A stretch of DNA of 64,000 bases. It comes from an uncultured Clostridia bacterium. GTDB taxonomy: Bacteria; Bacillota; Clostridia; Christensenellales; UBA1242. Under the pieces are notes generated by a model. That model did no database searches, was not told the DNA's origin, and saw nothing but the letters and a program-made list of their open reading frames with translations. Positions 1 to 64,000 of this stretch are shown here, in pieces. Position numbers and translations under genes: made by a program. How positions within the stretch are numbered: the first letter of the stretch is position 1; the number at the start of each line of letters is the position of its first letter. Location of the stretch: NCBI GenBank assembly GCA_944349375.1, contig CALVMV010000004.1, positions 44,178-108,177 on the forward strand, written 5' to 3'.

Positions 1-572
1 AAAAAGTTTTACTTTTTGTCGGCAGATTGAATATTTTAAAAAACCTTATTTTCTTAGTTCAGAGTTTAAGAGCCTTAAAAGATAAGAACTTTAAATTCAA
101 AATGCTTTTTGTTGGAACGGGACAAGATGAAGAAGTGATAAAAAAAGAGGTTAAAAAGCAACAACTGGAAAATGAAATAATTTTTGTAGGTAAAATAACA
201 GACAGAATTGAGTTAGCAGCACATTATGCCTTAGCTGATTTATTCCTTTTTCCTTCTTTATATGATTGCAGTTCTTTGGTGCAAATTGAAGCTTCAAGTC
301 AAAAAACACCAGCTCTATTTTTAGAGGGAGCTGCTACTGCTGATACGATTACCCCAGAAGTTAATGGCTTTTTATCTAAGAACTCTATTGAATGTTATGC
401 CGATAAAATTATAGATATATTTAAAAGCGAAAAAAAATACTCCCAAGTTTGCCAAAATGCTTTTGAGCAATTATATCTTCCTTGGCCTAAAGTTATTGAA
501 AAAGCATACAATCGTTATTGCGAATTGATAGAAAAATTAAAAAAGGACAAAAATAAAAAGAACACATTATAA
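1..572 (+). CDS. Glycosyltransferase (GT-B, family 1/4-like), C-terminal part; the 5' end lies outside the window
   Basis: The frame is open from base 3 (KVLLFVGRLNILKN...). It shows a typical GT1/GT4 C-terminal region (FVGTG..., LFLFPSLYDCSSLVQIEASS). The TTG at 27 is probably internal. Confidence 0.6.
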   Translation, partial: KVLLFVGRLNILKNLIFLVQSLRALKDKNFKFKMLFVGTGQDEEVIKKEVKKQQLENEIIFVGKITDRIELAAHYALADLFLFPSLYDCSSLVQIEASSQKTPALFLEGAATADTITPEVNGFLSKNSIECYADKIIDIFKSEKKYSQVCQNAFEQLYLPWPKVIEKAYNRYCELIEKLKKDKNKKNTL

Positions 573-587
573 AAATATAATGTGTTT

Positions 588-1376
588 TTATTTACAATAA
601 AGTTTACGAACAATAAAGTTTATAACTCTTGTTGGCAACACTTTAGAAAGAAAACTTACAAATTTGTAAGACAATCCAACTGATTTTCTTAAAGGAGGGT
701 TCTTCTTTTTTGCAATTTTTTGCACTACTTTTGCAACACTATCTGCACTCATGCCTGTTTGCTCGTCTTTTTCTACTTTTTTTATACTGTTTTCAATTCT
801 TTCTCGTTTTTCTTTGTCATTAACATCATTTTGTATTATTCGAGAAGTTGTAAAACTAGTTTTTATATCGCCAGGTAAAATCGCTGTTACTTTTATTCCG
901 CTTTCTTTAACTTCATTGGCTAAAGCCCTTGAAAATATCTCTACTCCGGCTTTTGTAGCCGAATAAACTGCCTGATAAGGCAAAGGAATTATTCCCCCAA
1001 TAGATGAAATGTTAATAATCTTTCCTTTGGTCTTTTTTAAATAAGGGATAAAAATTGAAGATAATGTTATAACAGCCGAAAGGTTTGTGTTGACTAAAGA
1101 ATAAATGTTTTCAGCAGAACAATTTTCTACTGCTCCCGCTATGCCAAAGCCGGCATTATTAACAAGCAAATCTATTTGCCCTTCTTTTTCAAAAATTTCT
1201 TTAGCGATAGATTTGATTTTTTGATAATCGTTAACATCTACTTCATAACTTTTAAAAGGACTCTCTTCGACAGTTCTTGACAAGTTATATATTACATAAT
1301 CTTTACTTAACCTTATTCCACAGGCATAGCCAATACCTTTGCTAGCTCCAGTAATAACTGCAACTTTCTTTTTCAT
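588..1376 (-). CDS. Short-chain dehydrogenase/reductase (SDR) family oxidoreductase
   Basis: N-terminal TGASKGIG Rossmann motif, NNAG, and catalytic YSATKAG (YxxxK). Confidence 0.85.
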   Translation of the reverse strand: MKKKVAVITGASKGIGYACGIRLSKDYVIYNLSRTVEESPFKSYEVDVNDYQKIKSIAKEIFEKEGQIDLLVNNAGFGIAGAVENCSAENIYSLVNTNLSAVITLSSIFIPYLKKTKGKIINISSIGGIIPLPYQAVYSATKAGVEIFSRALANEVKESGIKVTAILPGDIKTSFTTSRIIQNDVNDKEKRERIENSIKKVEKDEQTGMSADSVAKVVQKIAKKKNPPLRKSVGLSYKFVSFLSKVLPTRVINFIVRKLYCK

Positions 1377-1378
1377 TT

Positions 1379-2251
1379 TTAGCCTATCACCCTAGAAGTT
1401 GCAATTGCTAATGCTCCATCTCCAATATGGCATGCTACCGATAAAGAAAGAGGATCTATAAAAGTGAGTTCGACATTAGGAATTTCTTTTCTAATCTGTT
1501 CTGCAAAAGCTTGGGCTTTGGCTAAACAATTAGTATGAGCAACGTATAATCTCATCTGGCCCTTTTTTACATAATCTTTAAATCTTGTTTCTAAATCTTT
1601 TTTTACAGCACTTATCATTTTGGCACAAGCAACTTTTTCGTTTAAAACTTTTGCAAATTGATCTAATTTTCCACCTTGAATTTGCAAAACTGGCTTTATT
1701 TTTAATAAAGTTCCTATAGCTGCTGCAGCGGGAGTTATTCTGCCACCTTTTTTCAAATATTTTAATGTTGAAACCATTATATAGATGCTGTTATTACTTT
1801 TGTTTTCTTCAAGCATCTTTTTTATTTCTTCAGCACTAAATCCTTTTTTTGCTAGTTCTATCGCATCCAAAACAGATTGCTTTAAAGTTACTGAAATTGC
1901 ATGATTGTCCACAACTTGAACTTTGCCTTCAAATTGTTTAGCAAAGTTTTTAGCAGTTTCACATGACATGCTTAAAGCGCTTGACATCGGCAAGTGAACA
2001 ATCTCATCGTATTTTTTTAAAATTTCTTCCCACATCTCTACTATTTGACCTATGGAAGGTTGGGATGTTGAGATGTTTTGATTCGACAAAAGCTTTTGAT
2101 AAAATTGCTCTTGTGTCAAATTTATATCTTCAAAAAATTCTTCTTCTCCAATCATAAATGGCATTGGAACTATGAACAAATTTTCTATTTGTTCTGCTTC
2201 CTTTCCTGTTAATCCTGAATTGCTATCTGTTATTATCGCTATCTTCTTCAT
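1379..2251 (-). CDS. DegV family fatty-acid-binding protein
   Basis: KIAIITDSNSGL start, a length of 290 aa, and the general DegV pattern. It lies 2 nt upstream of the SDR gene. Confidence 0.85.
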   Translation of the reverse strand: MKKIAIITDSNSGLTGKEAEQIENLFIVPMPFMIGEEEFFEDINLTQEQFYQKLLSNQNISTSQPSIGQIVEMWEEILKKYDEIVHLPMSSALSMSCETAKNFAKQFEGKVQVVDNHAISVTLKQSVLDAIELAKKGFSAEEIKKMLEENKSNNSIYIMVSTLKYLKKGGRITPAAAAIGTLLKIKPVLQIQGGKLDQFAKVLNEKVACAKMISAVKKDLETRFKDYVKKGQMRLYVAHTNCLAKAQAFAEQIRKEIPNVELTFIDPLSLSVACHIGDGALAIATSRVIG

Positions 2252-2276
2252 AAAATTTCCTTTTTTTATTATTTTT

Positions 2277-2927
2277 TTATCTATCTATATGGAAAATATT
2301 AAAATCTATAAATGAGCCTAAAAAGTGAGTGTATTGCAATCTTCCCGAATATCCTACTTTCATTCTAGATTTATGCTTATTAAAGTATGCTCTACATTTT
2401 TTATTCACACAAATATATCTTGGCTCTCTGGTTAATCCACACCAAGCCCATGCAATGTCCCTAAAAAGTTTTTCGTGGATTTGTTCCATATAAATAGATT
2501 TTTTCTCACAATAAGGACACTTCATATCGGTTTTTTGAAATGCCATCATCTTAAAAGCATTTACTCTGAATTTTATAGTGTCTAAAACAGAATCCTTCCC
2601 ATCAAAGTCTTCTTCACTAGTATCGGATTCTGTTTGTTCTTGCTCCTGCCCTTGATTCTCTGTGTCGTTTTCAGCTGTGCTTTGCTTTTGATCAGAGCCA
2701 TTATTATCATTGTCTCCATTAGCATAAGCACTCTGAGCACCTATATTGCCACCATATAAACTGCTTTGATCCTGACTTTCCTCGTTTATGCCATTTTCTT
2801 CTTCCGCATCTTCCCCTTGCATTCTGCTTCTAAACTTGGCTCGTAAATCTTTGTTTGCACCATCTCTTTGAGAAGTGGAAGAATTTTGATTCCTTCTTTT
2901 CTTATCATAATCTTTTGGTAATAACAT
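2277..2927 (-). CDS. Hypothetical protein with an acidic low-complexity N-terminal half and a C-terminal Cys4 zinc ribbon
   Basis: Start moved to the ATG at 2927, which follows AGAGGAAAT. CPYC...C(x4)KKC cysteine pairs are present. No family recognised. Confidence 0.5.
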   Translation of the reverse strand: MLLPKDYDKKRRNQNSSTSQRDGANKDLRAKFRSRMQGEDAEEENGINEESQDQSSLYGGNIGAQSAYANGDNDNNGSDQKQSTAENDTENQGQEQEQTESDTSEEDFDGKDSVLDTIKFRVNAFKMMAFQKTDMKCPYCEKKSIYMEQIHEKLFRDIAWAWCGLTREPRYICVNKKCRAYFNKHKSRMKVGYSGRLQYTHFLGSFIDFNIFHIDR

Positions 2928-2974
2928 ATTTCCTCTCGAGTTTATTATACACAAAAAATATTATTTTACAAAAT

Positions 2975-2999
2975 AAAAAGCGCTTTATATGCGCTTTTT
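2975..2999. terminator. Bidirectional intrinsic terminator hairpin
   Basis: AAAAAGCGC (2975-2983) pairs with GCGCTTTTT (2991-2999), with A/T runs on both sides. Confidence 0.5.
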
Positions 3000-3005
3000 A
3001 TTCTC

Positions 3006-3239
3006 TTAATCAATCCAGAGCACTTTACCTGTAATAAGCAAGCAGATAATATCTACAAGCCACATGAATGGAATTCCGATAACAATAAGAAGAACTGCTA
3101 AAACAATACCGATTACACTATTCTTGTTAATAGATCTAGCAAGACGGTAAATGTTCCAAACAATATCTAGAACTGGCAATGCAAGAATAATTTTGATCCA
3201 TAAAGCCAATCCTTCCATTCCTTTGATAAAACTTTTCAT
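3006..3239 (-). CDS. Small integral membrane protein (two hydrophobic spans)
   Basis: 77-aa ORF with two clear hydrophobic segments. AGGAGGG lies upstream of the ATG. Confidence 0.5.
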   Translation of the reverse strand: MKSFIKGMEGLALWIKIILALPVLDIVWNIYRLARSINKNSVIGIVLAVLLIVIGIPFMWLVDIICLLITGKVLWID

Positions 3240-3358
3240 AATCCCTCCTTAATACTTGTATTATATGCTAATAACGAAAAATAGACAATCAAAATAAGTC
3301 TTTTTTTAAATTTTTTTTATATTTTTTGTTGAATAAACATTTATATTATTTCTAAACA

Positions 3359-3387
3359 TTGACAAGCAAAACAAAAAATATTAAAAT
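3359..3387 (+). promoter_or_regulatory. Sigma-A type promoter for tRNA-Leu
   Basis: TTGACA (3359-3364), 17-nt spacer, TAAAAT (3382-3387), about 30 nt upstream of the tRNA. Confidence 0.5.
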
Positions 3388-3415
3388 AATCACATCTAGT
3401 TTGAAAACCAATTTT

Positions 3416-3501
3416 GCGGAAGTGGCGGAATGGCAGACGCGCAGGTTTCAGGTACCTGTGGTAGAAATACCATGTGAGTTCGACTCTCATCTCCCGCACC
3501 A
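3416..3501 (+). tRNA. tRNA-Leu (anticodon CAG), class II with long variable arm, CCA encoded
   Basis: Manual fold. The anticodon stem CAGGT/ACCTG encloses loop TTCAGGT. The long variable arm is TGGTAGAAATACCA, the T-arm is GTGAG-TTCGACT-CTCAT, and the 3' end is ACCA. There is one A-C mismatch in the acceptor stem. Confidence 0.9.
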
Positions 3502-3626
3502 AAACTATTTTGTTTTTTATTTTACAAATTTACTAAAAGAAAAAATATTATAAATACAATTAGTTAAATTATTTAATACATTTATTAAAACTTCGCAAAA
3601 ATACAAGAAAGATAAATGGGAGACTT

Positions 3627-3806
3627 ATGGAATATAGAGTCATAAAAATTAACGAACTTGATAAAGCAAACGAATTGTATCGCTATGTAATAAAATTTTG
3701 TAAAACTTGGGATTGGAACGAAAATTATTCAAGCTTAAAAATGATTGAGGAAGATATCGTAACTACTAAATTTTCATTCTTTATAAAACCGACAGAACCA
3801 ACATAA
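3627..3806 (+). CDS. Small hypothetical protein (59 aa), below the ORF-track cutoff
   Basis: ATG at 3627 preceded by GGGAG. Translation is MEYRVIKINELDKANELYRYVIKFCKTWDWNENYSSLKMIEEDIVTTKFSFFIKPTEPT. No family recognised. Confidence 0.3.
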   Translation: MEYRVIKINELDKANELYRYVIKFCKTWDWNENYSSLKMIEEDIVTTKFSFFIKPTEPT

Positions 3807-3968
3807 TAAACTACGACCAACTTGAAAAAGAACTAATAAAAGATCTTAAAAAACACAACAAATATTAAATCTTAACATTATTTTCTAAATAACTCATACA
3901 ATTATTATTTTACAATAACAATATAACAAAAAATAATATTTAAAAAGTTTGTATTATATATTTAACAT

Positions 3969-5546
3969 TTAAAATTTTTCAACTTCTTCATTATTTTCTA
4001 TAAAATTCTTTTTTTTTAACTCAATTTTTTTTAACCCTTCTTTATCAAGGTTATATACTTCATTACAAATTTCATTGATAAATTTTCTATCATGGGATAC
4101 GGTAATAATGACACCATTAAATTTTTTTAATACCCCTCTTATAATAGGATTAGATAATGGGCTTAAATTTCTAGTTGGCTCATCCAAAACTAAAACATTA
4201 TTTTTTTGAACTATTAATTTGGTTATTAAGATCTTAGCTTTTTGTCCTTCACTTAAATCAGATATTTTATGCTCCATTTCTTCTCTCGTAAATTTTAAGC
4301 ATCCTAACAATGTTCTAGGATTTAATTTTGAATTAGCCTCTTGTAATTCTTCAACTGGTGTTGCAGAATAATTTAAATTTTCACTATAATTTTGAGAAAA
4401 ATACCCTATTTTTAAACCACTTGTATTTTGTAAAACAGGCAAAATTGTTTTTAAAAATGTAGTTTTCCCGCAACCATTATTTCCAGTGATTGCAACTTTT
4501 TGTGGACCAAAAATTTTAAATTCTATATTTTGAGATAACTTTTTTCCACCTACTTTCAATTCTTTTATATTTACATCTATAACTTTCTTTTGATTTGGTA
4601 CTACAATATTTTTATCAACTATTAAATTAATAGCTTCCTCAACTTCAGGAATTTCCGTTAATTCTTCATCTTGTAATTTTTTTTCTTGAGCTTTTATATT
4701 TGCCATTTTTTTTGCAACTATGCGACCATTTGATGGATCCTTTTTAGATGCATTTAATGAATTTTCCACCTTTTGTTTTATTTGTCTTAATATTTCTTCT
4801 TGTTTAGCTTTCTCCCTTCTTTCGTTATAAGCTATTTGCGTTTGTTTCTCAATACCACGTCGTCGAGAGTCAATATATTCGTCATAGCTACATTTCGCTA
4901 AAGTAAACTTCGGTTTAGATTTTTTCATCAATTGTTCTATGTGTAATATTCTGTTTGCACAATTTTCAAGCAAAGTTTCATCATGAGAAATAAAAATAAT
5001 TGGCAACTCTGAACTTTTTATAAAATTTTCTAACCATTCTAAAGTATTTATATCTAAATCATTCGTAGGCTCATCTAAAAGTAAAACTGTTGGATTTTTA
5101 CATAATATTTTTACCATTTGCAATTTTACTTGCTCTCCACCAGAAAGATTTTTTATTAAAGTATTATCTTCGAGTATTTTTTTATCAAGCCCAAATTCTG
5201 TTAATTTTTTTTCTATCTTATCAAAATACTCATAGACCGCATAATCATCTTCTGAAGAGGGATTTTCTTTTAAAAAATAGTCTAAAATAGTAAACGCTCC
5301 CCAATTGTTAGATAGCTTTTGTTCCAAATATCCTAATATTTCACCTCTTGTGTCAATTGTGCCCTGCACATTACAATATGACGAAATAAGATCTTTATCA
5401 TAAATTGCCTTTAACAATGTTGACTTACCATTTCCCTCTTCTCCAATAATTGCAAGCCTATCTTCTTTATTTAATGAAAATGACAAATCTTCAATTAATT
5501 TCCTGCCCTTAATAGTTTCTATAGAAACATTTTGTAACTTTAGCAT
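3969..5546 (-). CDS. ABC-F family ATPase (two ABC cassettes, no transmembrane domain)
   Basis: Walker A GEEGNGKST and GNNGCGKTT, signatures LSGGEQ and LSEGQ, Walker B LLLDEPTNDLD and VLVLDEPTRNL. A charged K/E/Q-rich linker of about 100 aa joins the cassettes. The ATG abuts the stop of the upstream radical SAM gene (TAAATG). Confidence 0.85.
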   Translation of the reverse strand: MLKLQNVSIETIKGRKLIEDLSFSLNKEDRLAIIGEEGNGKSTLLKAIYDKDLISSYCNVQGTIDTRGEILGYLEQKLSNNWGAFTILDYFLKENPSSEDDYAVYEYFDKIEKKLTEFGLDKKILEDNTLIKNLSGGEQVKLQMVKILCKNPTVLLLDEPTNDLDINTLEWLENFIKSSELPIIFISHDETLLENCANRILHIEQLMKKSKPKFTLAKCSYDEYIDSRRRGIEKQTQIAYNERREKAKQEEILRQIKQKVENSLNASKKDPSNGRIVAKKMANIKAQEKKLQDEELTEIPEVEEAINLIVDKNIVVPNQKKVIDVNIKELKVGGKKLSQNIEFKIFGPQKVAITGNNGCGKTTFLKTILPVLQNTSGLKIGYFSQNYSENLNYSATPVEELQEANSKLNPRTLLGCLKFTREEMEHKISDLSEGQKAKILITKLIVQKNNVLVLDEPTRNLSPLSNPIIRGVLKKFNGVIITVSHDRKFINEICNEVYNLDKEGLKKIELKKKNFIENNEEVEKF

Positions 5547-6902
5547 TTACACCTCCAATTTTGATATTAATTGTTGGATTCTTTTTTTAATAATTTTTTT
5601 ACATTCATTATTTTTATAAATATTACGATCTATATTTTCAATTATATTTTTTCTAATACGAGGACACAGTCCTTGGCAATATTTTATATATTTACAAGAA
5701 AAACATTTTGAGTTATTTACATTCATTAAAGACATATTTTCAACAAAATCCAAGGTAATATCTGAATTGTCATAGGGGTCACAATTATTATTTAATCTTT
5801 CTTGAATAGTCCCAATTTTAAAATTTTCATCAAATACATTATTCCAACATCTATACAAATTGCCATTGCTATCTAAAACAATATCTTTTGTTAAACTTTC
5901 TGCTATACAAAATGTATTTAAATTTGAAACCATTAGATTTGCATTAACCAATTTTTGTTTGTAACAAATATCAAAAAGTTCTTCACGATATTTTTCATAT
6001 TCAAACAAATTAAAAGAATTTATCGAACCAAAAACTCTAGCTATATCAACAAATATGTATTGTCCAAAATATTTTTTTTCTAACAAATTTGTAATTTTTT
6101 CTAAAAATTGCTTTATACTTTGATAATTTTGTTTATCTACATTTAATCTAATTACAATTTTTATTTTATTTTCTGCACATTTATTAATATTATAAATTAT
6201 TTTATCAAATGTATTAATTTTACATTTATTTGTTCTTCGTGAATTATGGAACTCTTTTTCACCATCTATGGTAATTTGAATAAAATCACAATCTTCAAAC
6301 TGTAAATGCTTTATGAAATCTCCGTCAATTAAATAACCATTCGAAATAATATTAAAATGAAACTTTATATTCTTTTCAACGCATAAATTTTTAACTTTTT
6401 CATTAAATTTTATTATAAAATTTTTTTCTAAAGTTGGTTCTCCACCATAATAAACAATTTTTAAATCTTTAACATAATCTAAAGTAACTTTATCTATATA
6501 CTGGTATAAATATTCCGATGTTTTTATTAAATTTGAAGAACAATTTTCTTTTTTATTGAGATTTTCCCTTTCGAAACAATAAGGGCAGCAAAAGTTGCAT
6601 AAGTTTGTTATTGCAAAATCTATTTTTACACTTTCTTTTTCTGATGAGTATTTAGAAATATTATAAGTCAACTTATTTCTATTTTTTATTTCTTCATCAA
6701 AATTTGATTCAACTAAAAATTCTTGATCAATTAAAACAGCTATTTCATCTTCCGAAAATATTGCTATATCTTTGTTTTTTTTAAATAATATAATTTTTTT
6801 ATAACTTTCTAAATCTAAAACAATCAACGAACCATTATTTGTATTAAAGAGGAACTTTTTATTATTAATATTAAAAATCTCACAATAATTTGTTAATTCC
6901 AT
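5547..6902 (-). CDS. Radical SAM/SPASM-domain peptide maturase
   Basis: CNFCCPYC (CxxxCxxC) cluster plus C-terminal Cys-rich SPASM-like motifs (CFSCKYIKYCQGLCP, NECKK). Start set to the ATG at 6902 (MELTNYCEIF), which follows AGGAGTG. The longer track start at 6944 would run through a hairpin. Confidence 0.85.
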   Translation of the reverse strand: MELTNYCEIFNINNKKFLFNTNNGSLIVLDLESYKKIILFKKNKDIAIFSEDEIAVLIDQEFLVESNFDEEIKNRNKLTYNISKYSSEKESVKIDFAITNLCNFCCPYCFERENLNKKENCSSNLIKTSEYLYQYIDKVTLDYVKDLKIVYYGGEPTLEKNFIIKFNEKVKNLCVEKNIKFHFNIISNGYLIDGDFIKHLQFEDCDFIQITIDGEKEFHNSRRTNKCKINTFDKIIYNINKCAENKIKIVIRLNVDKQNYQSIKQFLEKITNLLEKKYFGQYIFVDIARVFGSINSFNLFEYEKYREELFDICYKQKLVNANLMVSNLNTFCIAESLTKDIVLDSNGNLYRCWNNVFDENFKIGTIQERLNNNCDPYDNSDITLDFVENMSLMNVNNSKCFSCKYIKYCQGLCPRIRKNIIENIDRNIYKNNECKKIIKKRIQQLISKLEV

Positions 6903-6921
6903 TTGCACTCCTATAAAATAA

Positions 6922-6946
6922 AGATGAGATAATATATATCTCATCT
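6922..6946 (-). promoter_or_regulatory. Intercistronic stem-loop between the precursor peptide and maturase genes
   Basis: Perfect 9-bp stem AGATGAGAT/ATCTCATCT with a 7-nt loop. On the transcribed strand it is followed by TTATTTTAT and then the maturase RBS. Confidence 0.4.
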
Positions 6947-6958
6947 AAATATCATGAC

Positions 6959-7051
6959 TTAACATCCACCATAATGAGAGCAAGGTCCACAAAGAAATTG
7001 TTTAGTAGATACTTCCTTCACTGATTTTTGTTTTTTTAAAACTACTTTCAT
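6959..7051 (-). CDS. Putative RiPP precursor peptide (30 aa): MKVVLKKQKSVKEVSTKQFLCGPCSHYGGC
   Basis: Not in the ORF track because it is too short. The ATG at 7051 is preceded by AGGAGGGAGAAA. A Lys-rich leader is followed by a C-terminal 10-residue core with 3 Cys. It lies directly upstream of the rSAM/SPASM gene. Confidence 0.6.
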   Translation of the reverse strand: MKVVLKKQKSVKEVSTKQFLCGPCSHYGGC

Positions 7052-7082
7052 TTTCTCCCTCCTTTATTAGAATTTTATCATA

Positions 7083-7664
7083 TTATATGTTATTTGTCAA
7101 CAAAAAAGATACAAGTTCTTTTTTTGTAATTTTTACATCCATATTTGACAAAATTAATTCTTTTAATATTTCTTTTTGGGTGACGTATAAATACTTAATA
7201 TATAACATTGCTGAATAATAGTAATCAATATTAAACTTAAAATATTTTTTTAATTTATTTAAAGGAATAATATTTATTTTGTTTGCTTTATCCTTTACTA
7301 TATTTCTTGCTAACAGTGTAGCTAATCCTTCAGATAACCATAAATCTATATTTTTATTAATATTATAAAGAATTGCATGTATTATCTCGTGATGCAATAT
7401 TTTACAAAATTCTAAATCAAAGTTTTTGAAAGAATCTTGATTTATGTATATATTGCCATCTTCCATAAACATAATCGCATAATTATTAAAATTTTCATCT
7501 AAACTCTTAATGAATTTTTTACGAGTTATTACAATTATTTTTATACTAATCTCTTTGTTAAAATTAATAATACACTTGATTTGTTTAATTGATAAATCAA
7601 GCAATTTTTTCGCTAATTCATATAACCTTTTGCTTTTATTTCCATTGACAATAATTTTATCCAT
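7083..7664 (-). CDS. Putative zinc metallopeptidase (HExxH...E gluzincin, peptidase-MA-like)
   Basis: HEIIH followed 15 residues later by the E of WLSEGLATLLA. It is the first gene of the operon, 31 nt upstream of the precursor ORF. Confidence 0.55.
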   Translation of the reverse strand: MDKIIVNGNKSKRLYELAKKLLDLSIKQIKCIINFNKEISIKIIVITRKKFIKSLDENFNNYAIMFMEDGNIYINQDSFKNFDLEFCKILHHEIIHAILYNINKNIDLWLSEGLATLLARNIVKDKANKINIIPLNKLKKYFKFNIDYYYSAMLYIKYLYVTQKEILKELILSNMDVKITKKELVSFLLTNNI

Positions 7665-7726
7665 ATTTCAGTCATTATAGCATACTTTGCTGAAATATAC
7701 AAAAATAAAAATAATAATTTATATCC

Positions 7727-7770
7727 TGGTGCACCTGAGAAGATTCGAACTTACGACAAACCCGTCTTAG
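7727..7770 (-). pseudogene. tRNA 3'-end-like fragment (T-arm, acceptor 3' strand, CCA), not a complete tRNA
   Basis: The minus strand reads ...GTAAGTTCGAATCTTCTCAGGTGCACCA. No matching 5' acceptor strand or anticodon stem could be folded from the adjoining sequence. Confidence 0.35.
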
Positions 7771-7818
7771 GCAGAAGAATTATCAAAAGCGTTCTCCCCT
7801 TATGAAAAAGTCTTTTAA

Positions 7819-8145
7819 TTAGGAGAAAAGCTCATCAAATTAAAAGATGAATATTCCAAGTCAGAATACAGCAAGGAAAAAGCTGATGAAATTAGTGATT
7901 TAGAAAAATTTATTGAACAAGAATGCTCAAAATTTGATCCCCAACTATTAATAGATGTGTCAAAATATAGAAAAGAATATTTTGTAAATAAAACAACTGA
8001 AGAGAAGTTATATAAAGATGGCGGTGTAACAATAAACATAACAAACGATATTGAAAATTCACCATATTGTCAAAGTGCCGATCTTATCAATTCTTCAGCT
8101 AATAAACTATTTTTAAAACAACTAGATGAAATTCTTTATAGTTAA
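7819..8145 (+). pseudogene. Open frame of 108 codons without an ATG/GTG/TTG until 7957; possible 5'-truncated gene remnant
   Basis: The frame is open from the TAA at 7816-7818 (LGEKLIKLKDEYSKSEYSKEKADE...). The only start candidate is the GTG at 7957. No family recognised. Confidence 0.3.
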
Positions 8146-8162
8146 ATATTAAAATTGATAAA

Positions 8163-8186
8163 AAAACGCGTTTGTTGACGCGTTTT
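8163..8186. terminator. Bidirectional intrinsic terminator
   Basis: AAAACGCGT (8163-8171) pairs with ACGCGTTTT (8178-8186) around a 6-nt loop. It lies immediately downstream of tilS and of the + strand frame. Confidence 0.6.
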
Positions 8187-9518
8187 TTATTTTTTTACTT
8201 CAATCATGTATGCTGTTGGCACATTATCAACTCTTGCTTTTTCAGAAATTTCAACTCCTGCTATCGCATACACTTCATTTCCATCTGCTAAAACTGGTAA
8301 GAGATTTCTTTGTCTAAGTGGTATTTTTTTGTCTATTAAATATGATTTAAGTTTCTTTGTTCCACCACCAAACTTTTCAAAAACATCTCCATCTTTTCTA
8401 AATCTCCAAATTGCTGTTTTAGGAACTTTTCTATAATCTAAGAATAGCACTCCATCTTTAGGTTCAAAATCTTTAACTCTTTTTGTTATAACTTTCCCAA
8501 ATCCCTCGACATCAAATTCGCCACACTTAAAAGGCTCGTTCAAAACCATTTCTTCTTTATTTTTGTTAGTAATAGAAATATAGTAGTACTCTTTAACTGC
8601 TGTAGCATTAAATGGCAAGGATACTTTTTTCCCATTCTCTAAGTTTTGTGCTAGATCCAAAATCATGTCAAAATGCTTTCTTTCAATATCCTTTGTTATA
8701 CCAATAGATTTGAATGCTTTAAAAAGTATTCTTGTTATAATTGGTCTATCATACAAAAAGTAACTTGTTGGTATTTTTACTTCATCGCCTTCAATTATAA
8801 TTGCATCATCATAAATGTTTTTGTTGATATATTCATCATCTTCACTTACAGCTTGCCCAAAAGATGCTATTGACTTTATAGCATTTGGCCACCTAGTCAA
8901 AACATTTTTCATAATAACATTTCTAACAAAATTTCGGTTATAAGTTATATCGACATTAGTTTCATCTTCTCTATAATCAAGGTTGTTTTCATCAAGATAT
9001 TGCAAAATTTCTTCTTTTGATGTTGTTAGCATAGGCCTTATGTAAACATTATCTCTTATAGGTTCCATTCCTTTTGCCCCTGCGACACCACTACCTCTAA
9101 AAATATGCATTAATATTGTTTCTGCCTGATCTTGCATATGATGAGCAAGTGCAATTTTGTCAACAACTCCCTTTTTTAATAATGTTTTGAACACGCCATA
9201 TCTGGCATCTCTTGCAGCAGTTTCAATACTTACATTTTTTTCTTTAGCTATTTTAGGTGCATCAACTCTAAACTTATAGAACCTAATCCCAAGTTCTTTT
9301 GCTTTTTCTTTTGCAAAATCAGCATCTATATAACTATTTTCTCTAATGCCATGGTCGATATGAATTGCAACAACTTCAATATCAAGTTTTTGCATATTAT
9401 TTGCTAAATAGTGTAAAAGAGCCATAGAATCACTACCACCGCTAAATCCTACGCCTATAACATCTCCTGCCGAAATCATATTTGTTTTTTGTATAAATTT
9501 TTCAATACTTTCAAGCAT
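8187..9518 (-). CDS. tilS: tRNA(Ile)-lysidine synthetase
   Basis: PP-loop motif SGGSDSMALL near the N-terminus. The 443-aa length and TilS-type C-terminal domain fit. Confidence 0.9.
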   Translation of the reverse strand: MLESIEKFIQKTNMISAGDVIGVGFSGGSDSMALLHYLANNMQKLDIEVVAIHIDHGIRENSYIDADFAKEKAKELGIRFYKFRVDAPKIAKEKNVSIETAARDARYGVFKTLLKKGVVDKIALAHHMQDQAETILMHIFRGSGVAGAKGMEPIRDNVYIRPMLTTSKEEILQYLDENNLDYREDETNVDITYNRNFVRNVIMKNVLTRWPNAIKSIASFGQAVSEDDEYINKNIYDDAIIIEGDEVKIPTSYFLYDRPIITRILFKAFKSIGITKDIERKHFDMILDLAQNLENGKKVSLPFNATAVKEYYYISITNKNKEEMVLNEPFKCGEFDVEGFGKVITKRVKDFEPKDGVLFLDYRKVPKTAIWRFRKDGDVFEKFGGGTKKLKSYLIDKKIPLRQRNLLPVLADGNEVYAIAGVEISEKARVDNVPTAYMIEVKK

Positions 9519-9646
9519 AATTATTTCCTGCCTTTTTTATTTGTTTTATTATTATACAATATAAAAATTTTATAGGCAATACTAATTTTAGAAAAATTTA
9601 TAATTTTTTTATAATTTTTAACATTTTTTCTTAATATTTTCTAGTT

Positions 9647-11923
9647 TTAAAAGATTTTGACTACAATACAAGTCATATCATCTACAGCATATCCATTATT
9701 ATTTGCCAATGCTCTGTCTATAATTGCTTGTGCGTATTCCTGTGGATTTGTGGTTTTAATGGTCAATAAAAAGTCTTTATAATCACTATCGCTTCCAAAA
9801 GCATCATTAACACCATCACTTGAAATAATGATAAAATCTTTTTCAGAAAGAACAACTTTTTTTATAAGTGGTTTCGCTTCTTGAATAACTCCTATAGGTA
9901 ATGCTCCGCTTTCTAAAATCTCGCAACCATCTTCTCTCCTTACAAATGAAGATGTTGCTCCCATTTTTACAAAATCAGCAAGTCCACTTTTTAAGTCAAC
10001 AACGCATATATCAATAGTAGAAAACATTTCGTCCTTTTCCAAATTTAAAAGTTTATTTACTGATGACAAAATAGTTTCATTGTCAAAGCCTGCTTTATAA
10101 AAATTCTCTACCAATCCAATCGCTGTTTCTGATTTTTCCCTTGCCTCGTTTCCGCTTCCCATTCCGTCACAAATCGCAAACATGAATTTTTCGCCGTCAA
10201 GTCTTTCAATGCTATGACAATCTCCAGATAATGAAGAACCTGATTTATTTTGTTGAGCTATACCAAATATACAATCAAATCTAGGGGCTGTCTTTAAATT
10301 TACTGTTGTCAAACCTGCTTTAACAGAAGGATAAATTTCATAAATAGACATTTTGTTTCCGCAAATTTTTGAAACGACACTTTGCAATTTGGTTTTTTCT
10401 ACATCTTCATCTCTAACGACAAGGGAAGTTACCATCGTTCTAGCATTTTTGTCATAAACTACTGCATCTGAACAGGCGATATTATTGAAAGCGAGTTCAT
10501 CTATCAGCTTATTCTCCTTGCTATTATCAAATGAAACAATTGGCTCTACTTCGTTTGCAAGTTCTTTCATTAGTCCTGCCATTCCAAATAATTGATCAGA
10601 AATTAAAAGTTTGCTAGTATCAACATTTCCAACTAGTTGTCTATAGTTTTTATATTGATTTGTCAAAGTGTTTATCTCACTTATTAACATATTTGCTCTT
10701 CCACATCTAGAAGATAGATAGCTCGGCAAGTCTAAAATTGTGATTTTTCCTTTTTCAAGAGCTATTGTAATCATTTCTTCAAAAACTTTTTTCGTATCAT
10801 TTGAAAAAGTTCTGTGGCAATGCTTTTCTTCTGGGCAATTTTTACAAATAGAATTACAGATTTCCCCATAAAGCATTTCTTTTACTTGCTCTGGGCTCAT
10901 TTCCGATTTAATTAATTTTTTAAACACACTATTCATTTCAAAAAAAACTTCAGACAAGTTTTCAAGCCTTCTATGTAAGATTTCTCTATTTCTATTAATC
11001 AAGTTTTTAACTGCTAGTTTTTGAGAACCACTAGAGAAAAGACAAGAAATTTCATCATAACATTTTTTAGGAATAAGATAAAATATCAAACTACCTATTA
11101 AAACGGGCAAAATCTCTATTATACCGAAGGAATAATAAAACTGGAAGTAGAACCCACATACCAACTCTGACAATACAAGAGCTATTAGTGAGAATATCCT
11201 TTGTTGCGTTTTGAAGATACCTGCACACATGGCCCAAATAATTAATGGAGCAAAATAAACTGGATTATTTGAACATACCGTGCTACCAAATGCAATCAAA
11301 GAAGCTATTAATAAAGAAGACTTAGCTGAGGATATGTAAACCGATGCAAGAATCATAAAACTAGCAAAAAGTTTTAGAAATGAAAAGTTATAAATATTAA
11401 AGTTATTTAGTCCCGAAGAAAATGCCGTAAGAATTATACACGAACAAATAATTTCAAAATTTGAAAATTTAAAGGCTGTCCCCCTTAATAGTAAAGGTTC
11501 GAAAAAAGAAATACAAATGAAACAAAATAAAAGTCCGGTGATTATATTAACAACGATTAATGCGGGATTAATTCCATTCAATGCCTGAAAACAAATTGTT
11601 GCTGTTTGGCTAATAACTGCACACACAAAGAGTTCCCACTTTTTCATACCTTTTTTACACATTACATGAATATAATACGGGAATATTAAAACAAAGATTG
11701 TAACTAAAGCACAAATCCCATTCACTACGCTAAAATTAACAACCATAGCACCTATCAAATAAGCAGGAGCTAATATCCATACCTTCTGATTTGCCCAAGC
11801 TAGTGCAAATAACATAGAGAATGCAAAAGGATATATTAATCCACCGATTGAAGCAAGATTTAATACATAAAATAAAATAATAAACCCTAAAAATTCAGAA
11901 AAATAAAAAAGTTTTGTTCTCAT
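9647..11923 (-). CDS. spoIIE: Stage II sporulation protein E (membrane-anchored PP2C phosphatase)
   Basis: A polytopic hydrophobic region of about 300 aa at the N-terminus, a central domain, and a C-terminal PP2C domain (ICDGMGSG, SSDGVNDAF, DDMTCIVV). The position next to tilS matches Bacillus. Confidence 0.85.
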   Translation of the reverse strand: MRTKLFYFSEFLGFIILFYVLNLASIGGLIYPFAFSMLFALAWANQKVWILAPAYLIGAMVVNFSVVNGICALVTIFVLIFPYYIHVMCKKGMKKWELFVCAVISQTATICFQALNGINPALIVVNIITGLLFCFICISFFEPLLLRGTAFKFSNFEIICSCIILTAFSSGLNNFNIYNFSFLKLFASFMILASVYISSAKSSLLIASLIAFGSTVCSNNPVYFAPLIIWAMCAGIFKTQQRIFSLIALVLSELVCGFYFQFYYSFGIIEILPVLIGSLIFYLIPKKCYDEISCLFSSGSQKLAVKNLINRNREILHRRLENLSEVFFEMNSVFKKLIKSEMSPEQVKEMLYGEICNSICKNCPEEKHCHRTFSNDTKKVFEEMITIALEKGKITILDLPSYLSSRCGRANMLISEINTLTNQYKNYRQLVGNVDTSKLLISDQLFGMAGLMKELANEVEPIVSFDNSKENKLIDELAFNNIACSDAVVYDKNARTMVTSLVVRDEDVEKTKLQSVVSKICGNKMSIYEIYPSVKAGLTTVNLKTAPRFDCIFGIAQQNKSGSSLSGDCHSIERLDGEKFMFAICDGMGSGNEAREKSETAIGLVENFYKAGFDNETILSSVNKLLNLEKDEMFSTIDICVVDLKSGLADFVKMGATSSFVRREDGCEILESGALPIGVIQEAKPLIKKVVLSEKDFIIISSDGVNDAFGSDSDYKDFLLTIKTTNPQEYAQAIIDRALANNNGYAVDDMTCIVVKIF

Positions 11924-12020
11924 AATTTCTCCACGAAATTATTATAAAAATATTAAAAAAAAGGGCATAGTCCTATTTTGTCGGACTTTGCCACCATTTT
12001 ACAAAAATTGTCAAAAAAGT

Positions 12021-12569
12021 TTATTTTCTCGAATCTAATATTTCGCAAATTTTATTTATAGTTTTTTCTAAAACAATGTTGTCTATAATATAATCATAAT
12101 CATTTTTAAATTTTCTTTCAAAAGGCGCTCTTGATAATCTTAAGGCAATATCTTCATCTTTGTCGCCTCTTAAAATCAATCTTCTTTTTAACTCATCATC
12201 TGGGACTTCTAAAAATATTGAAATAATTTTGTCTTTATCAAAATGGTTTCGTAATTTTTTATTGCCTTTCACATCTATATCTCTGATATAGTCATTAATT
12301 TCATCTTTTTCTATTTTTTCAATTTCTTCTTTTAATATTCCCCTATAATTTCCATGCACTAATTCATACTCAAATAATAAATTATTTTCTATTGCTTTCT
12401 TAAATTGTTGTGTAGTTATAAATTTATATGTTCCTCTTTCTTCTTCATTTTCTCTTGGTTGTCTATTGGTGACTGATGGAAAAATTTTTAAATTTTTTCT
12501 TTCTTTTAACAATCTATCAATTACAGTATTTTTCCCACTACCTGAAACTCCTGATATAACAATTAACAT
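12021..12569 (-). CDS. gmk: Guanylate kinase family protein
   Basis: P-loop GVSGSGKNT, TNRQPRENE (compare TTRxPRxGE), and YELVHGNYRG. Start set to the ATG at 12569 after AAGGAGAT. The longer track start would overlap cwlD. Confidence 0.6.
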   Translation of the reverse strand: MLIVISGVSGSGKNTVIDRLLKERKNLKIFPSVTNRQPRENEEERGTYKFITTQQFKKAIENNLLFEYELVHGNYRGILKEEIEKIEKDEINDYIRDIDVKGNKKLRNHFDKDKIISIFLEVPDDELKRRLILRGDKDEDIALRLSRAPFERKFKNDYDYIIDNIVLEKTINKICEILDSRK

Positions 12570-12624
12570 GAAAATCTCCTTAAAAAAGGATAACAAATTT
12601 TTAATAAAAAGTAAAATATTTAAA

Positions 12625-13314
12625 TTACATTTCAAAATAATTTATTACGCCTGCTAGAATACTGTAACAAAAATTTTTTCTATATTCTTCTGTCTGTAAA
12701 AGTTTTTCTTCTTCAGGATTTGACAAAAATCCACATTCTACTAAAATAGCCGGAATGTTTGAATAATTTAAAACAAAATAATCCCCAACTGTTACATAAT
12801 CTCTAGCGCTTTCAAAACTTTTACTTAAACTATTTTGAATGCTTTTTGCAAGATTAAAGCCCTGCTCTGAACCTTTTGCATAAAAAACCTGTGCACCTTC
12901 ACTAGAAGACAAAGGAAAAGAATTCATATGCAAACTTATCACTAAATCAGCATTGCTATTATTTATAATGTTTTTTCTTTTTTCCATTTCACTTTTTTTC
13001 TTATTAGAAGCACTTTCATCATAAAGCCCATCCATTGTGCTTCTTGTTAAAACAACATCAAACCCAAATTGCTCACAAGCTTCTTTTAGGCATAGTGCAT
13101 ATTGTAAATTTAATACACTTTCACTAATCCCTGTAGTTTTCCCAACAGCCCCTCCATCTCGACCACCATGCCCCGCGTCAATGACAATAGAGTATTCTGG
13201 TTTTGGTGATGCTGTCGCCTTAACTGCAAAGCAAGCCCCCACCACCGAACAAATCAAAATTATACTTACTAAAATAACACACAACGTCCGCTTTTTTATT
13301 GTTAAGAATTTCAT
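12625..13314 (-). CDS. cwlD: N-acetylmuramoyl-L-alanine amidase, CwlD-like (Amidase_3), membrane-anchored
   Basis: N-terminal hydrophobic anchor, VIDAGHGGRDGGAVG, LVISLHMNS, and LVECGFLSNPEE. See the finding on the chimeric 5' end. Confidence 0.8.
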   Translation of the reverse strand: MKFLTIKKRTLCVILVSIILICSVVGACFAVKATASPKPEYSIVIDAGHGGRDGGAVGKTTGISESVLNLQYALCLKEACEQFGFDVVLTRSTMDGLYDESASNKKKSEMEKRKNIINNSNADLVISLHMNSFPLSSSEGAQVFYAKGSEQGFNLAKSIQNSLSKSFESARDYVTVGDYFVLNYSNIPAILVECGFLSNPEEEKLLQTEEYRKNFCYSILAGVINYFEM

Positions 13315-13437
13315 ATTGTATTTTATTAAACAAAAATTTTTTATATAACAAAATTAAAAAAAGATGTCACAAAATATTGAAAACTCAAAATTTCAATGTT
13401 AATCTCTTTTTGTTTAAAAAATAAAAGGAGAATTAAT

Positions 13438-14175
13438 ATGATATATAACGAACAACTTGATTCGCTTTTTTCTAATACAGAAAGCACAACTGATTATGAA
13501 GAAGAAAAGCGAAAAAAGAAACAAAAACTTGTGAGGAATGAATTTGTAAAATGTGGAAAATATGGAATGCCGCTAATCAAGAAACAAAATATAGATTTAA
13601 ATAAGATTGAGTTATTAAGTTATTTAAAAACAAAAAATGATGATGAAGAAAACAAAAATAAAACAATTCATTTTTTCACTTATGATTGGAATTTTGAAGC
13701 AGTCTATGAAAAACCCGAACAATCACTTGAAAAACTAGACCAATATTATGCTTTGCTTACTCCTGAATTTAGCACATATAAGGATATGCCACTTGCTAGA
13801 CAAATAGATAGTGTTTTCAAAAATCGATGGTGCGGTGCTTTTTGGCAAAAACAAGGTATGCTTGTAATTCCAACAATTTCATGGGGTTCATATGATTGCT
13901 TTGAATTCTTTTGCGATGGTGTTGAAGAAGGTTCAGTTGTGGCGGTATCAACCTACACAAGAGAAGATAACAAAAAAGGTTTTATGGAAGGCTATGAAAT
14001 TATGATGGAAAAAATTAAGCCAAGTGCAATTATCTGCTATGGAACACCTTTTGATGAAATGAAAGGAAATATTAAAGCAATCGACCCATATAACCGAGAA
14101 GAACTTATCAAAAAAATTGGATTAAGTGAGTTTACTAGAAAATATTTTGCTGGCGAACTTTATCCGGAAATATAG
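13438..14175 (+). CDS. DUF4417-like protein
   Basis: Pattern HFFTYDWNFE...LLTPEFSTYKDMPLARQIDSVFKNRWCGAFWQKQGMLVIPTISWG is recalled as the DUF4417 signature. Start set to the ATG at 13438 after AAAGGAG. Confidence 0.6.
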   Translation: MIYNEQLDSLFSNTESTTDYEEEKRKKKQKLVRNEFVKCGKYGMPLIKKQNIDLNKIELLSYLKTKNDDEENKNKTIHFFTYDWNFEAVYEKPEQSLEKLDQYYALLTPEFSTYKDMPLARQIDSVFKNRWCGAFWQKQGMLVIPTISWGSYDCFEFFCDGVEEGSVVAVSTYTREDNKKGFMEGYEIMMEKIKPSAIICYGTPFDEMKGNIKAIDPYNREELIKKIGLSEFTRKYFAGELYPEI

Positions 14176-14184
14176 GAGCAAATT

Positions 14185-15003
14185 ATGGAAGATTTAAAAC
14201 TAACTATAAACATGCTCCCAAAAGGAGCTTGGAACAACGATTTCAGCAAAACGCTATCTAAAAAAGATTGGGATAAACTCCGCGAATTTGCACTTAAAAG
14301 AACAAATGGAAAGTGTGAAATATGCGGTTATGAAACAAGCGACCTTGATGTTCATGAAGAATGGGAATTTGATATTGAAAAGAAAACGCAAACTTTAAAA
14401 CAAATTATTGCGATTTGTTCAAAGTGCCACGGAGTTAAACATTTCAAAAACTCTGTTAGACTTGGCTATGGCGAAGAAGCACAAGAGCATTTTATGAACG
14501 TTAACAATGCTTCGGAAATGGAATTTGCAAGTCATCTCAACAAGTCATTGCTTGAATATAATGAAAGAAATTCAGTTTATCGCTGGAAGATAGTCGCAGA
14601 TTTAGAAAAATTTGGCGGAAACGGAATAGAAATAAAGCAAAACAATATTCCCCTAATAAAAAATCCGTATGAAAGTGTGGAGTGGGACAAACTGTCATTT
14701 GATGACATGAAAAATTTGTTTGAAATAAAAAGAAATGAAAACTTGATAGGCTCTCCGAAAATTGTTTCTATTGATGTTGACAATTATCAAGGCATTATTC
14801 AAATCAAAGCATTATTTGCTGACAGGATTGAATGGTATTTAGATGAGAAAAAAATAAAAACAAACTATAATACCGCTGGTCTATTCACAACTGAACTGAA
14901 AGTAAAAAACTTAATCGGCAAGAATATAAAATTCAAACTTACTGGCATAGGTGGAGAAACAATCTCAAAATACTTTGAAATTTTGCCACAGGAGGTGTTA
15001 TAA
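14185..15003 (+). CDS. HNH-type nuclease-like protein with an uncharacterised C-terminal domain
   Basis: CEICG...LDVHEEW...ICSKCHGVKH follows the CxxC / D-x-H / CxxCH..H arrangement of HNH zinc fingers. Confidence 0.5.
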   Translation: MEDLKLTINMLPKGAWNNDFSKTLSKKDWDKLREFALKRTNGKCEICGYETSDLDVHEEWEFDIEKKTQTLKQIIAICSKCHGVKHFKNSVRLGYGEEAQEHFMNVNNASEMEFASHLNKSLLEYNERNSVYRWKIVADLEKFGGNGIEIKQNNIPLIKNPYESVEWDKLSFDDMKNLFEIKRNENLIGSPKIVSIDVDNYQGIIQIKALFADRIEWYLDEKKIKTNYNTAGLFTTELKVKNLIGKNIKFKLTGIGGETISKYFEILPQEVL

Positions 15004-15299
15004 TGGGTATGTGTAAACCAAGTGGCGGAATCAGTAAGCAAATAGGAAGAGTAGGTGATCTAAAAACCACTGGAGAACCAAACACTAGAAAAGATTTATA
15101 TAACGAAGATGGTAAACTCATACAGCAAAGATGGTATGGTTCAGATGGAAACGCGATTTGGGACCGGGATTGGTCTCATGGAGGTGGAGAACACGAATGG
15201 CCACATGATCATAGTTGGGATTGGACTAATCCGCAACACCCAGATAGACCTGCATATGAAGACGAATATGGGAATAAAACAAATTCTAGTTATTGTTAA
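15003..15299 (+). CDS. Small His/Trp/Asp-rich protein with YD-like dipeptide repeats (possible orphan toxin module)
   Basis: Its start overlaps the upstream stop (TAATG). Features include LYNEDGKLIQQRWYGSDGNAIWDRDW and HEWPHDHSWDW. No signal peptide. Confidence 0.45.
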   Translation: MGMCKPSGGISKQIGRVGDLKTTGEPNTRKDLYNEDGKLIQQRWYGSDGNAIWDRDWSHGGGEHEWPHDHSWDWTNPQHPDRPAYEDEYGNKTNSSYC

Positions 15300-15310
15300 A
15301 AGGAGATATT

Positions 15311-15778
15311 ATGAAAAACAAAAGTATTTACGATGAAATTTTTGATAAACCATGCTCAGTTTGTGGCAAGATTATTAAAAAAGATATTTATGATCAAGGT
15401 TCCTGTCCTTATTGTAAATGGAAAAATAACCATTTTGCCGAGATAAATCCAAATAATGTGTTGTATCCCAACCTAATCTCACTAAATAAAGCAAGAAAAT
15501 TATATAACGAAGGCAAGCCTTTTGAGCCTAATCTAGACGAATTTATGGAAGCTTTGCACAATTATAGCGAAACGCAATTTGAATATAAAGGAGTTTACTA
15601 TGCTGTTGAACTTGTTTTTAATAATAACAGCGAACCAAAAATCAGTCTTTATAATTCTCAAACAAAAGAAACAACATTTTTCAACAATGATGAAGATTTT
15701 ATAAACAATGCTAAAATTGATGGTAAACTTTTAAAAGATATATGGGAAGAAACAACTGATAGATATTGGTTACAATAA
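15311..15778 (+). CDS. CPCC-type zinc-ribbon protein, paralog 1 (immunity-like)
   Basis: CSVCG...CPYCKW followed by the NLISLNKARKLY... domain shared with the next two genes. The ATG at 15311 follows AAGGAG. Confidence 0.6.
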   Translation: MKNKSIYDEIFDKPCSVCGKIIKKDIYDQGSCPYCKWKNNHFAEINPNNVLYPNLISLNKARKLYNEGKPFEPNLDEFMEALHNYSETQFEYKGVYYAVELVFNNNSEPKISLYNSQTKETTFFNNDEDFINNAKIDGKLLKDIWEETTDRYWLQ

Positions 15779-15788
15779 CAGGGTAAAA

Positions 15789-16244
15789 ATGAAAAATAAA
15801 AATATATATGATAAAATATTTGAAAAAAAATGCAATGTTTGTGGAAAAACTCTACTTGCTAGCAAAACAGGAAATGGGGAATGTCCTCATTGTGGCTGGT
15901 ATAACAATAGACTTGGAGAAATTAACGAGAATATGGTAATTTTCCCCAACTTAGTTTCACTAAACAAAGCAAAAAAATTATATAAAGAAAATAGGCTTAT
16001 AAAGCCTGACTTAAATGACTTTCTTGAAGCATTCGAGTTTTATGGCGAAACAGGATTTGAATATAAAAACCTAATGTTCTGTCTATTTAGACATGGCGAC
16101 AATGGAATTGAAATGGGTTGGGGACCAAACGATGATGAAGTTGCATATTTCAAAGACAAGGAAGATTTTATCAAAAACGCAAAGATAGACAATGAATATG
16201 TCCGAGATATTTGGAATAAAGTTGAAAATCCTTGCTATTTATAA
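15789..16244 (+). CDS. CPCC-type zinc-ribbon protein, paralog 2 (immunity-like)
   Basis: CNVCG...CPHCGW plus the shared C-terminal domain. The last 65 nt are nearly identical to the 3' end of paralog 3. Confidence 0.6.
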   Translation: MKNKNIYDKIFEKKCNVCGKTLLASKTGNGECPHCGWYNNRLGEINENMVIFPNLVSLNKAKKLYKENRLIKPDLNDFLEAFEFYGETGFEYKNLMFCLFRHGDNGIEMGWGPNDDEVAYFKDKEDFIKNAKIDNEYVRDIWNKVENPCYL

Positions 16245-16292
16245 AAACTAAAAATGTTTGTTTGTGCGGAAAAAATATGATATAATTTAATT

Positions 16293-17315
16293 ATGAAAAG
16301 AACAGTCAAAAATTTAAACAATATATATGAACCTGTATTTAAAAATGTTGATAAGATGACAAAATTCCTAAGCAAGAATTGTGTTGACCATGCATTAGAT
16401 TTTCATTATGGGCACAGAATCAAAATTGGCAATCAATCTACAAACGAATTATACCCAATTCCACTTTTTCGCTTTAAACTGAAAGGAATAAAAACAGAGA
16501 CTTTTTTTGATGTCTATACGAACAAAAACTATATTGGCTATATCAAACTTTATCCAAACAAAGAAGAGATTTTATCTCTTAATTTGGAAGTTTTTGCAAA
16601 TCTCAAATATCTTATATATGGTTATAATTATCAACAAGAACTTTATAACTCTGAAGATTTAAAAGAAACAAAAAACAATATCGAAAAATCAAAAGATACA
16701 AAATTTATTATCTATGCCGACTTTAAAAATCTTGAACAAATTTTTAGTGTAATAGAAAGTCTTACAGAAAAACCAACTCAAAGATTTTCAATGGCAAACT
16801 ATAAATGCAACTGCGGACATTATGTAACAATTGAATCATACAACGGCACTTGCCCAGTTTGTGGAAGGGACGGCCCATTTAAAAGAAAATACAAAACAAA
16901 ATGCCCTGTGTGTAAAGCAAATTGTTTAAAAGACCAATATGGAAATGGTGAGTGTGAAAACTGTGGTTGGAAATTGGATAAATACGCACATAAATTTAAA
17001 AACAGAGTTGTTTATACAAACCTAATCTCATTAAATAAAGCGAAAAAATTATATAAAGAAAATAAACCTATGAAACCCGATTTAGACGATTTTCTTGAAG
17101 CGTTTGAACATTATAGTGAAACAGGATTTGAATATAAAAATGTTGGTTTTTCCTTATTTAGAAATGGCGAGAATGGCATTGAATTTAGTTGGGGTCCTGA
17201 GCCATGTGGCACAATATATTTCAAAGATAAAGAAGACTTTATTCAAAACGCCAAGATAGACAATGAATATGTCCGAGATATTTGGGAGAAAGTTGAAAAT
17301 CCTTGCTATTTATAA
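16293..17315 (+). CDS. CPCC-type zinc-ribbon protein, paralog 3, with an extra N-terminal domain of about 190 aa and additional Cys pairs
   Basis: The C-terminal 140 aa align with paralogs 1 and 2 (CENCGW...NLISLNKAKKLYKENKP...IDNEYVRDIWEKVENPCYL). Confidence 0.6.
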   Translation: MKRTVKNLNNIYEPVFKNVDKMTKFLSKNCVDHALDFHYGHRIKIGNQSTNELYPIPLFRFKLKGIKTETFFDVYTNKNYIGYIKLYPNKEEILSLNLEVFANLKYLIYGYNYQQELYNSEDLKETKNNIEKSKDTKFIIYADFKNLEQIFSVIESLTEKPTQRFSMANYKCNCGHYVTIESYNGTCPVCGRDGPFKRKYKTKCPVCKANCLKDQYGNGECENCGWKLDKYAHKFKNRVVYTNLISLNKAKKLYKENKPMKPDLDDFLEAFEHYSETGFEYKNVGFSLFRNGENGIEFSWGPEPCGTIYFKDKEDFIQNAKIDNEYVRDIWEKVENPCYL

Positions 17316-17326
17316 AATAAAAAATT

Positions 17327-17355
17327 AAGCATATCAACCGATATGCTTTTTTTTA
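17327..17355 (+). terminator. Intrinsic terminator of the cargo operon
   Basis: AAGCATATC (17327-17335) pairs with GATATGCTT (17340-17348), followed by a T-run. Confidence 0.7.
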
Positions 17356-17399
17356 CACTTATAAAATATGTGTCTTTTTTCTATTAAAATTTTAAAAAC

Positions 17400-17576
17400 T
17401 TACTGTCCTAACTTGACATCTACTCCGCCGTACCCAGCGTCAATCACAATGGTATGCACCGCCTTCGGCGAACTTGTCGCTTTAACCACATAGCAAACAC
17501 CGACAATTAAACAGATTGCAACTAGAACAACCAAAAGAATGGCACAATGCGTCTTTTTTATTGTTAAGAATTTCAT
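17400..17576 (-). pseudogene. Displaced cwlD 5' fragment 1 (58 codons)
   Basis: Translation MKFLTIKKRHCAILLVVLVAICLIVGVCYVVKATSSPKAVHTIVIDAGYGGVDVKLGQ*. It parallels intact CwlD up to GG-x-D and then diverges into the junction string. The Zn-ligand His is replaced by Tyr. Confidence 0.7.
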
Positions 17577-17609
17577 ATAATAACATATTTTTATTCTTCG
17601 TTTTTTATA

Positions 17610-17635
17610 ACAAAAAAGAGGATATTAATATCCCC
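17610..17635 (-). terminator. Intrinsic terminator after the minus-strand gene pair
   Basis: The minus strand reads GGGGATATTAATATCCTC followed by TTTTTTG. Confidence 0.55.
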
Positions 17636-17760
17636 AATTTTCTAACTTAAACCCTTTTGAATTTATTTCTCCATAATCACCATATAATTTAAAATGCACA
17701 CTTTTCCCATTTAACCCAACAACAGAAAAATCTGATTTTAGAATATGGGCAAAATTAAAC

Positions 17761-18192
17761 TCAGTTTTCGCTATTGTTGTCTTTTCTTTTTGATTCTTCC
17801 TGCTGTCTTTCTAATTCTCTTTTTCTCCTATTTTCTTCTGCTCTTTGCATCTTTATATCATAATCAGGATCTTTCGATCTATAATAATCTAAATTTACTT
17901 TTTTAAAATTTTCTTTGTAAAATTCTCTTGCTTTGTCAATTGCGTAAAATCTATTTTTAGAAAGATTTTTTAATATATCATCTTTGTTTTTCTCCCAAAA
18001 CTGCTTGTATTGATTCAAGCTCATATCGTTTGCCCCACCGCTAAAATTAGGATTCTCATTTTGCAAATCATCAGCTTCCCAGCCACAATATTCACATATA
18101 TCAAAATCATGTGCAATATTACCTAAGCCACATACCTTACATTTATTTTGTACTTGTTCGATTAATTTTTCATTTTCTACTACTCTACTCAT
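17761..18192 (-). CDS. Cysteine-rich CPCC domain protein (immunity-like)
   Basis: CKVCG...FDICEYCGWEADDLQNENPNFSGGANDMSLNQYKQ matches the recalled Cys_rich_CPCC pattern. The tail is K/E/R-rich. Confidence 0.6.
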   Translation of the reverse strand: MSRVVENEKLIEQVQNKCKVCGLGNIAHDFDICEYCGWEADDLQNENPNFSGGANDMSLNQYKQFWEKNKDDILKNLSKNRFYAIDKAREFYKENFKKVNLDYYRSKDPDYDIKMQRAEENRRKRELERQQEESKRKDNNSEN

Positions 18193-18204
18193 TATTTTCT
18201 CCTT

Positions 18205-18516
18205 TTATAACCATTCATATCCATATTCCAAAAATAAGTTCTCAAAATATTCCCCATCAGCTCTTGGTGGATAATATGTGATAATTTTACCATCTCTAGA
18301 AACCATCATAAATTCATTTGTACTTTCTCTATATCGATATATCGTTCCATCCTTAGTAGTAAATTTTCGAATATTAGAGTCCTTATCGTTAAAAAAATCA
18401 ACTGCTTTTTTAGAATATTTGTAGGGATAACCCTTTAACCCAAATTGTGTTGCATGTTTAACTTCATTTTCTGGCGATGTCCAATATTTAGCATATTCAC
18501 TCGGTGCTTTTTCCAT
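18205..18516 (-). CDS. Small hypothetical protein, possible orphan toxin C-terminal module
   Basis: 103 aa with no signal peptide, 12 nt upstream of the CPCC gene. It contains DGTIYRY...DGKIITYYPP motifs. No family named with confidence. Confidence 0.4.
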   Translation of the reverse strand: MEKAPSEYAKYWTSPENEVKHATQFGLKGYPYKYSKKAVDFFNDKDSNIRKFTTKDGTIYRYRESTNEFMMVSRDGKIITYYPPRADGEYFENLFLEYGYEWL

Positions 18517-18559
18517 TATATCATCTTTTCTCCCTGTTTTATATAAATTTTCGACTTTT

Positions 18560-18597
18560 AATAAAAAAGTTTGTAAAGAATCTTCTCACAAACTTTT
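18560..18597 (-). terminator. Hairpin terminator placed just inside the element junction
   Basis: AAAAGTTTGT (18565-18574) pairs with ACAAACTTTT (18588-18597). A T-run follows on the minus strand. Confidence 0.4.
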
Positions 18598-18643
18598 ATA
18601 GAAAAATATTAAGCCAGAAATTTTGCAAATTCAAGTTTATATA

Positions 18644-18826
18644 TCAAAAAATTTCATACTGTCCTAACTTGACATCAACTCCACCATGCCCTGCATCTAT
18701 TACTATTGTAAATTCTGCTTTTGGCATACTATTTGTGTAAACGCTGGCAAAAGAAAATAAAATTGACAGCCCTACAATAACAGAAATAATTATTAATACA
18801 CTTTTCTTTTTTATAATAAAAAACAT
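18644..18826 (-). pseudogene. Displaced cwlD 5' fragment 2 (probably the native 5' end)
   Basis: Translation MFFIIKKKSVLIIISVIVGLSILFSFASVYTNSMPKAEFTIVIDAGHGGVDVKLGQYEIF*. The break point and junction string are the same as in fragment 1. Confidence 0.7.
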
Positions 18827-18961
18827 TTCAACTCCTACTTAAATATTTTATTAGTGAAAATTAGAAAATAAGACAAAAATTGATATTAATTTAATTTTAA
18901 TAGTTCTTAATTTTTCAGAAAAAAATATTTTAAAAATGCTGTATTTTTAAAAAATGTTTAA

Positions 18962-19016
18962 TTATCCACAGAGTTATCCACATTTTATCCACATTCTTGA
19001 ATAAAAATGTGGATAA
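18962..19016. promoter_or_regulatory. Cluster of four perfect DnaA boxes
   Basis: TTATCCACA at 18962-18970, 18974-18982 and 18985-18993, and the inverted TGTGGATAA at 19008-19016. Confidence 0.8.
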
Positions 19017-19067
19017 CTTTATTTTTGTTTTCTTGACAAAAATATTGTTTTGATTAATAATTATCTT

Positions 19068-19694
19068 ATGAGAATTTTTCTTTTCCTTTTATCACTGTTC
19101 TGCTGTTTGACATTATTTCAAAGCCAAAATAATGTTATCGCTTCGGACTCGAATATTGAACTTGAAGTAATTGCTACTGAATGTTTCTTATATGAAGAAG
19201 CTTCTTTTGAAAGTGAAAAAGTCCTAGAGAATGAAAAGCCTTTTTCTTTAATCTTAGGCGATAAATTAAGTCTTGTTAAGATTGGCGAAAAATTCTATCT
19301 TGTTGAAACAGAAAATGGAACAAAAGGTTATGTTTATAAATATTATGTTTGTGAAAAAAACGAGTTTTATATTTACCCTACTTTTAATGCTACCATAAGA
19401 ACAGATGATGCAATAATATACGATGTTAATAAAAAACCAACGACTCATACTGCCTATTCGGGACAAAAAGTTTATTTATATGAAGGGTATAGCTCTAATG
19501 ATTTTACAGCTGTTCAAATTGTTTTAGAAGATGGTTCTTTATATAACGGATATATGATGACAAAAGATATCGAACCTTCTGGTATAAGTTCAACCTTAAT
19601 TATCGGAATTTCGATTATTGCTGCAGTAGTTACAATTGTTCTATCTTTAGTATTCATCAAAAAGAAAAAGAAAACTTCTGGCAGTAAAGTTTGA
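19068..19694 (+). CDS. Secreted, C-terminally membrane-anchored protein with SH3-like repeats
   Basis: Signal peptide MRIFLFLLSLFCCLTLF, two segments resembling bacterial SH3 (…GTKGYVYKYYV, …GSLYNGYMMTKDI), and a C-terminal TM followed by KKKKK. TTGACA at 19033-19038 lies upstream. The start (19050 versus 19068) is uncertain and no clear RBS is present. Confidence 0.55.
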   Translation: MRIFLFLLSLFCCLTLFQSQNNVIASDSNIELEVIATECFLYEEASFESEKVLENEKPFSLILGDKLSLVKIGEKFYLVETENGTKGYVYKYYVCEKNEFYIYPTFNATIRTDDAIIYDVNKKPTTHTAYSGQKVYLYEGYSSNDFTAVQIVLEDGSLYNGYMMTKDIEPSGISSTLIIGISIIAAVVTIVLSLVFIKKKKKTSGSKV

Positions 19695-19740
19695 TTTCAC
19701 ACAATCTTCTTTTTAAAATTTGTAAAAAGGAGATTTTTTT

Positions 19741-20817
19741 ATGAATATTAACGACTTATTTGATGACTTAGAAAAATTAAAAAAAGAAGTGTGGTATCTT
19801 ATAAAAAAGGTAATCCCTAAAATAGAAGAAACAATTGAAAATTCTGCTCTAGGTGATATTTCAAATATAAAAAATCAGCTTTCCCAATGCTTAGAAGAAA
19901 TCGATGGTATAAAAACAGATATCTCAACTTTAACAAATTCAACAAACAATGTTACCTTAAAAGTGTCAGAGCTTGAATCTTCTTTTTCCAATCTTTCAAA
20001 CACTTTAAACTCATTGTCTTCAACAATCTCTTCTTTAAGCGAAATGACAGACAATCATTCTCAACAACTAGATTCTATAAATTCAGAAGTTTCTTCTTTA
20101 AAAAGTTCTTATGAAAACATTTCTCCCCAAATTGATCTACTAAATTCGATAGTTAACAAACACTCAGAAAATATTTTATCTTTAACCACTACTGTTGGTC
20201 AAGCAAAATCTCTTGCGACTGAAGCGAAAAGCGCAACTGAGAATTTTAGCACGAATTTGACTATGGTTTCTAATTCTGTTGCAAACAATACATCAAAAAT
20301 TAATGAATTAGAAAGTTCTTGTAGTTCCATAAACAACTCTATTTCTTCCATAAATTCTTCTATAAGCGCACTTTCAGATTCTCTATCTTCCTTAGAAACA
20401 GATGTGAATAATCTTAAAACTGAAAATTGCACTGTTATTTATGATATGTCAAGTGAAGATAGCTCTATTAATCTAGGTTTTACGACAGGTATGACGGGAA
20501 CAAAATATATAAGTCATGATTTTTCACAATACCACACTATAAGAATTTATGCAAGACTTTATGCTTCAAACTGTGTTCAAGAAATTCCTGTTAAAAATAG
20601 AAAAGTAGCGCAATCTGCGATGATTGTAACAGGAAGCAACCCAATCATTATTAGTTCTTTAAATATTTTATTTACTATTGAGCCTTTATTAAACAGATTA
20701 CAAGTAGGTGCTTACGGGAAATATACTTTCTCAAGTGCTACTGGTACATTTACTTTAGAAAGTGGTTCTAGCAATACTAACTTCTATGTTTATAGAGTTG
20801 AAGGTATAAAAAAATAA
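19741..20817 (+). CDS. Coiled-coil protein with a C-terminal globular domain (phage tail-fibre-like architecture)
   Basis: About 220 aa of Ser/Leu/Asn-rich repeat-like sequence (…SELESSFSNLSNTLNSLSSTISSLSE…), then a beta-rich tail of about 130 aa. No signal peptide. The RBS is AAAGGAG. Confidence 0.5.
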   Translation: MNINDLFDDLEKLKKEVWYLIKKVIPKIEETIENSALGDISNIKNQLSQCLEEIDGIKTDISTLTNSTNNVTLKVSELESSFSNLSNTLNSLSSTISSLSEMTDNHSQQLDSINSEVSSLKSSYENISPQIDLLNSIVNKHSENILSLTTTVGQAKSLATEAKSATENFSTNLTMVSNSVANNTSKINELESSCSSINNSISSINSSISALSDSLSSLETDVNNLKTENCTVIYDMSSEDSSINLGFTTGMTGTKYISHDFSQYHTIRIYARLYASNCVQEIPVKNRKVAQSAMIVTGSNPIIISSLNILFTIEPLLNRLQVGAYGKYTFSSATGTFTLESGSSNTNFYVYRVEGIKK

Positions 20818-20964
20818 TCATAAGAAATGTTTCTTTCTGACAAATTTCTATAGTAGTCAAATTTTACTATCTTTGAAACGATTTCCATTACTATTTTAAT
20901 ATTTGAAATCAAAAAATTTTACAATGATTGTAAAGCTTTTTAATCTAAATTATATATCTTTATC

Positions 20965-21267
20965 TTATAATCCTAACTGTCCTGATGTGATTCCGTAGGT
21001 TATGAGAAAAACTGCAAGGGCAAAGAAAATTACAGATAAAATTGCATTTAAAATAGGAAGTGGTTCTCCGTGCTTTATTTCTTGAACACTGGTATTTAAT
21101 AAAAAGATCATACCAATTAAGTAACTTTCAATAATTAAGCAATACCATGGTCTTATTATTCCTGTAAAATATAAAACAATGCTGGCTGCTACCAATAAAC
21201 ATAACAAGATAACTAAGAATCTATTTCTGTTTAAAACCGATCTAATCATTTTTTCTCTAATTTTCAT
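20965..21267 (-). CDS. Small integral membrane protein (three hydrophobic spans)
   Basis: 100-aa ORF with three hydrophobic segments. Confidence 0.5.
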   Translation of the reverse strand: MKIREKMIRSVLNRNRFLVILLCLLVAASIVLYFTGIIRPWYCLIIESYLIGMIFLLNTSVQEIKHGEPLPILNAILSVIFFALAVFLITYGITSGQLGL

Positions 21268-21329
21268 GTTTTCCTCTTTTAATAATTATATAAAAACAAA
21301 AAAATATAGTCAACTCTTATTTGCTACTT

Positions 21330-22166
21330 TTAAAATTTCGGAATGTAATCTTTTTTTGCACTTGCTAAATCTTGAAAATATCCATTATTTAGACCAATTT
21401 TCTGAGCATGCTCCAAAACAGCCTTGTTCTCTAATGGACTAAGTGTTCTAGATATTGAATCATTGATAGGTGTGAATTGTCCCATTATACTTATTATAGG
21501 ATTTGGAATATTGTTTTTGATTAAATCAAGAACATTATAACTATTTTTTATATATCCAGGCAAAATAAGATGTCTTATTAAAACGCCCTGCCGCATAACT
21601 CCTTTTTCAATAATATTTTTCTTTAACAAACTCATTTCTTTTATAGCTTGCAACGAAATTTCGCAATAATTATTTACCAAAGAGAATTTCTCAGCAAGTT
21701 TATTATCACTATATTTAAAGTCAGGTAAAAAGATATCTACAAAAGCTGAAATCTCTTTTATTTTTTCTACATTTTCATATCCCCCACTATTCCAAACGAC
21801 TGGTATTGAACATTTAAATTTTTTAAAAGTTTCGATTAAGAGAGAAGTAAAGTGAGTTGGCGAAATAAACTCTAAGGTATTATACTTTGAATAATCGAAT
21901 CGGTTTAAATATTTTGCAAACTCTTCAGGAGAGTATTCTTCGCCCTGTAAAGAATTTGATATTTTATAATTTTGACAATATTTACACTTTAAATTACATC
22001 CTGCAAAAAAGATAGCAAGAGTCCCTTTATCTCCAGTAATGCAAGGCTCTTCCCACATAAAGTTTTCTATAATTTTTGAAACTACAATTTTGTTTTTCGC
22101 CCCACAATAACCTGATGAGATTTTTCTATCTACTTGACAAAACCTTGGGCAATCTTTACACATCAT
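21330..22166 (-). CDS. Radical SAM protein, PflX-like (homolog of glycyl-radical activating enzymes)
   Basis: CNLKCKYCQN CxxxCxxC motif plus an N-terminal Cys cluster (CKDCPRFC). Confidence 0.7.
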   Translation of the reverse strand: MMCKDCPRFCQVDRKISSGYCGAKNKIVVSKIIENFMWEEPCITGDKGTLAIFFAGCNLKCKYCQNYKISNSLQGEEYSPEEFAKYLNRFDYSKYNTLEFISPTHFTSLLIETFKKFKCSIPVVWNSGGYENVEKIKEISAFVDIFLPDFKYSDNKLAEKFSLVNNYCEISLQAIKEMSLLKKNIIEKGVMRQGVLIRHLILPGYIKNSYNVLDLIKNNIPNPIISIMGQFTPINDSISRTLSPLENKAVLEHAQKIGLNNGYFQDLASAKKDYIPKF

Positions 22167-22218
22167 GATTTTATTATAATAAAAAATTTTCTTTAAAGCA
22201 ATTTATCTTTAAAAAAAT

Positions 22219-22572
22219 CTAACTTAAAATCACTATCGTAATACCAGGGTTATTTTTCCCTAGGTCTTCGTCTCCCGTTAACTTTTTATCTAAGTTTAAA
22301 ATTTCGCTAGTTGTCCTATCAAAATAATTCCACCTATCCCCAAAATAAAAATCCCTTATTTTTCTTTGTCTTTTTAAATTACTTAGATAATGTCTAGTTT
22401 CTAATAATATAGCTCCACCTTTACCATGCGAGCCGTAACCATGCAAAATTTTTATAGCTTTTTCTTTCGCAAATTTTGCTCTTTCTAGTTCTATTTCTAC
22501 TTTTGCCAAAGCAACATCTAATGGCGGCGATCCTTCTTTTAAATCAATAACCCACATTTTATCTCCTATCAT
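22219..22572 (-). CDS. Smr domain protein
   Basis: The ILHGYGSHGKGGAI motif is typical of Smr/MutS2 C-terminal domains. Confidence 0.65.
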   Translation of the reverse strand: MIGDKMWVIDLKEGSPPLDVALAKVEIELERAKFAKEKAIKILHGYGSHGKGGAILLETRHYLSNLKRQRKIRDFYFGDRWNYFDRTTSEILNLDKKLTGDEDLGKNNPGITIVILS

Positions 22573-22606
22573 TTATTATAATGATAAAAGAAAAATTTTC
22601 AAGTTT

Positions 22607-23347
22607 TTAACCCTCCATTATCATTTTGTCTGCAATTAAAGCAATCAATTCTCCATTTGTAGGTTTCTCATTGCTACTATAAATTTTTAAACCGAACAAT
22701 GTGTTTATATTCTCAATTTTTCCTCTGTTCCACGCAACTTCTATTGCATGGCGCATTCCTCTTTCAACTTTTGAAGAACTTGTTTCGAATTTTTCTGCAA
22801 TAGTAGGATATAATCTCTTTGTTATTGATCCTATAATTTCTGGTTCCTCAACAGCTAATTTAACTGCTTCTCTTAAAAACTGATAACCTTTTATATGGGC
22901 AGGAATACCAATGCTAATAAAAATATTTGATATTTTTTCATCAAGCTGTTTTTCTTCTTTGCTTTCCGTTACCTTTTCTTCCATAAGATTTTCAATTCTT
23001 TCTGCCAAATTTTCTGGCATAATTGGTTTAACCATAAAATAACTAGCGCCTTCTTTAATTGCTTTTGAAACAAAACCGCTATGTGAAAGATTGGAAATAA
23101 ATATAACCTTAGGCATAGCGCTACCTAAACTTTTCTTTAATGAAGAAAGAACTAAAAAGCCATCCATTCCTGACAACATGATTTCCATAACCAATACTTG
23201 AGGTCTTTTCTCTTCCACATCTTTTATCACTTCTGATGCAATAACACTGCTACCTATAAAATCGAACTTATCATTTTCTTTAAAATATTTTTCTAATTTT
23301 TTATCTTCGGAATTGTCTGCTAAATAAACTGAAATTTTGTTTTCCAT
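22607..23347 (-). CDS. spo0A: Sporulation master regulator Spo0A (atypical receiver domain)
   Basis: The C-terminal domain aligns with B. subtilis Spo0A (GIPAHIKGYQFLREA..., SSKVERGMRHAIEVAWNRG, KPTNGELIALIADK). The receiver domain has Glu in place of the phospho-acceptor Asp (VLVMEIMLSGMDG). Confidence 0.9.
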   Translation of the reverse strand: MENKISVYLADNSEDKKLEKYFKENDKFDFIGSSVIASEVIKDVEEKRPQVLVMEIMLSGMDGFLVLSSLKKSLGSAMPKVIFISNLSHSGFVSKAIKEGASYFMVKPIMPENLAERIENLMEEKVTESKEEKQLDEKISNIFISIGIPAHIKGYQFLREAVKLAVEEPEIIGSITKRLYPTIAEKFETSSSKVERGMRHAIEVAWNRGKIENINTLFGLKIYSSNEKPTNGELIALIADKMIMEG

Positions 23348-23498
23348 AAATTACTCCTTAAAATTCGCTTTCCTTTTTGCGACAAATAAAAGATATCACA
23401 ATTTTTTGTAAAAAAAAATCATAACTTGCGCTACTTTTTGGCGAGTTATGATTGTTTTTGTTGAAATTTGTCGAAGTCTTTGTTTAACAAAATTGTTG

Positions 23499-24836
23499 TT
23501 ATAATGTTTTTCCAATTAATTGATAATTCATAGTTCCATCTATTGGTGCTCTATAAAGATAATAATTTTCATCTGTTGATTCTTCTGTATCAGAACTTGT
23601 TTGATTTTCAAGTTTAGCAAAATAATAAATGTATCCGTCGCTGAATCCATAAGTTCCAGAAACTATTTCTGTCATAGTTACAACATTTTCTTCACTTAGA
23701 TCGACAACTGAGATTCTATTTATTTCAGTGGTTGTTGAATAATAAATCCAGCCATTGTTTTCAAATAATAAATCAAATGTTTCTTCTGAAGAAATGATTT
23801 TCTTTGATGATCCATCTAAAGTTTTATAAATTAAAGAACCGTTTGAAGATAAAAAGCAATACCCTTCTCCCACCTTCATCACATTTGAAATTGAATCTGC
23901 TGAATAAAATCTTTTATCTCCATCAAAGTGATTATCTGTTAAAGTTAAGTCTTTATAAAAAACTTCTATGTCCGCATTTAATTTGTCGGCTGTATAAAAT
24001 ACTATATCCCCACATCTATCAACTAAAGAAATTTCATTATTTTCTGAATAAGAAAAATCTTTTGTTTGAGAGTTTGCAAAATTAACTGACTTAATTTCAA
24101 TTTCTCCATCATCGTTAGTCGTTGTATATAATATTTCTTTGATTGTAGAATTTTCATCAGGCATTACAAAGCTTTCAACACTTTGTGCAAGAACTTTTCT
24201 CTCCCCTATATTATCACCTATTTTGATAGAAGAAAGTTCATATTCTTCATCACTATTTTGTGCACAAATAATGTAATAATAATTTCCGTCAGAACCTTTT
24301 TGAACAGTAATCTCTGATTTATCATCGTAACGAGTAGTATAAATTTCTTTTAGATTATCACCATTGAAAGCAACTCTGAACAATGTTACTCTTGAGTAAT
24401 CATATTCAAGAGAAGATGTTTTGTGAGTGTTTGTAGAAGTAAAATATAAATAAGAACCTAAAGCGAACATATCTTGATTTTGATATCCAACAAATCTATC
24501 AGAAACCTTTTCTATGTTTTCTGGGCTAGAATCTTTTTTGTTTGAATCTTCTATTTCAGAATCAAAAACAAAATCCTTGCTTAAATCTATTCTTGATAAA
24601 TACCCTGTTTTTGCTGCTTGGTCGTAGTCAAAAGAATCCCCACTAGCATCAGTATAGCCATTTGCATAATATAGATAATCACCAATTTTAGCAACCTGTC
24701 CTCCAAAATATGAGATTTCATCAAAATAAATAGGATTGCCATTTTTATCATAAACATTGCTAACTGTAGCACAACCAGTTAACAACAATGCAACCGAAAA
24801 TATAACTGCAAAAATTTTTAAAAATTTAGTTTTCAT
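23499..24836 (-). CDS. Lipoprotein, probably a beta-propeller-type repeat protein
   Basis: Lipobox LLLTGC after a signal peptide. Recurrent Y-rich blades (YLYYANGY, YLYFTS, YYYIICA, IVFYTA, WIYYST, YIYYFA). Confidence 0.6.
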   Translation of the reverse strand: MKTKFLKIFAVIFSVALLLTGCATVSNVYDKNGNPIYFDEISYFGGQVAKIGDYLYYANGYTDASGDSFDYDQAAKTGYLSRIDLSKDFVFDSEIEDSNKKDSSPENIEKVSDRFVGYQNQDMFALGSYLYFTSTNTHKTSSLEYDYSRVTLFRVAFNGDNLKEIYTTRYDDKSEITVQKGSDGNYYYIICAQNSDEEYELSSIKIGDNIGERKVLAQSVESFVMPDENSTIKEILYTTTNDDGEIEIKSVNFANSQTKDFSYSENNEISLVDRCGDIVFYTADKLNADIEVFYKDLTLTDNHFDGDKRFYSADSISNVMKVGEGYCFLSSNGSLIYKTLDGSSKKIISSEETFDLLFENNGWIYYSTTTEINRISVVDLSEENVVTMTEIVSGTYGFSDGYIYYFAKLENQTSSDTEESTDENYYLYRAPIDGTMNYQLIGKTL

Positions 24837-24909
24837 TCTCTCTCCAAGTTAACAAATTTTACAATAAAATACTTTAAAAGTCAAATAATTTTTCCCTCTA
24901 AAAATATTT

Positions 24910-25602
24910 TTAAACTTCATCTATTAAAACAAGTTTATGTTTTACCAAATCACAAGAAGTTAAAAAATATTCAATGCCGTTTTTAACATAAAAAAGCTCT
25001 GGATTCTTTTTTGCGTGTAGATGACCATATATAACTTTGCTTACATTATACTTTTCTAATAATTGACTAAATAAGCTATCTTTTTTGTAATACATAGGTG
25101 GATAATGCAACATACAATAAACTTTTTCATTGTTTTCTCTTAAACTTTGTGCTTTTTTTAAAGTCATTTCTAACCGTAAAACTTCTCGATCAAAAATCTT
25201 TTTATTTTCAACCGAAAAGTTTTCATCAGGCAGTATCCATCCTCTAGTTCCACAAAATATAGAATTTTCGATTTTTATAGCATCGTTTTGAATCGCAAAA
25301 AAATTTTTTGGTAAAATCTTTCTTACTGCAGAAATAGAACTCCACCAAAAATCATGATTTCCCCTGATAATAATCTTTTTCCCAGGCAAATCTTTTAGAA
25401 GATTAAAATCTTCTACAGCTTCTTCAAGTTTCATTGCCCAAGAAAAATCACCTGCCATCAGAACTACATCTTCATCGGACACTTTTTCTTTCCAGTCTGC
25501 GAAAACATTCTCTACATAATCATCCCAAGCAGGTCCAAAAATATCCATGGGCTTAGGATTGTTCACAGAAAGGTGCAAGTCGCTTATTGCAAAAATTTTC
25601 AT
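24910..25602 (-). CDS. Metallophosphoesterase
   Basis: MKIFAISDLHLS, GDFSW, GNHDFWW and GHLH motifs. Start set to the ATG at 25602, which overlaps the upstream stop (ATGA). Confidence 0.8.
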   Translation of the reverse strand: MKIFAISDLHLSVNNPKPMDIFGPAWDDYVENVFADWKEKVSDEDVVLMAGDFSWAMKLEEAVEDFNLLKDLPGKKIIIRGNHDFWWSSISAVRKILPKNFFAIQNDAIKIENSIFCGTRGWILPDENFSVENKKIFDREVLRLEMTLKKAQSLRENNEKVYCMLHYPPMYYKKDSLFSQLLEKYNVSKVIYGHLHAKKNPELFYVKNGIEYFLTSCDLVKHKLVLIDEV

Positions 25603-26024
25603 TGCATTCCTTTTAAAACTTCTTGAACCAATCTCATATCGCACTTTCCATTAAAATTTTGTTTAAAATGTTTCATGACTGCTGGCACGGATCTATCAGT
25701 TAAAGAATTAATTTCTTTTTCTATTTCTTCTTTACTCATCATTTTTGGCAAATAAGATTTTGCAATATCAATTTGTTTTTCAATTAATTCTGCTTCGCTG
25801 TTGTTTCCAACTTTAATATAATTTTCTTTTTCTTCACTTAATTCTTTTATAGTTTTTTGCAAAATGTTAGAAACATCGGCATCATCAACCTCTAAGCCTT
25901 TTTCCCTTTTTTTGATATTCTCAAGCATTATTTTATTTAAAAGAACACTATAAATACTTCTAGCTACAGCGTCTTTATCTTTCATTGCTTGAACATTTGC
26001 TTGTTTTATTTTTTCATATAACAT
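25599..26024 (-). CDS. GatB/YqeY domain protein
   Basis: The size (141 aa) and the pattern ...AMKDKD..., ...KELSEE..., ...SYLPKMMSKEEIEKEI... are typical of YqeY. Confidence 0.7.
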   Translation of the reverse strand: MLYEKIKQANVQAMKDKDAVARSIYSVLLNKIMLENIKKREKGLEVDDADVSNILQKTIKELSEEKENYIKVGNNSEAELIEKQIDIAKSYLPKMMSKEEIEKEINSLTDRSVPAVMKHFKQNFNGKCDMRLVQEVLKGMQ

Positions 26025-26163
26025 AATTCACCTCTACCTTATTATATAAAAAATTTTAAAGTTTTCAAAATAATAAATTGGTTAAAAATAACTTTTATTA
26101 ATTTTTTTATGTAAATTTAAATTTATTATCGCATTAATTTGAAAAAAATTTGTTTGAAATTTA

Positions 26164-26192
26164 TTGACTTTTAAATTGTTAATGATTATAAT
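26164..26192 (+). promoter_or_regulatory. Sigma-A type promoter for the tRNA gene
   Basis: TTGACT (26164-26169), 17-nt spacer, TATAAT (26187-26192). Confidence 0.55.
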
Positions 26193-26227
26193 AACATTCG
26201 TATCCTTATTTGGATATCCCTCTCTAT

Positions 26228-26304
26228 GGCAGCATAGCTCAGGTGGCTAGAGCGCAAGATTCATACTCTTGAGGTCACTGGTTCGATCCCAGTTGCTGCT
26301 ACCA
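26228..26304 (+). tRNA. tRNA with anticodon CAT (Met; an Ile2/lysidine identity cannot be excluded)
   Basis: Manual fold: acceptor GGCAGCA/TGCTGCT (G1-U72), D-arm GCTC-AGGTGGCTA-GAGC, anticodon arm CAAGA-TTCATAC-TCTTG, T-arm ACTGG-TTCGATC-CCAGT, and ACCA. Confidence 0.9.
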
Positions 26305-26407
26305 TAATGGCAAAGTTTTACTTTGTCTTTTTTTTATGATAAAAAACATCTTTTTATTTTCCTTGATATTAAATGGAAAATTTGATAATCTTTTATAAGG
26401 AGATTAT

Positions 26408-27289
26408 ATGAAGAAAAATAACATGAATGAAACAAATTTAGAAATTTTTAATTCAATAATTGAATCAAAAAAATTTTCTGCAATAGGTGAACATAATTCT
26501 ATTATAAAACAAATAAAATCTATTCAGACCAATTCTAAGTCTAATCCTGAAAAATTGTTTATTGCAGAAGGAATATGGGCACAGCAAAAAATTTTAGAAA
26601 CCAACACTAAAATTCAAAGTTTGATAATTTGCCCTGAATATATTTATACAGATGAAGCTGTTGTAATTATAGAAAAGTTAATGTGTTTAACAAACAATCT
26701 TTTTATTGTTTCATCAAAAACTTTTGATAAAATATCAGAAAGAGATAAGCCAGACGGTTTAATGTCTGTTGCTTATCTACCTAAATATGATATTTCCAAA
26801 TTTAATACTCCTGCCAAAAGTGTTATTTTGATTCTTGATGGGATAGAAATTCCAGGGAACATAGGCACAATGATAAGGATGTGTGATGGAGCATCTGTAG
26901 ATGCTGTGTTTATTTGTAATAGAAAAGCAAGACTAGCTAACCCAAAATTAATCAAAGGAAGCATGGGGGCTGTTCTAACTGTACCAATATTTGAGTTTAA
27001 CAGCGTTTCAGAATGCTATTCTTGGTTAAAAGAAAATAAATTTGATATTTATTTAGCTGACACTAGAGCCGAAAAAAATTACTTTGATACAGCATATAAA
27101 AACAAAACAGCTTTTGTTATGGGAAGCGAAAGATACGGAATTTCAAGAGAATGGTATAATTATGATTGCAAATTAATTTCAATACCAATGCTTGGCAAAT
27201 GCGACTCGCTAAATGTTGGAATTGCCGCAACAGTCCTTGTATATGATGCCACTATGAAAATAAAAATCAAAAATTCCTTTTGTAAATAA
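26408..27289 (+). CDS. SpoU/TrmH family RNA 2'-O-methyltransferase with an N-terminal extension
   Basis: LDGIEIPGNIGTMIRMCDG, FVMGSERYGIS and IPMLGKCDSLNVGIAATVLVYD are SpoU motifs 1-3. Confidence 0.75.
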   Translation: MKKNNMNETNLEIFNSIIESKKFSAIGEHNSIIKQIKSIQTNSKSNPEKLFIAEGIWAQQKILETNTKIQSLIICPEYIYTDEAVVIIEKLMCLTNNLFIVSSKTFDKISERDKPDGLMSVAYLPKYDISKFNTPAKSVILILDGIEIPGNIGTMIRMCDGASVDAVFICNRKARLANPKLIKGSMGAVLTVPIFEFNSVSECYSWLKENKFDIYLADTRAEKNYFDTAYKNKTAFVMGSERYGISREWYNYDCKLISIPMLGKCDSLNVGIAATVLVYDATMKIKIKNSFCK

Positions 27290-27313
27290 GTAAAAAATTT
27301 GTTTATAAAAGTT

Positions 27314-28021
27314 TTATTTGCAGAGCAACTTTTCTAACCTTTTGCATTTTTCTTCATCCATTTCTTCTACATCTTTTAATGGATAAGGCAAATTCAATTT
27401 TTCATATTTAATAACACCAATTGTTTTATAAGGCAAAAGTTCTATCTTTTCCACATTCTTTAACTTGTCTGCAAATTCTTTTAATTTTAATACATGTTCT
27501 TTGTCATCATTAAGACCAGGAACGATAACCTGCCTTAACCACAATTTGTTCCCATTTTTTTGAACTTGATTTAAAAACTCAAAAAAATATTTTATAGGTT
27601 GTCCTGTAAGTTTTAAATAATCTTCTTCATCTACAGCCTTTATATCTAAAATAACTAAGTCAACATATTTTAAAATTTCTTTATAATCACCAAACCCAAC
27701 ACCCGCAGTATCTATAGCCGTGTTGATGTTTTTTTCTTTGCAAATTTTTAAAGTTTCTAGTAAAAATTCAGGTTGCAATAAAGGTTCCCCGCCAGAAAAT
27801 GTTACACCACCGTCTTCGCCATAATAGTTTTTATATTTTTCTATCTTTAGAATAAGCTCCTGCGGGGTAAGTTTCTCGCAACATTTATTTTTATCCCAAG
27901 TTTCAGGATTGTGACAATATTTACACCTAAGTTTGCATCCTTGCAAAAACACAACGAACCTTATTCCTGGTCCATCTACTAACCCCATTGTTTCTATACT
28001 GTTTATATTGCCAAGAACCAT
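27314..28021 (-). CDS. pflA: Pyruvate formate-lyase activating enzyme
   Basis: GCKLRCKYCHNPETW radical SAM motif and GGVTFSGGEPLLQ. It lies downstream of pflB. Confidence 0.9.
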   Translation of the reverse strand: MVLGNINSIETMGLVDGPGIRFVVFLQGCKLRCKYCHNPETWDKNKCCEKLTPQELILKIEKYKNYYGEDGGVTFSGGEPLLQPEFLLETLKICKEKNINTAIDTAGVGFGDYKEILKYVDLVILDIKAVDEEDYLKLTGQPIKYFFEFLNQVQKNGNKLWLRQVIVPGLNDDKEHVLKLKEFADKLKNVEKIELLPYKTIGVIKYEKLNLPYPLKDVEEMDEEKCKRLEKLLCK

Positions 28022-28033
28022 ATCTTAAACCAT

Positions 28034-28690
28034 TTATCTTGCTTTTATAATATAATCTGCGCTTTTTAAACTTTTTTTATTTCTTTCACTTTCTATTCCC
28101 ACAACAAACATTCCCAAAGATTTTGCGCATTTTAGATATTTATCAACATCTTCAAATAAAACACATTGTTCAGGTTTCGTTCCAAGATTTTGGTAAATAT
28201 TAGAAAGAAATTCTTCTTTTTTTATTTTTAACTTAGGAACAGAAATAATTTCTTTAAAACTATCAATAATTTTCTTGTTCTCTAAGATGTCTTTTAAAAA
28301 TTCTTCTTCTTGATTTGAAACTATATAAAAGTCTGTGTTAATAAATTTTTCCTTCAGCTTGAAAAAATAGTTAAAAATTTTAACCTTTTTATCTTTTAAA
28401 AGTTGTCTTGATTTTTCAACCTTTAAATTAATCATTTCTTCTTTGTCAAAATTCACATCAAAGTCGGTTTTATACTTCTCAAAAATTATATCATCCGTAT
28501 TTCCAACATAATTGTTAAAGATCTTATATTTCATCTTATATTTTTTGTTTAAAATTTTGCTAAGTACAAACGAATGTGCTTTCATATGGTACTTCTCTGA
28601 GTTTAATAAGGTTCCATCAAAATCAAATAGAAATACCTTACGCTTGCTTAATTCGTTATAAAATTTTTTAGATAACATCTCTATTAACAA
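28034..28690 (-). CDS. HAD-superfamily hydrolase
   Basis: The [13 protein letters not shown] motif I is present. It sits between pflB and pflA and overlaps the pflB 3' end by 7 nt if the 28690 start is used. Confidence 0.65.
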
Positions 28691-30954
28691 CCTATTCTTT
28701 CATGGAATGTTCTTGCTATTACTTCTTCTTGGTGAGCTCTAGAAAGTTTATTAAAGTTCACTGCGTAACCAGAAACTCTTATTGTCAATGTTGGATATTT
28801 ATCAGGGTTGTTCATTGCATCTATTAACTTTTCCCTGTTCAATACATTAACATTTATGTGTTGTGCTCCCTGTTTAAAATATCCATCTAAAATACCTACA
28901 AGGTTTTTTATTCTGTCTTTTTCATTATTCCCTAAAGCATTTGGAATAATAGAGAAAGTATTTGATACTCCATCTTGACAACAATCACAGTAAGGTATTT
29001 TTGCAACAGAATTTAGAGAAGCCAAAGCTCCTGAATTATCACGACCGTGCATGGGATTTGCTCCTGGTGCAAAAGGACAACCAGCCTTTCTTCCATCTGG
29101 AGTATTTCCTGTTTTCTTTCCATACATAACATTTGAAGTTATTGTTAATGCCGATAAAGTATGTATTGCATTTCTGTAAAGTTTATTTTTCTTTAAACAA
29201 GAAATGAAATGTTTAACAATTTCAACTGCAATTTCATCTACTCTATCATCATCATTTCCATACTTAGGGAAATCCCCTTCTATTTTAAAATCTATTGCAA
29301 TTCCTTGTTCGTTTCTTATAGGAGTTACCTTTGCATATTTAATTGCTGACAAAGAATCTGTCGCAACAGAAAGACCTGCAACCCCAAAAGCCATTAATCT
29401 TTCAATGTGCGTATCATGGAGCGCCATTTGTCCAGCTTCATAAGCATATTTATCGTGCATATAGTGAATTATATTCATAGCATCAACATAAGTTTTTGCA
29501 ACCTTTTCAAGTATGTCGAAATACGATTTTTTTACTTTTTCAAATTTTAAAACTTTTTCTGTTAAAGGCTTTACTCCGTCAACAACTGTTTTTCCACTTT
29601 TTTCATCTTTTCCTTCATTGATTGAATAAAGCAAACTCTTCGCAAGGTTACATCTTGCACCAAAAAATTGCATTTGCTTTCCAACTTTCATAGCTGATAC
29701 GCAACAAGCGATAGCATAATCATGTCCATAAATTGGACGCATTACATCATCATTTTCATATTGAATACTATCTGTTAAAATTGAAATATTTGCACAATAT
29801 TTTTTAAAGTTAAGAGGTAGCTTGTTTGACCACAAAACAGTCAAGTTTGGTTCTGGCGATGGATCTAAATTTATTAAACAATGCAAAAATCTAAAGCTAT
29901 TTTTGGTAACCAAACTTCTCTTTTCATCAAGCATACCACCAATACTTTCTGTTACCCATGTAGGATCTCCAGCAAAAATTTCATCATATTCTGGAGTTCT
30001 TAAATGTCTAACAAGTCTTAACTTGATAGTAAATTGGTCAACAAGTTCTTGTGCTTTTTCTTCGGTCATTAAACCTTTTTTGAAATCTCTTTCAAGATAA
30101 ATATCTAAGAAAGTAGAAACTCTGCCTAAGCTCATTGCAGCACCATTGTTTTCTTTTACAGCAGCGAGATATCCGAAATATGTCCATTGGAATGCTTCTT
30201 GTGCATTTGTCGCTGGTTTAGAAATATCAAATCCATATTTCAAAGCCATATTTTTAATTTTATTAAGGGCTTTTATTTGCTCATTAACTTCTTCTCGTAA
30301 TCTAATTATTTCTTCATCTTTGATATTTAACATTTCTTTGCTTACAAGGTCTTTTTGTTTTTCTTCAATAAGTCTATCAATCCCGTATAAAGCAACTCTC
30401 CTATAATCTCCTATTATTCTTCCCCTGCCATAAGCATCTGGAAGACCTGTAATAAGCCCTGCGCTTCTTGCTTTTCTTATATCTGGTGTATAAGCATCAA
30501 ACACTCCATCATTATGAGTTTTTCTTATCCCTGTTGCAAAAACACTTTCTAGATTTTCATCAAACTTTCTTCCATAAGCTTTAAGTGATTGTTCAACCAT
30601 TCTTAATCCACCAAAAGGGTTGACAATTCTTTTAAGTGGGGCATCTGTTTGAAGACCTACTACAACTTCGTTCTTTTTATCTATGTATCCTGCATCAAAA
30701 TTATCAATTCCTGATACATGTTTAGTATCTACATCTAATAAACCTTTTTTGATTTCCTCCAGTAAAAGCTTTTCACATTTATTCCAAACTTTTGCAGTCT
30801 TTTTGCTTTTGCCTGCTAAAAAGGATTCATCACCTTTATATTCTTTATAATTGTTATCAATAAAGTCAGAAACATTAATTTCTTTTTTCCATAAATCTCC
30901 TTTAAAAGAGTCCCATTCTTTTGTTTCTTTTATCACTTTTTCAGTTGTTTTCAT
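28684..30954 (-). CDS. pflB: Formate C-acetyltransferase (pyruvate formate-lyase)
   Basis: 756 aa with the glycyl-radical motif TIRVSGYAV and active-site residues IACCVSAM. Confidence 0.95.
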
Positions 30955-31031
30955 AACTCCTCCAATACAAGAAAATTATACAATTCGCAATAGACAAAAG
31001 TCAAATGAAAACATATGTTATTTAATTGTTT

Positions 31032-31508
31032 TTATATTCTAATTCCTTCAATATGAAATCCCTGTGTTTTTAAAAACTTATAACTTGAAAAAGGTCTATC
31101 TAATGAATCATCTGAATGAGCACAAACGAAAATTTCTTTTCCTTCAATTTTAGAAATTATAAGAGAATGATTAAACCTGATTGGATTTTGTTGTAAAAAA
31201 ATTAAATCTCCAATCTCTAAACTTTCTAATTTTTCGATTCTTCCAAAAGGTCCAATTTCTTTATCTCTAAATAAAAAGTTTTGAAAGAAATTTACCGCCG
31301 TCCAACTTGGTGAACGATTATATGAATTTATATAAAACCAGCCATTATAAGAAAAGTTCATTTTAGCCCCACCTGCTAAAAGACATTGTGATACAAAATT
31401 TGTGCAATCGCCCCCTATTCCACCAAAATGATAAAAATTTGGATTTGAACTTAATGCCCATTTTTTTGCATATAAAACTGCTTCTTCTCTTTTATAATTT
31501 ATAACCAT
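31032..31508 (-). CDS. Putative amidase-domain protein (Amidase_6-like)
   Basis: YAKKWALSSNPNFYHFGGIGGDCTNFVSQCLLAGG matches the recalled pattern of the putative amidase domain. Confidence 0.6.
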   Translation of the reverse strand: MVINYKREEAVLYAKKWALSSNPNFYHFGGIGGDCTNFVSQCLLAGGAKMNFSYNGWFYINSYNRSPSWTAVNFFQNFLFRDKEIGPFGRIEKLESLEIGDLIFLQQNPIRFNHSLIISKIEGKEIFVCAHSDDSLDRPFSSYKFLKTQGFHIEGIRI

Positions 31509-31592
31509 ATAAATATATATTTTTTGCCTAATAACTTTGATATTGAAAATATTTTCTTTTTATGTTATAATTTGTTTAGAGGAGGGAAATAT

Positions 31593-31904
31593 ATGAAAGT
31601 TACTACAGCTATTGAAAAATCTAAAAAAGTGATAAATCAAATCTTGTTTAGTGCTCCAAATGGCTTTACTTTTGAATATTTGGTTCCTAAAATACAAAAA
31701 GTTTTTGAAAAAAGAAAAATTCGTTTGTCCAAAGAGAATATTGAAACTATTTTAAATGAAGTTTTAGATAATTTCTATTATGCTGGACTGCTACTTGGAA
31801 ATGAAAAAGATGGTTATTGGTTAAATTTACCTAACCACAACCCTAACAATAAAGAGTTTGAAAAGTTTATTAATCAAATATCTGATAAATCTAATCAATT
31901 ATGA
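31593..31904 (+). CDS. Hypothetical protein (103 aa)
   Basis: The ATG at 31593 follows GAGGAGGG. No family recognised. Confidence 0.45.
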   Translation: MKVTTAIEKSKKVINQILFSAPNGFTFEYLVPKIQKVFEKRKIRLSKENIETILNEVLDNFYYAGLLLGNEKDGYWLNLPNHNPNNKEFEKFINQISDKSNQL

Positions 31905-31953
31905 TGAATAAAAATAACTCCTTTTCTCAAAATAAGAAAAAGGAGTTTTTTTT

Positions 31954-32535
31954 ATGCACCGTATTTTTAGTTTTTTCTTCATATTACCTATATTGTTTTG
32001 TTTTCACTCTATTTCTATGGTAAATTTAGTTAGCGAGGCTGAAATGATAACTTTTTATAAAGAAGGAATTGAAATAGAACTTTCTAAAGAAGAAATAGAA
32101 ACAATTGATAATCTTTTTACCGAAACAATAAAAGATTCTATAAGTATGCCAGCTTATGGGGTAAGCATAGATAGTTTAACCAAAGAAGAAATGAAAAAAG
32201 GATTATGGATTGAGTTAACTTATCACAAAACATTTGAAATAAACGGAATGCCTTTTGATAGTTTGCTTTTTAAAGTTGAACAAAACTGCTACGGAATAAA
32301 TTTGATAAGAGGGCAACAAGGCATTTACGAAGGGAGATGTTTTTACTTAGATTTTGGAGAAAACACTTTTGATAAGTTGTATGACTACCTTATGTCAATA
32401 AATTTTGAAGAACAAGAAATAGAATTAGATAAAGAAGAAGAAAAAGAAATAGAAACAGTGGAAGAAAACATAGAAGAAGATAAAAAAGAAAAATTACTTA
32501 AAAGTCAAAAAACTATTTTAGAAAAACTAAATTAA
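31954..32535 (+). CDS. Hypothetical secreted protein with an acidic E/K-rich C-terminus
   Basis: N-terminal hydrophobic signal-like segment. The RBS is AAAGGAG. Confidence 0.45.
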   Translation: MHRIFSFFFILPILFCFHSISMVNLVSEAEMITFYKEGIEIELSKEEIETIDNLFTETIKDSISMPAYGVSIDSLTKEEMKKGLWIELTYHKTFEINGMPFDSLLFKVEQNCYGINLIRGQQGIYEGRCFYLDFGENTFDKLYDYLMSINFEEQEIELDKEEEKEIETVEENIEEDKKEKLLKSQKTILEKLN

Positions 32536-32598
32536 TTGTAAAAGAGAAGTCTTTTTTATTGAAAAAATAAAATAAATGTTATATAATAAAAAAGATTT

Positions 32599-34470
32599 AT
32601 GAAAGACTTTGATGCTATTGTAATTGGTGCTGGACATGCTGGCTGTGAAGCCGCTTTGGCTTTAGCACGAACTGGAAACAAAACATTGTTATTATCACTG
32701 AATTTAGATTCAGTGGCTTTTTTAGCATGCAATCCTTCAATTGGGGGAACTGCAAAAGGTCAATTAGTTTGTGAAATTGATGCTCTTGGTGGAGAAATGG
32801 GTATTAATACAGATAAAACATTAATACAACTGCGAATGTTAAATCAAGGCAAGGGCCCAGCAGTTCAAAGTTTAAGAGCTCAAGCCGACAAAATTGAATA
32901 TCACAACCAAATGAAAAAAACTCTTGAAAACACCGAAAACTTGTTTTTAAGACAAGGCGAAGCTGTTGAGATTATAGAAAACAATGATGGAACAAAAACT
33001 GTAAAACTTGCTGTTGGTAAAGATGTTAATGCTAAAGTAATTGTTTTTGCAACAGGAGTATATTTAAAGAGTAGAATCATAATTGGAGATTATACTAAAG
33101 AAGTTGGTCCTAACGGTTTTTCTAATGCAGAAAAATTATCTGACAGTTTAAAAAATCTTGGAATAAAATTATTGAGATTTAAAACAGGCACTCCTGCCAG
33201 GGTAAATGGAAGAAGTGTGGATTTTTCAAAACTTGAAGTTCAATGTGGAGAAGATAATATACAGAATTTTTCTTTTATGACAAAGTCGAAACCAAACAAT
33301 AAAGCTGTTTGTTATTTGACATATACAAACCAAAACACTCACGATATCATAAAAGAGAACTTAGATAAAGCTCCAGTATTTTCTGGACTTATTAAAGGGG
33401 TTGGTCCGAGATATTGTCCTTCTATTGAAACAAAAATTGTTAGATTTGCTGACAAAGAAAGACACCAACTTTTCTTAGAACCTGAAAGTCTTTCAACAAA
33501 TGAAATTTATATTCAAGGCTTTTCAACTTCTATGCCTGTTGATGTTCAAGAAAAAATGATACATTCGGTAAAAGGACTAGAAAACGCCGAAATAATGAGA
33601 GATAGTTATGCTATAGAATACGATTGTATTGAACCAACACAACTTTTGCCTACCCTTGAATTGAAAAATCATAAAGGGCTATTTTTTGCAGGTCAGATAA
33701 ATGGAACTTCTGGTTATGAAGAGGCGGCGGCACAAGGAATTATTGCTGGTATAAACGCAAGCCTATATTTGCAAAATAAAGAACAATTAGTTTTAAAAAG
33801 AAGTGATGGCTATATCGGAGTTTTAATTGATGATATTGTAACTAAAGGGACAAATGAGCCTTACAGAATGATGACTTCTAGAGCTGAATATAGATTGTTT
33901 TTAAGATCTGATAACGCAGATTTAAGACTAACTGAAATTGGAAGAAAAGTAGGTTTAGTTTCAGATGAAAGGTGGAAAATTTATAACGACAAAAAAGAAA
34001 AATTATCAGAAATTTTTAACCTTTTAAATACAAAATATAAATTATCAGAAATTAAAGATTTCTATATTGAAAATGGAGAAAATCCTCCTAAAGAAAGTGT
34101 TACTGTAAAAGATATGCTTAAAAGAAGCAATATTGATGCTTTTAAGATTAATAATCGTTTTAAAATTTTTGAAAATTTCGACTATGAAATAATCAATGAA
34201 ATGAACATAATGGTTAAATATGAAGGTTATTTAAAACAACAGGAAGAAGAGATAGAAAAATTTAAAAAGAACGAAAAGATTATAATACCTGAAAATTTTG
34301 ATTATAGAAAATATCATGGTTTAAGAATAGAAGCTGTTGAAAAACTAGAACAAATAAAACCTTTAAACATTGGACAGGCATCAAGAGTTTCTGGTGTATC
34401 CCCTGCTGACATTGCAGTATTAAGTGTTTTGGTAAAAAAATTTAGCAAAGAAAATATTGATAACAAATAA
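32599..34470 (+). CDS. mnmG: tRNA uridine 5-carboxymethylaminomethyl modification enzyme MnmG (GidA)
   Basis: FDAIVIGAGHAGCEAALALAR FAD motif. The 623-aa length and GidA-typical blocks (GPRYCPSIE, FFAGQINGTSGYEEAA) fit. Confidence 0.95.
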   Translation: MKDFDAIVIGAGHAGCEAALALARTGNKTLLLSLNLDSVAFLACNPSIGGTAKGQLVCEIDALGGEMGINTDKTLIQLRMLNQGKGPAVQSLRAQADKIEYHNQMKKTLENTENLFLRQGEAVEIIENNDGTKTVKLAVGKDVNAKVIVFATGVYLKSRIIIGDYTKEVGPNGFSNAEKLSDSLKNLGIKLLRFKTGTPARVNGRSVDFSKLEVQCGEDNIQNFSFMTKSKPNNKAVCYLTYTNQNTHDIIKENLDKAPVFSGLIKGVGPRYCPSIETKIVRFADKERHQLFLEPESLSTNEIYIQGFSTSMPVDVQEKMIHSVKGLENAEIMRDSYAIEYDCIEPTQLLPTLELKNHKGLFFAGQINGTSGYEEAAAQGIIAGINASLYLQNKEQLVLKRSDGYIGVLIDDIVTKGTNEPYRMMTSRAEYRLFLRSDNADLRLTEIGRKVGLVSDERWKIYNDKKEKLSEIFNLLNTKYKLSEIKDFYIENGENPPKESVTVKDMLKRSNIDAFKINNRFKIFENFDYEIINEMNIMVKYEGYLKQQEEEIEKFKKNEKIIIPENFDYRKYHGLRIEAVEKLEQIKPLNIGQASRVSGVSPADIAVLSVLVKKFSKENIDNK

Positions 34471-34519
34471 TTTTGGTTTACAAAAATTTTATGATATATA
34501 AAAGGTTTGAAAACACACT

Positions 34520-35230
34520 ATGATAAATAATGAAAATTTTATATCTGATATCTTTAATAAATACAATATTAACTTGTCAAAAGAACAAGTTGATAAGTTT
34601 TTGTTATATTATAATTTTTTAATTGAAGAAAATGAAAAATATAATCTAACAGCAATAACAGGTTTTGAAGATGTAGTTTTTAAACATTTTTTAGATAGTT
34701 GTTTGCCCTATCTTTATCTTAAAAAAGATTCAACTGTTATAGATGTTGGCTCTGGTGCTGGCTTTCCTGGTGTTCCTTTAAAAATTATAAGACCTGACTT
34801 GAAAATAACTTTATTGGACTCTTTAAATAAAAGGGTTAAATTTTTAAATCAATTAATTTTAAAATTAAATCTAAAAGATATAAAAGCAATTCATTTTAGA
34901 GTTGAAGATTTTGCTAAAACAAACAGAGAAAAATTTGATTATGCCCTTTCTAGAGCTGTCGCTCAAGTATCAACTTTAAGTGAATACCTTCTGCCTTTAG
35001 TAAAAGTTAAAGGTTTTGTTTTGATGTATAAATCTCAAAAACTTGAAGAAGAACTAGTTTCTGGTAAAAAAGCTATAAACATATTGGGTGGAAAAATTAA
35101 ATCTTGCAATGATTTTCAAATCAAAGAAATTGAATCAGATAGAAAAATCTTAGTTATAGAAAAAATAAAAAACTCACCTTTAATATATCCTAGAGGGAAA
35201 AATTTACCAAAAACTCAACCTTTACACTAA
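34520..35230 (+). CDS. rsmG: 16S rRNA (guanine527-N7)-methyltransferase RsmG (GidB)
   Basis: The DVGSGAGFPGVPLKI SAM motif is present. It lies downstream of mnmG. Confidence 0.9.
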   Translation: MINNENFISDIFNKYNINLSKEQVDKFLLYYNFLIEENEKYNLTAITGFEDVVFKHFLDSCLPYLYLKKDSTVIDVGSGAGFPGVPLKIIRPDLKITLLDSLNKRVKFLNQLILKLNLKDIKAIHFRVEDFAKTNREKFDYALSRAVAQVSTLSEYLLPLVKVKGFVLMYKSQKLEEELVSGKKAINILGGKIKSCNDFQIKEIESDRKILVIEKIKNSPLIYPRGKNLPKTQPLH

Positions 35231-35242
35231 AGTCAATATAGG

Positions 35243-35271
35243 TTGACAAAAATTAATAAAAATCTTATAAT
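35243..35271 (+). promoter_or_regulatory. Consensus sigma-A promoter upstream of dnaA
   Basis: TTGACA (35243-35248), 17-nt spacer, TATAAT (35266-35271). Confidence 0.6.
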
Positions 35272-35290
35272 CTTTTCAAAGGGGAAAAAT

Positions 35291-36646
35291 ATGCAAGACT
35301 TAACATCTTTATGGCAAGCAGTTTTAGATAAACTTGAACTTAATGTTTCAAATGTTTCTTTTATAATGTGGTTCAAACCATTAAAAGTTTTAGATTATTC
35401 TGAAGAAAATAAAAAAATTGTTATTTCTACAAACTCTACATCTGCAAAAAACCAGATTATGAGAAATTATTTTGAAAAGTTATCAAACGCAATAACTGAT
35501 ATTTTTGGTCAATCAATTGAAATTGAAATTTTAGATCCAAATGAAGAAATTGAATATATAAAAAAATTTGGTGAAAAAAACATTCAAAAAGAGGTAGAAG
35601 TTTCAAAAAATCCTTTCAATTCAAAATACACTTTTGATAACTTTGTTGTAGGAAAAAGCAATCAATTTGTTTATGCTGCTGCCAGAGCAGTTGCTGAGCA
35701 TCCAGGAGAAAAATTTAATCCTTTGTTTATTTATGGTGGTGTAGGGCTTGGAAAAACTCACCTTTTGCACGCAATTGGCAATTATTTGCATGAATTTAAT
35801 CCAAATTTAAAAGTAATGTATGTTACTTGTGAACAATTTGCAAATGATTATATTGAAAGTTTAGGTTCAAACACAAAAAATAAAGCTATTTTAGAGTTTA
35901 GAACAAAATACAGAAATTTAGATGTTTTAATGGTTGATGATATACAATTTATTTCTAAAAAGACTTCTACTCAAGAAGAATTTTTCCATACTTTTAATGA
36001 ATTATTCCAAAATAATAAACAAATTATAATTTCTTCTGACCGTCCACCAAAAGATATTGAAACCCTTGCAGATAGATTGCGCTCTAGATTTACTTGTGGA
36101 CTTATTCAAGATATACAATCTCCAGATTTAGAAACACGAATTGCTATTTTAAGAAAAAAATGTCAATTAGAAAAATATGTTATTGATGATGATGTAATTG
36201 ATTATATTGCTGAAAATATAAATACAAATATAAGAGAACTTGAAGGTATGCTTTCAAAAGTTTATTTTTTGGCTACTTTAATAGGCAAACGCTCTGCTTC
36301 TATGGATGAAGCAAGAGAAGCTTTTAACGGACAAATAGAAGAAGAAAAAAATGAAGGCTTAACACCAGAACAAATCATATCTACAGTGTGTCAATATTTT
36401 GATATATCTAAAGAAGATATAGTTGGTAAAAAGAAATCAAAAGAAGTTGTTGAACCAAGAATGATAGCTATTTATCTTATAAGTGAAATACTGGAAATAC
36501 CTCTTGTTTCTATAGGAAAATTGTTTGGTGGCAGAGATCACACAACTATTATGCACTCAAGAGATAAAATATCTGATGGACTAAAAACTTCTCATAAAAT
36601 TCAGTCCTTTGTTAGCGAAATAAAGAAGATGTTAACAAGTGGATAA
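35291..36646 (+). CDS. dnaA: Chromosomal replication initiator protein DnaA
   Basis: GGVGLGKTHLLHAIGN Walker A, MVDDIQF, and the domain IV motif GGRDHTTIMHS. Start set to the ATG at 35291 (MQDLTSLWQ) after AAAGGGGA. Confidence 0.95.
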   Translation: MQDLTSLWQAVLDKLELNVSNVSFIMWFKPLKVLDYSEENKKIVISTNSTSAKNQIMRNYFEKLSNAITDIFGQSIEIEILDPNEEIEYIKKFGEKNIQKEVEVSKNPFNSKYTFDNFVVGKSNQFVYAAARAVAEHPGEKFNPLFIYGGVGLGKTHLLHAIGNYLHEFNPNLKVMYVTCEQFANDYIESLGSNTKNKAILEFRTKYRNLDVLMVDDIQFISKKTSTQEEFFHTFNELFQNNKQIIISSDRPPKDIETLADRLRSRFTCGLIQDIQSPDLETRIAILRKKCQLEKYVIDDDVIDYIAENINTNIRELEGMLSKVYFLATLIGKRSASMDEAREAFNGQIEEEKNEGLTPEQIISTVCQYFDISKEDIVGKKKSKEVVEPRMIAIYLISEILEIPLVSIGKLFGGRDHTTIMHSRDKISDGLKTSHKIQSFVSEIKKMLTSG

Positions 36647-36800
36647 CTTGAAAATTATATCCACAACTTGTCCACATTAAAACAATCTAAATAATCTACA
36701 AAAAAAATTTTTTCGACAAAAAACATACTATATATAGTATCACAAAAAAGTTATCCACATTTAAACATTGCTTATTAAAATTATTATTATTTAATCAAAA
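36638..36800. promoter_or_regulatory. Candidate oriC (DnaA boxes plus an AT-rich unwinding region) in the dnaA-dnaN spacer
   Basis: Boxes: AGTGGATAA 36638-36646, ATATCCACA 36657-36665, TTGTCCACA 36668-36676, and a perfect TTATCCACA at 36751-36759. A 16-nt palindrome ATACTATATATAGTAT lies at 36725-36740 and (ATT)4 at 36780-36791. Almost pure A/T sequence follows. Confidence 0.7.
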
Positions 36801-36928
36801 AAATAATAAATAAGATATCTAAAAAATGGCGAGAAAATAAGGCGAAAAAATATTTTAAAAAATCGCTAAAAAATGTTGATAAAAAGTTTTAAATGTGTTA
36901 AAATTAATCTTGTTAAGGAGATTAATTT

Positions 36929-38029
36929 ATGTTAGTTAATTGTCAAGGTTTAGATCTTTCAGAAGCTTTCTTAAGAGTAAGTAAAGCTATTTCAAACAAG
37001 ACTACAAACCCTATCTTAGAAGGAATAAAAATTATTGCTGAAGATGGAACTTTAACTATGAGTGCAACTGATAGTGAACTCTCTATAGAAAAGAAAATTA
37101 AAGCAGATGTAAAGATAGAAGGAGAAACTGTTGTTCCTGGAAGATTTATAACAGAGTTCGTAAAGAAGTTAACTAATTCTGAAATAGAACTATCTTTAAA
37201 TGAAAAAAATCAATTGGTAATAAAATACGAAGATAGCCAAAGTATGATTCAATGTTATAATCCGATTGAGTATCCAGGTTTTAAAAAAATTGAAACTGAA
37301 GAATTTTTTGGAATAAGCAAAAAGGATTTTAAAACATGTGTAAACAAATCTATTTTTTCAGTTGCTATTGATGATTCAAGACCTATCCTTAAAGGTGTTT
37401 TATTTGATATTAACAATAATGAATTAAATACAGTTGCTCTAGATGGATATAGACTTGCAAGAGTAAAGAAAAATATTGTATCTAAAATAAAAAAATCAAT
37501 AGTTGTTCCAGCTAGAAGTTTAAGTGAATTATCAAAACTTATTGACGATAGTGATGATATGATTAATATTTATATCGACACTTATACAATAATGGTTGAT
37601 TTGGGAGATACTAAAGTAACATCTCGCTTATTAGAAGGAGATTACATTAATTATAAACAAATAATTCCTATGAATTATGAAACTTTTGTAATTATTAACA
37701 AAGAACAATTTGAAGAATCACTGGAAAGAGCTACATTGTTATCAAAAACATCTCAAAATAATTTTGTTAAATTTGAAATAAAAGAAAATAATATTTGCAT
37801 AACTTCAAATAGTGATTTAGGAAATATAAAAGAAAATATACCTGCAACTGTTTCTGGAAAAGATTTAATTATTTCTTTTAACCCAAGATATTTTCTTGAA
37901 AGCTTAAGAGTAAATACAAATGAATTTGTAAAAATTTGTTTTAATCAACCTTCTTCACCATGTGTTATTGTTCCTACAGAAGAAGATGAATTCTTGTATT
38001 TAATTTTGCCAGTAAGAGTTATTGGTTAA
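36929..38029 (+). CDS. dnaN: DNA polymerase III beta sliding clamp
   Basis: 366 aa directly downstream of dnaA. It shows typical beta-clamp blocks (NPILEGIKI..., SATDSELS, LDGYRLA, LLEGDYINYKQIIP). Confidence 0.9.
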   Translation: MLVNCQGLDLSEAFLRVSKAISNKTTNPILEGIKIIAEDGTLTMSATDSELSIEKKIKADVKIEGETVVPGRFITEFVKKLTNSEIELSLNEKNQLVIKYEDSQSMIQCYNPIEYPGFKKIETEEFFGISKKDFKTCVNKSIFSVAIDDSRPILKGVLFDINNNELNTVALDGYRLARVKKNIVSKIKKSIVVPARSLSELSKLIDDSDDMINIYIDTYTIMVDLGDTKVTSRLLEGDYINYKQIIPMNYETFVIINKEQFEESLERATLLSKTSQNNFVKFEIKENNICITSNSDLGNIKENIPATVSGKDLIISFNPRYFLESLRVNTNEFVKICFNQPSSPCVIVPTEEDEFLYLILPVRVIG

Positions 38030-38035
38030 AAAAAT

Positions 38036-38067
38036 GAAGACTGTGCTTTTAAACACAGTCTTTTTTA
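38036..38067 (+). terminator. Intrinsic terminator after dnaN
   Basis: AAGACTGTG (38037-38045) pairs with CACAGTCTT (38054-38062), followed by TTTT. Confidence 0.65.
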
Positions 38068-38086
38068 TAAAAATAAGGAGAAAAAA

Positions 38087-38614
38087 ATGAAAAATTTATT
38101 TAATAAAAATATTGTTTATTTTGCAAAAATGAAAGAAAATGCAAAAATTCCGAATAAAAAAGATGAAGATGCTGGGTATGATATTTTTGCTTGTTTTGAT
38201 GAAGATTTTATTTATTTAAAACAAGGGGAAACAAAATTAATTCCAACAGGTATTGCTTGGGCTTGCAATAAAAAATACTATATGCAAATTGAAGAAAGAT
38301 CTTCAACTGGCACAAAGGGGATTAAAAGAAGTGCAGGCATTTTAGATAGTGGTTATAGAGGTGAAATAAAAATAGCTATATTGAATTCTACTTGTAAAGA
38401 TTTATACATTTCAAATTTAAAAGAAGAAGAACTTTTGAGCAAATATCCAAAAATAAAAAAAGAAAGTATTATTTATAATACTGAAAAAGCAATAGCACAA
38501 GGAATTATACATAAAGTAGAAAAAATAAAAGTAAAAGAAATCCCTTTAGAAAAGTTATTAACAATTCCATCTGAAAGAGGAAATAAAGGCTGGGGAAGTT
38601 CAAACAAAAAATAA
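38087..38614 (+). CDS. dut: dUTP diphosphatase
   Basis: DAGYDIFA, GILDSGYRGEI and a C-terminal RG.KGWGSS motif. Confidence 0.8.
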   Translation: MKNLFNKNIVYFAKMKENAKIPNKKDEDAGYDIFACFDEDFIYLKQGETKLIPTGIAWACNKKYYMQIEERSSTGTKGIKRSAGILDSGYRGEIKIAILNSTCKDLYISNLKEEELLSKYPKIKKESIIYNTEKAIAQGIIHKVEKIKVKEIPLEKLLTIPSERGNKGWGSSNKK

Positions 38615-38692
38615 TTAATGCAAAAAATAAAACAATATATGACAAATTATTTGTATTGAAAAAAATGTTAAAATAAAAAAGCAATATTATAA

Positions 38693-38721
38693 TTGACAAA
38701 TTGCAATTTATTCTTTATAAT
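38693..38721 (+). promoter_or_regulatory. Consensus sigma-A promoter upstream of rpmH
   Basis: TTGACA (38693-38698), 17-nt spacer, TATAAT (38716-38721). Confidence 0.6.
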
Positions 38722-38752
38722 AAGGTAGTTACTAATTAAAAAGGAGGCATTT

Positions 38753-38887
38753 ATGAAAAGAACATATCAACCTAAGAAAAGACAAAGAAATAAAGTTCAT
38801 GGCTTTAGAAAAAGAATGCAAACTAAGAGCGGAAGAAATGTTTTAAAAAGAAGAAGAAATCGTGGAAGAAAAAAACTTTCTGCATAA
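38753..38887 (+). CDS. rpmH: 50S ribosomal protein L34
   Basis: Not in the ORF track (44 aa). Translation is [44 protein letters not shown]. The RBS is AAAGGAGG. Confidence 0.95.
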
Positions 38888-39245
38888 ATCAAAGATTAAG
38901 TCTGACCATAGATTAAAAAAAGATAAACAATTTAATTATATTTATAAAAAAGGTAAAAGAAAATCAACAGATAATTTTACATTATATTTTATTGAAAGTA
39001 AATTTGATAATTATAAAATTGGATATTCTGTTTCAAAAAAACAAGGTAAAGCTTGTAAAAGAAATAAATTAAAAAGAAGATTAAAAAATATTGTAAAAAC
39101 AAATCATCTTCCTGTAAACAAATATAATTTTGTTATTTTAGCAAGAGATGGTGCAAGTAATTTAGAATTTCATGAATTATCAAATCAAATAATATCTTTG
39201 TTTGATAAATTTTATAAAGAGGAAAAAATTGAAAAACATTTTTAA
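38862..39245 (+). CDS. rnpA: Ribonuclease P protein component
   Basis: Basic protein immediately after rpmH ([17 protein letters not shown]...). The start codon is uncertain. The GTG at 38862 overlaps rpmH. Confidence 0.8.
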
Positions 39246-39486
39246 AGAAATTATAAAAAGTCCTGTTTATTTTTATAAATACTGTTTATCTCCCCTTTTA
39301 CCACATCAATGTAGATTTACTCCAACTTGTTCAAATTATTTTTTAAATTGTATTGATAGTTTTGGAGTTATAAAAGGCTCTTTTTATGGAGTTAAAAGAA
39401 TTTTTAGATGTGTTCCCTGGAATAAAAATTGTGGTTATGACCCAGTTCCTATAAATATTAAAGGAGAACAAAAATGGCTAATTTAA
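39229..39486 (+). CDS. yidD: Membrane protein insertion efficiency factor YidD
   Basis: YKYCLSPLLPHQCRFTPTCSNY...RCVPWNKNCGYDPVP. The preferred start is the TTG at 39229 after AGAGGAAAAAA. The track start at 39202 is also possible. Confidence 0.85.
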   Translation: MKNIFKEIIKSPVYFYKYCLSPLLPHQCRFTPTCSNYFLNCIDSFGVIKGSFYGVKRIFRCVPWNKNCGYDPVPINIKGEQKWLI

Positions 39487-40760
39487 GTTTATTTTTGTCT
39501 GTAGCTGAGCCATCTGGTTTTTGGATAACAATTATAAAAGCGTTTGAAAATGTTACAAACAATTATGTTTTAGCAGTAATATTTTTAACAGTTGTTATAA
39601 AACTTCTGTGGACACCTATAGATATGTTTAACAGAAGAAATCAACAAAAAATGTCAGCTGTTCAAGCAAAAATGCAACCTGAACTTGACATTATAAATAA
39701 GAAATATGCAAAAGATCCTGTAACTTTAAAACAAAAGCAAAACGAAGTTTATAAAAAATATAACAGCAAAAGCATGGGTAGTTGCTTTATAATGTTATTG
39801 ATTATGGCTTTAAATCTTACCATATTCTTTACATTGTTTTCTGGATTAAATACAATGGGAGCTTATAAAATAAGCGAAAGTTATGATTCTATAAAATATA
39901 CTTATGCAAATTGTTTAAATGTTACTAAACATTATATTGATAACAATTCAACAGAAATTTTTAAAAATTATGAAAACATAAAATATAAAATAGATTTAGA
40001 AACAAACGAAATTGTTCTTTATAATGGAGAAAACGAAATAGATAGATATGAATATAAAAAAGATTTTTCATATACGACTGAAGAAGAAATTGATGGAGAA
40101 ATAAAAACTGTTACAAAATCAACTAATTTTTATTTAAATAATTTATTAGATGAGTTTAATAATATTATTTTATCTGAAGAGACAATAGAAGGTAGTGAAG
40201 AAACATTAAAACTTACTTTAAAAGATGCAGTAACAGAATCTTCTGCAAGCTTAATAGCTAAGCAATATGAATTAAACAAAGAATCTTTCCTTTGGATAGA
40301 AAATATCTGGATTTCGGATTCACCTTTTAATCAATCAATAGTTAGTTATAATTCTTATGTTTCACAAATAGGAAGTTCAAATGTTGAAGAAGGTGAAGAA
40401 ACTATATATAATGCTTTTATGCCAACATTACAAGCAAATAAAAGCAGAACAAATGGATATTTTATATTGCCAATTTTATGTATTTTAGCAAGTATTTTAA
40501 CAATATTTATTTCTTCTAAAAGTGGTAAAAATAAAAACACACAGACAAAACAAAATAAATGGTTGTTAATTATTTTACCTTTAATTTTTGGAATATTTGC
40601 ACTATTTTATAACAGTGTTTTTGCAATTTATATGCTAATTGGTCAAATTGTAACAGCAATAACAATTCCATTGCAAAACTTAATTTTAAACGCTATTAAC
40701 AAAAATAAAGAGAAAAAAGAAGATCAAAAAATAGAAATTGATTACACAAGAAAGTTTTAA
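39474..40760 (+). CDS. yidC: YidC/Oxa1 family membrane insertase with a large inserted hydrophilic loop
   Basis: Conserved blocks (MQPELDIINKKY, FLWIENIWISDSPF, C-terminal TMs plus a basic tail). At 428 aa it is much longer than the Bacillus homologs of about 260-280 aa. Confidence 0.85.
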   Translation: MANLSLFLSVAEPSGFWITIIKAFENVTNNYVLAVIFLTVVIKLLWTPIDMFNRRNQQKMSAVQAKMQPELDIINKKYAKDPVTLKQKQNEVYKKYNSKSMGSCFIMLLIMALNLTIFFTLFSGLNTMGAYKISESYDSIKYTYANCLNVTKHYIDNNSTEIFKNYENIKYKIDLETNEIVLYNGENEIDRYEYKKDFSYTTEEEIDGEIKTVTKSTNFYLNNLLDEFNNIILSEETIEGSEETLKLTLKDAVTESSASLIAKQYELNKESFLWIENIWISDSPFNQSIVSYNSYVSQIGSSNVEEGEETIYNAFMPTLQANKSRTNGYFILPILCILASILTIFISSKSGKNKNTQTKQNKWLLIILPLIFGIFALFYNSVFAIYMLIGQIVTAITIPLQNLILNAINKNKEKKEDQKIEIDYTRKF

Positions 40761-40774
40761 TATTGGAGGGATAT

Positions 40775-41566
40775 ATGATAAGTGTTGAAGGAGTAGGAAA
40801 AACAATAGAAAAAGCTATAGAAAATGCACTTTTAGAATTGAAAGCTCCTAGAGAAGATGTTGATATAAAGATATTGAGCGAAGGTGGAATTTTTAAAAAA
40901 GCAAAGGTACTTGTTTCTATAAGCGAAGATGCTCTTCCAAAATATGAAAAACACAAAAAATTTGTTGAAGAAGAAAAACAAGAGCAAAAAGAGGAAGAGA
41001 TAAAAGAAGATTTAGAAAAAGCTCTAAAAAAAGAAACTAAGGAAAAAGAAAAAGAATTAAAGAAAGAAATAAAACAAGAAGAAAAAAACGAGAAAAAAGA
41101 GATAAAGCAAGAAGAAAAAATAATAAAAAATTGTAATCCTGAAGATTTTTTAAAAGATTTATTCAATATACTTGGAAAAGATGTTGAAATAAATACTTTG
41201 GAAGATGAAAAGTATATAACATATATGGTTAATGGAGATGATTTAGGAGATGTTATAGGACATCGTGGTGAAGGATATTATGCTTTAAATACTCTAATAA
41301 AACAAATTACATCAGTAAAAGATAAAAAGATTTTATTAGACATTGGATCATTTAGAGAAAAAAGAGTTGAAAGTTTAACTCAAACGGCAAAAAGACTTGC
41401 GAACAAAGTAGCTAAAACGGGAAGATTTATTAAACTCGACCCTATGAATCCAAGCGATAGAAGAATAATACACACTGCCCTTCAAGATGATAATAGAGTT
41501 ACAACATTAAGTAAAGGATCTGAACCAAAAAGACAAGTAATAATATTTCCTAAAGGAGATGAATAA
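40775..41566 (+). CDS. jag: Jag/KhpB RNA-binding protein (Jag_N, KH, R3H)
   Basis: MISVEGVGKTIEKAIENAL start, a K/E-rich linker, and the R3H motif PSDRRIIHTALQDD. The ATG at 40775 follows GGAGGG. Confidence 0.85.
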   Translation: MISVEGVGKTIEKAIENALLELKAPREDVDIKILSEGGIFKKAKVLVSISEDALPKYEKHKKFVEEEKQEQKEEEIKEDLEKALKKETKEKEKELKKEIKQEEKNEKKEIKQEEKIIKNCNPEDFLKDLFNILGKDVEINTLEDEKYITYMVNGDDLGDVIGHRGEGYYALNTLIKQITSVKDKKILLDIGSFREKRVESLTQTAKRLANKVAKTGRFIKLDPMNPSDRRIIHTALQDDNRVTTLSKGSEPKRQVIIFPKGDE

Positions 41567-41594
41567 AATCTTACTATAACCAAATATTTAATAA

Positions 41595-41630
41595 AAAGAT
41601 GGAGGTTCCATAAGACCTCCATCTTTTTTT
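41595..41630. terminator. Bidirectional intrinsic terminator
   Basis: AAAGATGGAGGT (41595-41606) pairs with ACCTCCATCTTT (41615-41626), followed by a T-run. Confidence 0.7.
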
Positions 41631-41631
41631 A

Positions 41632-42195
41632 TTAATTCACATAAATATTTTTATCTAATATTTTAATTGCTACTTCTAATTTTGATATTAAAAAAGGATC
41701 TCTTAAAATGCTGGAAATATTAACAAAAATATTTTGCAATGAATGTGCTTCGAAACCTGAGATAGTTCCTAAAAATAATTTGTCTTTATATTTTTCTAAA
41801 ACTGTTTGAATTTCTTCATTAACTTCTCCCATACATAGAGATATAGCATTATTGATATCTTGATAATCAGACTCTGTTAAATTTAATCTATGTTTATATT
41901 TTTTATTTTCAATTGAAATTAATTTTGATCTATTAGGAAGCATTATTAGGTAAAAAAGAACAGAAGATAAAATATCACAAATTAGACAAACTGTAAAATT
42001 AAATATAATTCCTATAAAAGGAAGATAACTAAACAATGAAAATATAAAACCTATAATTTCAACAAATAAAAAAGGAATTCCAAATATTAATAAAAGTAAA
42101 AATTGTAATATGTTATTCCAAAAAGTATTATTAAACGTAAAAATCGATTTAATTCTAAAAGAAAAACTTTCAATTAATTTTTTTAAATTATCCAT
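41632..42195 (-). CDS. Hypothetical membrane protein
   Basis: Two or three hydrophobic spans in the N-terminal half. No family recognised. Confidence 0.45.
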   Translation of the reverse strand: MDNLKKLIESFSFRIKSIFTFNNTFWNNILQFLLLLIFGIPFLFVEIIGFIFSLFSYLPFIGIIFNFTVCLICDILSSVLFYLIMLPNRSKLISIENKKYKHRLNLTESDYQDINNAISLCMGEVNEEIQTVLEKYKDKLFLGTISGFEAHSLQNIFVNISSILRDPFLISKLEVAIKILDKNIYVN

Positions 42196-42301
42196 TATAA
42201 CTCCTTTGCATATTTAATAATATAGCATATTTTAAAAATAAATAACATACATTTTAATAAATTGTTACTGCTAATTTAGAGTATTTGATCTTTTTAAAAA
42301 A

Positions 42302-43639
42302 TTATTTACCTAAGCAAAATTTAGAAAATATTAAATTTATTATGTTTTCGTTTTCACATTGTCCTGTTATTTTTCCTAAACAATTCCATAAGTTTTTAAT
42401 TTGCATTGCTATAATATCCATACTTTGTTGCTTATCTTCAATTATTTTTTTACATAATTGATAACTTTCTTTTAATATAGAAGATTGTCTTTCGTTTACT
42501 ATCATTAATTTATTTAAATCTATATTTTTTGAAATAATTAAATCAAAAATTGACTGTTTAAGTTTTTCGATACCTATTTCTTCTTTTGCAGAAATAACAA
42601 TTTCATTTTTAAATGTTTGTAATTTTCTAGGACAATCTGATTTGTTTATTACGATAATATGTTTATAGTCTTTTATTTTTTTGATAATATCTTCATCATA
42701 ACTGTTTAAAGGACTAGAGCCATCTAATACACAAAGCACAATATCAGCATTCTCAATGCTTTTTTGACTTCTTTCAATTCCTATTTTTTCTACAACATCA
42801 TTTGATTCTCTAATGCCTGCAGTGTCAATAAAGTTAAATTTAATACCTTTATAAATTATTTGTTCGTTGATAATATCTCTTGTTGTTCCAGCAATATCAG
42901 TAACAATAGCTTTATCTTGCCCTACTAACGCATTTAACAAAGAACTTTTGCCAACATTAGGCGCCCCTATAATAGCTATATTAACCCCTTTGTTTACATA
43001 TTTTAAACTTTCTTCTTGATTAATAATGTTTAATAAATCATTTTTTATATTATAGATTTGATTAAATATGTTTTCTTTAGCAGATTTCTCAAAATCTTCT
43101 TCTGGATAATCCAAAGTTGCTTCAATTTGAGCAATTAAAGAAGTTAAATTATCCTGCATTTTTGTTATTTTTAGTTTAAGTTTGCCTTGTGCAAGATTTA
43201 AGTTTGCTATTAATTCACCTTCGCTTTCTGCGTTAATTTCTCCTATAATAGCTTCGGCTTCATCCAAAGATATTTTTCCGTTTTCAAAAGCTCTTTCAGA
43301 AAATTCGCCTGGATTTGCCAATTTAGCACCATTATTTATTAAAATATTTAATATTTTTTGAGATAACAAAACTCCGCCATGAACTTGAAATTCTATCATG
43401 TCTTCACCAGTGAAAGAATTGGGACCTTTAAAATAAACTAAAAAGCATTTTTCTTTGGTTTGTTGATTCAAAAAAAAGGAACCCAAATACAATTTATTTG
43501 GTTCTATGTTTTTATAATCTAGTTTCGAAGAAGAAAAAACTTTTTTAGCAATATCTAAAGATCTTTCTCCGCTCATTCTTATAATGCTGATAGCACCTCT
43601 ACCTAAAGGCGTTGAGATTGCGACTATTGTATTTTCCAT
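42302..43639 (-). CDS. mnmE: tRNA modification GTPase MnmE (TrmE)
   Basis: MENTIVAISTPLGRGAISIIRMSG, G1 motif GAPNVGKSSLLNAL, DTAGIR, and the C-terminal FCLGK. Start set to the ATG at 43639. Confidence 0.9.
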   Translation of the reverse strand: MENTIVAISTPLGRGAISIIRMSGERSLDIAKKVFSSSKLDYKNIEPNKLYLGSFFLNQQTKEKCFLVYFKGPNSFTGEDMIEFQVHGGVLLSQKILNILINNGAKLANPGEFSERAFENGKISLDEAEAIIGEINAESEGELIANLNLAQGKLKLKITKMQDNLTSLIAQIEATLDYPEEDFEKSAKENIFNQIYNIKNDLLNIINQEESLKYVNKGVNIAIIGAPNVGKSSLLNALVGQDKAIVTDIAGTTRDIINEQIIYKGIKFNFIDTAGIRESNDVVEKIGIERSQKSIENADIVLCVLDGSSPLNSYDEDIIKKIKDYKHIIVINKSDCPRKLQTFKNEIVISAKEEIGIEKLKQSIFDLIISKNIDLNKLMIVNERQSSILKESYQLCKKIIEDKQQSMDIIAMQIKNLWNCLGKITGQCENENIINLIFSKFCLGK

Positions 43640-43719
43640 AATTGAATTATAACATAAAAAAACAAAAAAGAAAACTATTTTTGATAAATTTAAAATAACA
43701 AAAGTTATTAAAAAATAAC

Positions 43720-44028
43720 TTAACAAATAATATTATCTTTTTCAATTTGATTTTTTACTTTATTAAACTTATCAATAGTTTCAAAGAGATATCTTTCTCT
43801 TCCTATTGAATCTAATTTCATTAATTTATTTTCATCCATTAAAAATTTCATTGGACTTAAATTAAATTCTTCGTTTTGTAACAAAGATCTAACTTTTTGT
43901 TCAAAGTCCTTATCATCTGCTGAAATAATTTTTATTTCAGTTGTTTCATTATTATAACTTCTATTGTTTCTATTAATTAGTCTGTTTTTTGCTTTTAAAG
44001 CTAATGCTTTTAATAAATCTGATTTCAT
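43720..44028 (-). CDS. Hypothetical protein (102 aa)
   Basis: ORF with an AGGAGAAAA RBS. No family recognised. Its 3' end overlaps the long version of the mnmE ORF. Confidence 0.4.
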   Translation of the reverse strand: MKSDLLKALALKAKNRLINRNNRSYNNETTEIKIISADDKDFEQKVRSLLQNEEFNLSPMKFLMDENKLMKLDSIGRERYLFETIDKFNKVKNQIEKDNIIC

Positions 44029-44341
44029 TATTTTCTCCTTTTATGACACGAATACATTTTATAATAAAAGCTTATAATTACAAAGAAGATTTTTGACTAA
44101 AAAGAAAATTTTGTGTCGAATAATAAAACAATATATGCAAATAGCTACATATGTTTTAATTATTTTTTAATGTTTATAGTCTTTAAAAATAAAGCATTTA
44201 TCACATTTTCGACAATAATAACTATTTATTTACATAAAAAGAATTGACAAATTTTAAATAAAAAAATAACTAAATAGCTTTATCAATTTTTTATGAAATG
44301 TATTTAAAATAGATATGATATTTTACTTAACAAAAGACAAT

Positions 44342-44372
44342 AAAAAATACGACTTAAAAAAGTCGTATTTTT
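44342..44372. terminator. Bidirectional intrinsic terminator downstream of rubrerythrin
   Basis: ATACGACTT (44347-44355) pairs with AAGTCGTAT (44360-44368), flanked by A and T runs. Confidence 0.65.
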
Positions 44373-44395
44373 AAATTGTTAATAAACAATATTTT

Positions 44396-44938
44396 TTAAA
44401 ATTCTTCAGTTAAAATTTGGAAATAAGCTTGAGGATGGTTACATACCGGGCATACTTTTGGTGGTTCATTTCCAACATATACATGACCACAGTTTCTGCA
44501 AATCCAAACTTTTTTCTTTGTCTTTTTAAATACGGTATTGTTTTTAACATTTTTTAACAATTCATTATATCTTTCTTCGTGTCTTTTTTCAATTGCAGCA
44601 ACGCCTTCGAATTTTTTAGCTATTTCTTCAAATCCTTCTTCTCTAGCTTCTTTTGCCATTCTTTTATACATTTCTGTCCATTCGCCGTTTTCACCTTGAG
44701 CAGCATCGGCTAGATTTTCTATTGTTCCGGGGACAGCTCCTCCGTGTAATTCTTTAAACCACATTTTTGCATGTTCTTTTTCATTGTTTGCGGTTTCTTC
44801 AAAAATTGCAGCAATTTGCTCGTAACCTTCTTTTTTGGCTACAGATGCATAATAAGTATATTTGTTTCTTGCTTGGCTTTCTCCAGCGAAAGCTTCCATT
44901 AAATTTTTTTCTGTTTTTGAACCTTTCAAGTTTTTCAT
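44396..44938 (-). CDS. rbr: Rubrerythrin
   Basis: Di-iron ferritin-like domain ([26 protein letters not shown]) plus a C-terminal rubredoxin-type CRNCG...CPVC. The ATG at 44938 follows GGAGGTAAAC. Confidence 0.9.
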
Positions 44939-45293
44939 GTTTACCTCCGTTAATATTATACCATAAATTGCAAATAACACAAAACAAAACGATAAAAATT
45001 ACTTATAAAAGATGATTATCAAATCGTTAGATGTTTAACAAATATAAATGGTAAATTTTAAAAGAGATTTTGTTTTATAACCAATTAAATTGTATTTATG
45101 CGAAAGAACGAATGTGAACGATAGAAGATATTTGTATATAAAATTACCTATGCGTAGATTTGATGATTTTAATATTTAGCACAAATTAATATAATATTCT
45201 TGTTTTGATTTTTGTTAAACTATTATTGTTTATTAAAAAAAGAGAAAAATTTGATTTAAAACGAAGTCTGTAACCTATATTAGTATTTTAAAA

Positions 45294-45309
45294 TGTTCCA
45301 CGTGAAACA
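45294..45309. promoter_or_regulatory. parS centromere site 1
   Basis: TGTTCCACGTGAAACA exactly matches the Firmicute parS consensus TGTTNCACGTGAAACA. Confidence 0.85.
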
Positions 45310-45396
45310 ATTTTTAAAATTTTCTGTGTTTAAAAATGTTTTAACACAAGTTGATTAAGCAAACAATCATTTTCTTATTTTTATTACCGAACGGAA

Positions 45397-45412
45397 TGTT
45401 TCACGTGAAACA
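45397..45412. promoter_or_regulatory. parS centromere site 2
   Basis: TGTTTCACGTGAAACA is a perfect 16-bp palindrome matching the parS consensus. Confidence 0.85.
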
Positions 45413-45448
45413 TTTTTAGTTTTTTATTATAAAAAATTGTTAGTGCTA

Positions 45449-45483
45449 ATAAAAAAACACGCTTTAAATCTTAAAACGTGTTT
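45449..45483 (-). terminator. Probable terminator after parB
   Basis: AAACACG (45455-45461) pairs with CGTGTTT (45477-45483). A T-run follows on the minus strand. The loop is long (15 nt). Confidence 0.4.
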
Positions 45484-45488
45484 ATAAT

Positions 45489-46436
45489 TTATTGAGGATG
45501 TCTTTTGTTGTAATTTCTTAAATCACCTAATGTTATTTCTTTTTTCTTTAAAAGTTCTATTAAGTCTGATAACCTATCTAAATCATCTCTAGAATAATAG
45601 TCAATATAAATTCTTCCTTTATTATCATTTCCTATAGCTGATACTTTTGTAGAGAAAACTCTTTGCATATCTGAAATTAATTCTTTTAGTTCTAAAGATT
45701 GCTCATTTGTTTTAGCAGGTTTTGTTTTTGATGGATTTAAATAATTTCTTACTGCCTTTTCTAAATCTCTTACAGACATCTTTCCGTCACATGATTGTTT
45801 AGCAAGTTTAATTTGTGTTGTTGTATCATCAATTGAAACTAAAGTTTTTGCATGACCGCTAGATAATCTTCCGTCTTCTACCATTTTTATTACTTCTGGA
45901 TATAATGATAATAGTCTTAAGGTATTAGCGATATTAGAACGACTCTTTCCAATTCTTTCAGCAACTGTTTCTTGCGTCAAATTATATTCTTCCATTAATT
46001 GTTTTATAGCACGTGCTGCTTCAATAGGATTTAAATCTTCGCGCTGTAAATTTTCTATTATCGAAATTTCTTTTATTTGTTTATCTGTGTAATTTTTAAT
46101 AACGACAGGAACTTTTTCTAAACCAGCAATCTTGGAAGCTCTCCATCTTCTTTCTCCGGCAATTATCATGTAGTTGCCATTATCTAATTTATTAACAACT
46201 AATGGTTGAATTACACCATGCACCTTTATCGAATTTGCCAATTCTTGCAAGGCGCTTTCATCAAAGTGTTTTCTTGGCTGATTAGGATTAGGTGTTATCT
46301 TGCTTAATTCTATTTCATCAACACCTTTTATTTGTTCATTAGTAGTCTTTTTTGTAGCATTGGTCTCTGCTTGCTCGTTGTCATAAAAAGCAAATAAAGA
46401 TTCTAACCCTCTGCCTAAGCCTTTTTTCTTTTCCAT
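45489..46436 (-). CDS. parB: Chromosome partitioning protein ParB/Spo0J
   Basis: ParB box motifs (GVIQPLVV, IIAGERRWRASK, IENLQREDLNPIEAA) and an HTH region. Confidence 0.9.
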   Translation of the reverse strand: MEKKKGLGRGLESLFAFYDNEQAETNATKKTTNEQIKGVDEIELSKITPNPNQPRKHFDESALQELANSIKVHGVIQPLVVNKLDNGNYMIIAGERRWRASKIAGLEKVPVVIKNYTDKQIKEISIIENLQREDLNPIEAARAIKQLMEEYNLTQETVAERIGKSRSNIANTLRLLSLYPEVIKMVEDGRLSSGHAKTLVSIDDTTTQIKLAKQSCDGKMSVRDLEKAVRNYLNPSKTKPAKTNEQSLELKELISDMQRVFSTKVSAIGNDNKGRIYIDYYSRDDLDRLSDLIELLKKKEITLGDLRNYNKRHPQ

Positions 46437-47255
46437 TTATTTATCTCCTCTTAACTTTATTTTTGTGTCTTTAGTAATTTGCTTGTATTTGATTTTATTT
46501 CTATCTAAAAATTCTTCAGCTAATGACAAATATGCTTCAGCGCCCTTAGAATTAGGCTCATATATCATAATCGGTTCTCCATGACTAGGAGCTTCTGCAA
46601 GTCGAATATTTCTTGGTATATATGTAAAGAAAACTTTTTTACCAAAAAACTTTATTATTTCATCACTAACTTGAGCTGTTAATTTTGACTTTTTGTCTTT
46701 CATTGTCATTACAACACCTTCAACATCTATAGAAGGATTTAGATGATATTTGATCAGTCTAATAGTATTCATAAGTTGAGTGATGCCCATTAATGGATAA
46801 AATTCACATTGCATAGGAATAATAACTGAATCACATGCTGTTAAAGCGTTTACAGTGATTAAGCCTAAAGATGGCGGACAGTCAATCATTATGAAATCAT
46901 AACTTTCCCTTAATGGATCAAGGATTTGTTTAATTATTTTTTCTCTCTGAGGCATTTGAACCATTTCTATTTCAGCCCCTGCAAGATCAACCGTAGATGG
47001 TAAAACATCTAAATTTTCAAGAGATGTATGTTGTATAACTTCTTGAGCAGAACAATCTCCAGATATTAAGTCATATACCGTTTTCATCTCGCTGTCTTTA
47101 TCTATGCCCAAGCCACTAGTTGCATTTCCTTGAGGATCTAAATCTACTACTAGGCATTTTTTTTCCATTGCACAAATGTATGCGGCCAAGTTAATACAAG
47201 TTGTGGTTTTTCCAACTCCACCTTTTTGATTTGCAAAAGCAACAATTTTTCCCAT
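46437..47255 (-). CDS. parA: Chromosome partitioning ATPase ParA/Soj
   Basis: The deviant Walker A KGGVGKTT is present. Start set to the ATG at 47255 (MGKIVAFANQ). It abuts parB. Confidence 0.9.
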   Translation of the reverse strand: MGKIVAFANQKGGVGKTTTCINLAAYICAMEKKCLVVDLDPQGNATSGLGIDKDSEMKTVYDLISGDCSAQEVIQHTSLENLDVLPSTVDLAGAEIEMVQMPQREKIIKQILDPLRESYDFIMIDCPPSLGLITVNALTACDSVIIPMQCEFYPLMGITQLMNTIRLIKYHLNPSIDVEGVVMTMKDKKSKLTAQVSDEIIKFFGKKVFFTYIPRNIRLAEAPSHGEPIMIYEPNSKGAEAYLSLAEEFLDRNKIKYKQITKDTKIKLRGDK

Positions 47256-47450
47256 TTTTATTTTCCTTTTATTTTCTTCTTTTAATAATAATAGCACAAA
47301 AATAAAAAAAATTAAAGAAAAAATATAGAAAATTAATATAATTAAGTGAAAAACAAGTAAAAACTAATTAATTTTTTGTTTAAATAACAAATGAAATTAA
47401 TAATTTAATTATAATTTGAAAAATTTTAAAATTGTGTTATAATAATAAAA

Positions 47451-48524
47451 ATGAAAATAAAAAGTTTAAAATTGACAAATATAAGGTCTTATTCAAATGC
47501 TTTTTTTGAATTTGAAGACAATTTAAATGTATTAGTTGGAGAAAATGCTCAAGGGAAAACTAATGTTCTTGAGGCTATTTTTTATTCAGTAATAGGAAAA
47601 AGCTTTAGAACAAATAGAGAAAAAGATTTAATTTTATGGGGATCAGATATAGGTAAAATAGAAGCTTTGTTTGATAATAATTATAGAGATATTAAAATTG
47701 AAATTATTATTAAAAAGGAAGGGAAGAAAGTTGTACTAGTCGATGGAGTGTGTTTGCATAAACTTGGAGAATTATTAGGAAGAACAAATGCTGTATTTTT
47801 TTCTCCTAATGAATTAAAATTAGTAAAAGAAAGTCCTGATGATAGAAGAAAATTTTTAAATATTGCTATTTCACAAACAAATAAAAGATATTTTTATTTA
47901 TTAAGTCGTTATGACAAGGTTTTGGCAAATAGAAATAAGTTATTAAAATCTACTCATGATCTTAATGTTATAAGAGAGACTATAGATATTTGGGATAGAT
48001 CTTTATGCGAAATTGCAGAGAAAATATTCTTAGAAAGAAAAAAGTTTGTAGAAGAATTAACTCCTTTTGCCGAAAAAGCTCACGAATATCTTTCTAATAA
48101 CAAAGAAATATTAAAAATTGAGTATAAAAGCGATTTTAAAGAAAATTATAAACAAAATATGCTTAAGGCTCTGCAAAAAAATTTTGAAAAAGATTATAAA
48201 TTAGGTTTTACAAGTGTAGGAGTTCATAGAGATGATTTAAATCTTTTTATAAATGACAAAGAAGTTAAAATTTTTGGCTCTCAAGGTCAGCAAAGGACTG
48301 TTGCACTTTCATTGAAGTTAGCCGAACTTGAATGCAATAAAAACAGAATTGGTCAATATCCAATTTTATTGTTAGATGATGTTTTTAGTGAATTAGATGA
48401 AAATAGGAGGAATAAATTACTAAATTTTACTAAAAAAGCACAAACAATATTAACAACGACTGATATAAATGAAAAAATAAAAGCAAAAATATTTAAAATT
48501 AAAAAAATAATTAAAAATTATTAA
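47451..48524 (+). CDS. recF: DNA replication and repair protein RecF
   Basis: LKLTNIRSYSN...VLVGENAQGKTNVLEAI and the C-terminal LLLDDVFSELD. Confidence 0.9.
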   Translation: MKIKSLKLTNIRSYSNAFFEFEDNLNVLVGENAQGKTNVLEAIFYSVIGKSFRTNREKDLILWGSDIGKIEALFDNNYRDIKIEIIIKKEGKKVVLVDGVCLHKLGELLGRTNAVFFSPNELKLVKESPDDRRKFLNIAISQTNKRYFYLLSRYDKVLANRNKLLKSTHDLNVIRETIDIWDRSLCEIAEKIFLERKKFVEELTPFAEKAHEYLSNNKEILKIEYKSDFKENYKQNMLKALQKNFEKDYKLGFTSVGVHRDDLNLFINDKEVKIFGSQGQQRTVALSLKLAELECNKNRIGQYPILLLDDVFSELDENRRNKLLNFTKKAQTILTTTDINEKIKAKIFKIKKIIKNY

Positions 48525-48625
48525 AAAATATTAAAAATTATAAAAAATTCATTAAATAATATAAAATTTTAATATTTTTTTAAAAATAAAATAAAAAAGA
48601 TAAAAAAATACTATTTCATAATAAA

Positions 48626-48662
48626 ATAAAAGACAATAACATTTAAATTGTCTTTTATTTTT
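48626..48662. terminator. Bidirectional terminator between recF and trpS
   Basis: AAAGACAAT (48628-48636) pairs with ATTGTCTTT (48647-48655), with flanking A/T runs. Confidence 0.6.
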
Positions 48663-48697
48663 TATTTATTTTTTATTTTTCAGTTTATTTTTTTGTT

Positions 48698-49756
48698 TTA
48701 TAAAATTTTATAATTAATTCCCATTGCTTTTTTTACATTTTTTAAATTTTCTTTAGCAAATTTACTAGCTTTTTCGCTACCATTAAATAAAATTTCGTAA
48801 ACAGAATCAATATTTTGTTCTAATTCTTTTCTTTTATTCCTTATTGGAGTTAACAAATCATTAATTATATTGTTTAAGAATAGTTTTACTTTAACATCTC
48901 CAAGTCCACCTCTTTTGTAATGAGATTTTAGTTCGTCCAAATTTTTGTATTCTGGCAAATATTTTTTAAAATGTTCATCATTAGCAAAGGCATCAAGATA
49001 ACTAAAAACTATATTTCCTTCTATTTTTCCGGGATCAGAGACCTTTATATGTGTTGGATCTGTATATGCAGACATAATTTTTTCTTTTACCGTTTTTTCA
49101 TCATCACACAAATAGATAGCGTTTCCGGCAGATTTAGACATTTTTACTTTACCGTCAAGCCCCGGAAGTCTTGCGCAAACTTTAGATTTTGGGACAAAAG
49201 GCTTTACTTCGTTAAAAATTTGAGAGTAAGAACTATTAAAAGATTTGACTATTTCGTTTGTAACTTCTATTACAGGTAATTGATCTTCGCCAACGGGAAC
49301 AACATTTGCGTTAAAAGCTAGGATATCTGCTGCTTGAGATACAGGATAATTTAAAAAACCTATTGGTAAAGATGTTGAAAAGCCTCTTTGTTTTATTTCT
49401 TCCTTAATAGTTGGATTTCTTTGAAGTCTTGAAACTGTTACAAGATTCATAAAATAGGCAGTTAATTCAAAAAGTTCGGGAACCATTGATTGAATGAATA
49501 TGCAAACTTTGTTGGGATCAATGCCTGCTGATAAATAATCAATTGCAACTTGAATAATATTGTTGCGAATTTTATTGATATCATGTGCATTATCTGTTAA
49601 AGCTTGCGTATCTGCTATCATTATAAAATATTTATCATATTCGAAGTTATTTTGCATTTCAATTCTTGTTTTTAAACTTCCAACATAATGTCCTAAATGC
49701 AAATTGCCAGTAGGACGATCTCCAGTTAATATAATATTTTTCATTTTTTTCTCCAT
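48698..49756 (-). CDS. trpS: Tryptophan--tRNA ligase
   Basis: HIGH-type motif GNLHLGHY and the KMSKS motif. The second ATG at 49744 has the better RBS (GGAGAAAAAA). Confidence 0.9.
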   Translation of the reverse strand: MEKKMKNIILTGDRPTGNLHLGHYVGSLKTRIEMQNNFEYDKYFIMIADTQALTDNAHDINKIRNNIIQVAIDYLSAGIDPNKVCIFIQSMVPELFELTAYFMNLVTVSRLQRNPTIKEEIKQRGFSTSLPIGFLNYPVSQAADILAFNANVVPVGEDQLPVIEVTNEIVKSFNSSYSQIFNEVKPFVPKSKVCARLPGLDGKVKMSKSAGNAIYLCDDEKTVKEKIMSAYTDPTHIKVSDPGKIEGNIVFSYLDAFANDEHFKKYLPEYKNLDELKSHYKRGGLGDVKVKLFLNNIINDLLTPIRNKRKELEQNIDSVYEILFNGSEKASKFAKENLKNVKKAMGINYKIL

Positions 49757-49885
49757 AAACTTGTTTTTTATTATAAATTTTTAATCTGATATTGTCAAGC
49801 GATAAAAGCTTTTTTGGTTTTTTATAAAAATGAAAAACGAAAAAAAGCTTCTCTTATTCTTGATAATTTTTTAATTCAAAAATTG

Positions 49886-49983
49886 AAAAAAAATTAGAAA
49901 ATATAAAAAATTTTATAAAAAATGTAAAAAATTATAAAAAATCATCAAAAAAACAATAAAAAATCAAAAAAAATGTTAAAAAA
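49886..49983. repeat. Helically phased A-tract array (probable intrinsically bent DNA)
   Basis: A5-8 tracts start at 49886, 49905, 49917, 49926, 49936, 49947, 49958, 49966 and 49978. From 49905 onward the spacings are 8-12 nt. Confidence 0.6.
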
Positions 49984-50184
49984 TAATTTTTTTTAAAAAA
50001 ATAAGACTGAAAAAGTCTTGTTTTATGTAAAGAAAAAATGTTTTATTATAAATTAAATAAAAAATATTTTTGTCGTAAAAGATCAAAAAATGTTTGATTT
50101 TAATTTATGAAAAAGATATAATATTCTATGTATTAAACTTAAATAAAAAAACAAAATAAAATTGTCGAAAAAAGGGAGTTTATT

Positions 50185-53100
50185 ATGTCAAAGAAAATAA
50201 TTAAAAAATTATCAACTCTTGCTCTTGCAATTCTTAGTTTGGGAGTTGTTTTTTTGATGTTAGGATTGGTTAATTTAAATTCTAAGGCAGAAGAATCTTT
50301 ATCTGATAATTCTGTTAACTTTGATCAGTCAGAAGCTTGGGTTGATGAAATTGTATTAGGTGCGGCTTCAATTACAAATGAAAACCATTTTGGTAAAACT
50401 TGTATGGTTATTGATAGTGCTGAGGATTTAGCGCAGGTAGCATATGAAGTTTCGCAAGGGACAAACTCATCTTATACGAATGGTTATTTTTATTTGGCTC
50501 AGGATATTAATTTGCGAGGGAAGTTGTGGACTCCTATTGGAACGACAACCCATCCTTTTTCAGGGACTTTTTTCGGTAATGGATATAAAATTTCAAATGT
50601 TGTGATTTCTCAGGCATCCATAATTTCTGGCAACGATATTGGTTTGTTTGGTGCCGTTACTGGTTCTATTGTTGATTTAACTGTAGAAGGGGCGTTTGGT
50701 GTATCCTCATTAGTAGATTCTTCAACAAATAATATTGGACATATTGCAGGAAGTTTGCAAAGCTCGGGAGAAATTATAAACTGTTTTGATGAAATGATTG
50801 TTTCACTTCAAGATGGATTTAAATCTATTGGTAATACGGCTTCTTCGGCTAAAGTAATTTATCCTTCAAGCAAAAATGGTATCGAAGAAGGATTAACTAC
50901 CGTCGAAGATATGCAATCTAAAATATCTTTTAATGGAACTCCACAAACAGGATATTCAGTTTATTACAATACAAATGTAGCTGCAACTAGTGGCGATATA
51001 GAGGGAACTGGTGTAGGATTTTATCAAAATGGAAATTATATTTTTTCAGGAAATAAAGAAGAATCTCAACAAGTAAGAGTAGCTTTTGCAAATGTTTCTG
51101 AAGATACATATTCAAGTATTATTACTTTAAATAATCCTTTATATTTTTCTCAAACACCTTTACTTAGAGAATCTGCCGTTGGAAGCCAAGTTTATGTTTT
51201 AAGAACGGGTTACAAAGCAACATTTTCTGCGCCTTCATTAGAAAATAGTGGAATTGTAAACATTTCATGGAATCAAGCGACAGTCAATGTTTCTTACAAT
51301 TATGGCTATGGCTCAAGAACGGTGAATTTTGAAACTCCTTATGACAATCCTTGGACTAACGTAATTGCTACAAAAGAAATTGTAAGGCTTGGTTATCAAT
51401 CTAATACTTTATATAGTGAATCTTCAATGCAAACTCTTCTTAATACAACTGATAGAGCGAATTATGTTTCTTATTATGCAAAGAACGGAGATTGCGTTTA
51501 TATAAAATGGTCAGATCCAAAAAATTTGACAGGTAAATTATATGTTGGTGCAGACACTAACGAAGGTGGCTCTTTTAAAAATCCTTCTGCAAGCAATGCT
51601 TATTCAAATTTAAATGTTTCTGGTGCAGATGTTCTTAGTCAATCTTCAAATTATAGCGATCTTTCTAATATAATTGCTGGGCAAGATGTTGTTATCAATT
51701 TCTCATTAAATTCAGGTTATACATTCCAATTAGCAGGATTAGGAACAAACTTGCTTACAAAAAGTTCTTGGGACGGAACAGGGATTACTAATTTGACTAC
51801 TGGAGCTTATACATATTACCCTAATTCGACCGGAAAGGATAGCGACGGTCAAAGTTATATTATCGGTACAGATGGAGGATATTATGATGCATATACTCCT
51901 ATAGAAATTAAGGTGGAAAAATCAGATAGTAATTTCACTATTACAATTAAAAACATCGTTGATAACGGTGGAGAAATAGTTTTATTGTTCGGAAGAGAAC
52001 AGAAAGAAATATCTATTCAAGGAACAGGTTTGGATAGATTAAGCAGTGCCACTATAATTAATCACGAGGCGAGCCAAACTTCTTTAGATTGGGAAAGCAA
52101 AACAATAACTACCAAAATTGGGGAATCTTTTGATTTTGTTGTTTCATCAGTAGGGCAAGATTATTTTATCTTATCTAGATCGGTAAATGGTTTTGTTTGC
52201 GACAATATCATTGAAGAAGAAGAGACCCCTGTTGGAGAAAGTAAGTTTTATCAAAAAATTACATTTGAAATAAATGCCTTTTCTCCAGAACCAGCTGTAG
52301 AAGATTATTATATAACACTAAATATTAATAGATTATTAACTTATATAAAAGTTCAAATCGGTGAAGAAGGAAAATTTTTTGATAATGTTGCAGAAAACAG
52401 AAAGGCGACTGTTTCTGTTTCAAGTTCGGGAATAGAAAGTATGTCAACTAATAGTCAAGTTACATTACAGGTCCCTATGACAACAAACACGACTATTACT
52501 TTTAATGCAAATGGATTTTATTCTTTAGCTTCTGTGGACGGAGTAAGTGTTCCTTTTGAAAACAATGCTATATCTCAAACTTTTTCAAAATTTTCTAATG
52601 ATCCTTCAGCTCCAGCTTATATCATAACATTTAATCCAACAAAGAATTATTATAATTTAAACATAGTTTATATGATAGATGGGATAGAAGTTTCTAAAGA
52701 AATCGCTGAAAAATTTGTAAAATTTAATGGAAAAACTTCAAGCTTAGACTTTGAACAAACAGAAAATTACTCTTTAAAACTCACAGAATCAGCGAAAACA
52801 TGGTTAAAATATGATTTTTCTATCCAAGCTAGCGATTTAGGAAACAATTCAACAGGATATCAAGCTTCTGTATTAGAAGGGGCAAGTTCTGGTCTGTTAA
52901 ATGCTTCTTTCGATTCTGAAAACGCAACAAGTTCTTTTAATTACAAACCAGGAACTTTTAATTCAACTTTAACTATTAATTTGTCGAGAAAAGAAATTAA
53001 TGTAAACTTTAATAACTTAACACTAAATGATGATAAAACAATTCTTCCAGATTCTAGTTCTCTTTATGGGAGTATGACTTTAAAATATGATTATAACGGA

Positions 53101-56100
53101 ACAGGATCTTTAAACATTACAGGAGGTGGATTCAGTTCTATTTCAATTGAAAATGGATACTATCTTGTTGGGTGGTATTTGACTGGTGGAAAAACAATTA
53201 CTGCATTTTCAAATAACGACCTTATACAAGATGTAGAATTCAGGAATTTTATATCACAGTCAGCATCTGGTAATAAAAATTCTCCTATAACAGTTTCGGT
53301 TAGTCCACTGGTTGAAAAGAGAGTAGTTAGATTATCTTATAGTGCTAATGGTGAAGGTGAACAACAAGGAGTAAGTTCAGATGATTTAATAACTGCTCCA
53401 GAATATGTTTATGGAAGTGCTCCAATTGCTTTAAGCACTGAAAAATTTAAGAAAATCGGTTATAGATTTAATAGTTGGTCAACAGAATTTGGAACAATTT
53501 CCGATAATCAATACTCTTTGACAGGTAATGCATGGAATACATTGTGGGAAAATAGTGCAGGGCAGTCTAAACATTCTTGGACAAGTTTTGCAAGTTCTGA
53601 TGAAGAAAAATATAAAGATGTTATTTTAACAGCACAATTTGAAGCTTTAGTTTATACTATTTCAGTAGATTCGTTATCAGAAATCAATATTTCAATAGGA
53701 CAAACAATCAATTTTGTTGCCGCTGGCAATGGAGAATATGCAACTTATACAAATAACGAGACACAAGCCACAGTAACAGGTTCATCACTTGCAGGTTACA
53801 CTGCAATATCTTTTGTGATAAAAGGGAACATTACACCTGAAGTTACTGAAAATAGTTTAACAAGTTTTGTGTTAAGCTTGGATAATATTAAAAAATTTAT
53901 TTCTGTAGAGAATTATTATTCAGTATCAGAAACTGCAGAGTTGACAATTAATACAGAAAGAGAAGCGAATACTTACAAAATTTATATTCAATCAAACTCT
54001 AACAAATATTATACTGTTTCTTTAGCTGAAGGGACTACAGCAGAACAAGGTGGAATTGATGCAACAGGAACTTATGTCCTTGTAAAATATAATGAGCTAC
54101 CTGCCAACTTAGATAAAGTTTCAGTAGTGCGTAATGGTTACAATCATGTTGGTTTTACTTATAACTCAACAGATTTTGATGCGTCACAAAAATACACTAT
54201 AACAAGCGATATTACAATAATTCCTAAATTTGAGAGAGATGAAAAAAGTGATTTTGTTAAAAATCAAATTGTTTTAACTGAAAGTGATGTTTTTAAAACC
54301 CAAAACAAGGTTACTGGAAAAAACTATGAATTTTATTTAGTAAATGGAACTACAGAAACAATTATTAGTGCAAACAATATAAGCAATTTTGGAAATGGGG
54401 ACATTGTAAGCGAACAACTTTTTAAAAGCAAAAATTCGGAAGTAAGTAGAATTGGCAGAGACATATCATTTGATTATATTATTAATAAAGTTATGGAAGG
54501 GATCCTTGACGGGACAAATATTGAACTTCAATATGTTGTTACAATAATAGATTCGTTATCCGGTGAGACTTATGATTTAACATATGATGTTCATGCTTTC
54601 TCAATCTTGCCTAATGAAATCGTTTTTGAAAATTTATCTTTAAAAACATATTATACAGGAACTAGCGATTATCTTGCTACTGAAGATTCTAATTTTGGAA
54701 ATGTTTTAGATTTCAAATACGATTTAAATGGAGAAGTTCTTTTAAAAGAGGAACAAAACACTGAATTAATTAATGACTTTATCAACACAAATCAATATCA
54801 GGTGAATGTGTCTGGAGATGATTATAATGTTGGAACAAAAAATGTTAGGATTATTTTCAATGGAACAGATGTCGGAAATAACGTGGAATATATTTGGTCA
54901 AATGTTAAATCAGAATCTAAAGATAGTTTCTATGTTGATATTGAAAATGGAATTGAAATAGTTGAGAGTCCTGCTGTTATTACTTTTGATTCTAGCACAG
55001 GTATTTATGTTGAAGGGCTTGTTCAAACTATTGCGCAAAATGTTTCTAATCAAACTTTTAATGTTTTATCAAATCCTAAATATCAATTTACTTATTCTTT
55101 TGACAGCTTAACATTAAAAAATAATGCTGTAGGAACATACACAGGTTCAGAAGACCATACTTTAGATCAAGAAAAATTTGAAGTAACGAATTTTGTAGTT
55201 AAAAATGGTCAAGAAGTGGTAACTGGCAACTTTGAATGGGTTATCTCTAAAAACTCTACATATCAAGTTGTAGGTGGTGAAGGTTTTAATGCCGTTGAAT
55301 ATAGATATGAACCTAGGTATTTTACAGCTTCTAATGGTTCGTTAACAGGTATTACAGAAGGTTGGGGTGAACTTGGAAGAGAAAACATTTTCACTATTTC
55401 GGAATTGATGTTTGACGGTGTAAAAGTAAAACCAAACAATGGCGCAAATTTTGCATCACAATATAACCACATAGTTGATGGACAGATTTATTTTACTATT
55501 ATTGGAAATAATTCTTCAAAACTTGTTATTAAGTTAAACAATGATTTGATTGGTGGTCATACAATAACATTTAACATAACTGTAAGTGATGCACTTGAAG
55601 AAGGGCTTGTATTGTATAGCTGGCAAAATAATTTTGATATTGATGACTCTATCTTTGGTTCAATTGTTGCGACAAAGACTATTGATTTTGAATATGGCAC
55701 TACAACAGAAGGTAGCCATTATGCAATTTATACAAACGCAACAAAGGTAAATGTTGACTATAATTTGTCAGGCATTAAAAATGAAACTATTTATGTTGCA
55801 TATGGAGAAAATTACGATTTAAGCAACCCTATAGACAGTACAAGCGAATTAACTTTCAATGGATACCAATTAACAGGAAGTGGGCTTTCTATTGCAGATA
55901 GTGAAGGCAAAAAAGTTTTAAGCAACACAAATTCTGGTAGTTTGGCAAGCTTAAAAGCAAAATGGACTCTTTCAAATGTTTCTGTGTCGCAATTAGAAAC
56001 AGAATTTACAATTTCTCCTTTAGGAGTTGCTCCTACTAATGATTTTGATTTTACTACTATCTTTAGTACTTCTCCACAAAGAGCAAGTTTATCTTCTGAT

Positions 56101-59100
56101 CCATACACTGTAGTTAAAGTTGTGGCAGAAGGTGAAGATGTTGCCCTTGTTTTAAAAGGAAACAAAGCAACATTGCCTTATGTTGATAGTGAGTCTCAAT
56201 TAATAAATGTAGCTTCTAACCAAGGAGAATATAAGATTTCAATTACTTTTGCTTATAATGATAGTTTTGAAACTTCGTATTTTACAAAAGAAATTACATT
56301 TACTATCAATGTTGTAAAAGATGAATTAACAATAAATAATTTAAATACTCTTAATGGTTCTTTAACTTTTGCTAACATTGATTACGCCGATACATTCAAA
56401 GTAGGATATTCTTTAACAAGTCGATCATTCTCTGAAGAAACAACAACTCCTATAGAAAAAACAATTTCTCAATTATCAGATAATGCAATTTTCAATCCAG
56501 AGGAAATTGTTCAAAAAGATTGGGAAAATCAAACTAACTACTTCAATGTGTCTATCACTACTCCATATTCTGCAAATGATATGTATTATGCGGGAGAGTA
56601 TAGTTTTGACTTTGCTCTTTGGGATATTTGGAGTGGCTATATTTCGATAAAAGCAAATACTGACACATCTTTAACTCAAACTGTAAATATTGCAAAATAT
56701 ACAATCAATCTTGCTAAATATAATAACGACATTAGTACAGGTAAACTTTTAGGATTGAATGATCCAGATGTAATATCTGATACAATCACTATTACAGAAA
56801 CAAACAATGATGAAGTTGTTATAACATTTAGTGGCAGAGAAAATGAAGATGTCGATGTCGTTGGTAGTTATAAATTGCTTATTAATAAAGAGAGTGCTTT
56901 AAGTGAAGAAGATAAGAAAAATTATGATTTAAATATTGATGGTTTTGAAGCATACTTTGTTATAGCTAAAAACGAAAATGGTCAAGTAGTTGTAACTTTA
57001 CCTAATGGTTTCCACATGACTTACAATGGAAGCGAAATAAATTCTTTTGAAGTTGCTGTTGTAGATGGAAAATTTGTTTTAAAAGCAATGTCTTCTACAG
57101 AAGCGAAACAAACTATAGACTTGCAGGTTAAAATCTTGGTTGGAGATCAGCAATATGATGTAGCACAAAGCGCTATGGAAACATTAGCAGGTATGATAAA
57201 GATTGCGTTTGCAAGTGATCCTTTTGCTAAAGATTATAAAGAAGGCGGTTACTTATTAAATGCTAGTTTAAGTGGTGATGCTACGGGAGATTTTAAATTT
57301 ATTGCATTTGGCGAAACATCTGATAGCAAGTTCTATATTGACAAAGCCCCTATCACTTTAAAACAAGTTGAAAAGACTTTTGATAAAACAACTGATTTTA
57401 CAAAAGAAACGGTTAGATCATTCAATGGAGCTATTGGTGATGAAGTTTTAGATATAGAAGGAAGATTTGCTTCAGCTCATGCAGGCAGTCAATCTCTTGA
57501 AAGCCTGTCTATTACTGGAAATACTAGTCAAAACTACTATATTGAAAATGCAGATTTTAAAGGAACTATTTTAGCAAAAGCAGTTTCATCTGTAACTATT
57601 GAAATAGGAAAAGATGAATTTGTTTATGGTCAAATTTCACAAAGAATAACGCTTGAACAGTTGCTCGAAATGTTTGGAACTGTTACTGTGAATATTGATG
57701 GAGATATTTTAACAATAGGTTCTAACGAGTTTGTTGATATTCAAGATTTTACAATAGAAAATGCTAAATATTCTACAGCTAAAAAATTGTCAGCAAATCA
57801 AGATGGTTATAATTTCTTCTTAACATTATCATCTACTGATTACACTGGGCTCAATGGAGCAGAAGGCAAAGGACAATCGGTAAATGTTGTTATAAATCAA
57901 AAAGTTTTAGATTTGTCAGCAACTGAAATTTCTAAGGTTTATGATGGAACAACAAAATTGCCTATAGATATTGATTGGGTTGGTTTTGAAGATGTTGAAA
58001 GTGGAGATGTTGTAAGCGTTGATACTTCTTTATCTCAATTTGTAAGCAAAGACAAAGGAACAGATATTGCAATTAATATTGTCTTTACAGGTGCTGATGC
58101 TTCTAACTATAGAGAAAAAGGTTCTGTAGTTGGAGACATAACTACTGTAAGAATAACCTTGAAAGTTAATGTAACCGATAACTTACCAAATGATAATGAT
58201 GGAAGCGAAGGTTTCATTGATGGAGATAAAGAAATAATCAATAGCGGCTTAGAGATTGTTATAAATTATCCATTTGATGAAGGACAAGACTTGCAATCTA
58301 TTATTGATTCTTGGGCAAAACCTTCAAGAGTTGGTTACAATGTTACAGGTTATAGTTATAAAACTGAAAGTGGCTCTTTTGAAAAGTTGACTGAAACAAA
58401 CTTGCCTGATTTCTTAGAAAAAATTGCTGTAGCTGAAGGCGAAAAATCAGCTTACATTTATCCTAATTGGGAAAGACAATCATTTACTGTTACTATAAGT
58501 GGAAATAATATTGCAAGTTTGGATAGTTTAGAAGGATTATCATCTGGGGTAGGTGATATAACTTCAGGATCTATAACTTATAATATCGGTTATTATGAAA
58601 GTTTCAGTTTTACAGTTAAGACAAAACAAGGATATAAAGTTTCTGAATTTGTTATTTCTAACACTTATGTTTCAAAAGAAGAAGGAGAGAAAGGAACAAA
58701 CTCTTGCTCTCTTGCTATTACCAATGTAACAGGTAATACAACTATTGAGATTAAAACAGTTTCAATAACTATTTCATTTGTTATAGACAAAAACATTCCT
58801 GTTGTGGAAGGGGTGAATATTGTTGAAACTTCTTCTGACACATGGACTAACAAAACAATCAATTATTCCGAAATTTTAGATGATCAAAAACTAGTTGATT
58901 TCTTACCTAAATTTACTGTTACTGATTGGACTTTTGATTTGGTAGGATTCAAAAACGGTGAAAATTTAGTTAATGTCGATAGTGAAAAATTGTTGAAAGC
59001 ATATATTGATGCAAATATTGATTATGCTACAGATGCAATTATTAATTTGACTGCACAATGGCAAGGTCAAACATATACAATTCATTTTGATGCAAACGGT

Positions 59101-62100
59101 GGAAGAATAAGTGATAATTATGATGCAACAGCAGTTTTTGGAGGAAAGATAACTTTACCTGAAGACAAATCTGATTTCCCTGTTGCAGTTATGGAAGGAA
59201 AGGTTTCTTCTTACTATGATGCTTTGCAAGATGGCAAGCCATATACTAAAGACACAACATTTACTACAATTGGCGCAAATAACGAAGTAACATTCTATGC
59301 TATTTGGTCAGATGGTATATTTGATATTACATTTGATATTGACAGTAAAGTAACTGTAAAACTCGATGGAAATCCTTTACAAAACACAACAAAACAAATT
59401 TCTTACAGCGAAACTTGGACTTTTGAAATATCTTCAAATGAAGGTTATTCATTCAAAGTAGATTTATCAGATTTCCACGGCAGTTCAAGTTCTGAAACTC
59501 AATCACCTTTTACAATTAATAATGTTATTGCTGATTCGACTATCAAATTTGTTGCTGTTCCAAAAGAAAATACTTTGACTATAACTTACGATAGTTTGCA
59601 TATTGAAAGCGTTGTTGTAGATGAAGTAGAGTATTCTGAGCCAGTTAAAAAATTGACAGGAACAGAAGTAACTATTGTTGTAACTGCTAAAGAAGGATAT
59701 GAATTTGATAACAGCAGTGCATCATTAATTGGAAATAGCACAGGTAAAATCGACAAAGTATTAAGCGAAGAAAATACAGTTTTAACATTAACTTGGAAAG
59801 ATTTTACTACAGATGGAACTATTTCTTTAAGTGCTAAACCAAAGAGTATAAATGTTTCTTGGGAAAAACTATCTAGTTATGCATCTGATATATCAATAAA
59901 CAATCAAAGTTTAACTTTAGATGATGGTTCATTCTCTACTAGAGTAGGACAAGAATTGTCAGTAACAATTACTCTTAAATATGGTTATGAAAATGCAAGT
60001 CTTACAAGTCAAAATGCAACTATTGAAAATGAAAATAATTCTAGTTTAGATTCTAATAAAATAATAACATACACTGCGACAATTAAAGGCTTTACTCAAG
60101 ATTTTGTTATTTCTTTGACAGCTGATGCTAGAAAATGGACTGTTTCTGTTTCTGTTGCCGATTATGGAGAAGAAAACAGAGGGCAAGCACAAATTTCTCC
60201 AAGTGGAGAGAGCAATTTAGTATTCGGTTCTTCTGTAACGCTCACTGCTAGTGCAAGTTCGGTAGCTTATAGATTTATTGGCTGGTATCAAGGAGATGTT
60301 TTATATAATGAAAATGCTTCATTTGTTATAGATGCAAATATTGATAATAAATCATTACTAGAAAGTGGAAATCTTAATTTTGAAGCCAGATTCGATTACA
60401 ATGCTGTAGATTTAACTTTCTCTTCTGGCGTAAATGGGAAACTTGAAGTAAGAGTAAACAATGGACTTCCTTTTGTTGTAGAAGAAGGAACTTCACAAAC
60501 AAAAACAGTATTTGTAAGTGATAAAGTTGTAATTGTTTTCTTCCCTAATTCCGGTTATGAGTTAGACACTTTTAAAGCCGATGAAGACGATAAAACTTCA
60601 GATATCAGTGGAAATTCTTATACTTTTGATGTCGTGGCTAATAGCTATTCTTCATTTAGTGCAACTTTCAAAGCAAGTGAAGTTTATGTAGATGTTAAAG
60701 TTGCTGTGCAAGTTAACTTTGTAAACTATGAAGGTCTTGAAGATGGTGGCAAACTTTATCTTGTAGATAATTTAGGAACTATTCTTGAGGAAGGATATTT
60801 ACAACCTTCTAGTGGAGACTTGATAGAAGGTATAAACTACAAAGTTTTAACTTATACTGATCAAAGTTTCTATTTGATGGCTGAATCTAACCCAGGATAT
60901 AGTTTCTCCTTAGATGTTAAATCTGGCTTTGCTTCTATTGATCAAATAACTCTTTCTAATGGAAAAACTATCTACAAAGTTTCAAATGCACAAGACTTGT
61001 CTTCTCTTATGGGTATCTTTAAAGCAGAAGAACAACGAGTTGAAATTATGTTCGTGACCGATGAAGAATCATCGACAATAGCTGCTGCAGGAAAAATTCA
61101 ATTAACAAATAACACTGTACCAGCTAATGCAAGTGGAAACAACTCGGAACACCTTACTATAGTTACTATAACTGGTGCTAATATTGAGTTAGCTATTTCG
61201 ACTAATTTCTACTATAAGTTAATTAGTGATGAAGATGGAAATGTTTCTGTAGTTGTAACAGGTTCTCAATCTGGATTTGAATTTAGTAAAGGAATTGTTC
61301 AAGAAATAGATGCAGAAGAAACAATGCTCACTGGATTTACTTACACTTCTACATTGTCTTTAACAGGCGTAAATTCAAATATAACAATTAAAATATTAGT
61401 AGAACCTATTTCTTACAATTTGAAATTCTTTATAGATGAAGATGACAGTGGCGTTTATGATCCTATTACTATCAACAATTTGATTTATGGTCAAAATATA
61501 GATTTATCTTCGCTTACATCAGAAGAGCGTAATAGGCTAACAAAAAGCAGAGATGGCTTTACGCTTATGGGCTATTACACAAAACAACTAATGCAAGGAA
61601 CTCAATATTTAGATAGTCAGTTAATGGCTACAAACATTTGGCTTGAAAAACCTTACATCTTTGATGGATCTAAGTATAAAGAAAATTCTAATTTTGATGC
61701 AGAAACCAAAACATTTACTTTATATGCAGGTTGGTCTTACGATAAAGCAAAGGTTACTGTGGACTTTATCCCTGATGCTTTAAAAGATTTGTTAACAGAA
61801 GTGTCTATTTCTGATATCATTACAAACATCAATCAAACAATTTCTTGGGTTAGCCCAGACAATGTTTGGGTTGGAGAATTTTCTGTAGCTTCTCCTTTAA
61901 CACTTGAACTTTCAGCTTTCGTATCTGATGGATACCAATTCGCTTATTGGGTTGTTGAAAATGAAGATAAGACAATTGAATATACAAATGCTAAGTTGTC
62001 TTTAACAGAAATGAACAAAGGGGATTATACTATTACAGCAATTTATTATCCTAAATATTCGATAACTATTGAAAGTAATAATACAACCGACCCTAGTCTT

Positions 62101-63465
62101 GTTGGAGATTCTTACATTATGCAAGAAGGTGTAAGAGTTGAAAAAGATTGCTTCGATTCTACATTACCTATAACATTGGTTGCTGAAGAAGGCAGGGGAT
62201 ATTCATTTGTTTACTGGACAGACAAAGAAGGCAATATTTATCAAGGAACAGAAACTAGCAATGGTCACTGGGAATATTCTCTTGGTTTAAGAGAAACACC
62301 AATTTATCTCACTGCAGTTTTCGAAGGCGATAATGTTGGCATGAAATTAGATTTAACAGGTTTCTCTCATGGAACTATTAACAGAGTTCTTCATTCTGGA
62401 CAAGAAATTGAAAATTACTTAGAAGAATTTACTGTAAAGATTGGTGATAAAATCGAAATTGAACTTCTGACAGAAAATGGTTATGGCGTTGATTTTGAGG
62501 GAGCTAACTTCACATATGATATAAACACTGATAGATATTATTATGTTGTAAGAGCAGAAGATTTACAAGATGGTTCGTCTGTTCATGAAGGCATAATTAT
62601 AATAAAACCAATTTCTACCGAAAAAGAAATAACATTTACTTTTGAATTAAAGGTTGAAGGCTCTGCTTACTTAGAAGATGCAACCATAAATAGTTTAATT
62701 AGATTTACATATACATTAAACAATCAAATTTTGGCAAATACTACCGTTAGTGAAGGAACGGTAATTGAAAATCTCTTGTTTGGTGGAACTGCTACTTTGA
62801 ACATTGTTTCTGCAACAAATTATACAGTTGGAAGATTAATAATCTCTGTTGGCTCTAGCTCTATAGACTTAACAGACAAACTTAACAAAGGGCTTGTATA
62901 TATTCAAATAGATGTTTTGTCTGAATTATTTGAAGAAAATACACCTTATGTTATCACTATTGATTTTACAAAAATGATTTGGTCTGAAGAAGCTTATCGT
63001 TCTCAATCCTTAGAAGGTGAAGGCTCTATGGCGGATCCATACTTAATAAAGAATGCTGCTGATATGGGATTTGTTGCTTGGGCTGTAAACAATGGAATTA
63101 GAGATGCTTTCGATAATCTTTACTCAGAATGTAGATTCAAAGTTGTTGCTGACATAGATTTCCAAGGAAAATTTTGGGAGCCTATCGGAACAAAAGAAAA
63201 CCCATTTAATGGAACTATGGATTTGGGTGACTATAATATTTCAAACATTAACTTAGTTTCTGAATACATTAATCCTTCTCCTTCTTACAATAAACTTTTC
63301 TGGATATTAGGAGAAGATGCAGTAATCATTCAGATTAACAATGTTTTGGTAATCGTATTATCAATCGTTGGAGGTGTTCTATTATTGGTAGCTATAATCA
63401 TAATTTCTTTCATTATTGCTAGAAGAAGAAAGAAAAAGAGATATGAAGAATTAGCTAATGGCTAG
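50185..63465 (+). CDS. Giant cell-surface protein (4426 aa) with an N-terminal signal/anchor, a C-terminal TM anchor, and many InlB B-repeat (Listeria-Bacteroides repeat)-like modules
   Basis: A single uninterrupted 13.3-kb ORF in AT-rich DNA, with RBS AAGGGAG. The signal-like segment is LALAILSLGVVFLMLGLV and the C-terminus is VLVIVLSIVGGVLLLVAIIIISFIIARRRKKKR. G-Y-x-F-x-x-W type motifs recur (GYRFNSW, AYRFIGWY, GYQFAYW, GYSFVYW, GFTLMGYY). No LPXTG was seen. Confidence 0.85.
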   Translation: MSKKIIKKLSTLALAILSLGVVFLMLGLVNLNSKAEESLSDNSVNFDQSEAWVDEIVLGAASITNENHFGKTCMVIDSAEDLAQVAYEVSQGTNSSYTNGYFYLAQDINLRGKLWTPIGTTTHPFSGTFFGNGYKISNVVISQASIISGNDIGLFGAVTGSIVDLTVEGAFGVSSLVDSSTNNIGHIAGSLQSSGEIINCFDEMIVSLQDGFKSIGNTASSAKVIYPSSKNGIEEGLTTVEDMQSKISFNGTPQTGYSVYYNTNVAATSGDIEGTGVGFYQNGNYIFSGNKEESQQVRVAFANVSEDTYSSIITLNNPLYFSQTPLLRESAVGSQVYVLRTGYKATFSAPSLENSGIVNISWNQATVNVSYNYGYGSRTVNFETPYDNPWTNVIATKEIVRLGYQSNTLYSESSMQTLLNTTDRANYVSYYAKNGDCVYIKWSDPKNLTGKLYVGADTNEGGSFKNPSASNAYSNLNVSGADVLSQSSNYSDLSNIIAGQDVVINFSLNSGYTFQLAGLGTNLLTKSSWDGTGITNLTTGAYTYYPNSTGKDSDGQSYIIGTDGGYYDAYTPIEIKVEKSDSNFTITIKNIVDNGGEIVLLFGREQKEISIQGTGLDRLSSATIINHEASQTSLDWESKTITTKIGESFDFVVSSVGQDYFILSRSVNGFVCDNIIEEEETPVGESKFYQKITFEINAFSPEPAVEDYYITLNINRLLTYIKVQIGEEGKFFDNVAENRKATVSVSSSGIESMSTNSQVTLQVPMTTNTTITFNANGFYSLASVDGVSVPFENNAISQTFSKFSNDPSAPAYIITFNPTKNYYNLNIVYMIDGIEVSKEIAEKFVKFNGKTSSLDFEQTENYSLKLTESAKTWLKYDFSIQASDLGNNSTGYQASVLEGASSGLLNASFDSENATSSFNYKPGTFNSTLTINLSRKEINVNFNNLTLNDDKTILPDSSSLYGSMTLKYDYNGTGSLNITGGGFSSISIENGYYLVGWYLTGGKTITAFSNNDLIQDVEFRNFISQSASGNKNSPITVSVSPLVEKRVVRLSYSANGEGEQQGVSSDDLITAPEYVYGSAPIALSTEKFKKIGYRFNSWSTEFGTISDNQYSLTGNAWNTLWENSAGQSKHSWTSFASSDEEKYKDVILTAQFEALVYTISVDSLSEINISIGQTINFVAAGNGEYATYTNNETQATVTGSSLAGYTAISFVIKGNITPEVTENSLTSFVLSLDNIKKFISVENYYSVSETAELTINTEREANTYKIYIQSNSNKYYTVSLAEGTTAEQGGIDATGTYVLVKYNELPANLDKVSVVRNGYNHVGFTYNSTDFDASQKYTITSDITIIPKFERDEKSDFVKNQIVLTESDVFKTQNKVTGKNYEFYLVNGTTETIISANNISNFGNGDIVSEQLFKSKNSEVSRIGRDISFDYIINKVMEGILDGTNIELQYVVTIIDSLSGETYDLTYDVHAFSILPNEIVFENLSLKTYYTGTSDYLATEDSNFGNVLDFKYDLNGEVLLKEEQNTELINDFINTNQYQVNVSGDDYNVGTKNVRIIFNGTDVGNNVEYIWSNVKSESKDSFYVDIENGIEIVESPAVITFDSSTGIYVEGLVQTIAQNVSNQTFNVLSNPKYQFTYSFDSLTLKNNAVGTYTGSEDHTLDQEKFEVTNFVVKNGQEVVTGNFEWVISKNSTYQVVGGEGFNAVEYRYEPRYFTASNGSLTGITEGWGELGRENIFTISELMFDGVKVKPNNGANFASQYNHIVDGQIYFTIIGNNSSKLVIKLNNDLIGGHTITFNITVSDALEEGLVLYSWQNNFDIDDSIFGSIVATKTIDFEYGTTTEGSHYAIYTNATKVNVDYNLSGIKNETIYVAYGENYDLSNPIDSTSELTFNGYQLTGSGLSIADSEGKKVLSNTNSGSLASLKAKWTLSNVSVSQLETEFTISPLGVAPTNDFDFTTIFSTSPQRASLSSDPYTVVKVVAEGEDVALVLKGNKATLPYVDSESQLINVASNQGEYKISITFAYNDSFETSYFTKEITFTINVVKDELTINNLNTLNGSLTFANIDYADTFKVGYSLTSRSFSEETTTPIEKTISQLSDNAIFNPEEIVQKDWENQTNYFNVSITTPYSANDMYYAGEYSFDFALWDIWSGYISIKANTDTSLTQTVNIAKYTINLAKYNNDISTGKLLGLNDPDVISDTITITETNNDEVVITFSGRENEDVDVVGSYKLLINKESALSEEDKKNYDLNIDGFEAYFVIAKNENGQVVVTLPNGFHMTYNGSEINSFEVAVVDGKFVLKAMSSTEAKQTIDLQVKILVGDQQYDVAQSAMETLAGMIKIAFASDPFAKDYKEGGYLLNASLSGDATGDFKFIAFGETSDSKFYIDKAPITLKQVEKTFDKTTDFTKETVRSFNGAIGDEVLDIEGRFASAHAGSQSLESLSITGNTSQNYYIENADFKGTILAKAVSSVTIEIGKDEFVYGQISQRITLEQLLEMFGTVTVNIDGDILTIGSNEFVDIQDFTIENAKYSTAKKLSANQDGYNFFLTLSSTDYTGLNGAEGKGQSVNVVINQKVLDLSATEISKVYDGTTKLPIDIDWVGFEDVESGDVVSVDTSLSQFVSKDKGTDIAINIVFTGADASNYREKGSVVGDITTVRITLKVNVTDNLPNDNDGSEGFIDGDKEIINSGLEIVINYPFDEGQDLQSIIDSWAKPSRVGYNVTGYSYKTESGSFEKLTETNLPDFLEKIAVAEGEKSAYIYPNWERQSFTVTISGNNIASLDSLEGLSSGVGDITSGSITYNIGYYESFSFTVKTKQGYKVSEFVISNTYVSKEEGEKGTNSCSLAITNVTGNTTIEIKTVSITISFVIDKNIPVVEGVNIVETSSDTWTNKTINYSEILDDQKLVDFLPKFTVTDWTFDLVGFKNGENLVNVDSEKLLKAYIDANIDYATDAIINLTAQWQGQTYTIHFDANGGRISDNYDATAVFGGKITLPEDKSDFPVAVMEGKVSSYYDALQDGKPYTKDTTFTTIGANNEVTFYAIWSDGIFDITFDIDSKVTVKLDGNPLQNTTKQISYSETWTFEISSNEGYSFKVDLSDFHGSSSSETQSPFTINNVIADSTIKFVAVPKENTLTITYDSLHIESVVVDEVEYSEPVKKLTGTEVTIVVTAKEGYEFDNSSASLIGNSTGKIDKVLSEENTVLTLTWKDFTTDGTISLSAKPKSINVSWEKLSSYASDISINNQSLTLDDGSFSTRVGQELSVTITLKYGYENASLTSQNATIENENNSSLDSNKIITYTATIKGFTQDFVISLTADARKWTVSVSVADYGEENRGQAQISPSGESNLVFGSSVTLTASASSVAYRFIGWYQGDVLYNENASFVIDANIDNKSLLESGNLNFEARFDYNAVDLTFSSGVNGKLEVRVNNGLPFVVEEGTSQTKTVFVSDKVVIVFFPNSGYELDTFKADEDDKTSDISGNSYTFDVVANSYSSFSATFKASEVYVDVKVAVQVNFVNYEGLEDGGKLYLVDNLGTILEEGYLQPSSGDLIEGINYKVLTYTDQSFYLMAESNPGYSFSLDVKSGFASIDQITLSNGKTIYKVSNAQDLSSLMGIFKAEEQRVEIMFVTDEESSTIAAAGKIQLTNNTVPANASGNNSEHLTIVTITGANIELAISTNFYYKLISDEDGNVSVVVTGSQSGFEFSKGIVQEIDAEETMLTGFTYTSTLSLTGVNSNITIKILVEPISYNLKFFIDEDDSGVYDPITINNLIYGQNIDLSSLTSEERNRLTKSRDGFTLMGYYTKQLMQGTQYLDSQLMATNIWLEKPYIFDGSKYKENSNFDAETKTFTLYAGWSYDKAKVTVDFIPDALKDLLTEVSISDIITNINQTISWVSPDNVWVGEFSVASPLTLELSAFVSDGYQFAYWVVENEDKTIEYTNAKLSLTEMNKGDYTITAIYYPKYSITIESNNTTDPSLVGDSYIMQEGVRVEKDCFDSTLPITLVAEEGRGYSFVYWTDKEGNIYQGTETSNGHWEYSLGLRETPIYLTAVFEGDNVGMKLDLTGFSHGTINRVLHSGQEIENYLEEFTVKIGDKIEIELLTENGYGVDFEGANFTYDINTDRYYYVVRAEDLQDGSSVHEGIIIIKPISTEKEITFTFELKVEGSAYLEDATINSLIRFTYTLNNQILANTTVSEGTVIENLLFGGTATLNIVSATNYTVGRLIISVGSSSIDLTDKLNKGLVYIQIDVLSELFEENTPYVITIDFTKMIWSEEAYRSQSLEGEGSMADPYLIKNAADMGFVAWAVNNGIRDAFDNLYSECRFKVVADIDFQGKFWEPIGTKENPFNGTMDLGDYNISNINLVSEYINPSPSYNKLFWILGEDAVIIQINNVLVIVLSIVGGVLLLVAIIIISFIIARRRKKKRYEELANG

Positions 63466-63486
63466 TAAACATTTCTAAATAAATAA

Positions 63487-63517
63487 AGGCAGGAAAATTC
63501 CTGCTTTTATTTTTTTT
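63487..63517 (+). terminator. Intrinsic terminator after the giant gene
   Basis: GCAGGA...TCCTGC hairpin (63489-63504) followed by TTTTATTTTTTTT. Confidence 0.65.
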
Positions 63518-63659
63518 ATTATCCATTTATCAAATTATGGGCAAAAAAATTCTTGACAAAAAAAATTTTTAATGTTATTATAATGCCAGCAGTAAAAAAA
63601 ACTGTCCTTGTTTTTTTGTGGAAAACAAAAAAACCATTTAGTCCAAAAGGAGGTAATGT

Positions 63660-63941
63660 ATGAACAAGTATGAAATTCTGTATATCATTTCTGCAGATGT
63701 GCCTGAAGAAAAAAGAGAAGAATTAATTAACAAATTCTCTTCTTATGTTGAAAGCAAAAAAGGCAATGTTCTCGGAATTGATAAATGGGGTATGAAAAAA
63801 TTTGCTTATCCTATCAATTTCAAAAACGAAGGCTTCTATGTTCTTATGAATGTTGAACTTGAACCTGCCGAAGTTGATGCAATGGCAAAACTTATGAATA
63901 TTACAGAAGGCATTGTTAGACAATTGTTTGTTAGAAAATAA
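63660..63941 (+). CDS. rpsF: 30S ribosomal protein S6
   Basis: MNKYEILYII...KWGMKKFAYPI...GFYVLMNVE is the typical S6 sequence. The RBS is AAAGGAGG. Confidence 0.95.
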   Translation: MNKYEILYIISADVPEEKREELINKFSSYVESKKGNVLGIDKWGMKKFAYPINFKNEGFYVLMNVELEPAEVDAMAKLMNITEGIVRQLFVRK

Positions 63942-63958
63942 TGCTATAAGGAGAAATT

Positions 63959-64000
63959 ATGAATAAAGTTATGTTAATCGGAAATCTTACAAGAGATCCA
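63959..64000 (+). CDS. ssb: Single-stranded DNA-binding protein, 5' end only (runs off the window)
   Basis: MNKVMLIGNLTRDP is the canonical SSB N-terminus. It follows rpsF and has the RBS AAGGAG. Confidence 0.8.
   Translation, partial: MNKVMLIGNLTRDP

Follow-up and report, generated by a model that had tools for sequence, protein, structure and literature searches.

Two recombinase-less cassettes in tandem at a cwlD-like gene of an uncultured Clostridia bacterium, probably at the attachment site of an ICE family

The accretion of CIMEs and ICEs into tandem arrays, as in the ICESt1/ICESt3-type arrays of streptococci, has been reviewed (PMC5704250), and the same review notes that IMEs with serine recombinases usually disrupt their target gene and that TndX and TnpX need no directionality factor for integration or excision. 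In staphylococci, arrays of SCC include recombinase-less units known as PsiSCC (10.1101/336396). Here we describe a locus in a 64-kb stretch of DNA (64,000 nucleotides, all of it analysed and hereafter called the window) from an uncultured gut Clostridia bacterium. We consider it probable that 5.5 kb at this locus consists of two tandem cassettes, both recombinase-less, at the chromosomal site used for attachment by a family of ICEs with genes for large serine recombinases (LSRs), and the best reading of the cassettes themselves is that they are CIME-like or SCC-like.

The cwlD-like gene and the inserted DNA

The first-pass annotation of this DNA reported an intact cwlD gene and two same-strand copies of its 5' part only, and these open reading frames are real and lie at the coordinates claimed (Table 1). 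The best NCBIfam match of the 229-aa protein is the CwlD equivalog TIGR02883, with 181 bits against a cut-off of 221.6; because the score is below the cut-off, "cwlD-like" is the safe name. In pairwise blastp, fragment 1 is 58% identical to the intact N-terminus over 53 aa (E 6e-21) and fragment 2 is 43% identical over 51 aa (E 5e-12), a homology clearly beyond chance. A repeat finder placed the three 5' copies in register (13163-13206, 17425-17468 and 18681-18724), spaced by 4262 and 1256 nt. Fragment 1 has the core GGCGG at 17425-17429 and a Tyr in place of the Zn-ligand His, while fragment 2 retains the native upstream region with its Shine-Dalgarno sequence and has the core GGTGG at 18681-18685. 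The decay after displacement that had been proposed from this Tyr is supported more widely, as DAGHGG is changed in 12 of 117 fragment clusters versus 1 of 233 full-length proteins.

Table 1. Features of the cwlD-like locus (positions in the window; a dot marks features without a strand).
Feature	Position	Strand	Basis
cwlD-like amidase gene, intact, 229 aa	12625..13314	-	Amidase_3 (Pfam) E 9e-47
Core GGTGG (Gly-Gly codons), mobile 5' arm joined to native 3' arm	13163..13167	-	comparison of empty, single- and double-cassette alleles
Inner cassette, 4262 bp	13163..17424	.	repeat spacing
Right end of inner cassette: promoter-like motif and replacement cwlD 5' coding part (13168-13314)	13168..13349	-	
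DUF4417 protein, 259 aa, divergent from cwlD	13396..14175	+	PF14386 E 3e-51; phrog_940 ("nuclease") E 2e-51
HNH endonuclease-like protein, 272 aa	14185..15003	+	phrog_5200 HNH endonuclease E 1e-27
98-aa ORF	15003..15299	+	weak match only, to C-terminus of PHROG "toxin" family, E 1e-3
Three paralogous Cys_rich_CPCC genes, 161, 151 and 340 aa	15293..17315	+	PF14206 E ~1e-6 to 4e-7; internal repeats D1-D3
Bidirectional terminator-like hairpin, just within inner cassette	17327..17348	.	-12 kcal/mol, z -4.4
Fragment 1, 58 aa, displaced 5' end borne by outer cassette	17400..17576	-	ORF list, alignment
P' (foreign) arm of inner cassette, AGTAGATGTCAAGTTAGGACAGTA on minus strand	17401..17424	-	string search, repeats, cross-genome alignment
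Outer cassette, 1256 bp	17425..18680	.	repeat spacing
Cys_rich_CPCC protein, 143 aa	17761..18192	-	PF14206 E 8e-10
103-aa ORF	18205..18516	-	weak PHROG match only
Hairpin followed by T-run, just within outer junction	18565..18597	-	-12.1 kcal/mol, z -2.95
Fragment 2, 60 aa, displaced native cwlD 5' end	18644..18826	-	98% identity to empty-site contig L008
P' (foreign) arm of outer cassette, AGTTGATGTCAAGTTAGGACAGTA on minus strand	18657..18680	-	string search, repeats, cross-genome alignment

The empty site is present in L008, a conspecific contig, where a 5' end of the fragment 2 type is joined straight to the present cwlD 3' part between the same flanking genes as in the window, and its protein (P0121) is 99% identical to a reconstruction of fragment 2 plus the present 3' part. 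The window is 98% identical to this contig up to 18681, and identity resumes from 13206, downwards of which the cwlD 3' part is 97.6% identical. The insertion with these exact limits is 5518 bp long and consists of the 1256-bp and 4262-bp cassettes in tandem. The earlier suggestion that the native 5' end survives as fragment 2 is thereby borne out, and the single-insertion state expected in relatives also exists: the conspecific contig L043 has a single DUF4417-type cassette at the site, and another, L007, has a different cassette with radical SAM and ATP-grasp genes and a cwlD N-terminus of its own. Within one species, then, the site is seen empty, with one cassette, with another, or with two, as in the window. 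The swapping of 5' ends extends further, as protein clusters whose C-terminal parts are at least 95% identical have up to six N-terminus types, and a single type recurs in different species. This upholds the view that fragment 1 and the 5' end now in use both came with mobile elements, and the cwlD-like gene is a chimera whose promoter and codons 1 to about 51 are element-borne and whose remainder is native.

The occurrence of one short segment three times on the same strand, within 6 kb of a metagenome scaffold, could also have come from a chimeric assembly, or from tandem duplication or gene conversion acting locally on the 5' region of cwlD, but we give this almost no credence. The three copies are only 66-77% identical as DNA, the segments between them are related neither to one another nor to host DNA, the site also occurs empty, each cassette occurs separately at cwlD in other species and assemblies, and the exact CwlD protein of the window is present on 5 contigs.

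The two cassettes share their ends and Cys_rich_CPCC-type cargo and nothing else, which is as far as their earlier description as related elements holds. As had been noted, neither contains a recombinase gene, and none was found anywhere in the 64-kb window. The HNH-like protein weakly matches the IscB HNH region; the 98-aa ORF has no match in Pfam or PDB, and the 103-aa ORF has no Pfam match and nothing significant in PDB (best E-value 0.32). Cassettes akin to the inner one are present at the same site in L004/L036, L043, L033, L019 and L011, and the outer type recurs at cwlD in L021 (93% identical) and L039 (81%). In L039 the outer-type cassette adjoins the gene and a cassette with the 340-aa CPCC gene is distal, reversing the order in the window. 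L045 has a single-gene cassette with the same junctions. The nested integration first proposed gives way to a tandem array formed by accretion, whose structure gives no order of insertion; both cassettes may have arrived as a pre-formed composite.

The junction and its signals

Both fragments break right after the Gly-Gly codons of DAGHGG and then enter a common foreign arm of about 24 nt. The same foreign sequence does follow both, as reported at first, but the break point is after the second Gly in GGYGG rather than past GG-x-D: the foreign arm supplies the "x-D" codons of the fragments (GTW GAT), whose resemblance to the native CGA GAT is fortuitous. From the alignments, the crossover falls within the 5-nt core GGYGG, in these Gly-Gly codons. 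The partner sites are identical only in GGYGG and the adjoining arm is a conserved non-coding stretch of 20-24 nt, features that fit a serine recombinase. The 64-kb window has exactly two copies of the shared 20-nt string, TACTGTCCTAACTTGACATC, even with 3 mismatches allowed (about 0.01 expected by chance), and the arm conserved across genomes is longer, at about 24 nt (AGTAGATGTCAAGTTAGGACAGTA). It is specific rather than a common repeat, as 24 of the 27 stretches that match an 18-mer in species-representative genomes are cwlD junctions. The junction is present in about 130 metagenome protein clusters (132 short ORFs of the fragment kind) and about 21 GTDB species-representative genomes, nearly all from uncultured Clostridia.

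Before the mobile cwlD 5' end lies a promoter-like motif, GTTATA-N15-TAATAAAATA, which ends 4 nt 5' of the ATG, and the present cwlD has no Shine-Dalgarno sequence. The motif with TAATAAAATA is conserved upstream of mobile 5' ends at many loci; the native copy, unlike these, has CTAATAAAATA followed by an AGGAG Shine-Dalgarno sequence. The hairpin at the outer junction, initially described as a terminator, does fold and has a T-run, but it fails a stricter terminator scan, with few G-C pairs and a long loop. Its stretch is conserved past the junction in L021 and L034.

As cwlD is a sporulation and germination gene, and LSR excision from such genes is well documented (SPbeta/spsM, skin, gin in gerE, yin in yabG), one might suspect a skin-like element that is excised during sporulation to restore native cwlD. 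We found no support for this earlier speculation and regard it as very improbable. An intact gene has no need of such excision, and this one encodes the whole Amidase_3 domain behind a promoter-like motif of its own; the cassettes and the window lack a recombinase; and the displaced native fragments decay, which would be intolerable if they were reused.

Serine recombinases at the same arm

In other hosts (L003/L036, L028, L053 and L055), about 40-50 nt separate the 24-nt arm from the stop codon of a 545-aa LSR with Resolvase, Recombinase and Zn_ribbon_recom domains, and a second LSR of 573 aa with the same domains comes next. The tail reads antisense into the LSR gene in 17 of 120 fragment clusters. 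The LSR pair stands at the start of an element that is 98-99% identical between hosts, with the identity starting at the junction. The more than 20 kb read from that end include genes for a T4SS pilin and a VirB4-like ATPase, and as it carries such type IV secretion genes the element is an ICE. CcrB, CcrC and CcrA are among the best NCBIfam matches of the LSR pair, far below their cut-offs, and TnpX is the best match of the LSR1 catalytic domain among solved structures (E 9e-24). Identity of the pair to any phage or plasmid record is at most 35%. This pair, encoded by an ICE that borders on that junction, is a candidate for a recombinase that acts on the cassettes in trans. The cassette cargo has no similarity to the more than 20 kb of ICE read, and the origin of the cassettes by decay of the ICE is not supported.

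An alternative source of the junctions would be a selfish element of the homing-endonuclease type, in which the HNH and DUF4417 pair cuts cwlD at DAGHGG and the element is copied in by repair. Conserved catalytic-site codons are the usual targets of homing endonucleases, and the two putative nuclease genes lie directly beside the mobile 5' end, as they also do in L004/L036 and L043, with the region further aligning to L033, L019 and L011. We nevertheless think this very improbable: the same junctions occur without HNH or DUF4417 in the outer cassette, L007 and L045, the ICE has the same arm with LSRs encoded right beside it, and repair would replace the resident 5' end rather than leave a displaced fragment.

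We propose instead that the attachment site of these units lies inside cwlD. Every unit, whether ICE or cassette, would have the 24-nt arm at one end, in most cases with a terminator-like hairpin after it, cargo genes in the middle, and at the opposite end a cwlD 5' mimic of about 51 codons together with the promoter-like motif. Integration would push the resident 5' end aside, to decay as a short ORF, and cwlD would stay whole because the incoming mimic is joined to the native 3' part. Since the mimic would rebuild a site that resembles the original target, further units could add on. Canonical LSRs recombine attP with attB only, and serial integration would require the mimic/native-3' junction to serve as a target. 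The ICE recombinases presumably make the cassette junctions, and the cassettes may move in cis, as a composite with the ICE, or in trans, after excision by the ICE recombinase. The ICE itself may end in a cwlD mimic beside an intact gene, and its loss via homologous recombination between mimics could leave cassettes behind. It is population polymorphism that suggests the cassettes are active.

Homologous recombination also reshapes the arrays, because L004 and L036 are 98.5% identical until about 26 nt inside the mimic and only then diverge, and it could explain part of the pattern. That the two part within the mimic and not at the core also suits a second possibility, which we consider doubtful but less so than the other alternatives, that the cassettes are immobile scars left by integration and deletion of a larger element, for example via directly repeated mimics. 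They would then spread only vertically or as passengers of composites and would never be excised alone. The lack of a recombinase in the cassettes, decayed junctions in L038-L040 and L028, and the accumulation of motif mutations in displaced fragments are consistent with this. Against it, 6-7 species-representative genomes contain the same classes of cassette, whose 60-nt left ends are nearly identical, cassette order varies among genomes, the cassettes are bounded by the GGYGG core at both sides, and their cargo is unrelated to the more than 20 kb of ICE sequence read. An array of recombinase-less cassettes at an ICE attachment site is still the reading we prefer.

Comparison with known systems

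Like CIME/ICE accretion, the proposed system has recombinase-less units that keep both attachment sites and stand in tandem with an ICE at a chromosomal target, a newcomer that enters the attachment site beside the target gene, and composites that can move jointly. Accretion of that type, however, relies on tyrosine integrases and targets gene or tRNA 3' ends, whereas here we find LSRs and a site in coding sequence near a 5' end, and each unit brings a promoter and about 51 codons. In contrast to the usual serine-recombinase IMEs, the target gene is repaired. The resemblance to SCC at rlmH/orfX, with CcrAB or CcrC, lies in the pair of LSR genes (given the Ccr matches far below cut-offs), in composite islands with several units at one site in a conserved gene, some of them without recombinase genes, and in a target gene that remains functional, as cwlD is predicted to be. 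Yet SCC swaps the last 3' codons, for which a promoter is unnecessary, is not an ICE, and has low sequence relatedness to the present LSRs.

The skin (sigK), SPbeta (spsM), gin (gerE) and yin (yabG) elements likewise combine Firmicutes hosts, serine recombinases and sporulation-gene targets, but they split a gene that mother-cell excision restores, while here a replacement 5' end is supplied and the old one abandoned. The Tn4451/Tn5397-type elements, with TnpX and TndX, also have LSRs of Clostridia, and TnpX is the solved structure nearest to LSR1; they differ in that strict cwlD specificity, two recombinase genes and a replacement gene end are features of the present system, whose LSRs, by their low identity to known records, stand apart from TnpX/TndX-type elements too. 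Action free of a directionality factor, as in TndX and TnpX, would suit a reversible exchange of cassettes. Each recombinase-less cassette brings a spare gene start and so keeps the spore amidase gene cwlD whole.

Three copies of the cwlD 5' region and an unoccupied site

The ORF listing and a direct reading of the window gave the 5' region of cwlD three times, all on the same strand and in register, spaced by 4262 and 1256 nt. The first-pass annotation had described two 5'-only copies beside the intact gene, and both were confirmed by the listing and by their BLAST identities to its N-terminus (see table). By that annotation, its model would fail if the 20-nt string shared by the two fragments were a common repeat; this string occurs exactly twice in the window, even with three mismatches tolerated, against 0.01 expected. 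CwlD (TIGR02883) is by far the best NCBIfam family of the intact gene (E 2e-53), with a score of 181.2 bits that does not reach the curated cut-off of 221.55 bits. The gene spoIIE lies two genes downstream of it, and spo0A is close by. The window comes from a metagenome scaffold of 124 kb (ENA ERZ28614971); elsewhere in it, a single ORF of 4426 aa, whose sole match is a weak one to Flg_new_2 / InlB B-repeat at residues 3158-3205, probably encodes a giant surface protein.

Coordinates of the features discussed (window positions unless a compared contig, L-number, is named)
Feature	Position	Strand	Remarks
Intact cwlD-like gene	13314-12625	-	229 aa; Amidase_3 E 9e-47, full domain match, residues 43-224
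Fragment 1	17576-17400	-	58 aa; 58% identity to the intact N-terminus, E 6e-21
Fragment 2	18826-18644	-	60 aa; 43% identity to the intact N-terminus, E 5e-12
Inner cassette	13163-17424		4262 bp
Outer cassette	17425-18680		1256 bp
Terminator-like hairpin, outer cassette	18565-18597		just past the 24-nt arm
Terminator-like hairpin, inner cassette	17327-17348		just past the 24-nt arm
Mobile 5'-end motif, GTTATA-N15-TAATAAAATA	13319-13349, 17581-17611		conserved at many loci
HNH and DUF4417 gene pair	13396-15003
Three tandem CPCC paralogues	15293-17315
4426-aa ORF	50185-63465	+
Radical SAM and ATP-grasp_3 cassette	L007 10250-12250; L053 6521-8521		349 aa and 316 aa
Adjacent LSR1 and LSR2 genes	L036 10224-13575		also in L028, L053, L055
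Divergence point of L004 and L036	L004 ~7651 / L036 ~10027

When fragment 2, the outermost displaced copy, was joined to the present 3' part and used as a query against the protein collection, the best match was the protein cluster P0121, which is 99% identical over its full length. The conspecific contig that encodes it, L008, has the same neighbours as the window: an SH3-like gene flanks cwlD to one side, and gmk, spoIIE and tilS lie beyond its other end. No DNA is inserted between cwlD and these shared neighbours, and the native site is located around L008 3283-3330. At the DNA level the window is 98% identical to L008 up to position 18681 and the match resumes from 13206; the inserted DNA therefore spans 13163-18680 (5518 bp), with a core ambiguity of 5 nt. 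The empty site that the first-pass annotation had proposed to search for, fragment 2 joined straight to the present 3' part, thus exists in L008/P0121 with the same flanking genes, which bears out fragment 2 as the native 5' end. An unoccupied target in a relative is also one of the marks of elements moved by large serine recombinases (LSRs).

Other occupants of this site are found in the same species. In contig L007, the native fragment is accompanied by a 2.3-kb cassette with radical SAM and ATP-grasp genes, and cwlD starts MKVLTLKK... In contig L043, the native fragment is accompanied by a single DUF4417/HNH/CPCC cassette and an intact cwlD. This is a single-insertion state of the kind sought, but we rejected it as an intermediate and regard it as an independent acquisition, because overall identity is only 91% over the 4.3 kb of cassette and adjacent host genes. 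The radical SAM and ATP-grasp_3 cassette also occupies the cwlD site in L053, and may be a peptide-modification or defence module. Among proteins whose C-terminal parts are at least 95% identical, up to six types of N-terminus occur, and the window's type is also joined to the C-terminal part of a different species. These occupants and N-terminus combinations show directly that codons 1 to ~51 of cwlD move along with the insertion, and the proposal that the present 5' end was supplied by an element holds.

Junctions, cassettes and their spread

At the empty site the codons read CAT GGT GGT CGA GAT GGA, in the displaced fragments CAT GGT GGA GTW GAT GTC AAG ..., and in intact chimeras such as that of L007 CAC GGT GGT CGA GAT GGA. 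When empty, displaced and chimeric partner sites are compared, identity is confined to GGYGG. The claim that the same break point was used twice stands as far as the shared junction is concerned, but the identity ends with GGYGG rather than at the GG-x-D codons. After this core comes a foreign arm of 24 nt, AGTAGATGTCAAGTTAGGACAGTA, which is near-invariant and varies only at its first three positions. This conservation (over 20-24 nt) was read from 34 junctions, a set partly chosen with an 18-mer from that same arm; the protein-based search gave the same conservation. Past the 24-nt arm, the sequences split into several classes. In the 5' arms, conservation falls mainly on the first two positions of each codon, as coding constraint would produce. 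LSR elements typically recombine at sites of very short identity, with a 2-bp crossover between recombinase-binding half-sites of ~20-25 bp, and the aligned sites fit this form; either GG of GGYGG may be the crossover. An inverted repeat around the core, TTGAC-21 nt-GTCAA, is one base off perfect dyad symmetry and was given no weight. Variant foreign arms, CGAGATTTCAAGTTAGGGCGGTA (giving ...GGRDFKLGR) and GTGGATGTCAAGATAGGGCAGTG, were seen in loci L026, L030 and L035 and in clusters P0020, P0024, P0033, P0084 and P0093. These variants may be attachment sites in decay, or diverged ones that belong to a related recombinase.

At one end, each of the two cassettes has the 24-nt arm and then a terminator-like hairpin; the other end is an element-borne cwlD 5' part (the mimic) with the core. 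Flanking by attachment sites of an ICE (integrative conjugative element) or IME family is characteristic of a CIME (cis-mobilizable element). Six other species-representative genomes have a left end near-identical to that of the inner cassette over 60 nt or more, and the outer cassette (a 103-aa ORF and CPCC143) has a 93% identical version in L021. In L039 an outer-type cassette adjoins the gene and a CPCC340-type cassette is distal, which is the window's order reversed. At the right end of a cassette, the promoter-like motif GTTATA-N15-TAATAAAATA stands 4 nt before the ATG without a Shine-Dalgarno sequence, suggesting that the mobile 5' ends may give leaderless or near-leaderless mRNA. Upstream of native cwlD (18827-18870) we found CTAATAAAATA, with a similar -10-like element followed by an AGGAG Shine-Dalgarno sequence.

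Every cassette ORF of 98 aa or more was compared with Pfam, PHROGs and NCBIfam, and no recombination or transfer genes were found; tblastn with both LSRs described below found no LSR in the whole 64 kb, in agreement with the first-pass annotation, which had recognised no recombinase in either segment. That annotation had also entertained developmental excision of a skin-like element, in which a gene is non-functional until the element is removed by its own recombinase. Neither trait is seen here: the cwlD ORF is intact (229 aa, full Amidase_3) and the element encodes no recombinase, which makes this reading very unlikely. The cargo is otherwise varied. The 272-aa protein of the inner cassette is HNH endonuclease-like (phrog_5200, E 1e-27), and the PHROG family hit by the DUF4417 protein carries the annotation 'nuclease'; DUF4417 has been described simply as a phage-enriched domain of unknown role. 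The HNH and DUF4417 gene pair adjoins a mobile cwlD 5' end in at least seven genomes (loci in the window, L004, L036, L043, L033, L019, L011 and L021), with the DUF4417 gene inverted in L021. Cys_rich_CPCC (CPCC) domains occur in four cassette genes; the three tandem paralogues have a common C-terminal module (repeats D1-D3, 71-90% identity), and the conspecific L043 is without the 340-aa copy. The 98-aa and 103-aa ORFs gave weak matches only, PDB sequence searches with these two and the DUF4417 protein returned no useful match, and PADLOC matched no defence system among the cargo proteins. We do not claim the small-ORF and CPCC pairs as toxin-immunity modules, for which the basis is weak PHROG matches only.

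A profile search of metagenomes with the two fragments gave 132 short ORFs of 55-96 aa that end ...TIVIDAGHGGVDVKLGQ and differ in their N-termini and tails. When each species was represented by one genome, exact matching of the 18-mer yielded 27 stretches, 24 of them cwlD junctions in ~21 genomes, nearly all labelled uncultured Clostridia, with one Catabacter and one Lachnospiraceae; the remaining three, inside unrelated coding sequences, were discarded as chance matches. Of 117 fragment clusters, 12 have an altered DAGHGG motif, as against 1 of 233 full-length proteins, so constraint on displaced fragments is relaxed. The Tyr that replaces His in fragment 1 is one of four changes of this kind among the fragment clusters, and these counts support the earlier view that loss of this Zn ligand reflects decay after displacement. 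Arrays with at least three junctions ahead of an intact gene or ICE were seen in L035 (8 kb), L053 (19 kb) and an 18,813-nt contig (P0008, P0009, P0254), so the stacking in the window is not exceptional.

Serine recombinases on an ICE in other hosts

In the array of L003/L036, a fragment with a DUF4417/HNH/CPCC cassette is followed by a second fragment and then by a pair of LSR genes. LSR1 (545 aa; L036 10224-11861) has Resolvase, Recombinase and Zn_ribbon_recom domains, and its stop codon lies ~40-50 nt past the 24-nt arm in L036, L028, L053 and L055, so that in these related loci the recombinase gene adjoins the attachment-site arm. LSR2 (573 aa; L036 11854-13575) comes after LSR1 and shares 36% identity with it. 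The LSR1 of L028, which belongs to a Catabacter-labelled MAG, is 100% identical, and in L053, which comes from the same study as the window, the LSR pair lies behind three cassettes. The tail reads antisense into LSR1 in 17 of 120 fragment clusters. The closest solved structure to the LSR1 catalytic domain is TnpX, while matches of the LSRs to the XisF and CcrB/C NCBIfam families fall far below the cut-offs. A tblastn search found no phage or plasmid record with more than 35% identity to LSR1, and the 20-mer is absent from the viral contigs of IMG/VR, which gives no evidence for the elements as phages represented there.

The left end of the LSR-bearing element has the same 24-nt arm and core as the cassettes. 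Between hosts the element is 98-99% identical, with similarity beginning at the junction and unrelated sequences to the left of it; such identity in at least three different hosts indicates that it spread recently. A metagenome scan with a distal protein extended the element to >20 kb and revealed T4SS genes in its deeper part, namely a T4SS pilin (PF18895, E 1.5e-7) and an 873-aa VirB4-like ATPase with P-loop_TraG/AAA_10/DUF87 domains. Because the element encodes these as well as the LSR pair, we regard it as an ICE of >20 kb. It also carries a primase and methyltransferases; no relaxase or coupling protein was seen in the part read, and the HNH, DUF4417 and CPCC cargo has no counterpart in these 20 kb.

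Proposed recombination at cwlD and comparison with known systems

In the mechanism that we propose, integration would occur at the GG of the Gly-Gly codons. The resident 5' part would then run into the 24-nt arm of the new unit, and the mimic of that unit would be fused to the native 3' part. As the mimic consensus is the same as that of native 5' arms, the gene-side junction would again be target-like, and the next unit could be added there. As far as L036 and L053 were read, no unit lies to the right of the ICE, which is gene-ward of all cassettes, a position that fits addition next to the gene; in both loci the sequence read ends before the intact gene. On the CIME model (PMC5704250), cassettes and ICE may move together as composites, and arrays of cassettes and ICE do exist (L036, L053); alternatively, the cassettes could be excised in trans. 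The two strains with L004 and L036 share 98.5% identity over the cassette, the promoter and the first ~26 nt of the mimic, beyond which they diverge. At the level of sequence, this indicates that homologous recombination between mimics acts on the arrays besides site-specific recombination, and it fits a loss of the ICE by recombination between directly repeated mimics that would leave the cassette behind.

More tentatively, cwlD could be an integron-like or SCC-like platform run by ICE-encoded serine recombinases, with recombinase-less cassettes captured and released singly in trans, a reading that we consider possible but somewhat doubtful. Each cassette would then bring a portable promoter and N-terminal 'exon' that repairs the gene and recreates the target. 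On such a platform the array would grow and shuffle, and species would continually swap the membrane anchor and promoter of a sporulation enzyme.

The analysis shows that a conserved enzyme exchanges its N-terminal part horizontally, and explains ~130 clusters of unannotated short ORFs ending ...DAGHGGVDVKLGQ as attachment-site scars. The site is a hot spot of variable cargo, including the HNH/DUF4417 pair, small-ORF and CPCC pairs, and the radical SAM and ATP-grasp pair. It also provides a natural serine-recombinase system with well-delimited chromosomal, element and empty sites in uncultured gut Clostridia, which could be of use for genome engineering of these bacteria and for recombinase mining. 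According to a review (PMC5704250), serine-recombinase elements are usually gene-disrupting, whereas this one repairs its target. Our literature search found no paper linking cwlD to a serine recombinase or to prophage or site-specific integration, and a looser search returned known intervening-element papers only.

The closest analogues are CIME/ICE accretion, the composite SCC islands at rlmH, some members of which are recombinase-less (10.1101/336396), serine-recombinase elements inside sporulation genes, and the TnpX/TndX elements. In contrast to these systems, the cwlD case combines four features: serine recombinases carried on an ICE, a target in the codons of the catalytic motif of a sporulation amidase, close to the 5' end of its gene, repair of the gene by a portable promoter and ~51 codons, and recombinase-less cassettes built into arrays.

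Follow-up and report, generated by a model that had tools for sequence, protein, structure and literature searches.

The window analysed here, a 64,000-nt stretch of DNA from an uncultured gut Clostridium, carries at the 5′ end of cwlD what is probably the variable toxin-immunity (T-I) module of a mobile cassette composed of a DUF4417 gene, an HNH endonuclease gene, a toxin gene and immunity genes (Table 1). We favour this reading because the first gene of the module, tox98, appears to be a copy of a toxin tip and the three paralogs behind it appear to be two-part antidotes, which together would make the locus a swappable toxin/antidote module. That tox98 and the paralogs form a toxin-immunity pair is, judging from their homologies, very likely. 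The four ORFs proposed in an earlier note on this DNA (98, 155, 151 and 340 aa) were all recovered where it placed them. They are not chance ORFs, since each of those searched has many homologue clusters: more than 100 for tox98, whose homologues are of constant length, 81 for paralog 2 and 51 for the 340-aa architecture. The tox98 start codon overlaps the stop codon of the HNH gene as TAATG, and the island is transcribed divergently from the cwlD 5′ end.

Table 1. Features of the cwlD island, with positions counted from the first nucleotide of the window
Feature	Position	Strand	Evidence
cwlD, intact (spore-cortex N-acetylmuramoyl-L-alanine amidase)	12625..13314	-	PF01520 E 9e-47, TIGR02883 E 2e-53
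DUF4417 protein, first cassette backbone gene	13396..14175	+	PF14386 E 3e-51
272-aa HNH protein, second backbone gene	14185..15003	+	phrog_5200 HNH endonuclease E 1e-27
Conserved left junction of T-I module	14958..15029	+	near-identical in 11 loci
tox98, 98-aa free-standing protein, predicted toxin domain	15003..15299	+	homology to toxin tips
Paralog 1, 155 aa: CPCC (residues 14-67) + ImmB (~74-148)	15311..15778	+	PF14206, phrog_3711
Paralog 2, 151 aa: CPCC + ImmB, putative orphan immunity	15789..16244	+	PF14206, AF2 model, Foldseek
Paralog 3, 340 aa, putative orphan immunity	16293..17315	+	PF14206; ImmB matches G566 immunity
Hairpin + T-run, terminator-like operon end	17327..17348	+	
Displaced cwlD 5′ fragment, 58 codons; right end of younger cassette	17400..17576	-	BLASTP, repeats D4/D5/D7
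cpcc4, fourth CPCC protein, 143 aa, predicted p103 immunity partner, older cassette	17761..18192	-	PF14206, phmmer
p103, 103-aa predicted toxin-domain protein, older cassette	18205..18516	-	homologue of 8EY4 CdiA-CT toxin chain
Second displaced cwlD 5′ fragment, 60 codons	18644..18826	-	repeats, cwlD comparison

An exhaustive phmmer search with tox98 returned 493 hits, counted as representatives at 50% clustering. The core of the domain (residues ~13-83) includes the conserved positions R43, Y45, D56, H59, H64, H68, H70 and W72. A core of this type forms the extreme C-terminus of the RHS proteins P0127, P0137, P0133 and P0174; in RHS proteins it comes after the cleavage motif of the RHS core (..NNP..Y.DPSG..), and in P0120 it sits behind a HINT domain. 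The same domain type ends a 360-aa protein with a peptidoglycan-binding domain in G092, a protein of 187 aa in G086 and, in G281, a head protein resembling MuF/SPP1-gp7; it likewise ends a 676-aa protein of Paenibacillus phage Fern that is annotated as a ‘toxin’. In addition, tox98 matched the C-terminus of the phrog_18811 ‘toxin’ (E 1e-3) and, in BFVD, a phage minor capsid protein and further phage proteins (E 1e-5 to 2e-3). Its AF2 model, obtained with a pLDDT of 92.3, is all-beta; no structural neighbour of this model was found in the PDB and no catalytic fold was recognised. By homology, tox98 is a stand-alone version of a predicted toxin domain, unnamed, all-beta and rich in His, that forms the tip of exported proteins of Firmicutes and phages.

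The ‘YD-like repeats’ previously attributed to tox98 were borne out in part: PF05593 gave no match even at E ≤ 10, but residues 29-52 matched RHS repeats in the long proteins P0123, P0230, P0236 and P0241, as multi-stretch hits of the exhaustive search. Similarly, the proposal that tox98 is a detached RHS-type toxin tip stands insofar as its core ends RHS, HINT and MuF proteins, but the gene is not a silent fragment awaiting RHS recombination. It belongs to a conserved family of free-standing proteins, which share an invariant N-terminus of their own and are present in genomes without a detected RHS gene. This N-terminal peptide, MGMCKPSGG, is conserved at the protein level while its synonymous codons vary, which argues that the peptide itself has a function.

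The three paralogs each carry a CPCC zinc ribbon followed by a shared C-terminal domain of ~85 aa (‘ImmB’, phrog_3711), both of which had been noticed previously. PF14206 (Cys_rich_CPCC), with a gathering threshold of 24.5 bits and an expected signature of four Cys with a C..CGW motif, gave 28.9, 28.6 and 30.1 bits for paralogs 1, 2 and 3, respectively, and 38.9 bits for cpcc4. Residues C15, C18, C32, C35 and W37 are invariant in the paralog-family alignment (A3). The additional parts described for the third paralog are also present, its layout being a conserved N-domain of ~170 aa, an extra zinc ribbon (~171-196), CPCC (203-256) and ImmB (263-336). Paralog 1 matched phrog_6332 and phrog_3711 with E 3e-12. 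Profile searches with Pfam and TIGR/NCBIfam recognised no DNA-binding repressor domain in the paralogs.

ImmB is related to the small proteins encoded directly downstream of toxin tips. In the five loci with readable downstream DNA, the tox98-type tip is followed by an ImmB homologue of 73-84 aa; proteins of this type are encoded immediately behind the tip in G092, G086, phage Fern and, three times, G192. Paralog 1 is 32% identical over 74 aa to the 82-aa downstream protein of G086 (BLASTP, E 3e-7); the paralog C-domain aligned with the small downstream protein over the full length of the latter (hhalign 96.5%, E 7.4e-10), and ImmB matched gp27 of phage Fern (E 2.6e-5). Together with the homology of CPCC to CdiI described below, this agrees with the immunity array proposed in the earlier note. 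Paralog 1 is presumed to be the cognate immunity of tox98 because the two genes are adjacent.

A non-lethal pair could also be considered, in which the tox98 domain is a non-toxic accessory or pre-toxin module and ImmB its chaperone or regulator. The domain directly precedes the pore-forming Tox-WTIP membrane hairpin in P0156, P0177 and P0226, which are RHS or other long proteins and in which it may be an accessory to the killing part, and hydrophobic tails extend beyond it in P0137 and P0126; the missing catalytic fold would also fit. However, the domain is last in P0127, P0133, P0174, P0120, G092, G086, G281 and phage Fern, and its small partner is present wherever downstream DNA is readable. 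The cluster of conserved Asp, His and Arg residues, a hypervariability shared with the partner and the pseudogenised toxin genes next to intact partners (see below) likewise oppose this explanation, which we regard as improbable. In tox98 itself, Tox-WTIP (PF15654) gave no match at E ≤ 10 and the tail is hydrophilic.

The CPCC ribbon points to a second toxin type. With the AF2 model of paralog 2 (pLDDT 92.4), the best Foldseek matches were 8ey4_I and 8ey3 (TM 0.84 and 0.78, respectively), the former superimposing with an rmsd of 1.9 Å over 57 columns (TM target-normalised). At the sequence level, the ribbons of the four window proteins matched the CdiI chain with E-values of 2.5e-9 and 5e-4, the former obtained by phmmer for cpcc4 against 8ey3/8ey4_I. 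The neighbour of cpcc4 in the older cassette, p103, is related to the other chain of the complex: its family profile (A5) matched 8ey4_A with E 5.8e-9 across the whole 88-aa chain, and p103 also matched the C-terminus of phrog_15528. A comparable arrangement occurs in G301, where a Sec-signal protein with a p103-like C-domain is followed by an 84-aa CPCC-only protein. As predicted from these matches, p103 and cpcc4 correspond to an 8EY4-type toxin with its CPCC immunity. The genes of paralogs 1-3 come after a different toxin, tox98; we infer that their CPCC domains may be directed at p103-type toxins. The description of each paralog as a ribbon fused to one domain was correct as to the two parts, but each protein holds two different immunity-type domains. 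Paralogs 1-3 are, with fair probability, two-domain immunity proteins with one domain for each toxin type of the cwlD DUF4417-HNH cassettes.

CPCC is also fused to DUF4417, in two independent architectures. In the fusion proteins it may be merely a structural or docking module.

The upstream backbone consists of phage-type nuclease families. The DUF4417 protein matched the phrog_940 ‘nuclease’ (E 2e-51) and shares 93-95% identity with its counterparts in G543, G566 and L055. The HNH protein combines an N-terminal phage-type HNH endonuclease (IscB-HNH NF040563, E 1.6e-5) with an uncharacterised C-domain of ~150 aa and is 90-93% identical in the same sister species; in L057, its C-terminal 154 aa alone are kept beside the toxin. 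DNA identity with G566 and G543 is 50-70% in the body of cwlD and 90-97% from ~13250 onwards, suggesting that the last ~65 nt of the cwlD 5′ end (13250-13314) are part of the horizontally transferred backbone. At the right end of the younger cassette, the displaced fragment is 58% identical to cwlD over 53 aa.

Given this setting, the small protein and the zinc-ribbon proteins might instead be cofactors of the HNH and DUF4417 nucleases and serve DNA mobility. The translational coupling of tox98 to the HNH gene, the CPCC-DUF4417 fusions and the joint travel of the four genes would suit such a role. It is nonetheless very improbable: homologues of the two small proteins, and of the two immunity domains, occur in genuine toxin-immunity contexts devoid of DUF4417 and HNH, the T-I pair outlasts DUF4417 and HNH in G493 and L057, and divergence is far more rapid in the T-I genes than in those of the nucleases.

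This difference in divergence is abrupt. The backbone is 85-100% identical to that of sister species and the toxin and immunity proteins only 45-65%; relative to G566, G543 and L055, identity is 56-59% for the toxin and 44-71% for the immunity protein next to it. DNA identity drops from ~90% to ~50% directly after the left junction, with a sharp break at 15003-15030. This junction spans the final ~45 nt of the HNH gene, among them the ribosome-binding site GGAGGTG, and the 27 nt that open the toxin gene and encode MGMCKPSGG; it is duplicated ahead of the second toxin-immunity pair of G543. The order toxin then CPCC-ImmB was observed in 11 of the 11 island loci examined. Across 11 non-independent loci, toxin distances correlated with immunity distances with r 0.59 and with backbone distances with r 0.36-0.39, a moderate difference.

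Exchange has also left traces at the 3′ ends of the immunity genes. As reported before, paralogs 2 and 3 are identical over their final 65 nt at all but 2 positions; the last 22 codons use the same codon for 19 of 20 identical residues, compared with 40 of 68 elsewhere in the genes. The recombination at the 3′ ends that had been deduced from this is supported, but it is merely one symptom of a wider modular recombination. Residues 249-340 of paralog 3 are 99% identical to the sole immunity protein of G566, and the DNA at 17021-17400 is ~100% identical to that genome. Paralog 3 ImmB is therefore, as far as sequence can tell, a match to the cognate immunity of a toxin allele of another species (G566/L055). 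This foreign allele (P0043) is common, with 90 member sequences. In three cases the toxin gene has decayed and the immunity gene is intact: G506 (TAA), G543 copy A (frameshift) and G192 (TAG). Intact orphan immunity genes fit toxins from other cells more naturally than addiction.

No delivery route was found. In agreement with the earlier note, tox98 has no secretion signal: its N-terminus is not hydrophobic, and both a signal peptide and a trafficking domain are absent. The earlier note had suggested a genome search for a full-length YD/RHS, LXG or similar toxin; no RHS or type VII genes were encountered, as no RHS repeat or core (TIGR03696), WXG100 or YukC gene was detected in the genome itself (80% complete) or in sister genomes that are 99-100% complete. 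Because none of these genes was detected and the toxin lacks an export signal, the module may act mainly as an addiction/exclusion device, such that the cell cannot lose the cassette and cassettes with other alleles are resisted; we hold this role tentatively, at somewhat below even chances.

A second possibility, to which we give less weight, is that tox98 is an intercellular weapon, released or delivered to neighbours by a route not recognisable from sequence. MGMCKPSGG might then be an export or loading tag, the HNH C-domain or DUF4417 a carrier, or release might occur at mother-cell lysis, and the three paralogs would guard against the cell's own allele as well as foreign ones, in the manner of Rhs, CDI and MuF systems. 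The exported or injected proteins that otherwise bear the domain, the exact match of an intact orphan immunity to a common foreign allele, the codon-independent conservation of MGMCKPSGG and the retention of the HNH C-domain beside the toxin after loss of the remaining backbone are all in favour. In contrast, the missing signal peptide and trafficking domain, the fact that no RHS, WXG100 or YukC gene was detected even in the sister genomes, and the difficulty of seeing how a 98-aa all-beta domain would cross a target membrane argue against it.

For the module as a whole, the following mechanism can be proposed. The toxin would act in the cytoplasm, as suggested by the zinc ribbon of the immunity proteins and their lack of a signal peptide. 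Paralog 1 would neutralise the resident toxin by binding it via ImmB, while its CPCC domain would guard against the second toxin type, brought to the same site by rival cassettes. Paralogs 2 and 3 would be orphan immunities, left or gained through cassette exchange, and shield the cell against toxin alleles of sister species. Exchange may use the MGMCKPSGG codons as left junction and, in the immunity genes, the linker together with the 3′ end as right junction. More broadly, and with less assurance than for the addiction role, homing-type DUF4417-HNH cassettes at one codon region of cwlD may use free-standing polymorphic-toxin domains as swappable cargo, with immunity fusions covering both rival toxin families and MGMCKPSGG marking an undescribed delivery, processing or docking mechanism.

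Two families outside Pfam and NCBIfam, a widespread toxin tip and its cognate immunity domain (phrog_3711), thus gain a testable pairing, and the CPCC domain is seen in a second context, as part of a fusion, in addition to the one solved CdiI. In these gut Clostridia with genomes of ~0.9-1 Mb, polymorphic-toxin modules would operate without a secretion system that can be recognised, carried as exchangeable cargo by a nuclease-driven cassette. If the two-domain reading is true, the paralogs would show that a single natural protein can unite protection against two toxins that are unrelated to each other, and selfish cassettes would be competing for one chromosomal site through toxins.

The closest characterised system is the CdiA-CT/CdiI complex of E. 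coli O32:H37 (PDB 8EY4; CdiI alone, 8EY3). The CPCC domains of the four window proteins are homologous to its CdiI chain and p103 to its toxin chain, and the toxin-then-immunity order is common to both. However, the window lacks CdiA/CdiB two-partner secretion as well as a VENN junction, its toxins are free-standing and, in paralogs 1-3, CPCC shares the polypeptide with another, unrelated immunity domain and is placed after a different toxin.

Rhs and CDI loci with orphan toxin-immunity modules provide the general framework (Zhang, Aravind et al. 2012, PMC3482391). They share with the window a toxin domain common to RHS tips, a downstream immunity gene, a sharp junction and tandem displaced or orphan immunities. 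By contrast, the conserved upstream part in the window is a separate HNH nuclease gene rather than the delivery region of the toxin, only immunity genes are orphaned, without toxin fragments, the genome yielded no RHS gene and the whole unit is a ~4-kb cassette targeting cwlD. As for the features of polymorphic toxins, the family shows a C-terminal position in multidomain proteins with trafficking or repeat domains (RHS, HINT, MuF, peptidoglycan-binding and Sec-signal carriers), the window copy being free-standing; a downstream immunity gene and a sharp conserved-to-variable switch are present, and a delivery apparatus was not detected.

Temperate phages encode MuF polymorphic toxins (Jamet et al. 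2017, PMC5576092). The tox98-type domain ends both the MuF/gp7-like head protein of G281 and gp26 of Fern-type Paenibacillus larvae phages, where the gp26 ‘toxin’ is followed by the ImmB-type gp27, as tox98 is by ImmB here. DUF4417 and the HNH protein also belong to phage-type families, whereas capsid and packaging genes are lacking and the toxin stands apart from any virion protein. The first model positions of Tox-WTIP overlap the WDW..P.R tail of the tox98-type domain, but that model describes two membrane helices with RxxR and Wx[ST]IP motifs, and tox98 is devoid of these helices.

In orphan immunity arrays, of which the acquired interbacterial defence islands found in Bacteroidales are an example, tandem immunity genes without their toxins match the toxins of other strains. 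The array in the window differs in standing behind a resident toxin, within a nuclease-bearing cassette, and in having two immunity-type domains in each protein. Finally, type II toxin-antitoxin modules resemble the locus in combining a small, here presumably cytoplasmic, toxin with an adjacent neutralising protein on a mobile element. In the window, however, the toxin comes first, no DNA-binding repressor domain was recognised in the antitoxin-like protein and both partners belong to polymorphic-toxin families.

The assembly that contains the window (~0.94 Mb, 80% complete, about 29% G+C) belongs to a spore-forming Clostridium-like bacterium. The four open reading frames reported in the earlier note, a 98-aa protein (tox98) and three cysteine-rich paralogs, were all recovered with the same boundaries. 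They lie in an operon divergent from an intact cwlD; the DUF4417, HNH, toxin and immunity genes inserted at the cwlD 5′ end are referred to here as the cassette, and the first two as its backbone. This island holds all four CPCC genes of the host genome. None of its eight proteins was matched by the PADLOC defence-system models. A promoter-like TTGAAA-18-TATAAT at 14975-15004 was rejected for the toxin, since its -10 box overlaps the toxin start codon and the site therefore cannot serve this gene; promoter-like sites are no commoner in the region than in shuffled sequence. A giant 4426-aa ORF of the window (50185-63465) gave a single marginal Pfam match (Flg_new_2, 24.4 bits).

Features of the cassette and of the older, decayed cassette beside it (window positions)
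Feature	Position	Strand	Description
DUF4417 gene		+	first in operon; PF14386, E 3e-51; phrog_940 'nuclease'
HNH gene		+	second in operon; 272 aa; N-terminus a phage-type HNH endonuclease, phrog_5200, E 1e-27
tox98	15003-15299	+	98 aa; its ATG and the stop of the 272-aa gene before it overlap (TAATG)
Paralog 1	15311-15778	+	155 aa
Paralog 2	15789-16244	+	151 aa
Paralog 3	16293-17315	+	340 aa
Hairpin and T-run	17327-17348	+	closes the operon
Displaced cwlD 5′ fragment	17400-17576	-	one of two flanking the older cassette
cpcc4	17761-18192	-	fourth CPCC protein, 143 aa; after p103 in the older decayed cassette
p103	18205-18516	-	103 aa; older decayed cassette
Displaced cwlD 5′ fragment	18644-18826	-	the other of the two flanking the older cassette

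Homologs of tox98 form more than 100 clusters (90-107 aa) with a conserved core, and when 1.8 billion representatives were searched exhaustively with phmmer, 493 matched. In the free-standing family the N-terminus MGMCKPSGG and the C-terminal ..N..YC are almost invariant; both are missing from the copies of the domain borne by RHS, HINT or MuF proteins. Residues ~13-83 match the extreme C-terminus of the RHS-repeat proteins P0127, P0137, P0133 and P0174 (cluster representatives), where the RHS core motif ..NNP..Y.DPSG lies ahead of the domain. The same type of domain ends a HINT-domain protein (P0120) and directly precedes a pore-forming Tox-WTIP hairpin in P0156, P0177 and P0226. Whole-genome searches located it at the end of a 360-aa protein with a peptidoglycan-binding-like N-terminus (genome G092) and of a 187-aa protein (G086). 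It likewise closes a MuF/SPP1-gp7-like head protein encoded on a G281 phage contig and, in Fern-type phages of Paenibacillus larvae, a protein of 676 aa with the annotation 'toxin'; in PHROGs, tox98 corresponds to the C-terminal end of phrog_18811 'toxin'. Whether the copy is free-standing or carried, R43, Y45, D56, H59 and H68 are conserved, and N27, Q41, H64, H70 and W72 nearly always so. As judged by these homologies, the 98-aa protein appears to be a free-standing copy of a toxin tip.

The AlphaFold2 model of tox98 is all-beta and confident (pLDDT 92.3). Foldseek found no neighbour in the PDB (best E 0.58); in BFVD, phage proteins, 'minor capsid' ones among them, matched (E 1e-5 to 2e-3). 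Searches with tox98 and with the RHS-borne copies returned nothing significant from Pfam and NCBIfam, where no model covers the domain. Restrictocin, the sole match of a profile search against PDB sequences (E 0.5), was dismissed as noise, the fold search giving it no support, and the HEWPH of tox98 was rejected as a zincin HExxH motif because its Glu varies in the family (E/T/K/D/Q).

Paralogs 1 to 3 have in common a further C-terminal domain of ~85 aa, here called ImmB. Immediately downstream of the toxin tip in G092, G086, G192 and phage Fern lies a gene for a protein of 73-84 aa with the pattern E.EF.Y.G..Y....GW.L......F......I.G..I..IW. BLASTP aligned paralog 1 with the small protein of G086 (32% identity over 74 aa, E 3e-7), and in a profile-profile comparison the paralog C-terminal domain matched the small downstream proteins over their whole length (96.5% probability, E 7.4e-10). 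The domain also matches phrog_3711, a 77-position family (E 3e-12), and Fern gp27 is homologous to it (E 2.6e-5). These relationships indicate that ImmB is very probably the cognate immunity domain of tox98-type tips. Neither ImmB nor the small immunity proteins gave anything significant against Pfam and NCBIfam, and no Pfam model exists for them. In G192, the unit of toxin tip and small gene occurs in three tandem copies, two of them broken. In this array (L023, G192:C4, 10466-13182), an intact 184-aa tip, a fragment and a tip with a TAG stop are each followed by an ImmB gene of 81-84 aa, like a classical orphan array.

The assignment of the three paralogs to the CPCC type was borne out, each scoring above the Pfam threshold for Cys_rich_CPCC (PF14206). 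The only real PDB neighbours of the paralog 2 model (AlphaFold2, pLDDT 92.4) are 8ey4 chain I (TM 0.84, rmsd 1.9 A) and 8ey3 (TM 0.78), a CDI immunity protein of E. coli O32:H37 named 'Cys_rich_CPCC domain-containing protein' by its depositors. Sequence searches also reached this protein, with E 5e-4 for the paralog family and E 2.5e-9 for cpcc4. A profile of p103 and two relatives matches the toxin chain 8ey4_A ('PT-VENN domain-containing protein') over the whole chain (E 5.8e-9); p103 and cpcc4 are thus, as a pair, homologous to the E. coli O32:H37 CdiA-CT/CdiI complex (PDB 8EY4, chains A and I). In G301, an unrelated Firmicute, a Sec-signal protein ends in a p103-type domain, and the next protein is CPCC-only and 84 aa long. 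There thus appear to be two toxin-immunity types, p103 with CPCC and tox98 with ImmB. The CPCC ribbon of the paralogs appears to be a second immunity domain, both domains being joined in one chain in paralogs 1 to 3, and we infer that the CPCC half of these fusions acts against p103-type toxins.

CPCC is fused to DUF4417 in two independent architectures, a 394-aa DUF4417-CPCC-ImmB gene in G449 (L045 8340-9524) and a 365-aa CPCC-DUF4417 gene in G543 (L041 9921-11018), which hint at a physical link of the immunity protein with the backbone enzyme. At another locus (L057 5537-6001), DUF4417 and the HNH domain are gone; all that remains of the HNH protein is its last 154 residues, an intact ORF (77% identical) that immediately precedes the toxin gene. 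Taken together, the fusions and this retained C-terminal domain suggest physical links between the toxin-immunity module and the backbone proteins.

Eleven island loci, drawn from various species and metagenomes, were examined; a CPCC-ImmB protein comes after the toxin in each (11 of 11). Most of these loci also carry the DUF4417 and HNH genes, usually adjoining cwlD; in L008 the order is permuted to toxin-immunity-DUF4417-HNH. DNA identity was profiled between the window and two same-genus species, G566 and G543. The body of cwlD is 50-70% identical to theirs, whereas the stretch from the last ~65 nt of the cwlD 5′ end through the intergenic region, DUF4417 and HNH (13250-15000) is 85-100% identical to G566 (L042) and G543 (L041). 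This difference argues that the cassette, with a replacement cwlD start, moved between species recently. Within 30 nt of the toxin start, DNA identity falls to 45-65%; protein identities are 93-95% for DUF4417, 90-93% for HNH, 56-59% for the toxin and 44-71% for the adjacent immunity protein. The toxin-immunity block therefore looks like a module exchanged within a backbone that was itself transferred recently. Its left junction comprises ~45 nt at the 3′ end of HNH and the codons for MGMCKPSGG; every locus retains it, and in G543 a further copy precedes the second toxin-immunity pair. Since MGMCKPSGG is kept through synonymous changes, constraint also acts on the peptide itself.

Broken toxins were found beside intact immunity genes in G506 (stop), in copy A of G543 (frameshift) and in G192 (stop and fragment). 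The G543 island (L041, G543:C7:22000-38000, 4810-13130) contains three nested cassettes and three displaced cwlD 5′ fragments, including one complete p103-type cassette (p103, the CPCC-DUF4417 fusion, HNH) and a tox98-type cassette in which one of the two toxin-immunity pairs has a frameshifted toxin. Distribution is patchy, with 3 of 5 further genomes in the genus, 9 of 201 sampled in the order (the window's own included) and 4 of 400 others in the phylum sample.

Paralog 3 is composed of an N-domain, an extra ribbon, CPCC and ImmB, an architecture conserved in a family of 51 clusters (340-345 aa, 54-100% identity). Its residues 1-196 (16293-16880) comprise the conserved ~170-aa N-domain and the extra C..C/C..C ribbon; the N-domain gave nothing significant against Pfam and NCBIfam. 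Identity to G566 is about 100% over 17021-17400, which takes in the ImmB half and the downstream DNA as far as the cwlD remnant, and residues 249-340 differ by one residue from the sole immunity protein of that genome. The recombination breakpoint of paralog 3 falls within the conserved linker NLISLNKAKKLY that joins CPCC to ImmB. Given this near-identity and toxins 57% identical between G566 and the window, paralog 3 is probably an orphan immunity against a common foreign toxin allele. As the earlier note had observed, paralogs 2 and 3 are alike in their last 65 nt except at 2 positions. Over their last 22 codons the same codon is used at 19 of 20 identical residues, compared with 40 of 68 elsewhere (probability about 4e-4 by a post hoc binomial estimate); these 3′ ends fit the same modular recombination.

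The locus had been proposed to be a toxin tip with its immunity array. The homologies uphold this, with a toxin-tip family and ImmB downstream of it elsewhere; a resident full-length RHS gene was sought as recombination target, but no RHS repeat or core turned up in the genome itself (80% complete) or five relatives. RHS repeat or core, WXG100 and YukC were all absent from this genome and from 99-100% complete sister genomes, so that a known delivery route is missing. The immunity proteins, with a zinc ribbon and no signal peptide, would be cytoplasmic, which would place the toxin target inside the cell. Paralog 1 would use ImmB to neutralize the resident toxin, immunity to other toxin alleles would come from paralogs 2 and 3, and CPCC would cover the p103-type toxin of rival cassettes sharing the insertion site; both toxin types are nested in the window and in G543. 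We tentatively favour a role of the cassette in addiction or exclusion over intercellular killing. Killing through an unrecognised route is somewhat doubtful; in its favour are the invariance of the toxin head and an orphan immunity that has stayed intact.

No description of the tox98 family, the ImmB family or the cassette was found in the searchable literature, and DUF4417 papers do not cover the cassette. Nor did that literature yield anything on CPCC with immunity and polymorphic toxins, on Cys_rich_CPCC or on 8EY3/8EY4; PF14206 is mentioned in one off-topic paper. Polymorphic toxin-immunity modules with orphan immunities (PMC3482391) and MuF phage toxins (PMC5576092) are already known, and the 8EY4 CdiA-CT/CdiI pair is a known system of the same kind. 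In contrast to these three, the window has a free-standing toxin with its own conserved head and, as conserved partner upstream of it, a separate HNH gene; the immunity protein fuses two domains, and all this is carried by a small cassette whose insertion lies at cwlD.

Follow-up and report, generated by a model that had tools for sequence, protein, structure and literature searches.

The window analysed here is a stretch of 64,000 nucleotides (G000:C4:44178-108177) from an assembly of 942 kb in 15 contigs that is about 80% complete. The intergenic region 18827-19067 of this window separates a fragment of the amidase gene cwlD from a two-gene operon that is transcribed away from it, and it holds four perfect DnaA boxes followed by a sigma-A-type promoter. 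The features of the locus are as follows, with positions counted from the first letter of the window:

18644-18826, minus strand: displaced native cwlD 5' fragment, recognised by its translation with IVIDAGHGG and given as context only
18962-18970, plus strand: DnaA box 1, TTATCCACA, exact match, at -106 to -98 from the inferred transcription start
18974-18982, plus strand: DnaA box 2, TTATCCACA, exact match, starting 12 nt past box 1
18985-18993, plus strand: DnaA box 3, TTATCCACA, exact match, starting 11 nt past box 2
18994-19007, no strand: spacer between box 3 and box 4, the sequence of which drifts while its length is held
19008-19016, minus strand: DnaA box 4, inverted, reading TGTGGATAA on the plus strand, exact match, at -60 to -52
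19017-19032, plus strand: T-rich linker from box 4 to the -35 hexamer
19033-19061, plus strand: sigma-A-type promoter TTGACA-N17-AATAAT, 11 of 12 matches in a consensus scan
19068-19694, plus strand: gene of a predicted membrane-anchored tandem-SH3b protein of 208 aa (AlphaFold model, Foldseek)
19741-20817, plus strand: second gene of the operon, encoding a coiled-coil protein of 358 aa, the C-terminal domain of which is beta-rich

The box cluster, the promoter and the flanking genes

An exact search of the window for the perfect DnaA box TTATCCACA returned starts at 18962, 18974 and 18985 on the plus strand and at 19008 on the minus strand, which agrees with the three direct boxes, 12 and 11 nt apart, and the one inverted box described in the sequence-only reading. 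The centre-to-centre distances are 12, 11 and 23 bp, and the 11-nt unit TTATCCACATT is perfectly duplicated in tandem across boxes 2 and 3. The one remaining perfect box of the window is found at 36751 in the dnaA-dnaN spacer. Five perfect boxes in the window stand against 0.66 expected, at least five were reached in 0 of 100 dinucleotide-preserving shuffles, and the chance of finding four boxes within 55 bp is, by a rough Poisson calculation, about 3e-9. The entire 942-kb assembly contains 20 perfect boxes, four of them in the cluster. With boxes scored within 300 bp, the cluster tops the assembly (score 8), followed by the dnaA-dnaN spacer and by the spacer upstream of hisS on a different contig, a ranking that may be incomplete because the assembly is only about 80% complete. 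That the cluster is denser than the dnaA-dnaN spacer, as had been claimed, is borne out by the content of the latter, i.e., one perfect and four one-mismatch boxes. The AT-rich setting was likewise confirmed, with a GC content of 17.8% for the intergenic region compared to 28.5% for the window. The distance to dnaA/oriC, given before as about 17 kb, was measured as 16.3 kb to the dnaA start, with about 15 genes in between, and as 17.8 kb to the perfect box of the dnaA-dnaN spacer. An Rfam scan of the window returned two tRNAs only and no match at the cluster.

Domain IV of the DnaA encoded at 35243-36646 was aligned with the DNA-bound domain IV of E. coli (1j1v) and with B. subtilis DnaA (8btg). 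The base-contact motif GGRDHTT..H, which we take to hold the base-contacting residues D433, H434, T435 and H439 (1j1v), is intact; in E. coli numbering, K stands in the place of R399, and P423 is left unaligned. As the motif is kept and the dnaA-dnaN spacers of relatives carry perfect TTATCCACA pairs, the DnaA of the genus is expected to read TTATCCACA.

The TTGACA at 19033-19038, proposed from the letters to be a -35 element, belongs to a promoter with 11 of 12 consensus matches, the -10 hexamer of which occupies 19056-19061. Counted from the inferred start the cluster spans -106 to -52, clear of the core promoter. The SH3b gene begins with an ATG at 19068 that follows the -10 hexamer after only 6 nt and is not preceded by a Shine-Dalgarno sequence, and the mRNA of this gene is, as judged from this arrangement, probably leaderless. 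The AlphaFold model of its 208-aa product (alignment-based, pLDDT 82.7) comprises an N-terminal hydrophobic helix, two SH3-like beta domains, a C-terminal transmembrane helix and a poly-Lys tail. In Foldseek searches the model matched the SH3b pairs of NlpC/P60 peptidases (3npf, 4r0k), YrvJ and the domains by which the phage endolysin Psm (4krt) binds the cell wall. Pfam and NCBIfam yielded sub-threshold SH3 matches only, with a weak Pfam SH3_3 match, so that the fold search was needed for the SH3b identity. According to the model, the product is a membrane-anchored tandem-SH3b protein without a catalytic domain, which probably binds peptidoglycan. The second gene starts 46 nt after the SH3b gene with an aaaGGAG Shine-Dalgarno sequence, no terminator was found between the two genes, and the family matches of its product are of the coiled-coil type only; the gene is syntenic in all examined relatives. 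The operon (19068-20817) lies on the plus strand in the left replichore and is thus head-on to replication, and most of its neighbours are co-directional with replication (origin at about 31.8-36.9 kb).

On the other side of the cluster, the fragment at 18644-18826 encodes 60 CwlD-like residues including the amidase motif IVIDAGHGG and then runs into a stop codon. This minus-strand fragment is the displaced native 5' end of the gene, in line with the orphaned native cwlD promoter that the sequence-only reading placed on this side. A further such fragment is present at 17400-17576, and an intact cwlD at 12625-13314. In the metagenome contig L065, the SH3 protein of which is 89% identical, an uninterrupted cwlD of 227 aa is divergent from the SH3 gene over 240 nt, with the box cluster in between. 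The native order is therefore cwlD, boxes and SH3 gene, the two genes being transcribed divergently. A second promoter-like site with 11 of 12 matches, TTGACA-N16-AATAAT (18763-18790, plus strand), lies antisense in the cwlD fragment and points at the box cluster; such a match could have arisen by chance.

Conservation of the cluster in the genus

The genus set consisted of 154 species genomes of 0.6-1.5 Mb. The pattern of box 2, box 3, spacer and box 4 was found in nine of these genomes and, in a reverse-read control, in none. Eight genomes encode a DnaA at least 90% identical to that of G000, and seven of them are among the nine carriers of the pattern. The eighth, G137, was fetched via its SH3 protein and has the module with one box changed to TTGTCCACA. 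Every one of the nine species that reach 90% DnaA identity, a set drawn up without reference to the boxes, has the module. G041 is the tenth carrier; its DnaA is only 83% identical, and five genomes at 83-86% are without the module. Three metagenome contigs that were fetched by protein identity alone carry it as well. The mean pairwise identities among the 13 carriers (10 species and 3 metagenome contigs) are as follows:

Four boxes: 0.96-1.00
-35 hexamer: 1.00
-10 hexamer: about 0.9
Linker between box 4 and the -35 hexamer: 0.72
Spacer between box 3 and box 4: 0.57
Promoter spacer: 0.57
60 nt upstream of box 1: 0.40

Spacers overall reach a pairwise identity of 0.52-0.59, and the same contrast in conservation was seen in six sequences that were not chosen on boxes. 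Box 1 is TTATCCACA in 11 of the 13 sequences and TTTTCCACA in two; box 2 and box 3 are perfect in 12 each, the exceptions being TTGTCCACA in G137 (box 2) and in the closest metagenome relative (box 3), and box 4 is invariant. All changes affect position 3 (A to T or G) and stay inside the accepted TTWTNCACA-type variation, and TTGTCCACA is also found in the oriC spacer of G000 itself. The gaps are 3 nt between boxes 1 and 2, 2 nt between boxes 2 and 3 and 14 nt between boxes 3 and 4 (12 nt in G041), while the distance from box 4 to the -35 hexamer is 15-16 nt in ten sequences and 31 nt in three. The promoter is present in all 13, with an invariant -35 hexamer and a -10 hexamer of the form [A/G]ATAAT. 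The SH3b start codon lies 6-7 nt past the -10 hexamer in 13 of 13 carriers, and other genes, such as dnaN and the next gene, have a strong GGAG. In the five genomes that have both on one contig, the cluster lies 14.2-16.6 kb from dnaA.

Among more distant genus members, 17 orthologous loci keep the cTTGACAa promoter and have no upstream boxes; the promoter is therefore older than the boxes. On the evidence of these alignments, purifying selection acts on the box module, which belongs to the promoter of the SH3 gene and joined that promoter when it was already in place; the module has been kept in ten species and three contigs while the spacers and the upstream DNA have diverged.

The left flank is variable, and the cluster stays within 15-31 nt of the -35 hexamer in all carriers. 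G000 has the cwlD remnant at this side, G024 cassette cargo and G041 about 1.1 kb of other DNA, and in the metagenome contigs L065 and L067 the cluster adjoins an uninterrupted cwlD without a cassette. Because the cluster is kept with or without an adjacent cwlD or its remnant, only the SH3 gene is a credible target. Regulation of cwlD is unlikely as the cause of the conservation, as the boxes are kept next to an intact cwlD, next to the 60-codon remnant and next to cassette cargo. The proposal of the sequence-only reading that the cluster resembles the DnaA-box clusters of B. subtilis or serves DnaA-dependent regulation of the flanking genes fits the findings in both of its parts, except that cwlD is not a credible target.

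A DnaA-box cluster at a promoter

These observations are, in our judgement, probably best explained by a lineage-specific origin-proximal DnaA-box cluster of the DBC type that ties the promoter to DnaA and in addition acts as a DnaA sink. That the site is functional is very probable in view of its conservation. A subclade of the genus would have gained the boxes directly upstream of an older sigma-A-type promoter. The three head-to-tail boxes are spaced by one helical turn and the inverted box follows two turns on (23 bp), so that all four sites would lie on roughly one face of the helix, an arrangement suited to cooperative binding of DnaA. The boxes would thereby constitute a cooperative high-affinity DnaA platform from -106 to -52, and DnaA bound there would modulate the probably leaderless two-gene SH3b/coiled-coil operon. 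Repression or damping appears likelier than activation; a face-specific activator is less likely because the promoter is near-consensus and because the cluster is shifted by 15 nt (about 1.5 turns) in three sequences. Damping might be achieved by blocking of upstream contacts or by DnaA oligomers spreading toward the promoter. In this way the envelope function would be coupled to the replication status, and an occupied cluster 16 kb from oriC would withhold several DnaA molecules from the origin. As counterpoints, a near-consensus promoter may need no factor, and the 31-nt gap, which would argue against a face-specific activator, would be neutral for repression or titration.

Further DnaA-box clusters occur in the genus. 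The 17-mer TTATCCACATTTCCACA, a perfect DnaA box overlapping a two-mismatch box, is found twice, 95 nt apart, in G000 outside the window (C1:43455-43471 and 43550-43566; L050:1956-2067), in a 400-nt AT-rich spacer that extends from hisS to a gene for a HelD/UvrD-like helicase. Exact copies of it are present in 144 of the 154 genus genomes, usually as the same pair (reverse-read control 0), and the pair lies 57-72 kb from dnaA where both share a contig. As judged from this distribution, the hisS-spacer boxes are far older and more widely conserved than the promoter cluster. A third cluster family, TTATCCACAtttacacatgagTTATCCACAttTTATCCACA, is located between cls and the gene of a 194-aa protein, 30-60 kb from dnaA, in distant genus members (loci L023, L026, L029 and L031 of the genomes G076, G086, G062 and G046). 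It shares the core gagTTATCCACAttTTATCCACA with the promoter cluster, and G000 has no equivalent cluster. A move of the promoter cluster from the cls-linked family is not demonstrable, the boxes near cls in G000 being inside a coding-region repeat, and the shared core gagTTATCCACAttTTATCCACA may be convergent. The genus fits the DBC picture, with several origin-proximal clusters at lineage-specific places. The metagenome contig L066 opens with AGATGTGTATAAGAGACAG (positions 1-19), which scores as a one-mismatch DnaA box and is an artefact, presumably a Nextera transposase adapter that was not removed from the assembly.

It is possible, though rather unlikely, that the cluster serves replication control only, i.e., that it titrates or inactivates DnaA while it adjoins the promoter by coincidence and the operon is free of DnaA regulation. 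This would agree with the origin-proximal place that the carriers have kept at 14-17 kb from dnaA, with the other origin-proximal clusters of the genus, those near cls and in the hisS spacer, and with the spacing of box 4 and the -35 hexamer, which varies (15/16 or 31 nt) and indicates no strict phasing with RNA polymerase. The effect of the B. subtilis DBCs on initiation was moreover found to be separable from the expression of the neighbouring genes (Okumura et al. 2012, PMC3245932), and the clade's dnaA without upstream boxes might favour other ways of buffering DnaA. Against it, 13 of 13 clusters lie at most 31 nt from the same -35 hexamer despite repeated rearrangement on the other side. 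Four boxes are also few for a sink, as the strongest B. subtilis regions have 7-12 sites (PMC4447404), and deletion of single DBCs in B. subtilis had little effect on initiation (PMC3245932).

A more far-reaching version of the promoter reading, which we consider improbable, is that of a recent replication-status switch, by which DnaA would gate a leaderless envelope operon in a spore-former with a minimal genome and thereby link remodelling of the wall or the spore envelope to replication. The operon lies beside cwlD and 3.6 kb from spo0A, and its job would be akin to that of the DnaA-controlled Sda checkpoint in Bacillus. If true, the switch would represent the dated birth of a DnaA-box cluster at an existing promoter, either via tandem duplication of the 11-nt unit or via a copy of the origin box pair.

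The cluster could finally be a leftover of mobile DNA, such as the origin or boundary of the cwlD cassettes, or a functionless tandem duplication, which we hold to be very improbable. It is situated 135 nt from the edge of the cassette-bearing cwlD region, and boxes 2 and 3 repeat an 11-nt unit exactly and in tandem. However, it is present in L065 and L067, which have no cassette, it lies outside the duplicated cwlD junctions, and its boxes are 96-100% identical compared to 40-59% for the surroundings. That the cluster is a part of the cwlD cassettes was rejected, as it adjoins an intact cwlD in relatives.

Relation to the origin and to known DnaA-box clusters

The cumulative GC skew traces a V along the 128-kb contig and reaches its lowest point at about 31.8 kb of the window and not at the cluster, which is 12.8 kb away. 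The minimum coincides with the point at which gene orientation diverges, upstream of mnmG-rsmG-dnaA-dnaN. The likely unwinding region is located downstream of dnaA:

36647-36928, plus strand: dnaA-dnaN spacer, likely oriC unwinding region, with boxes, a triplet run and AT-rich DNA

In this spacer the TTA/ATA triplet run TTATTAaaaTTATTATTATTT comes after a box and precedes AT-rich DNA; the triplet run and the AT-rich DNA after the third box of G000 read TTATCCACAtttaaacattgcTTATTAaaaTTATTATTATTT. The spacers of seven genus members (G000, G060, G049, G058, G137, G024 and G008) share a layout of a tandem box pair, a third box about 70 nt on, TTA/ATA triplets and AT-rich DNA. This fits the order of box, DnaA-trio and DUE that was described for the clostridial oriC2 region (PMC7561715). 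The tandem pair that opens the spacer (36657-36676) is perfect in G058 and G137 and degenerate in G000 (ATATCCACAacTTGTCCACA) and G024. Beside the cluster neither a DnaA-trio nor a DUE was found; box 3 is followed there by the freely varying 14-nt spacer and then by box 4.

The genes mnmG, rsmG and dnaA are contiguous on the same strand (32599-36646), dnaA following after a gap of 12 nt. The four checked genomes with a DnaA at least 90% identical (G000, G024, G130 and G137) have this order; in the other examined genus members a divergent homologue of the window gene 47451-48524 lies upstream of dnaA, which is the commoner order. From these two gene orders it follows that the clade rearranged beside the origin. 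In the clade with DnaA at least 90% identical, dnaA itself has neither an obvious promoter nor boxes. In G041 the cluster occurs along with the ancestral, commoner dnaA neighbourhood, and a tie between the gain of the cluster and the mnmG-rsmG-dnaA rearrangement was therefore rejected. The observation of the sequence-only reading that the usual box cluster upstream of dnaA is absent holds true and extends to the genus members examined, which lack it in either gene order.

The further suggestion of a bipartite oriC, in which the cluster would be a relocated or second half and cooperate with the dnaA-dnaN spacer, is the least probable of all and can be set aside. It could draw on the cluster being the densest consensus-box set of the assembly, on the missing box cluster upstream of dnaA and on the grammar TTATCCACA-N2-3-TTATCCACA, which is the same as at the start of the relatives' dnaA-dnaN spacer. 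It is contradicted by the restriction of the cluster to 10 of the 154 species, by the lack of boxes upstream of dnaA also in genus members without the cluster and with any gene order, by the ancestral dnaA neighbourhood of G041, by the lack of an adjoining conserved triplet run or AT-rich unwinding element in a neighbouring spacer that drifts, and by the GC-skew minimum. Furthermore, known bipartite origins flank dnaA (PMC7561715), and the cluster is 16 kb off. The cluster is a non-origin site, and the actual origin lies elsewhere. The tandem boxes of the cluster resemble those of the dnaA-dnaN spacer in the genus, i.e., TTATCCACA-(2-3 nt)-TTATCCACA including the TAG/GAG spacer, and the cluster may have arisen as a copy or as a convergent imitation of the oriC box pair. 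In contrast, the oriC pair leads to a third box, the TTA/ATA run and AT-rich DNA, and the cluster leads to a promoter instead.

Several known systems can be compared. In E. coli, the position of datA and DARS relative to oriC matters and their function depends on the cycle of ATP- and ADP-bound DnaA, and datA and DARS2 depend on IHF. The cluster resembles datA, DARS1 and DARS2 as a short non-origin cluster of few boxes in opposed orientations, and no sequence relationship between the cluster and datA or DARS was found. Among the DnaA-regulated promoters of B. subtilis, that of sda is activated and those of dnaA, ywlC, yydA, vpr and trmE are repressed. As in these, several boxes are located upstream of a sigma-A promoter and are conserved together with it, but the target genes are different and the boxes stop at -52, off the core promoter. 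For B. subtilis, the lack of IHF, Hda, SeqA and datA was noted in a 2026 review (PMC13220808). Outside oriC, this organism has six DBCs that are oriC-proximal and lie upstream of genes that vary from one Bacillus species to the next (PMC3245932). They regulate neighbouring genes, and deletion of all six together results in early initiation (PMC3245932, PMC4447404, PMC13220808). The eight strong DnaA regions of B. subtilis contain 4-12 sites (Smith and Grossman 2015, PMC4447404). The cluster shares with these DBCs the consensus boxes, the intergenic place outside oriC and near the origin, the position beside promoters and neighbouring genes that differ between species, and a dual role in regulation and in restraint of initiation would be expected. 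It differs in having four boxes only, all perfect and packed in 55 bp, in its likely target, a probably leaderless envelope operon unrelated to any DBC neighbour of B. subtilis, and in its host, an uncultured gut Clostridia lineage with a genome of about 1 Mb. The cluster is thus a further example of the known class of non-origin DnaA-box clusters.

Origin-proximal DnaA-box clusters are known in Bacillus and were predicted for many Firmicutes. To our knowledge, their emergence and their targets outside model organisms are poorly documented. The locus described here offers an unusually clean case, in which an older box-free promoter can be compared with a younger four-box version and 13 sequences show which bases are constrained. 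The substrate of about 110 bp is suited to dissecting how DnaA acts, be it by activation, repression or titration. For the annotation of such genomes, it illustrates that a genome's origin may lie elsewhere than its strongest DnaA-box cluster.
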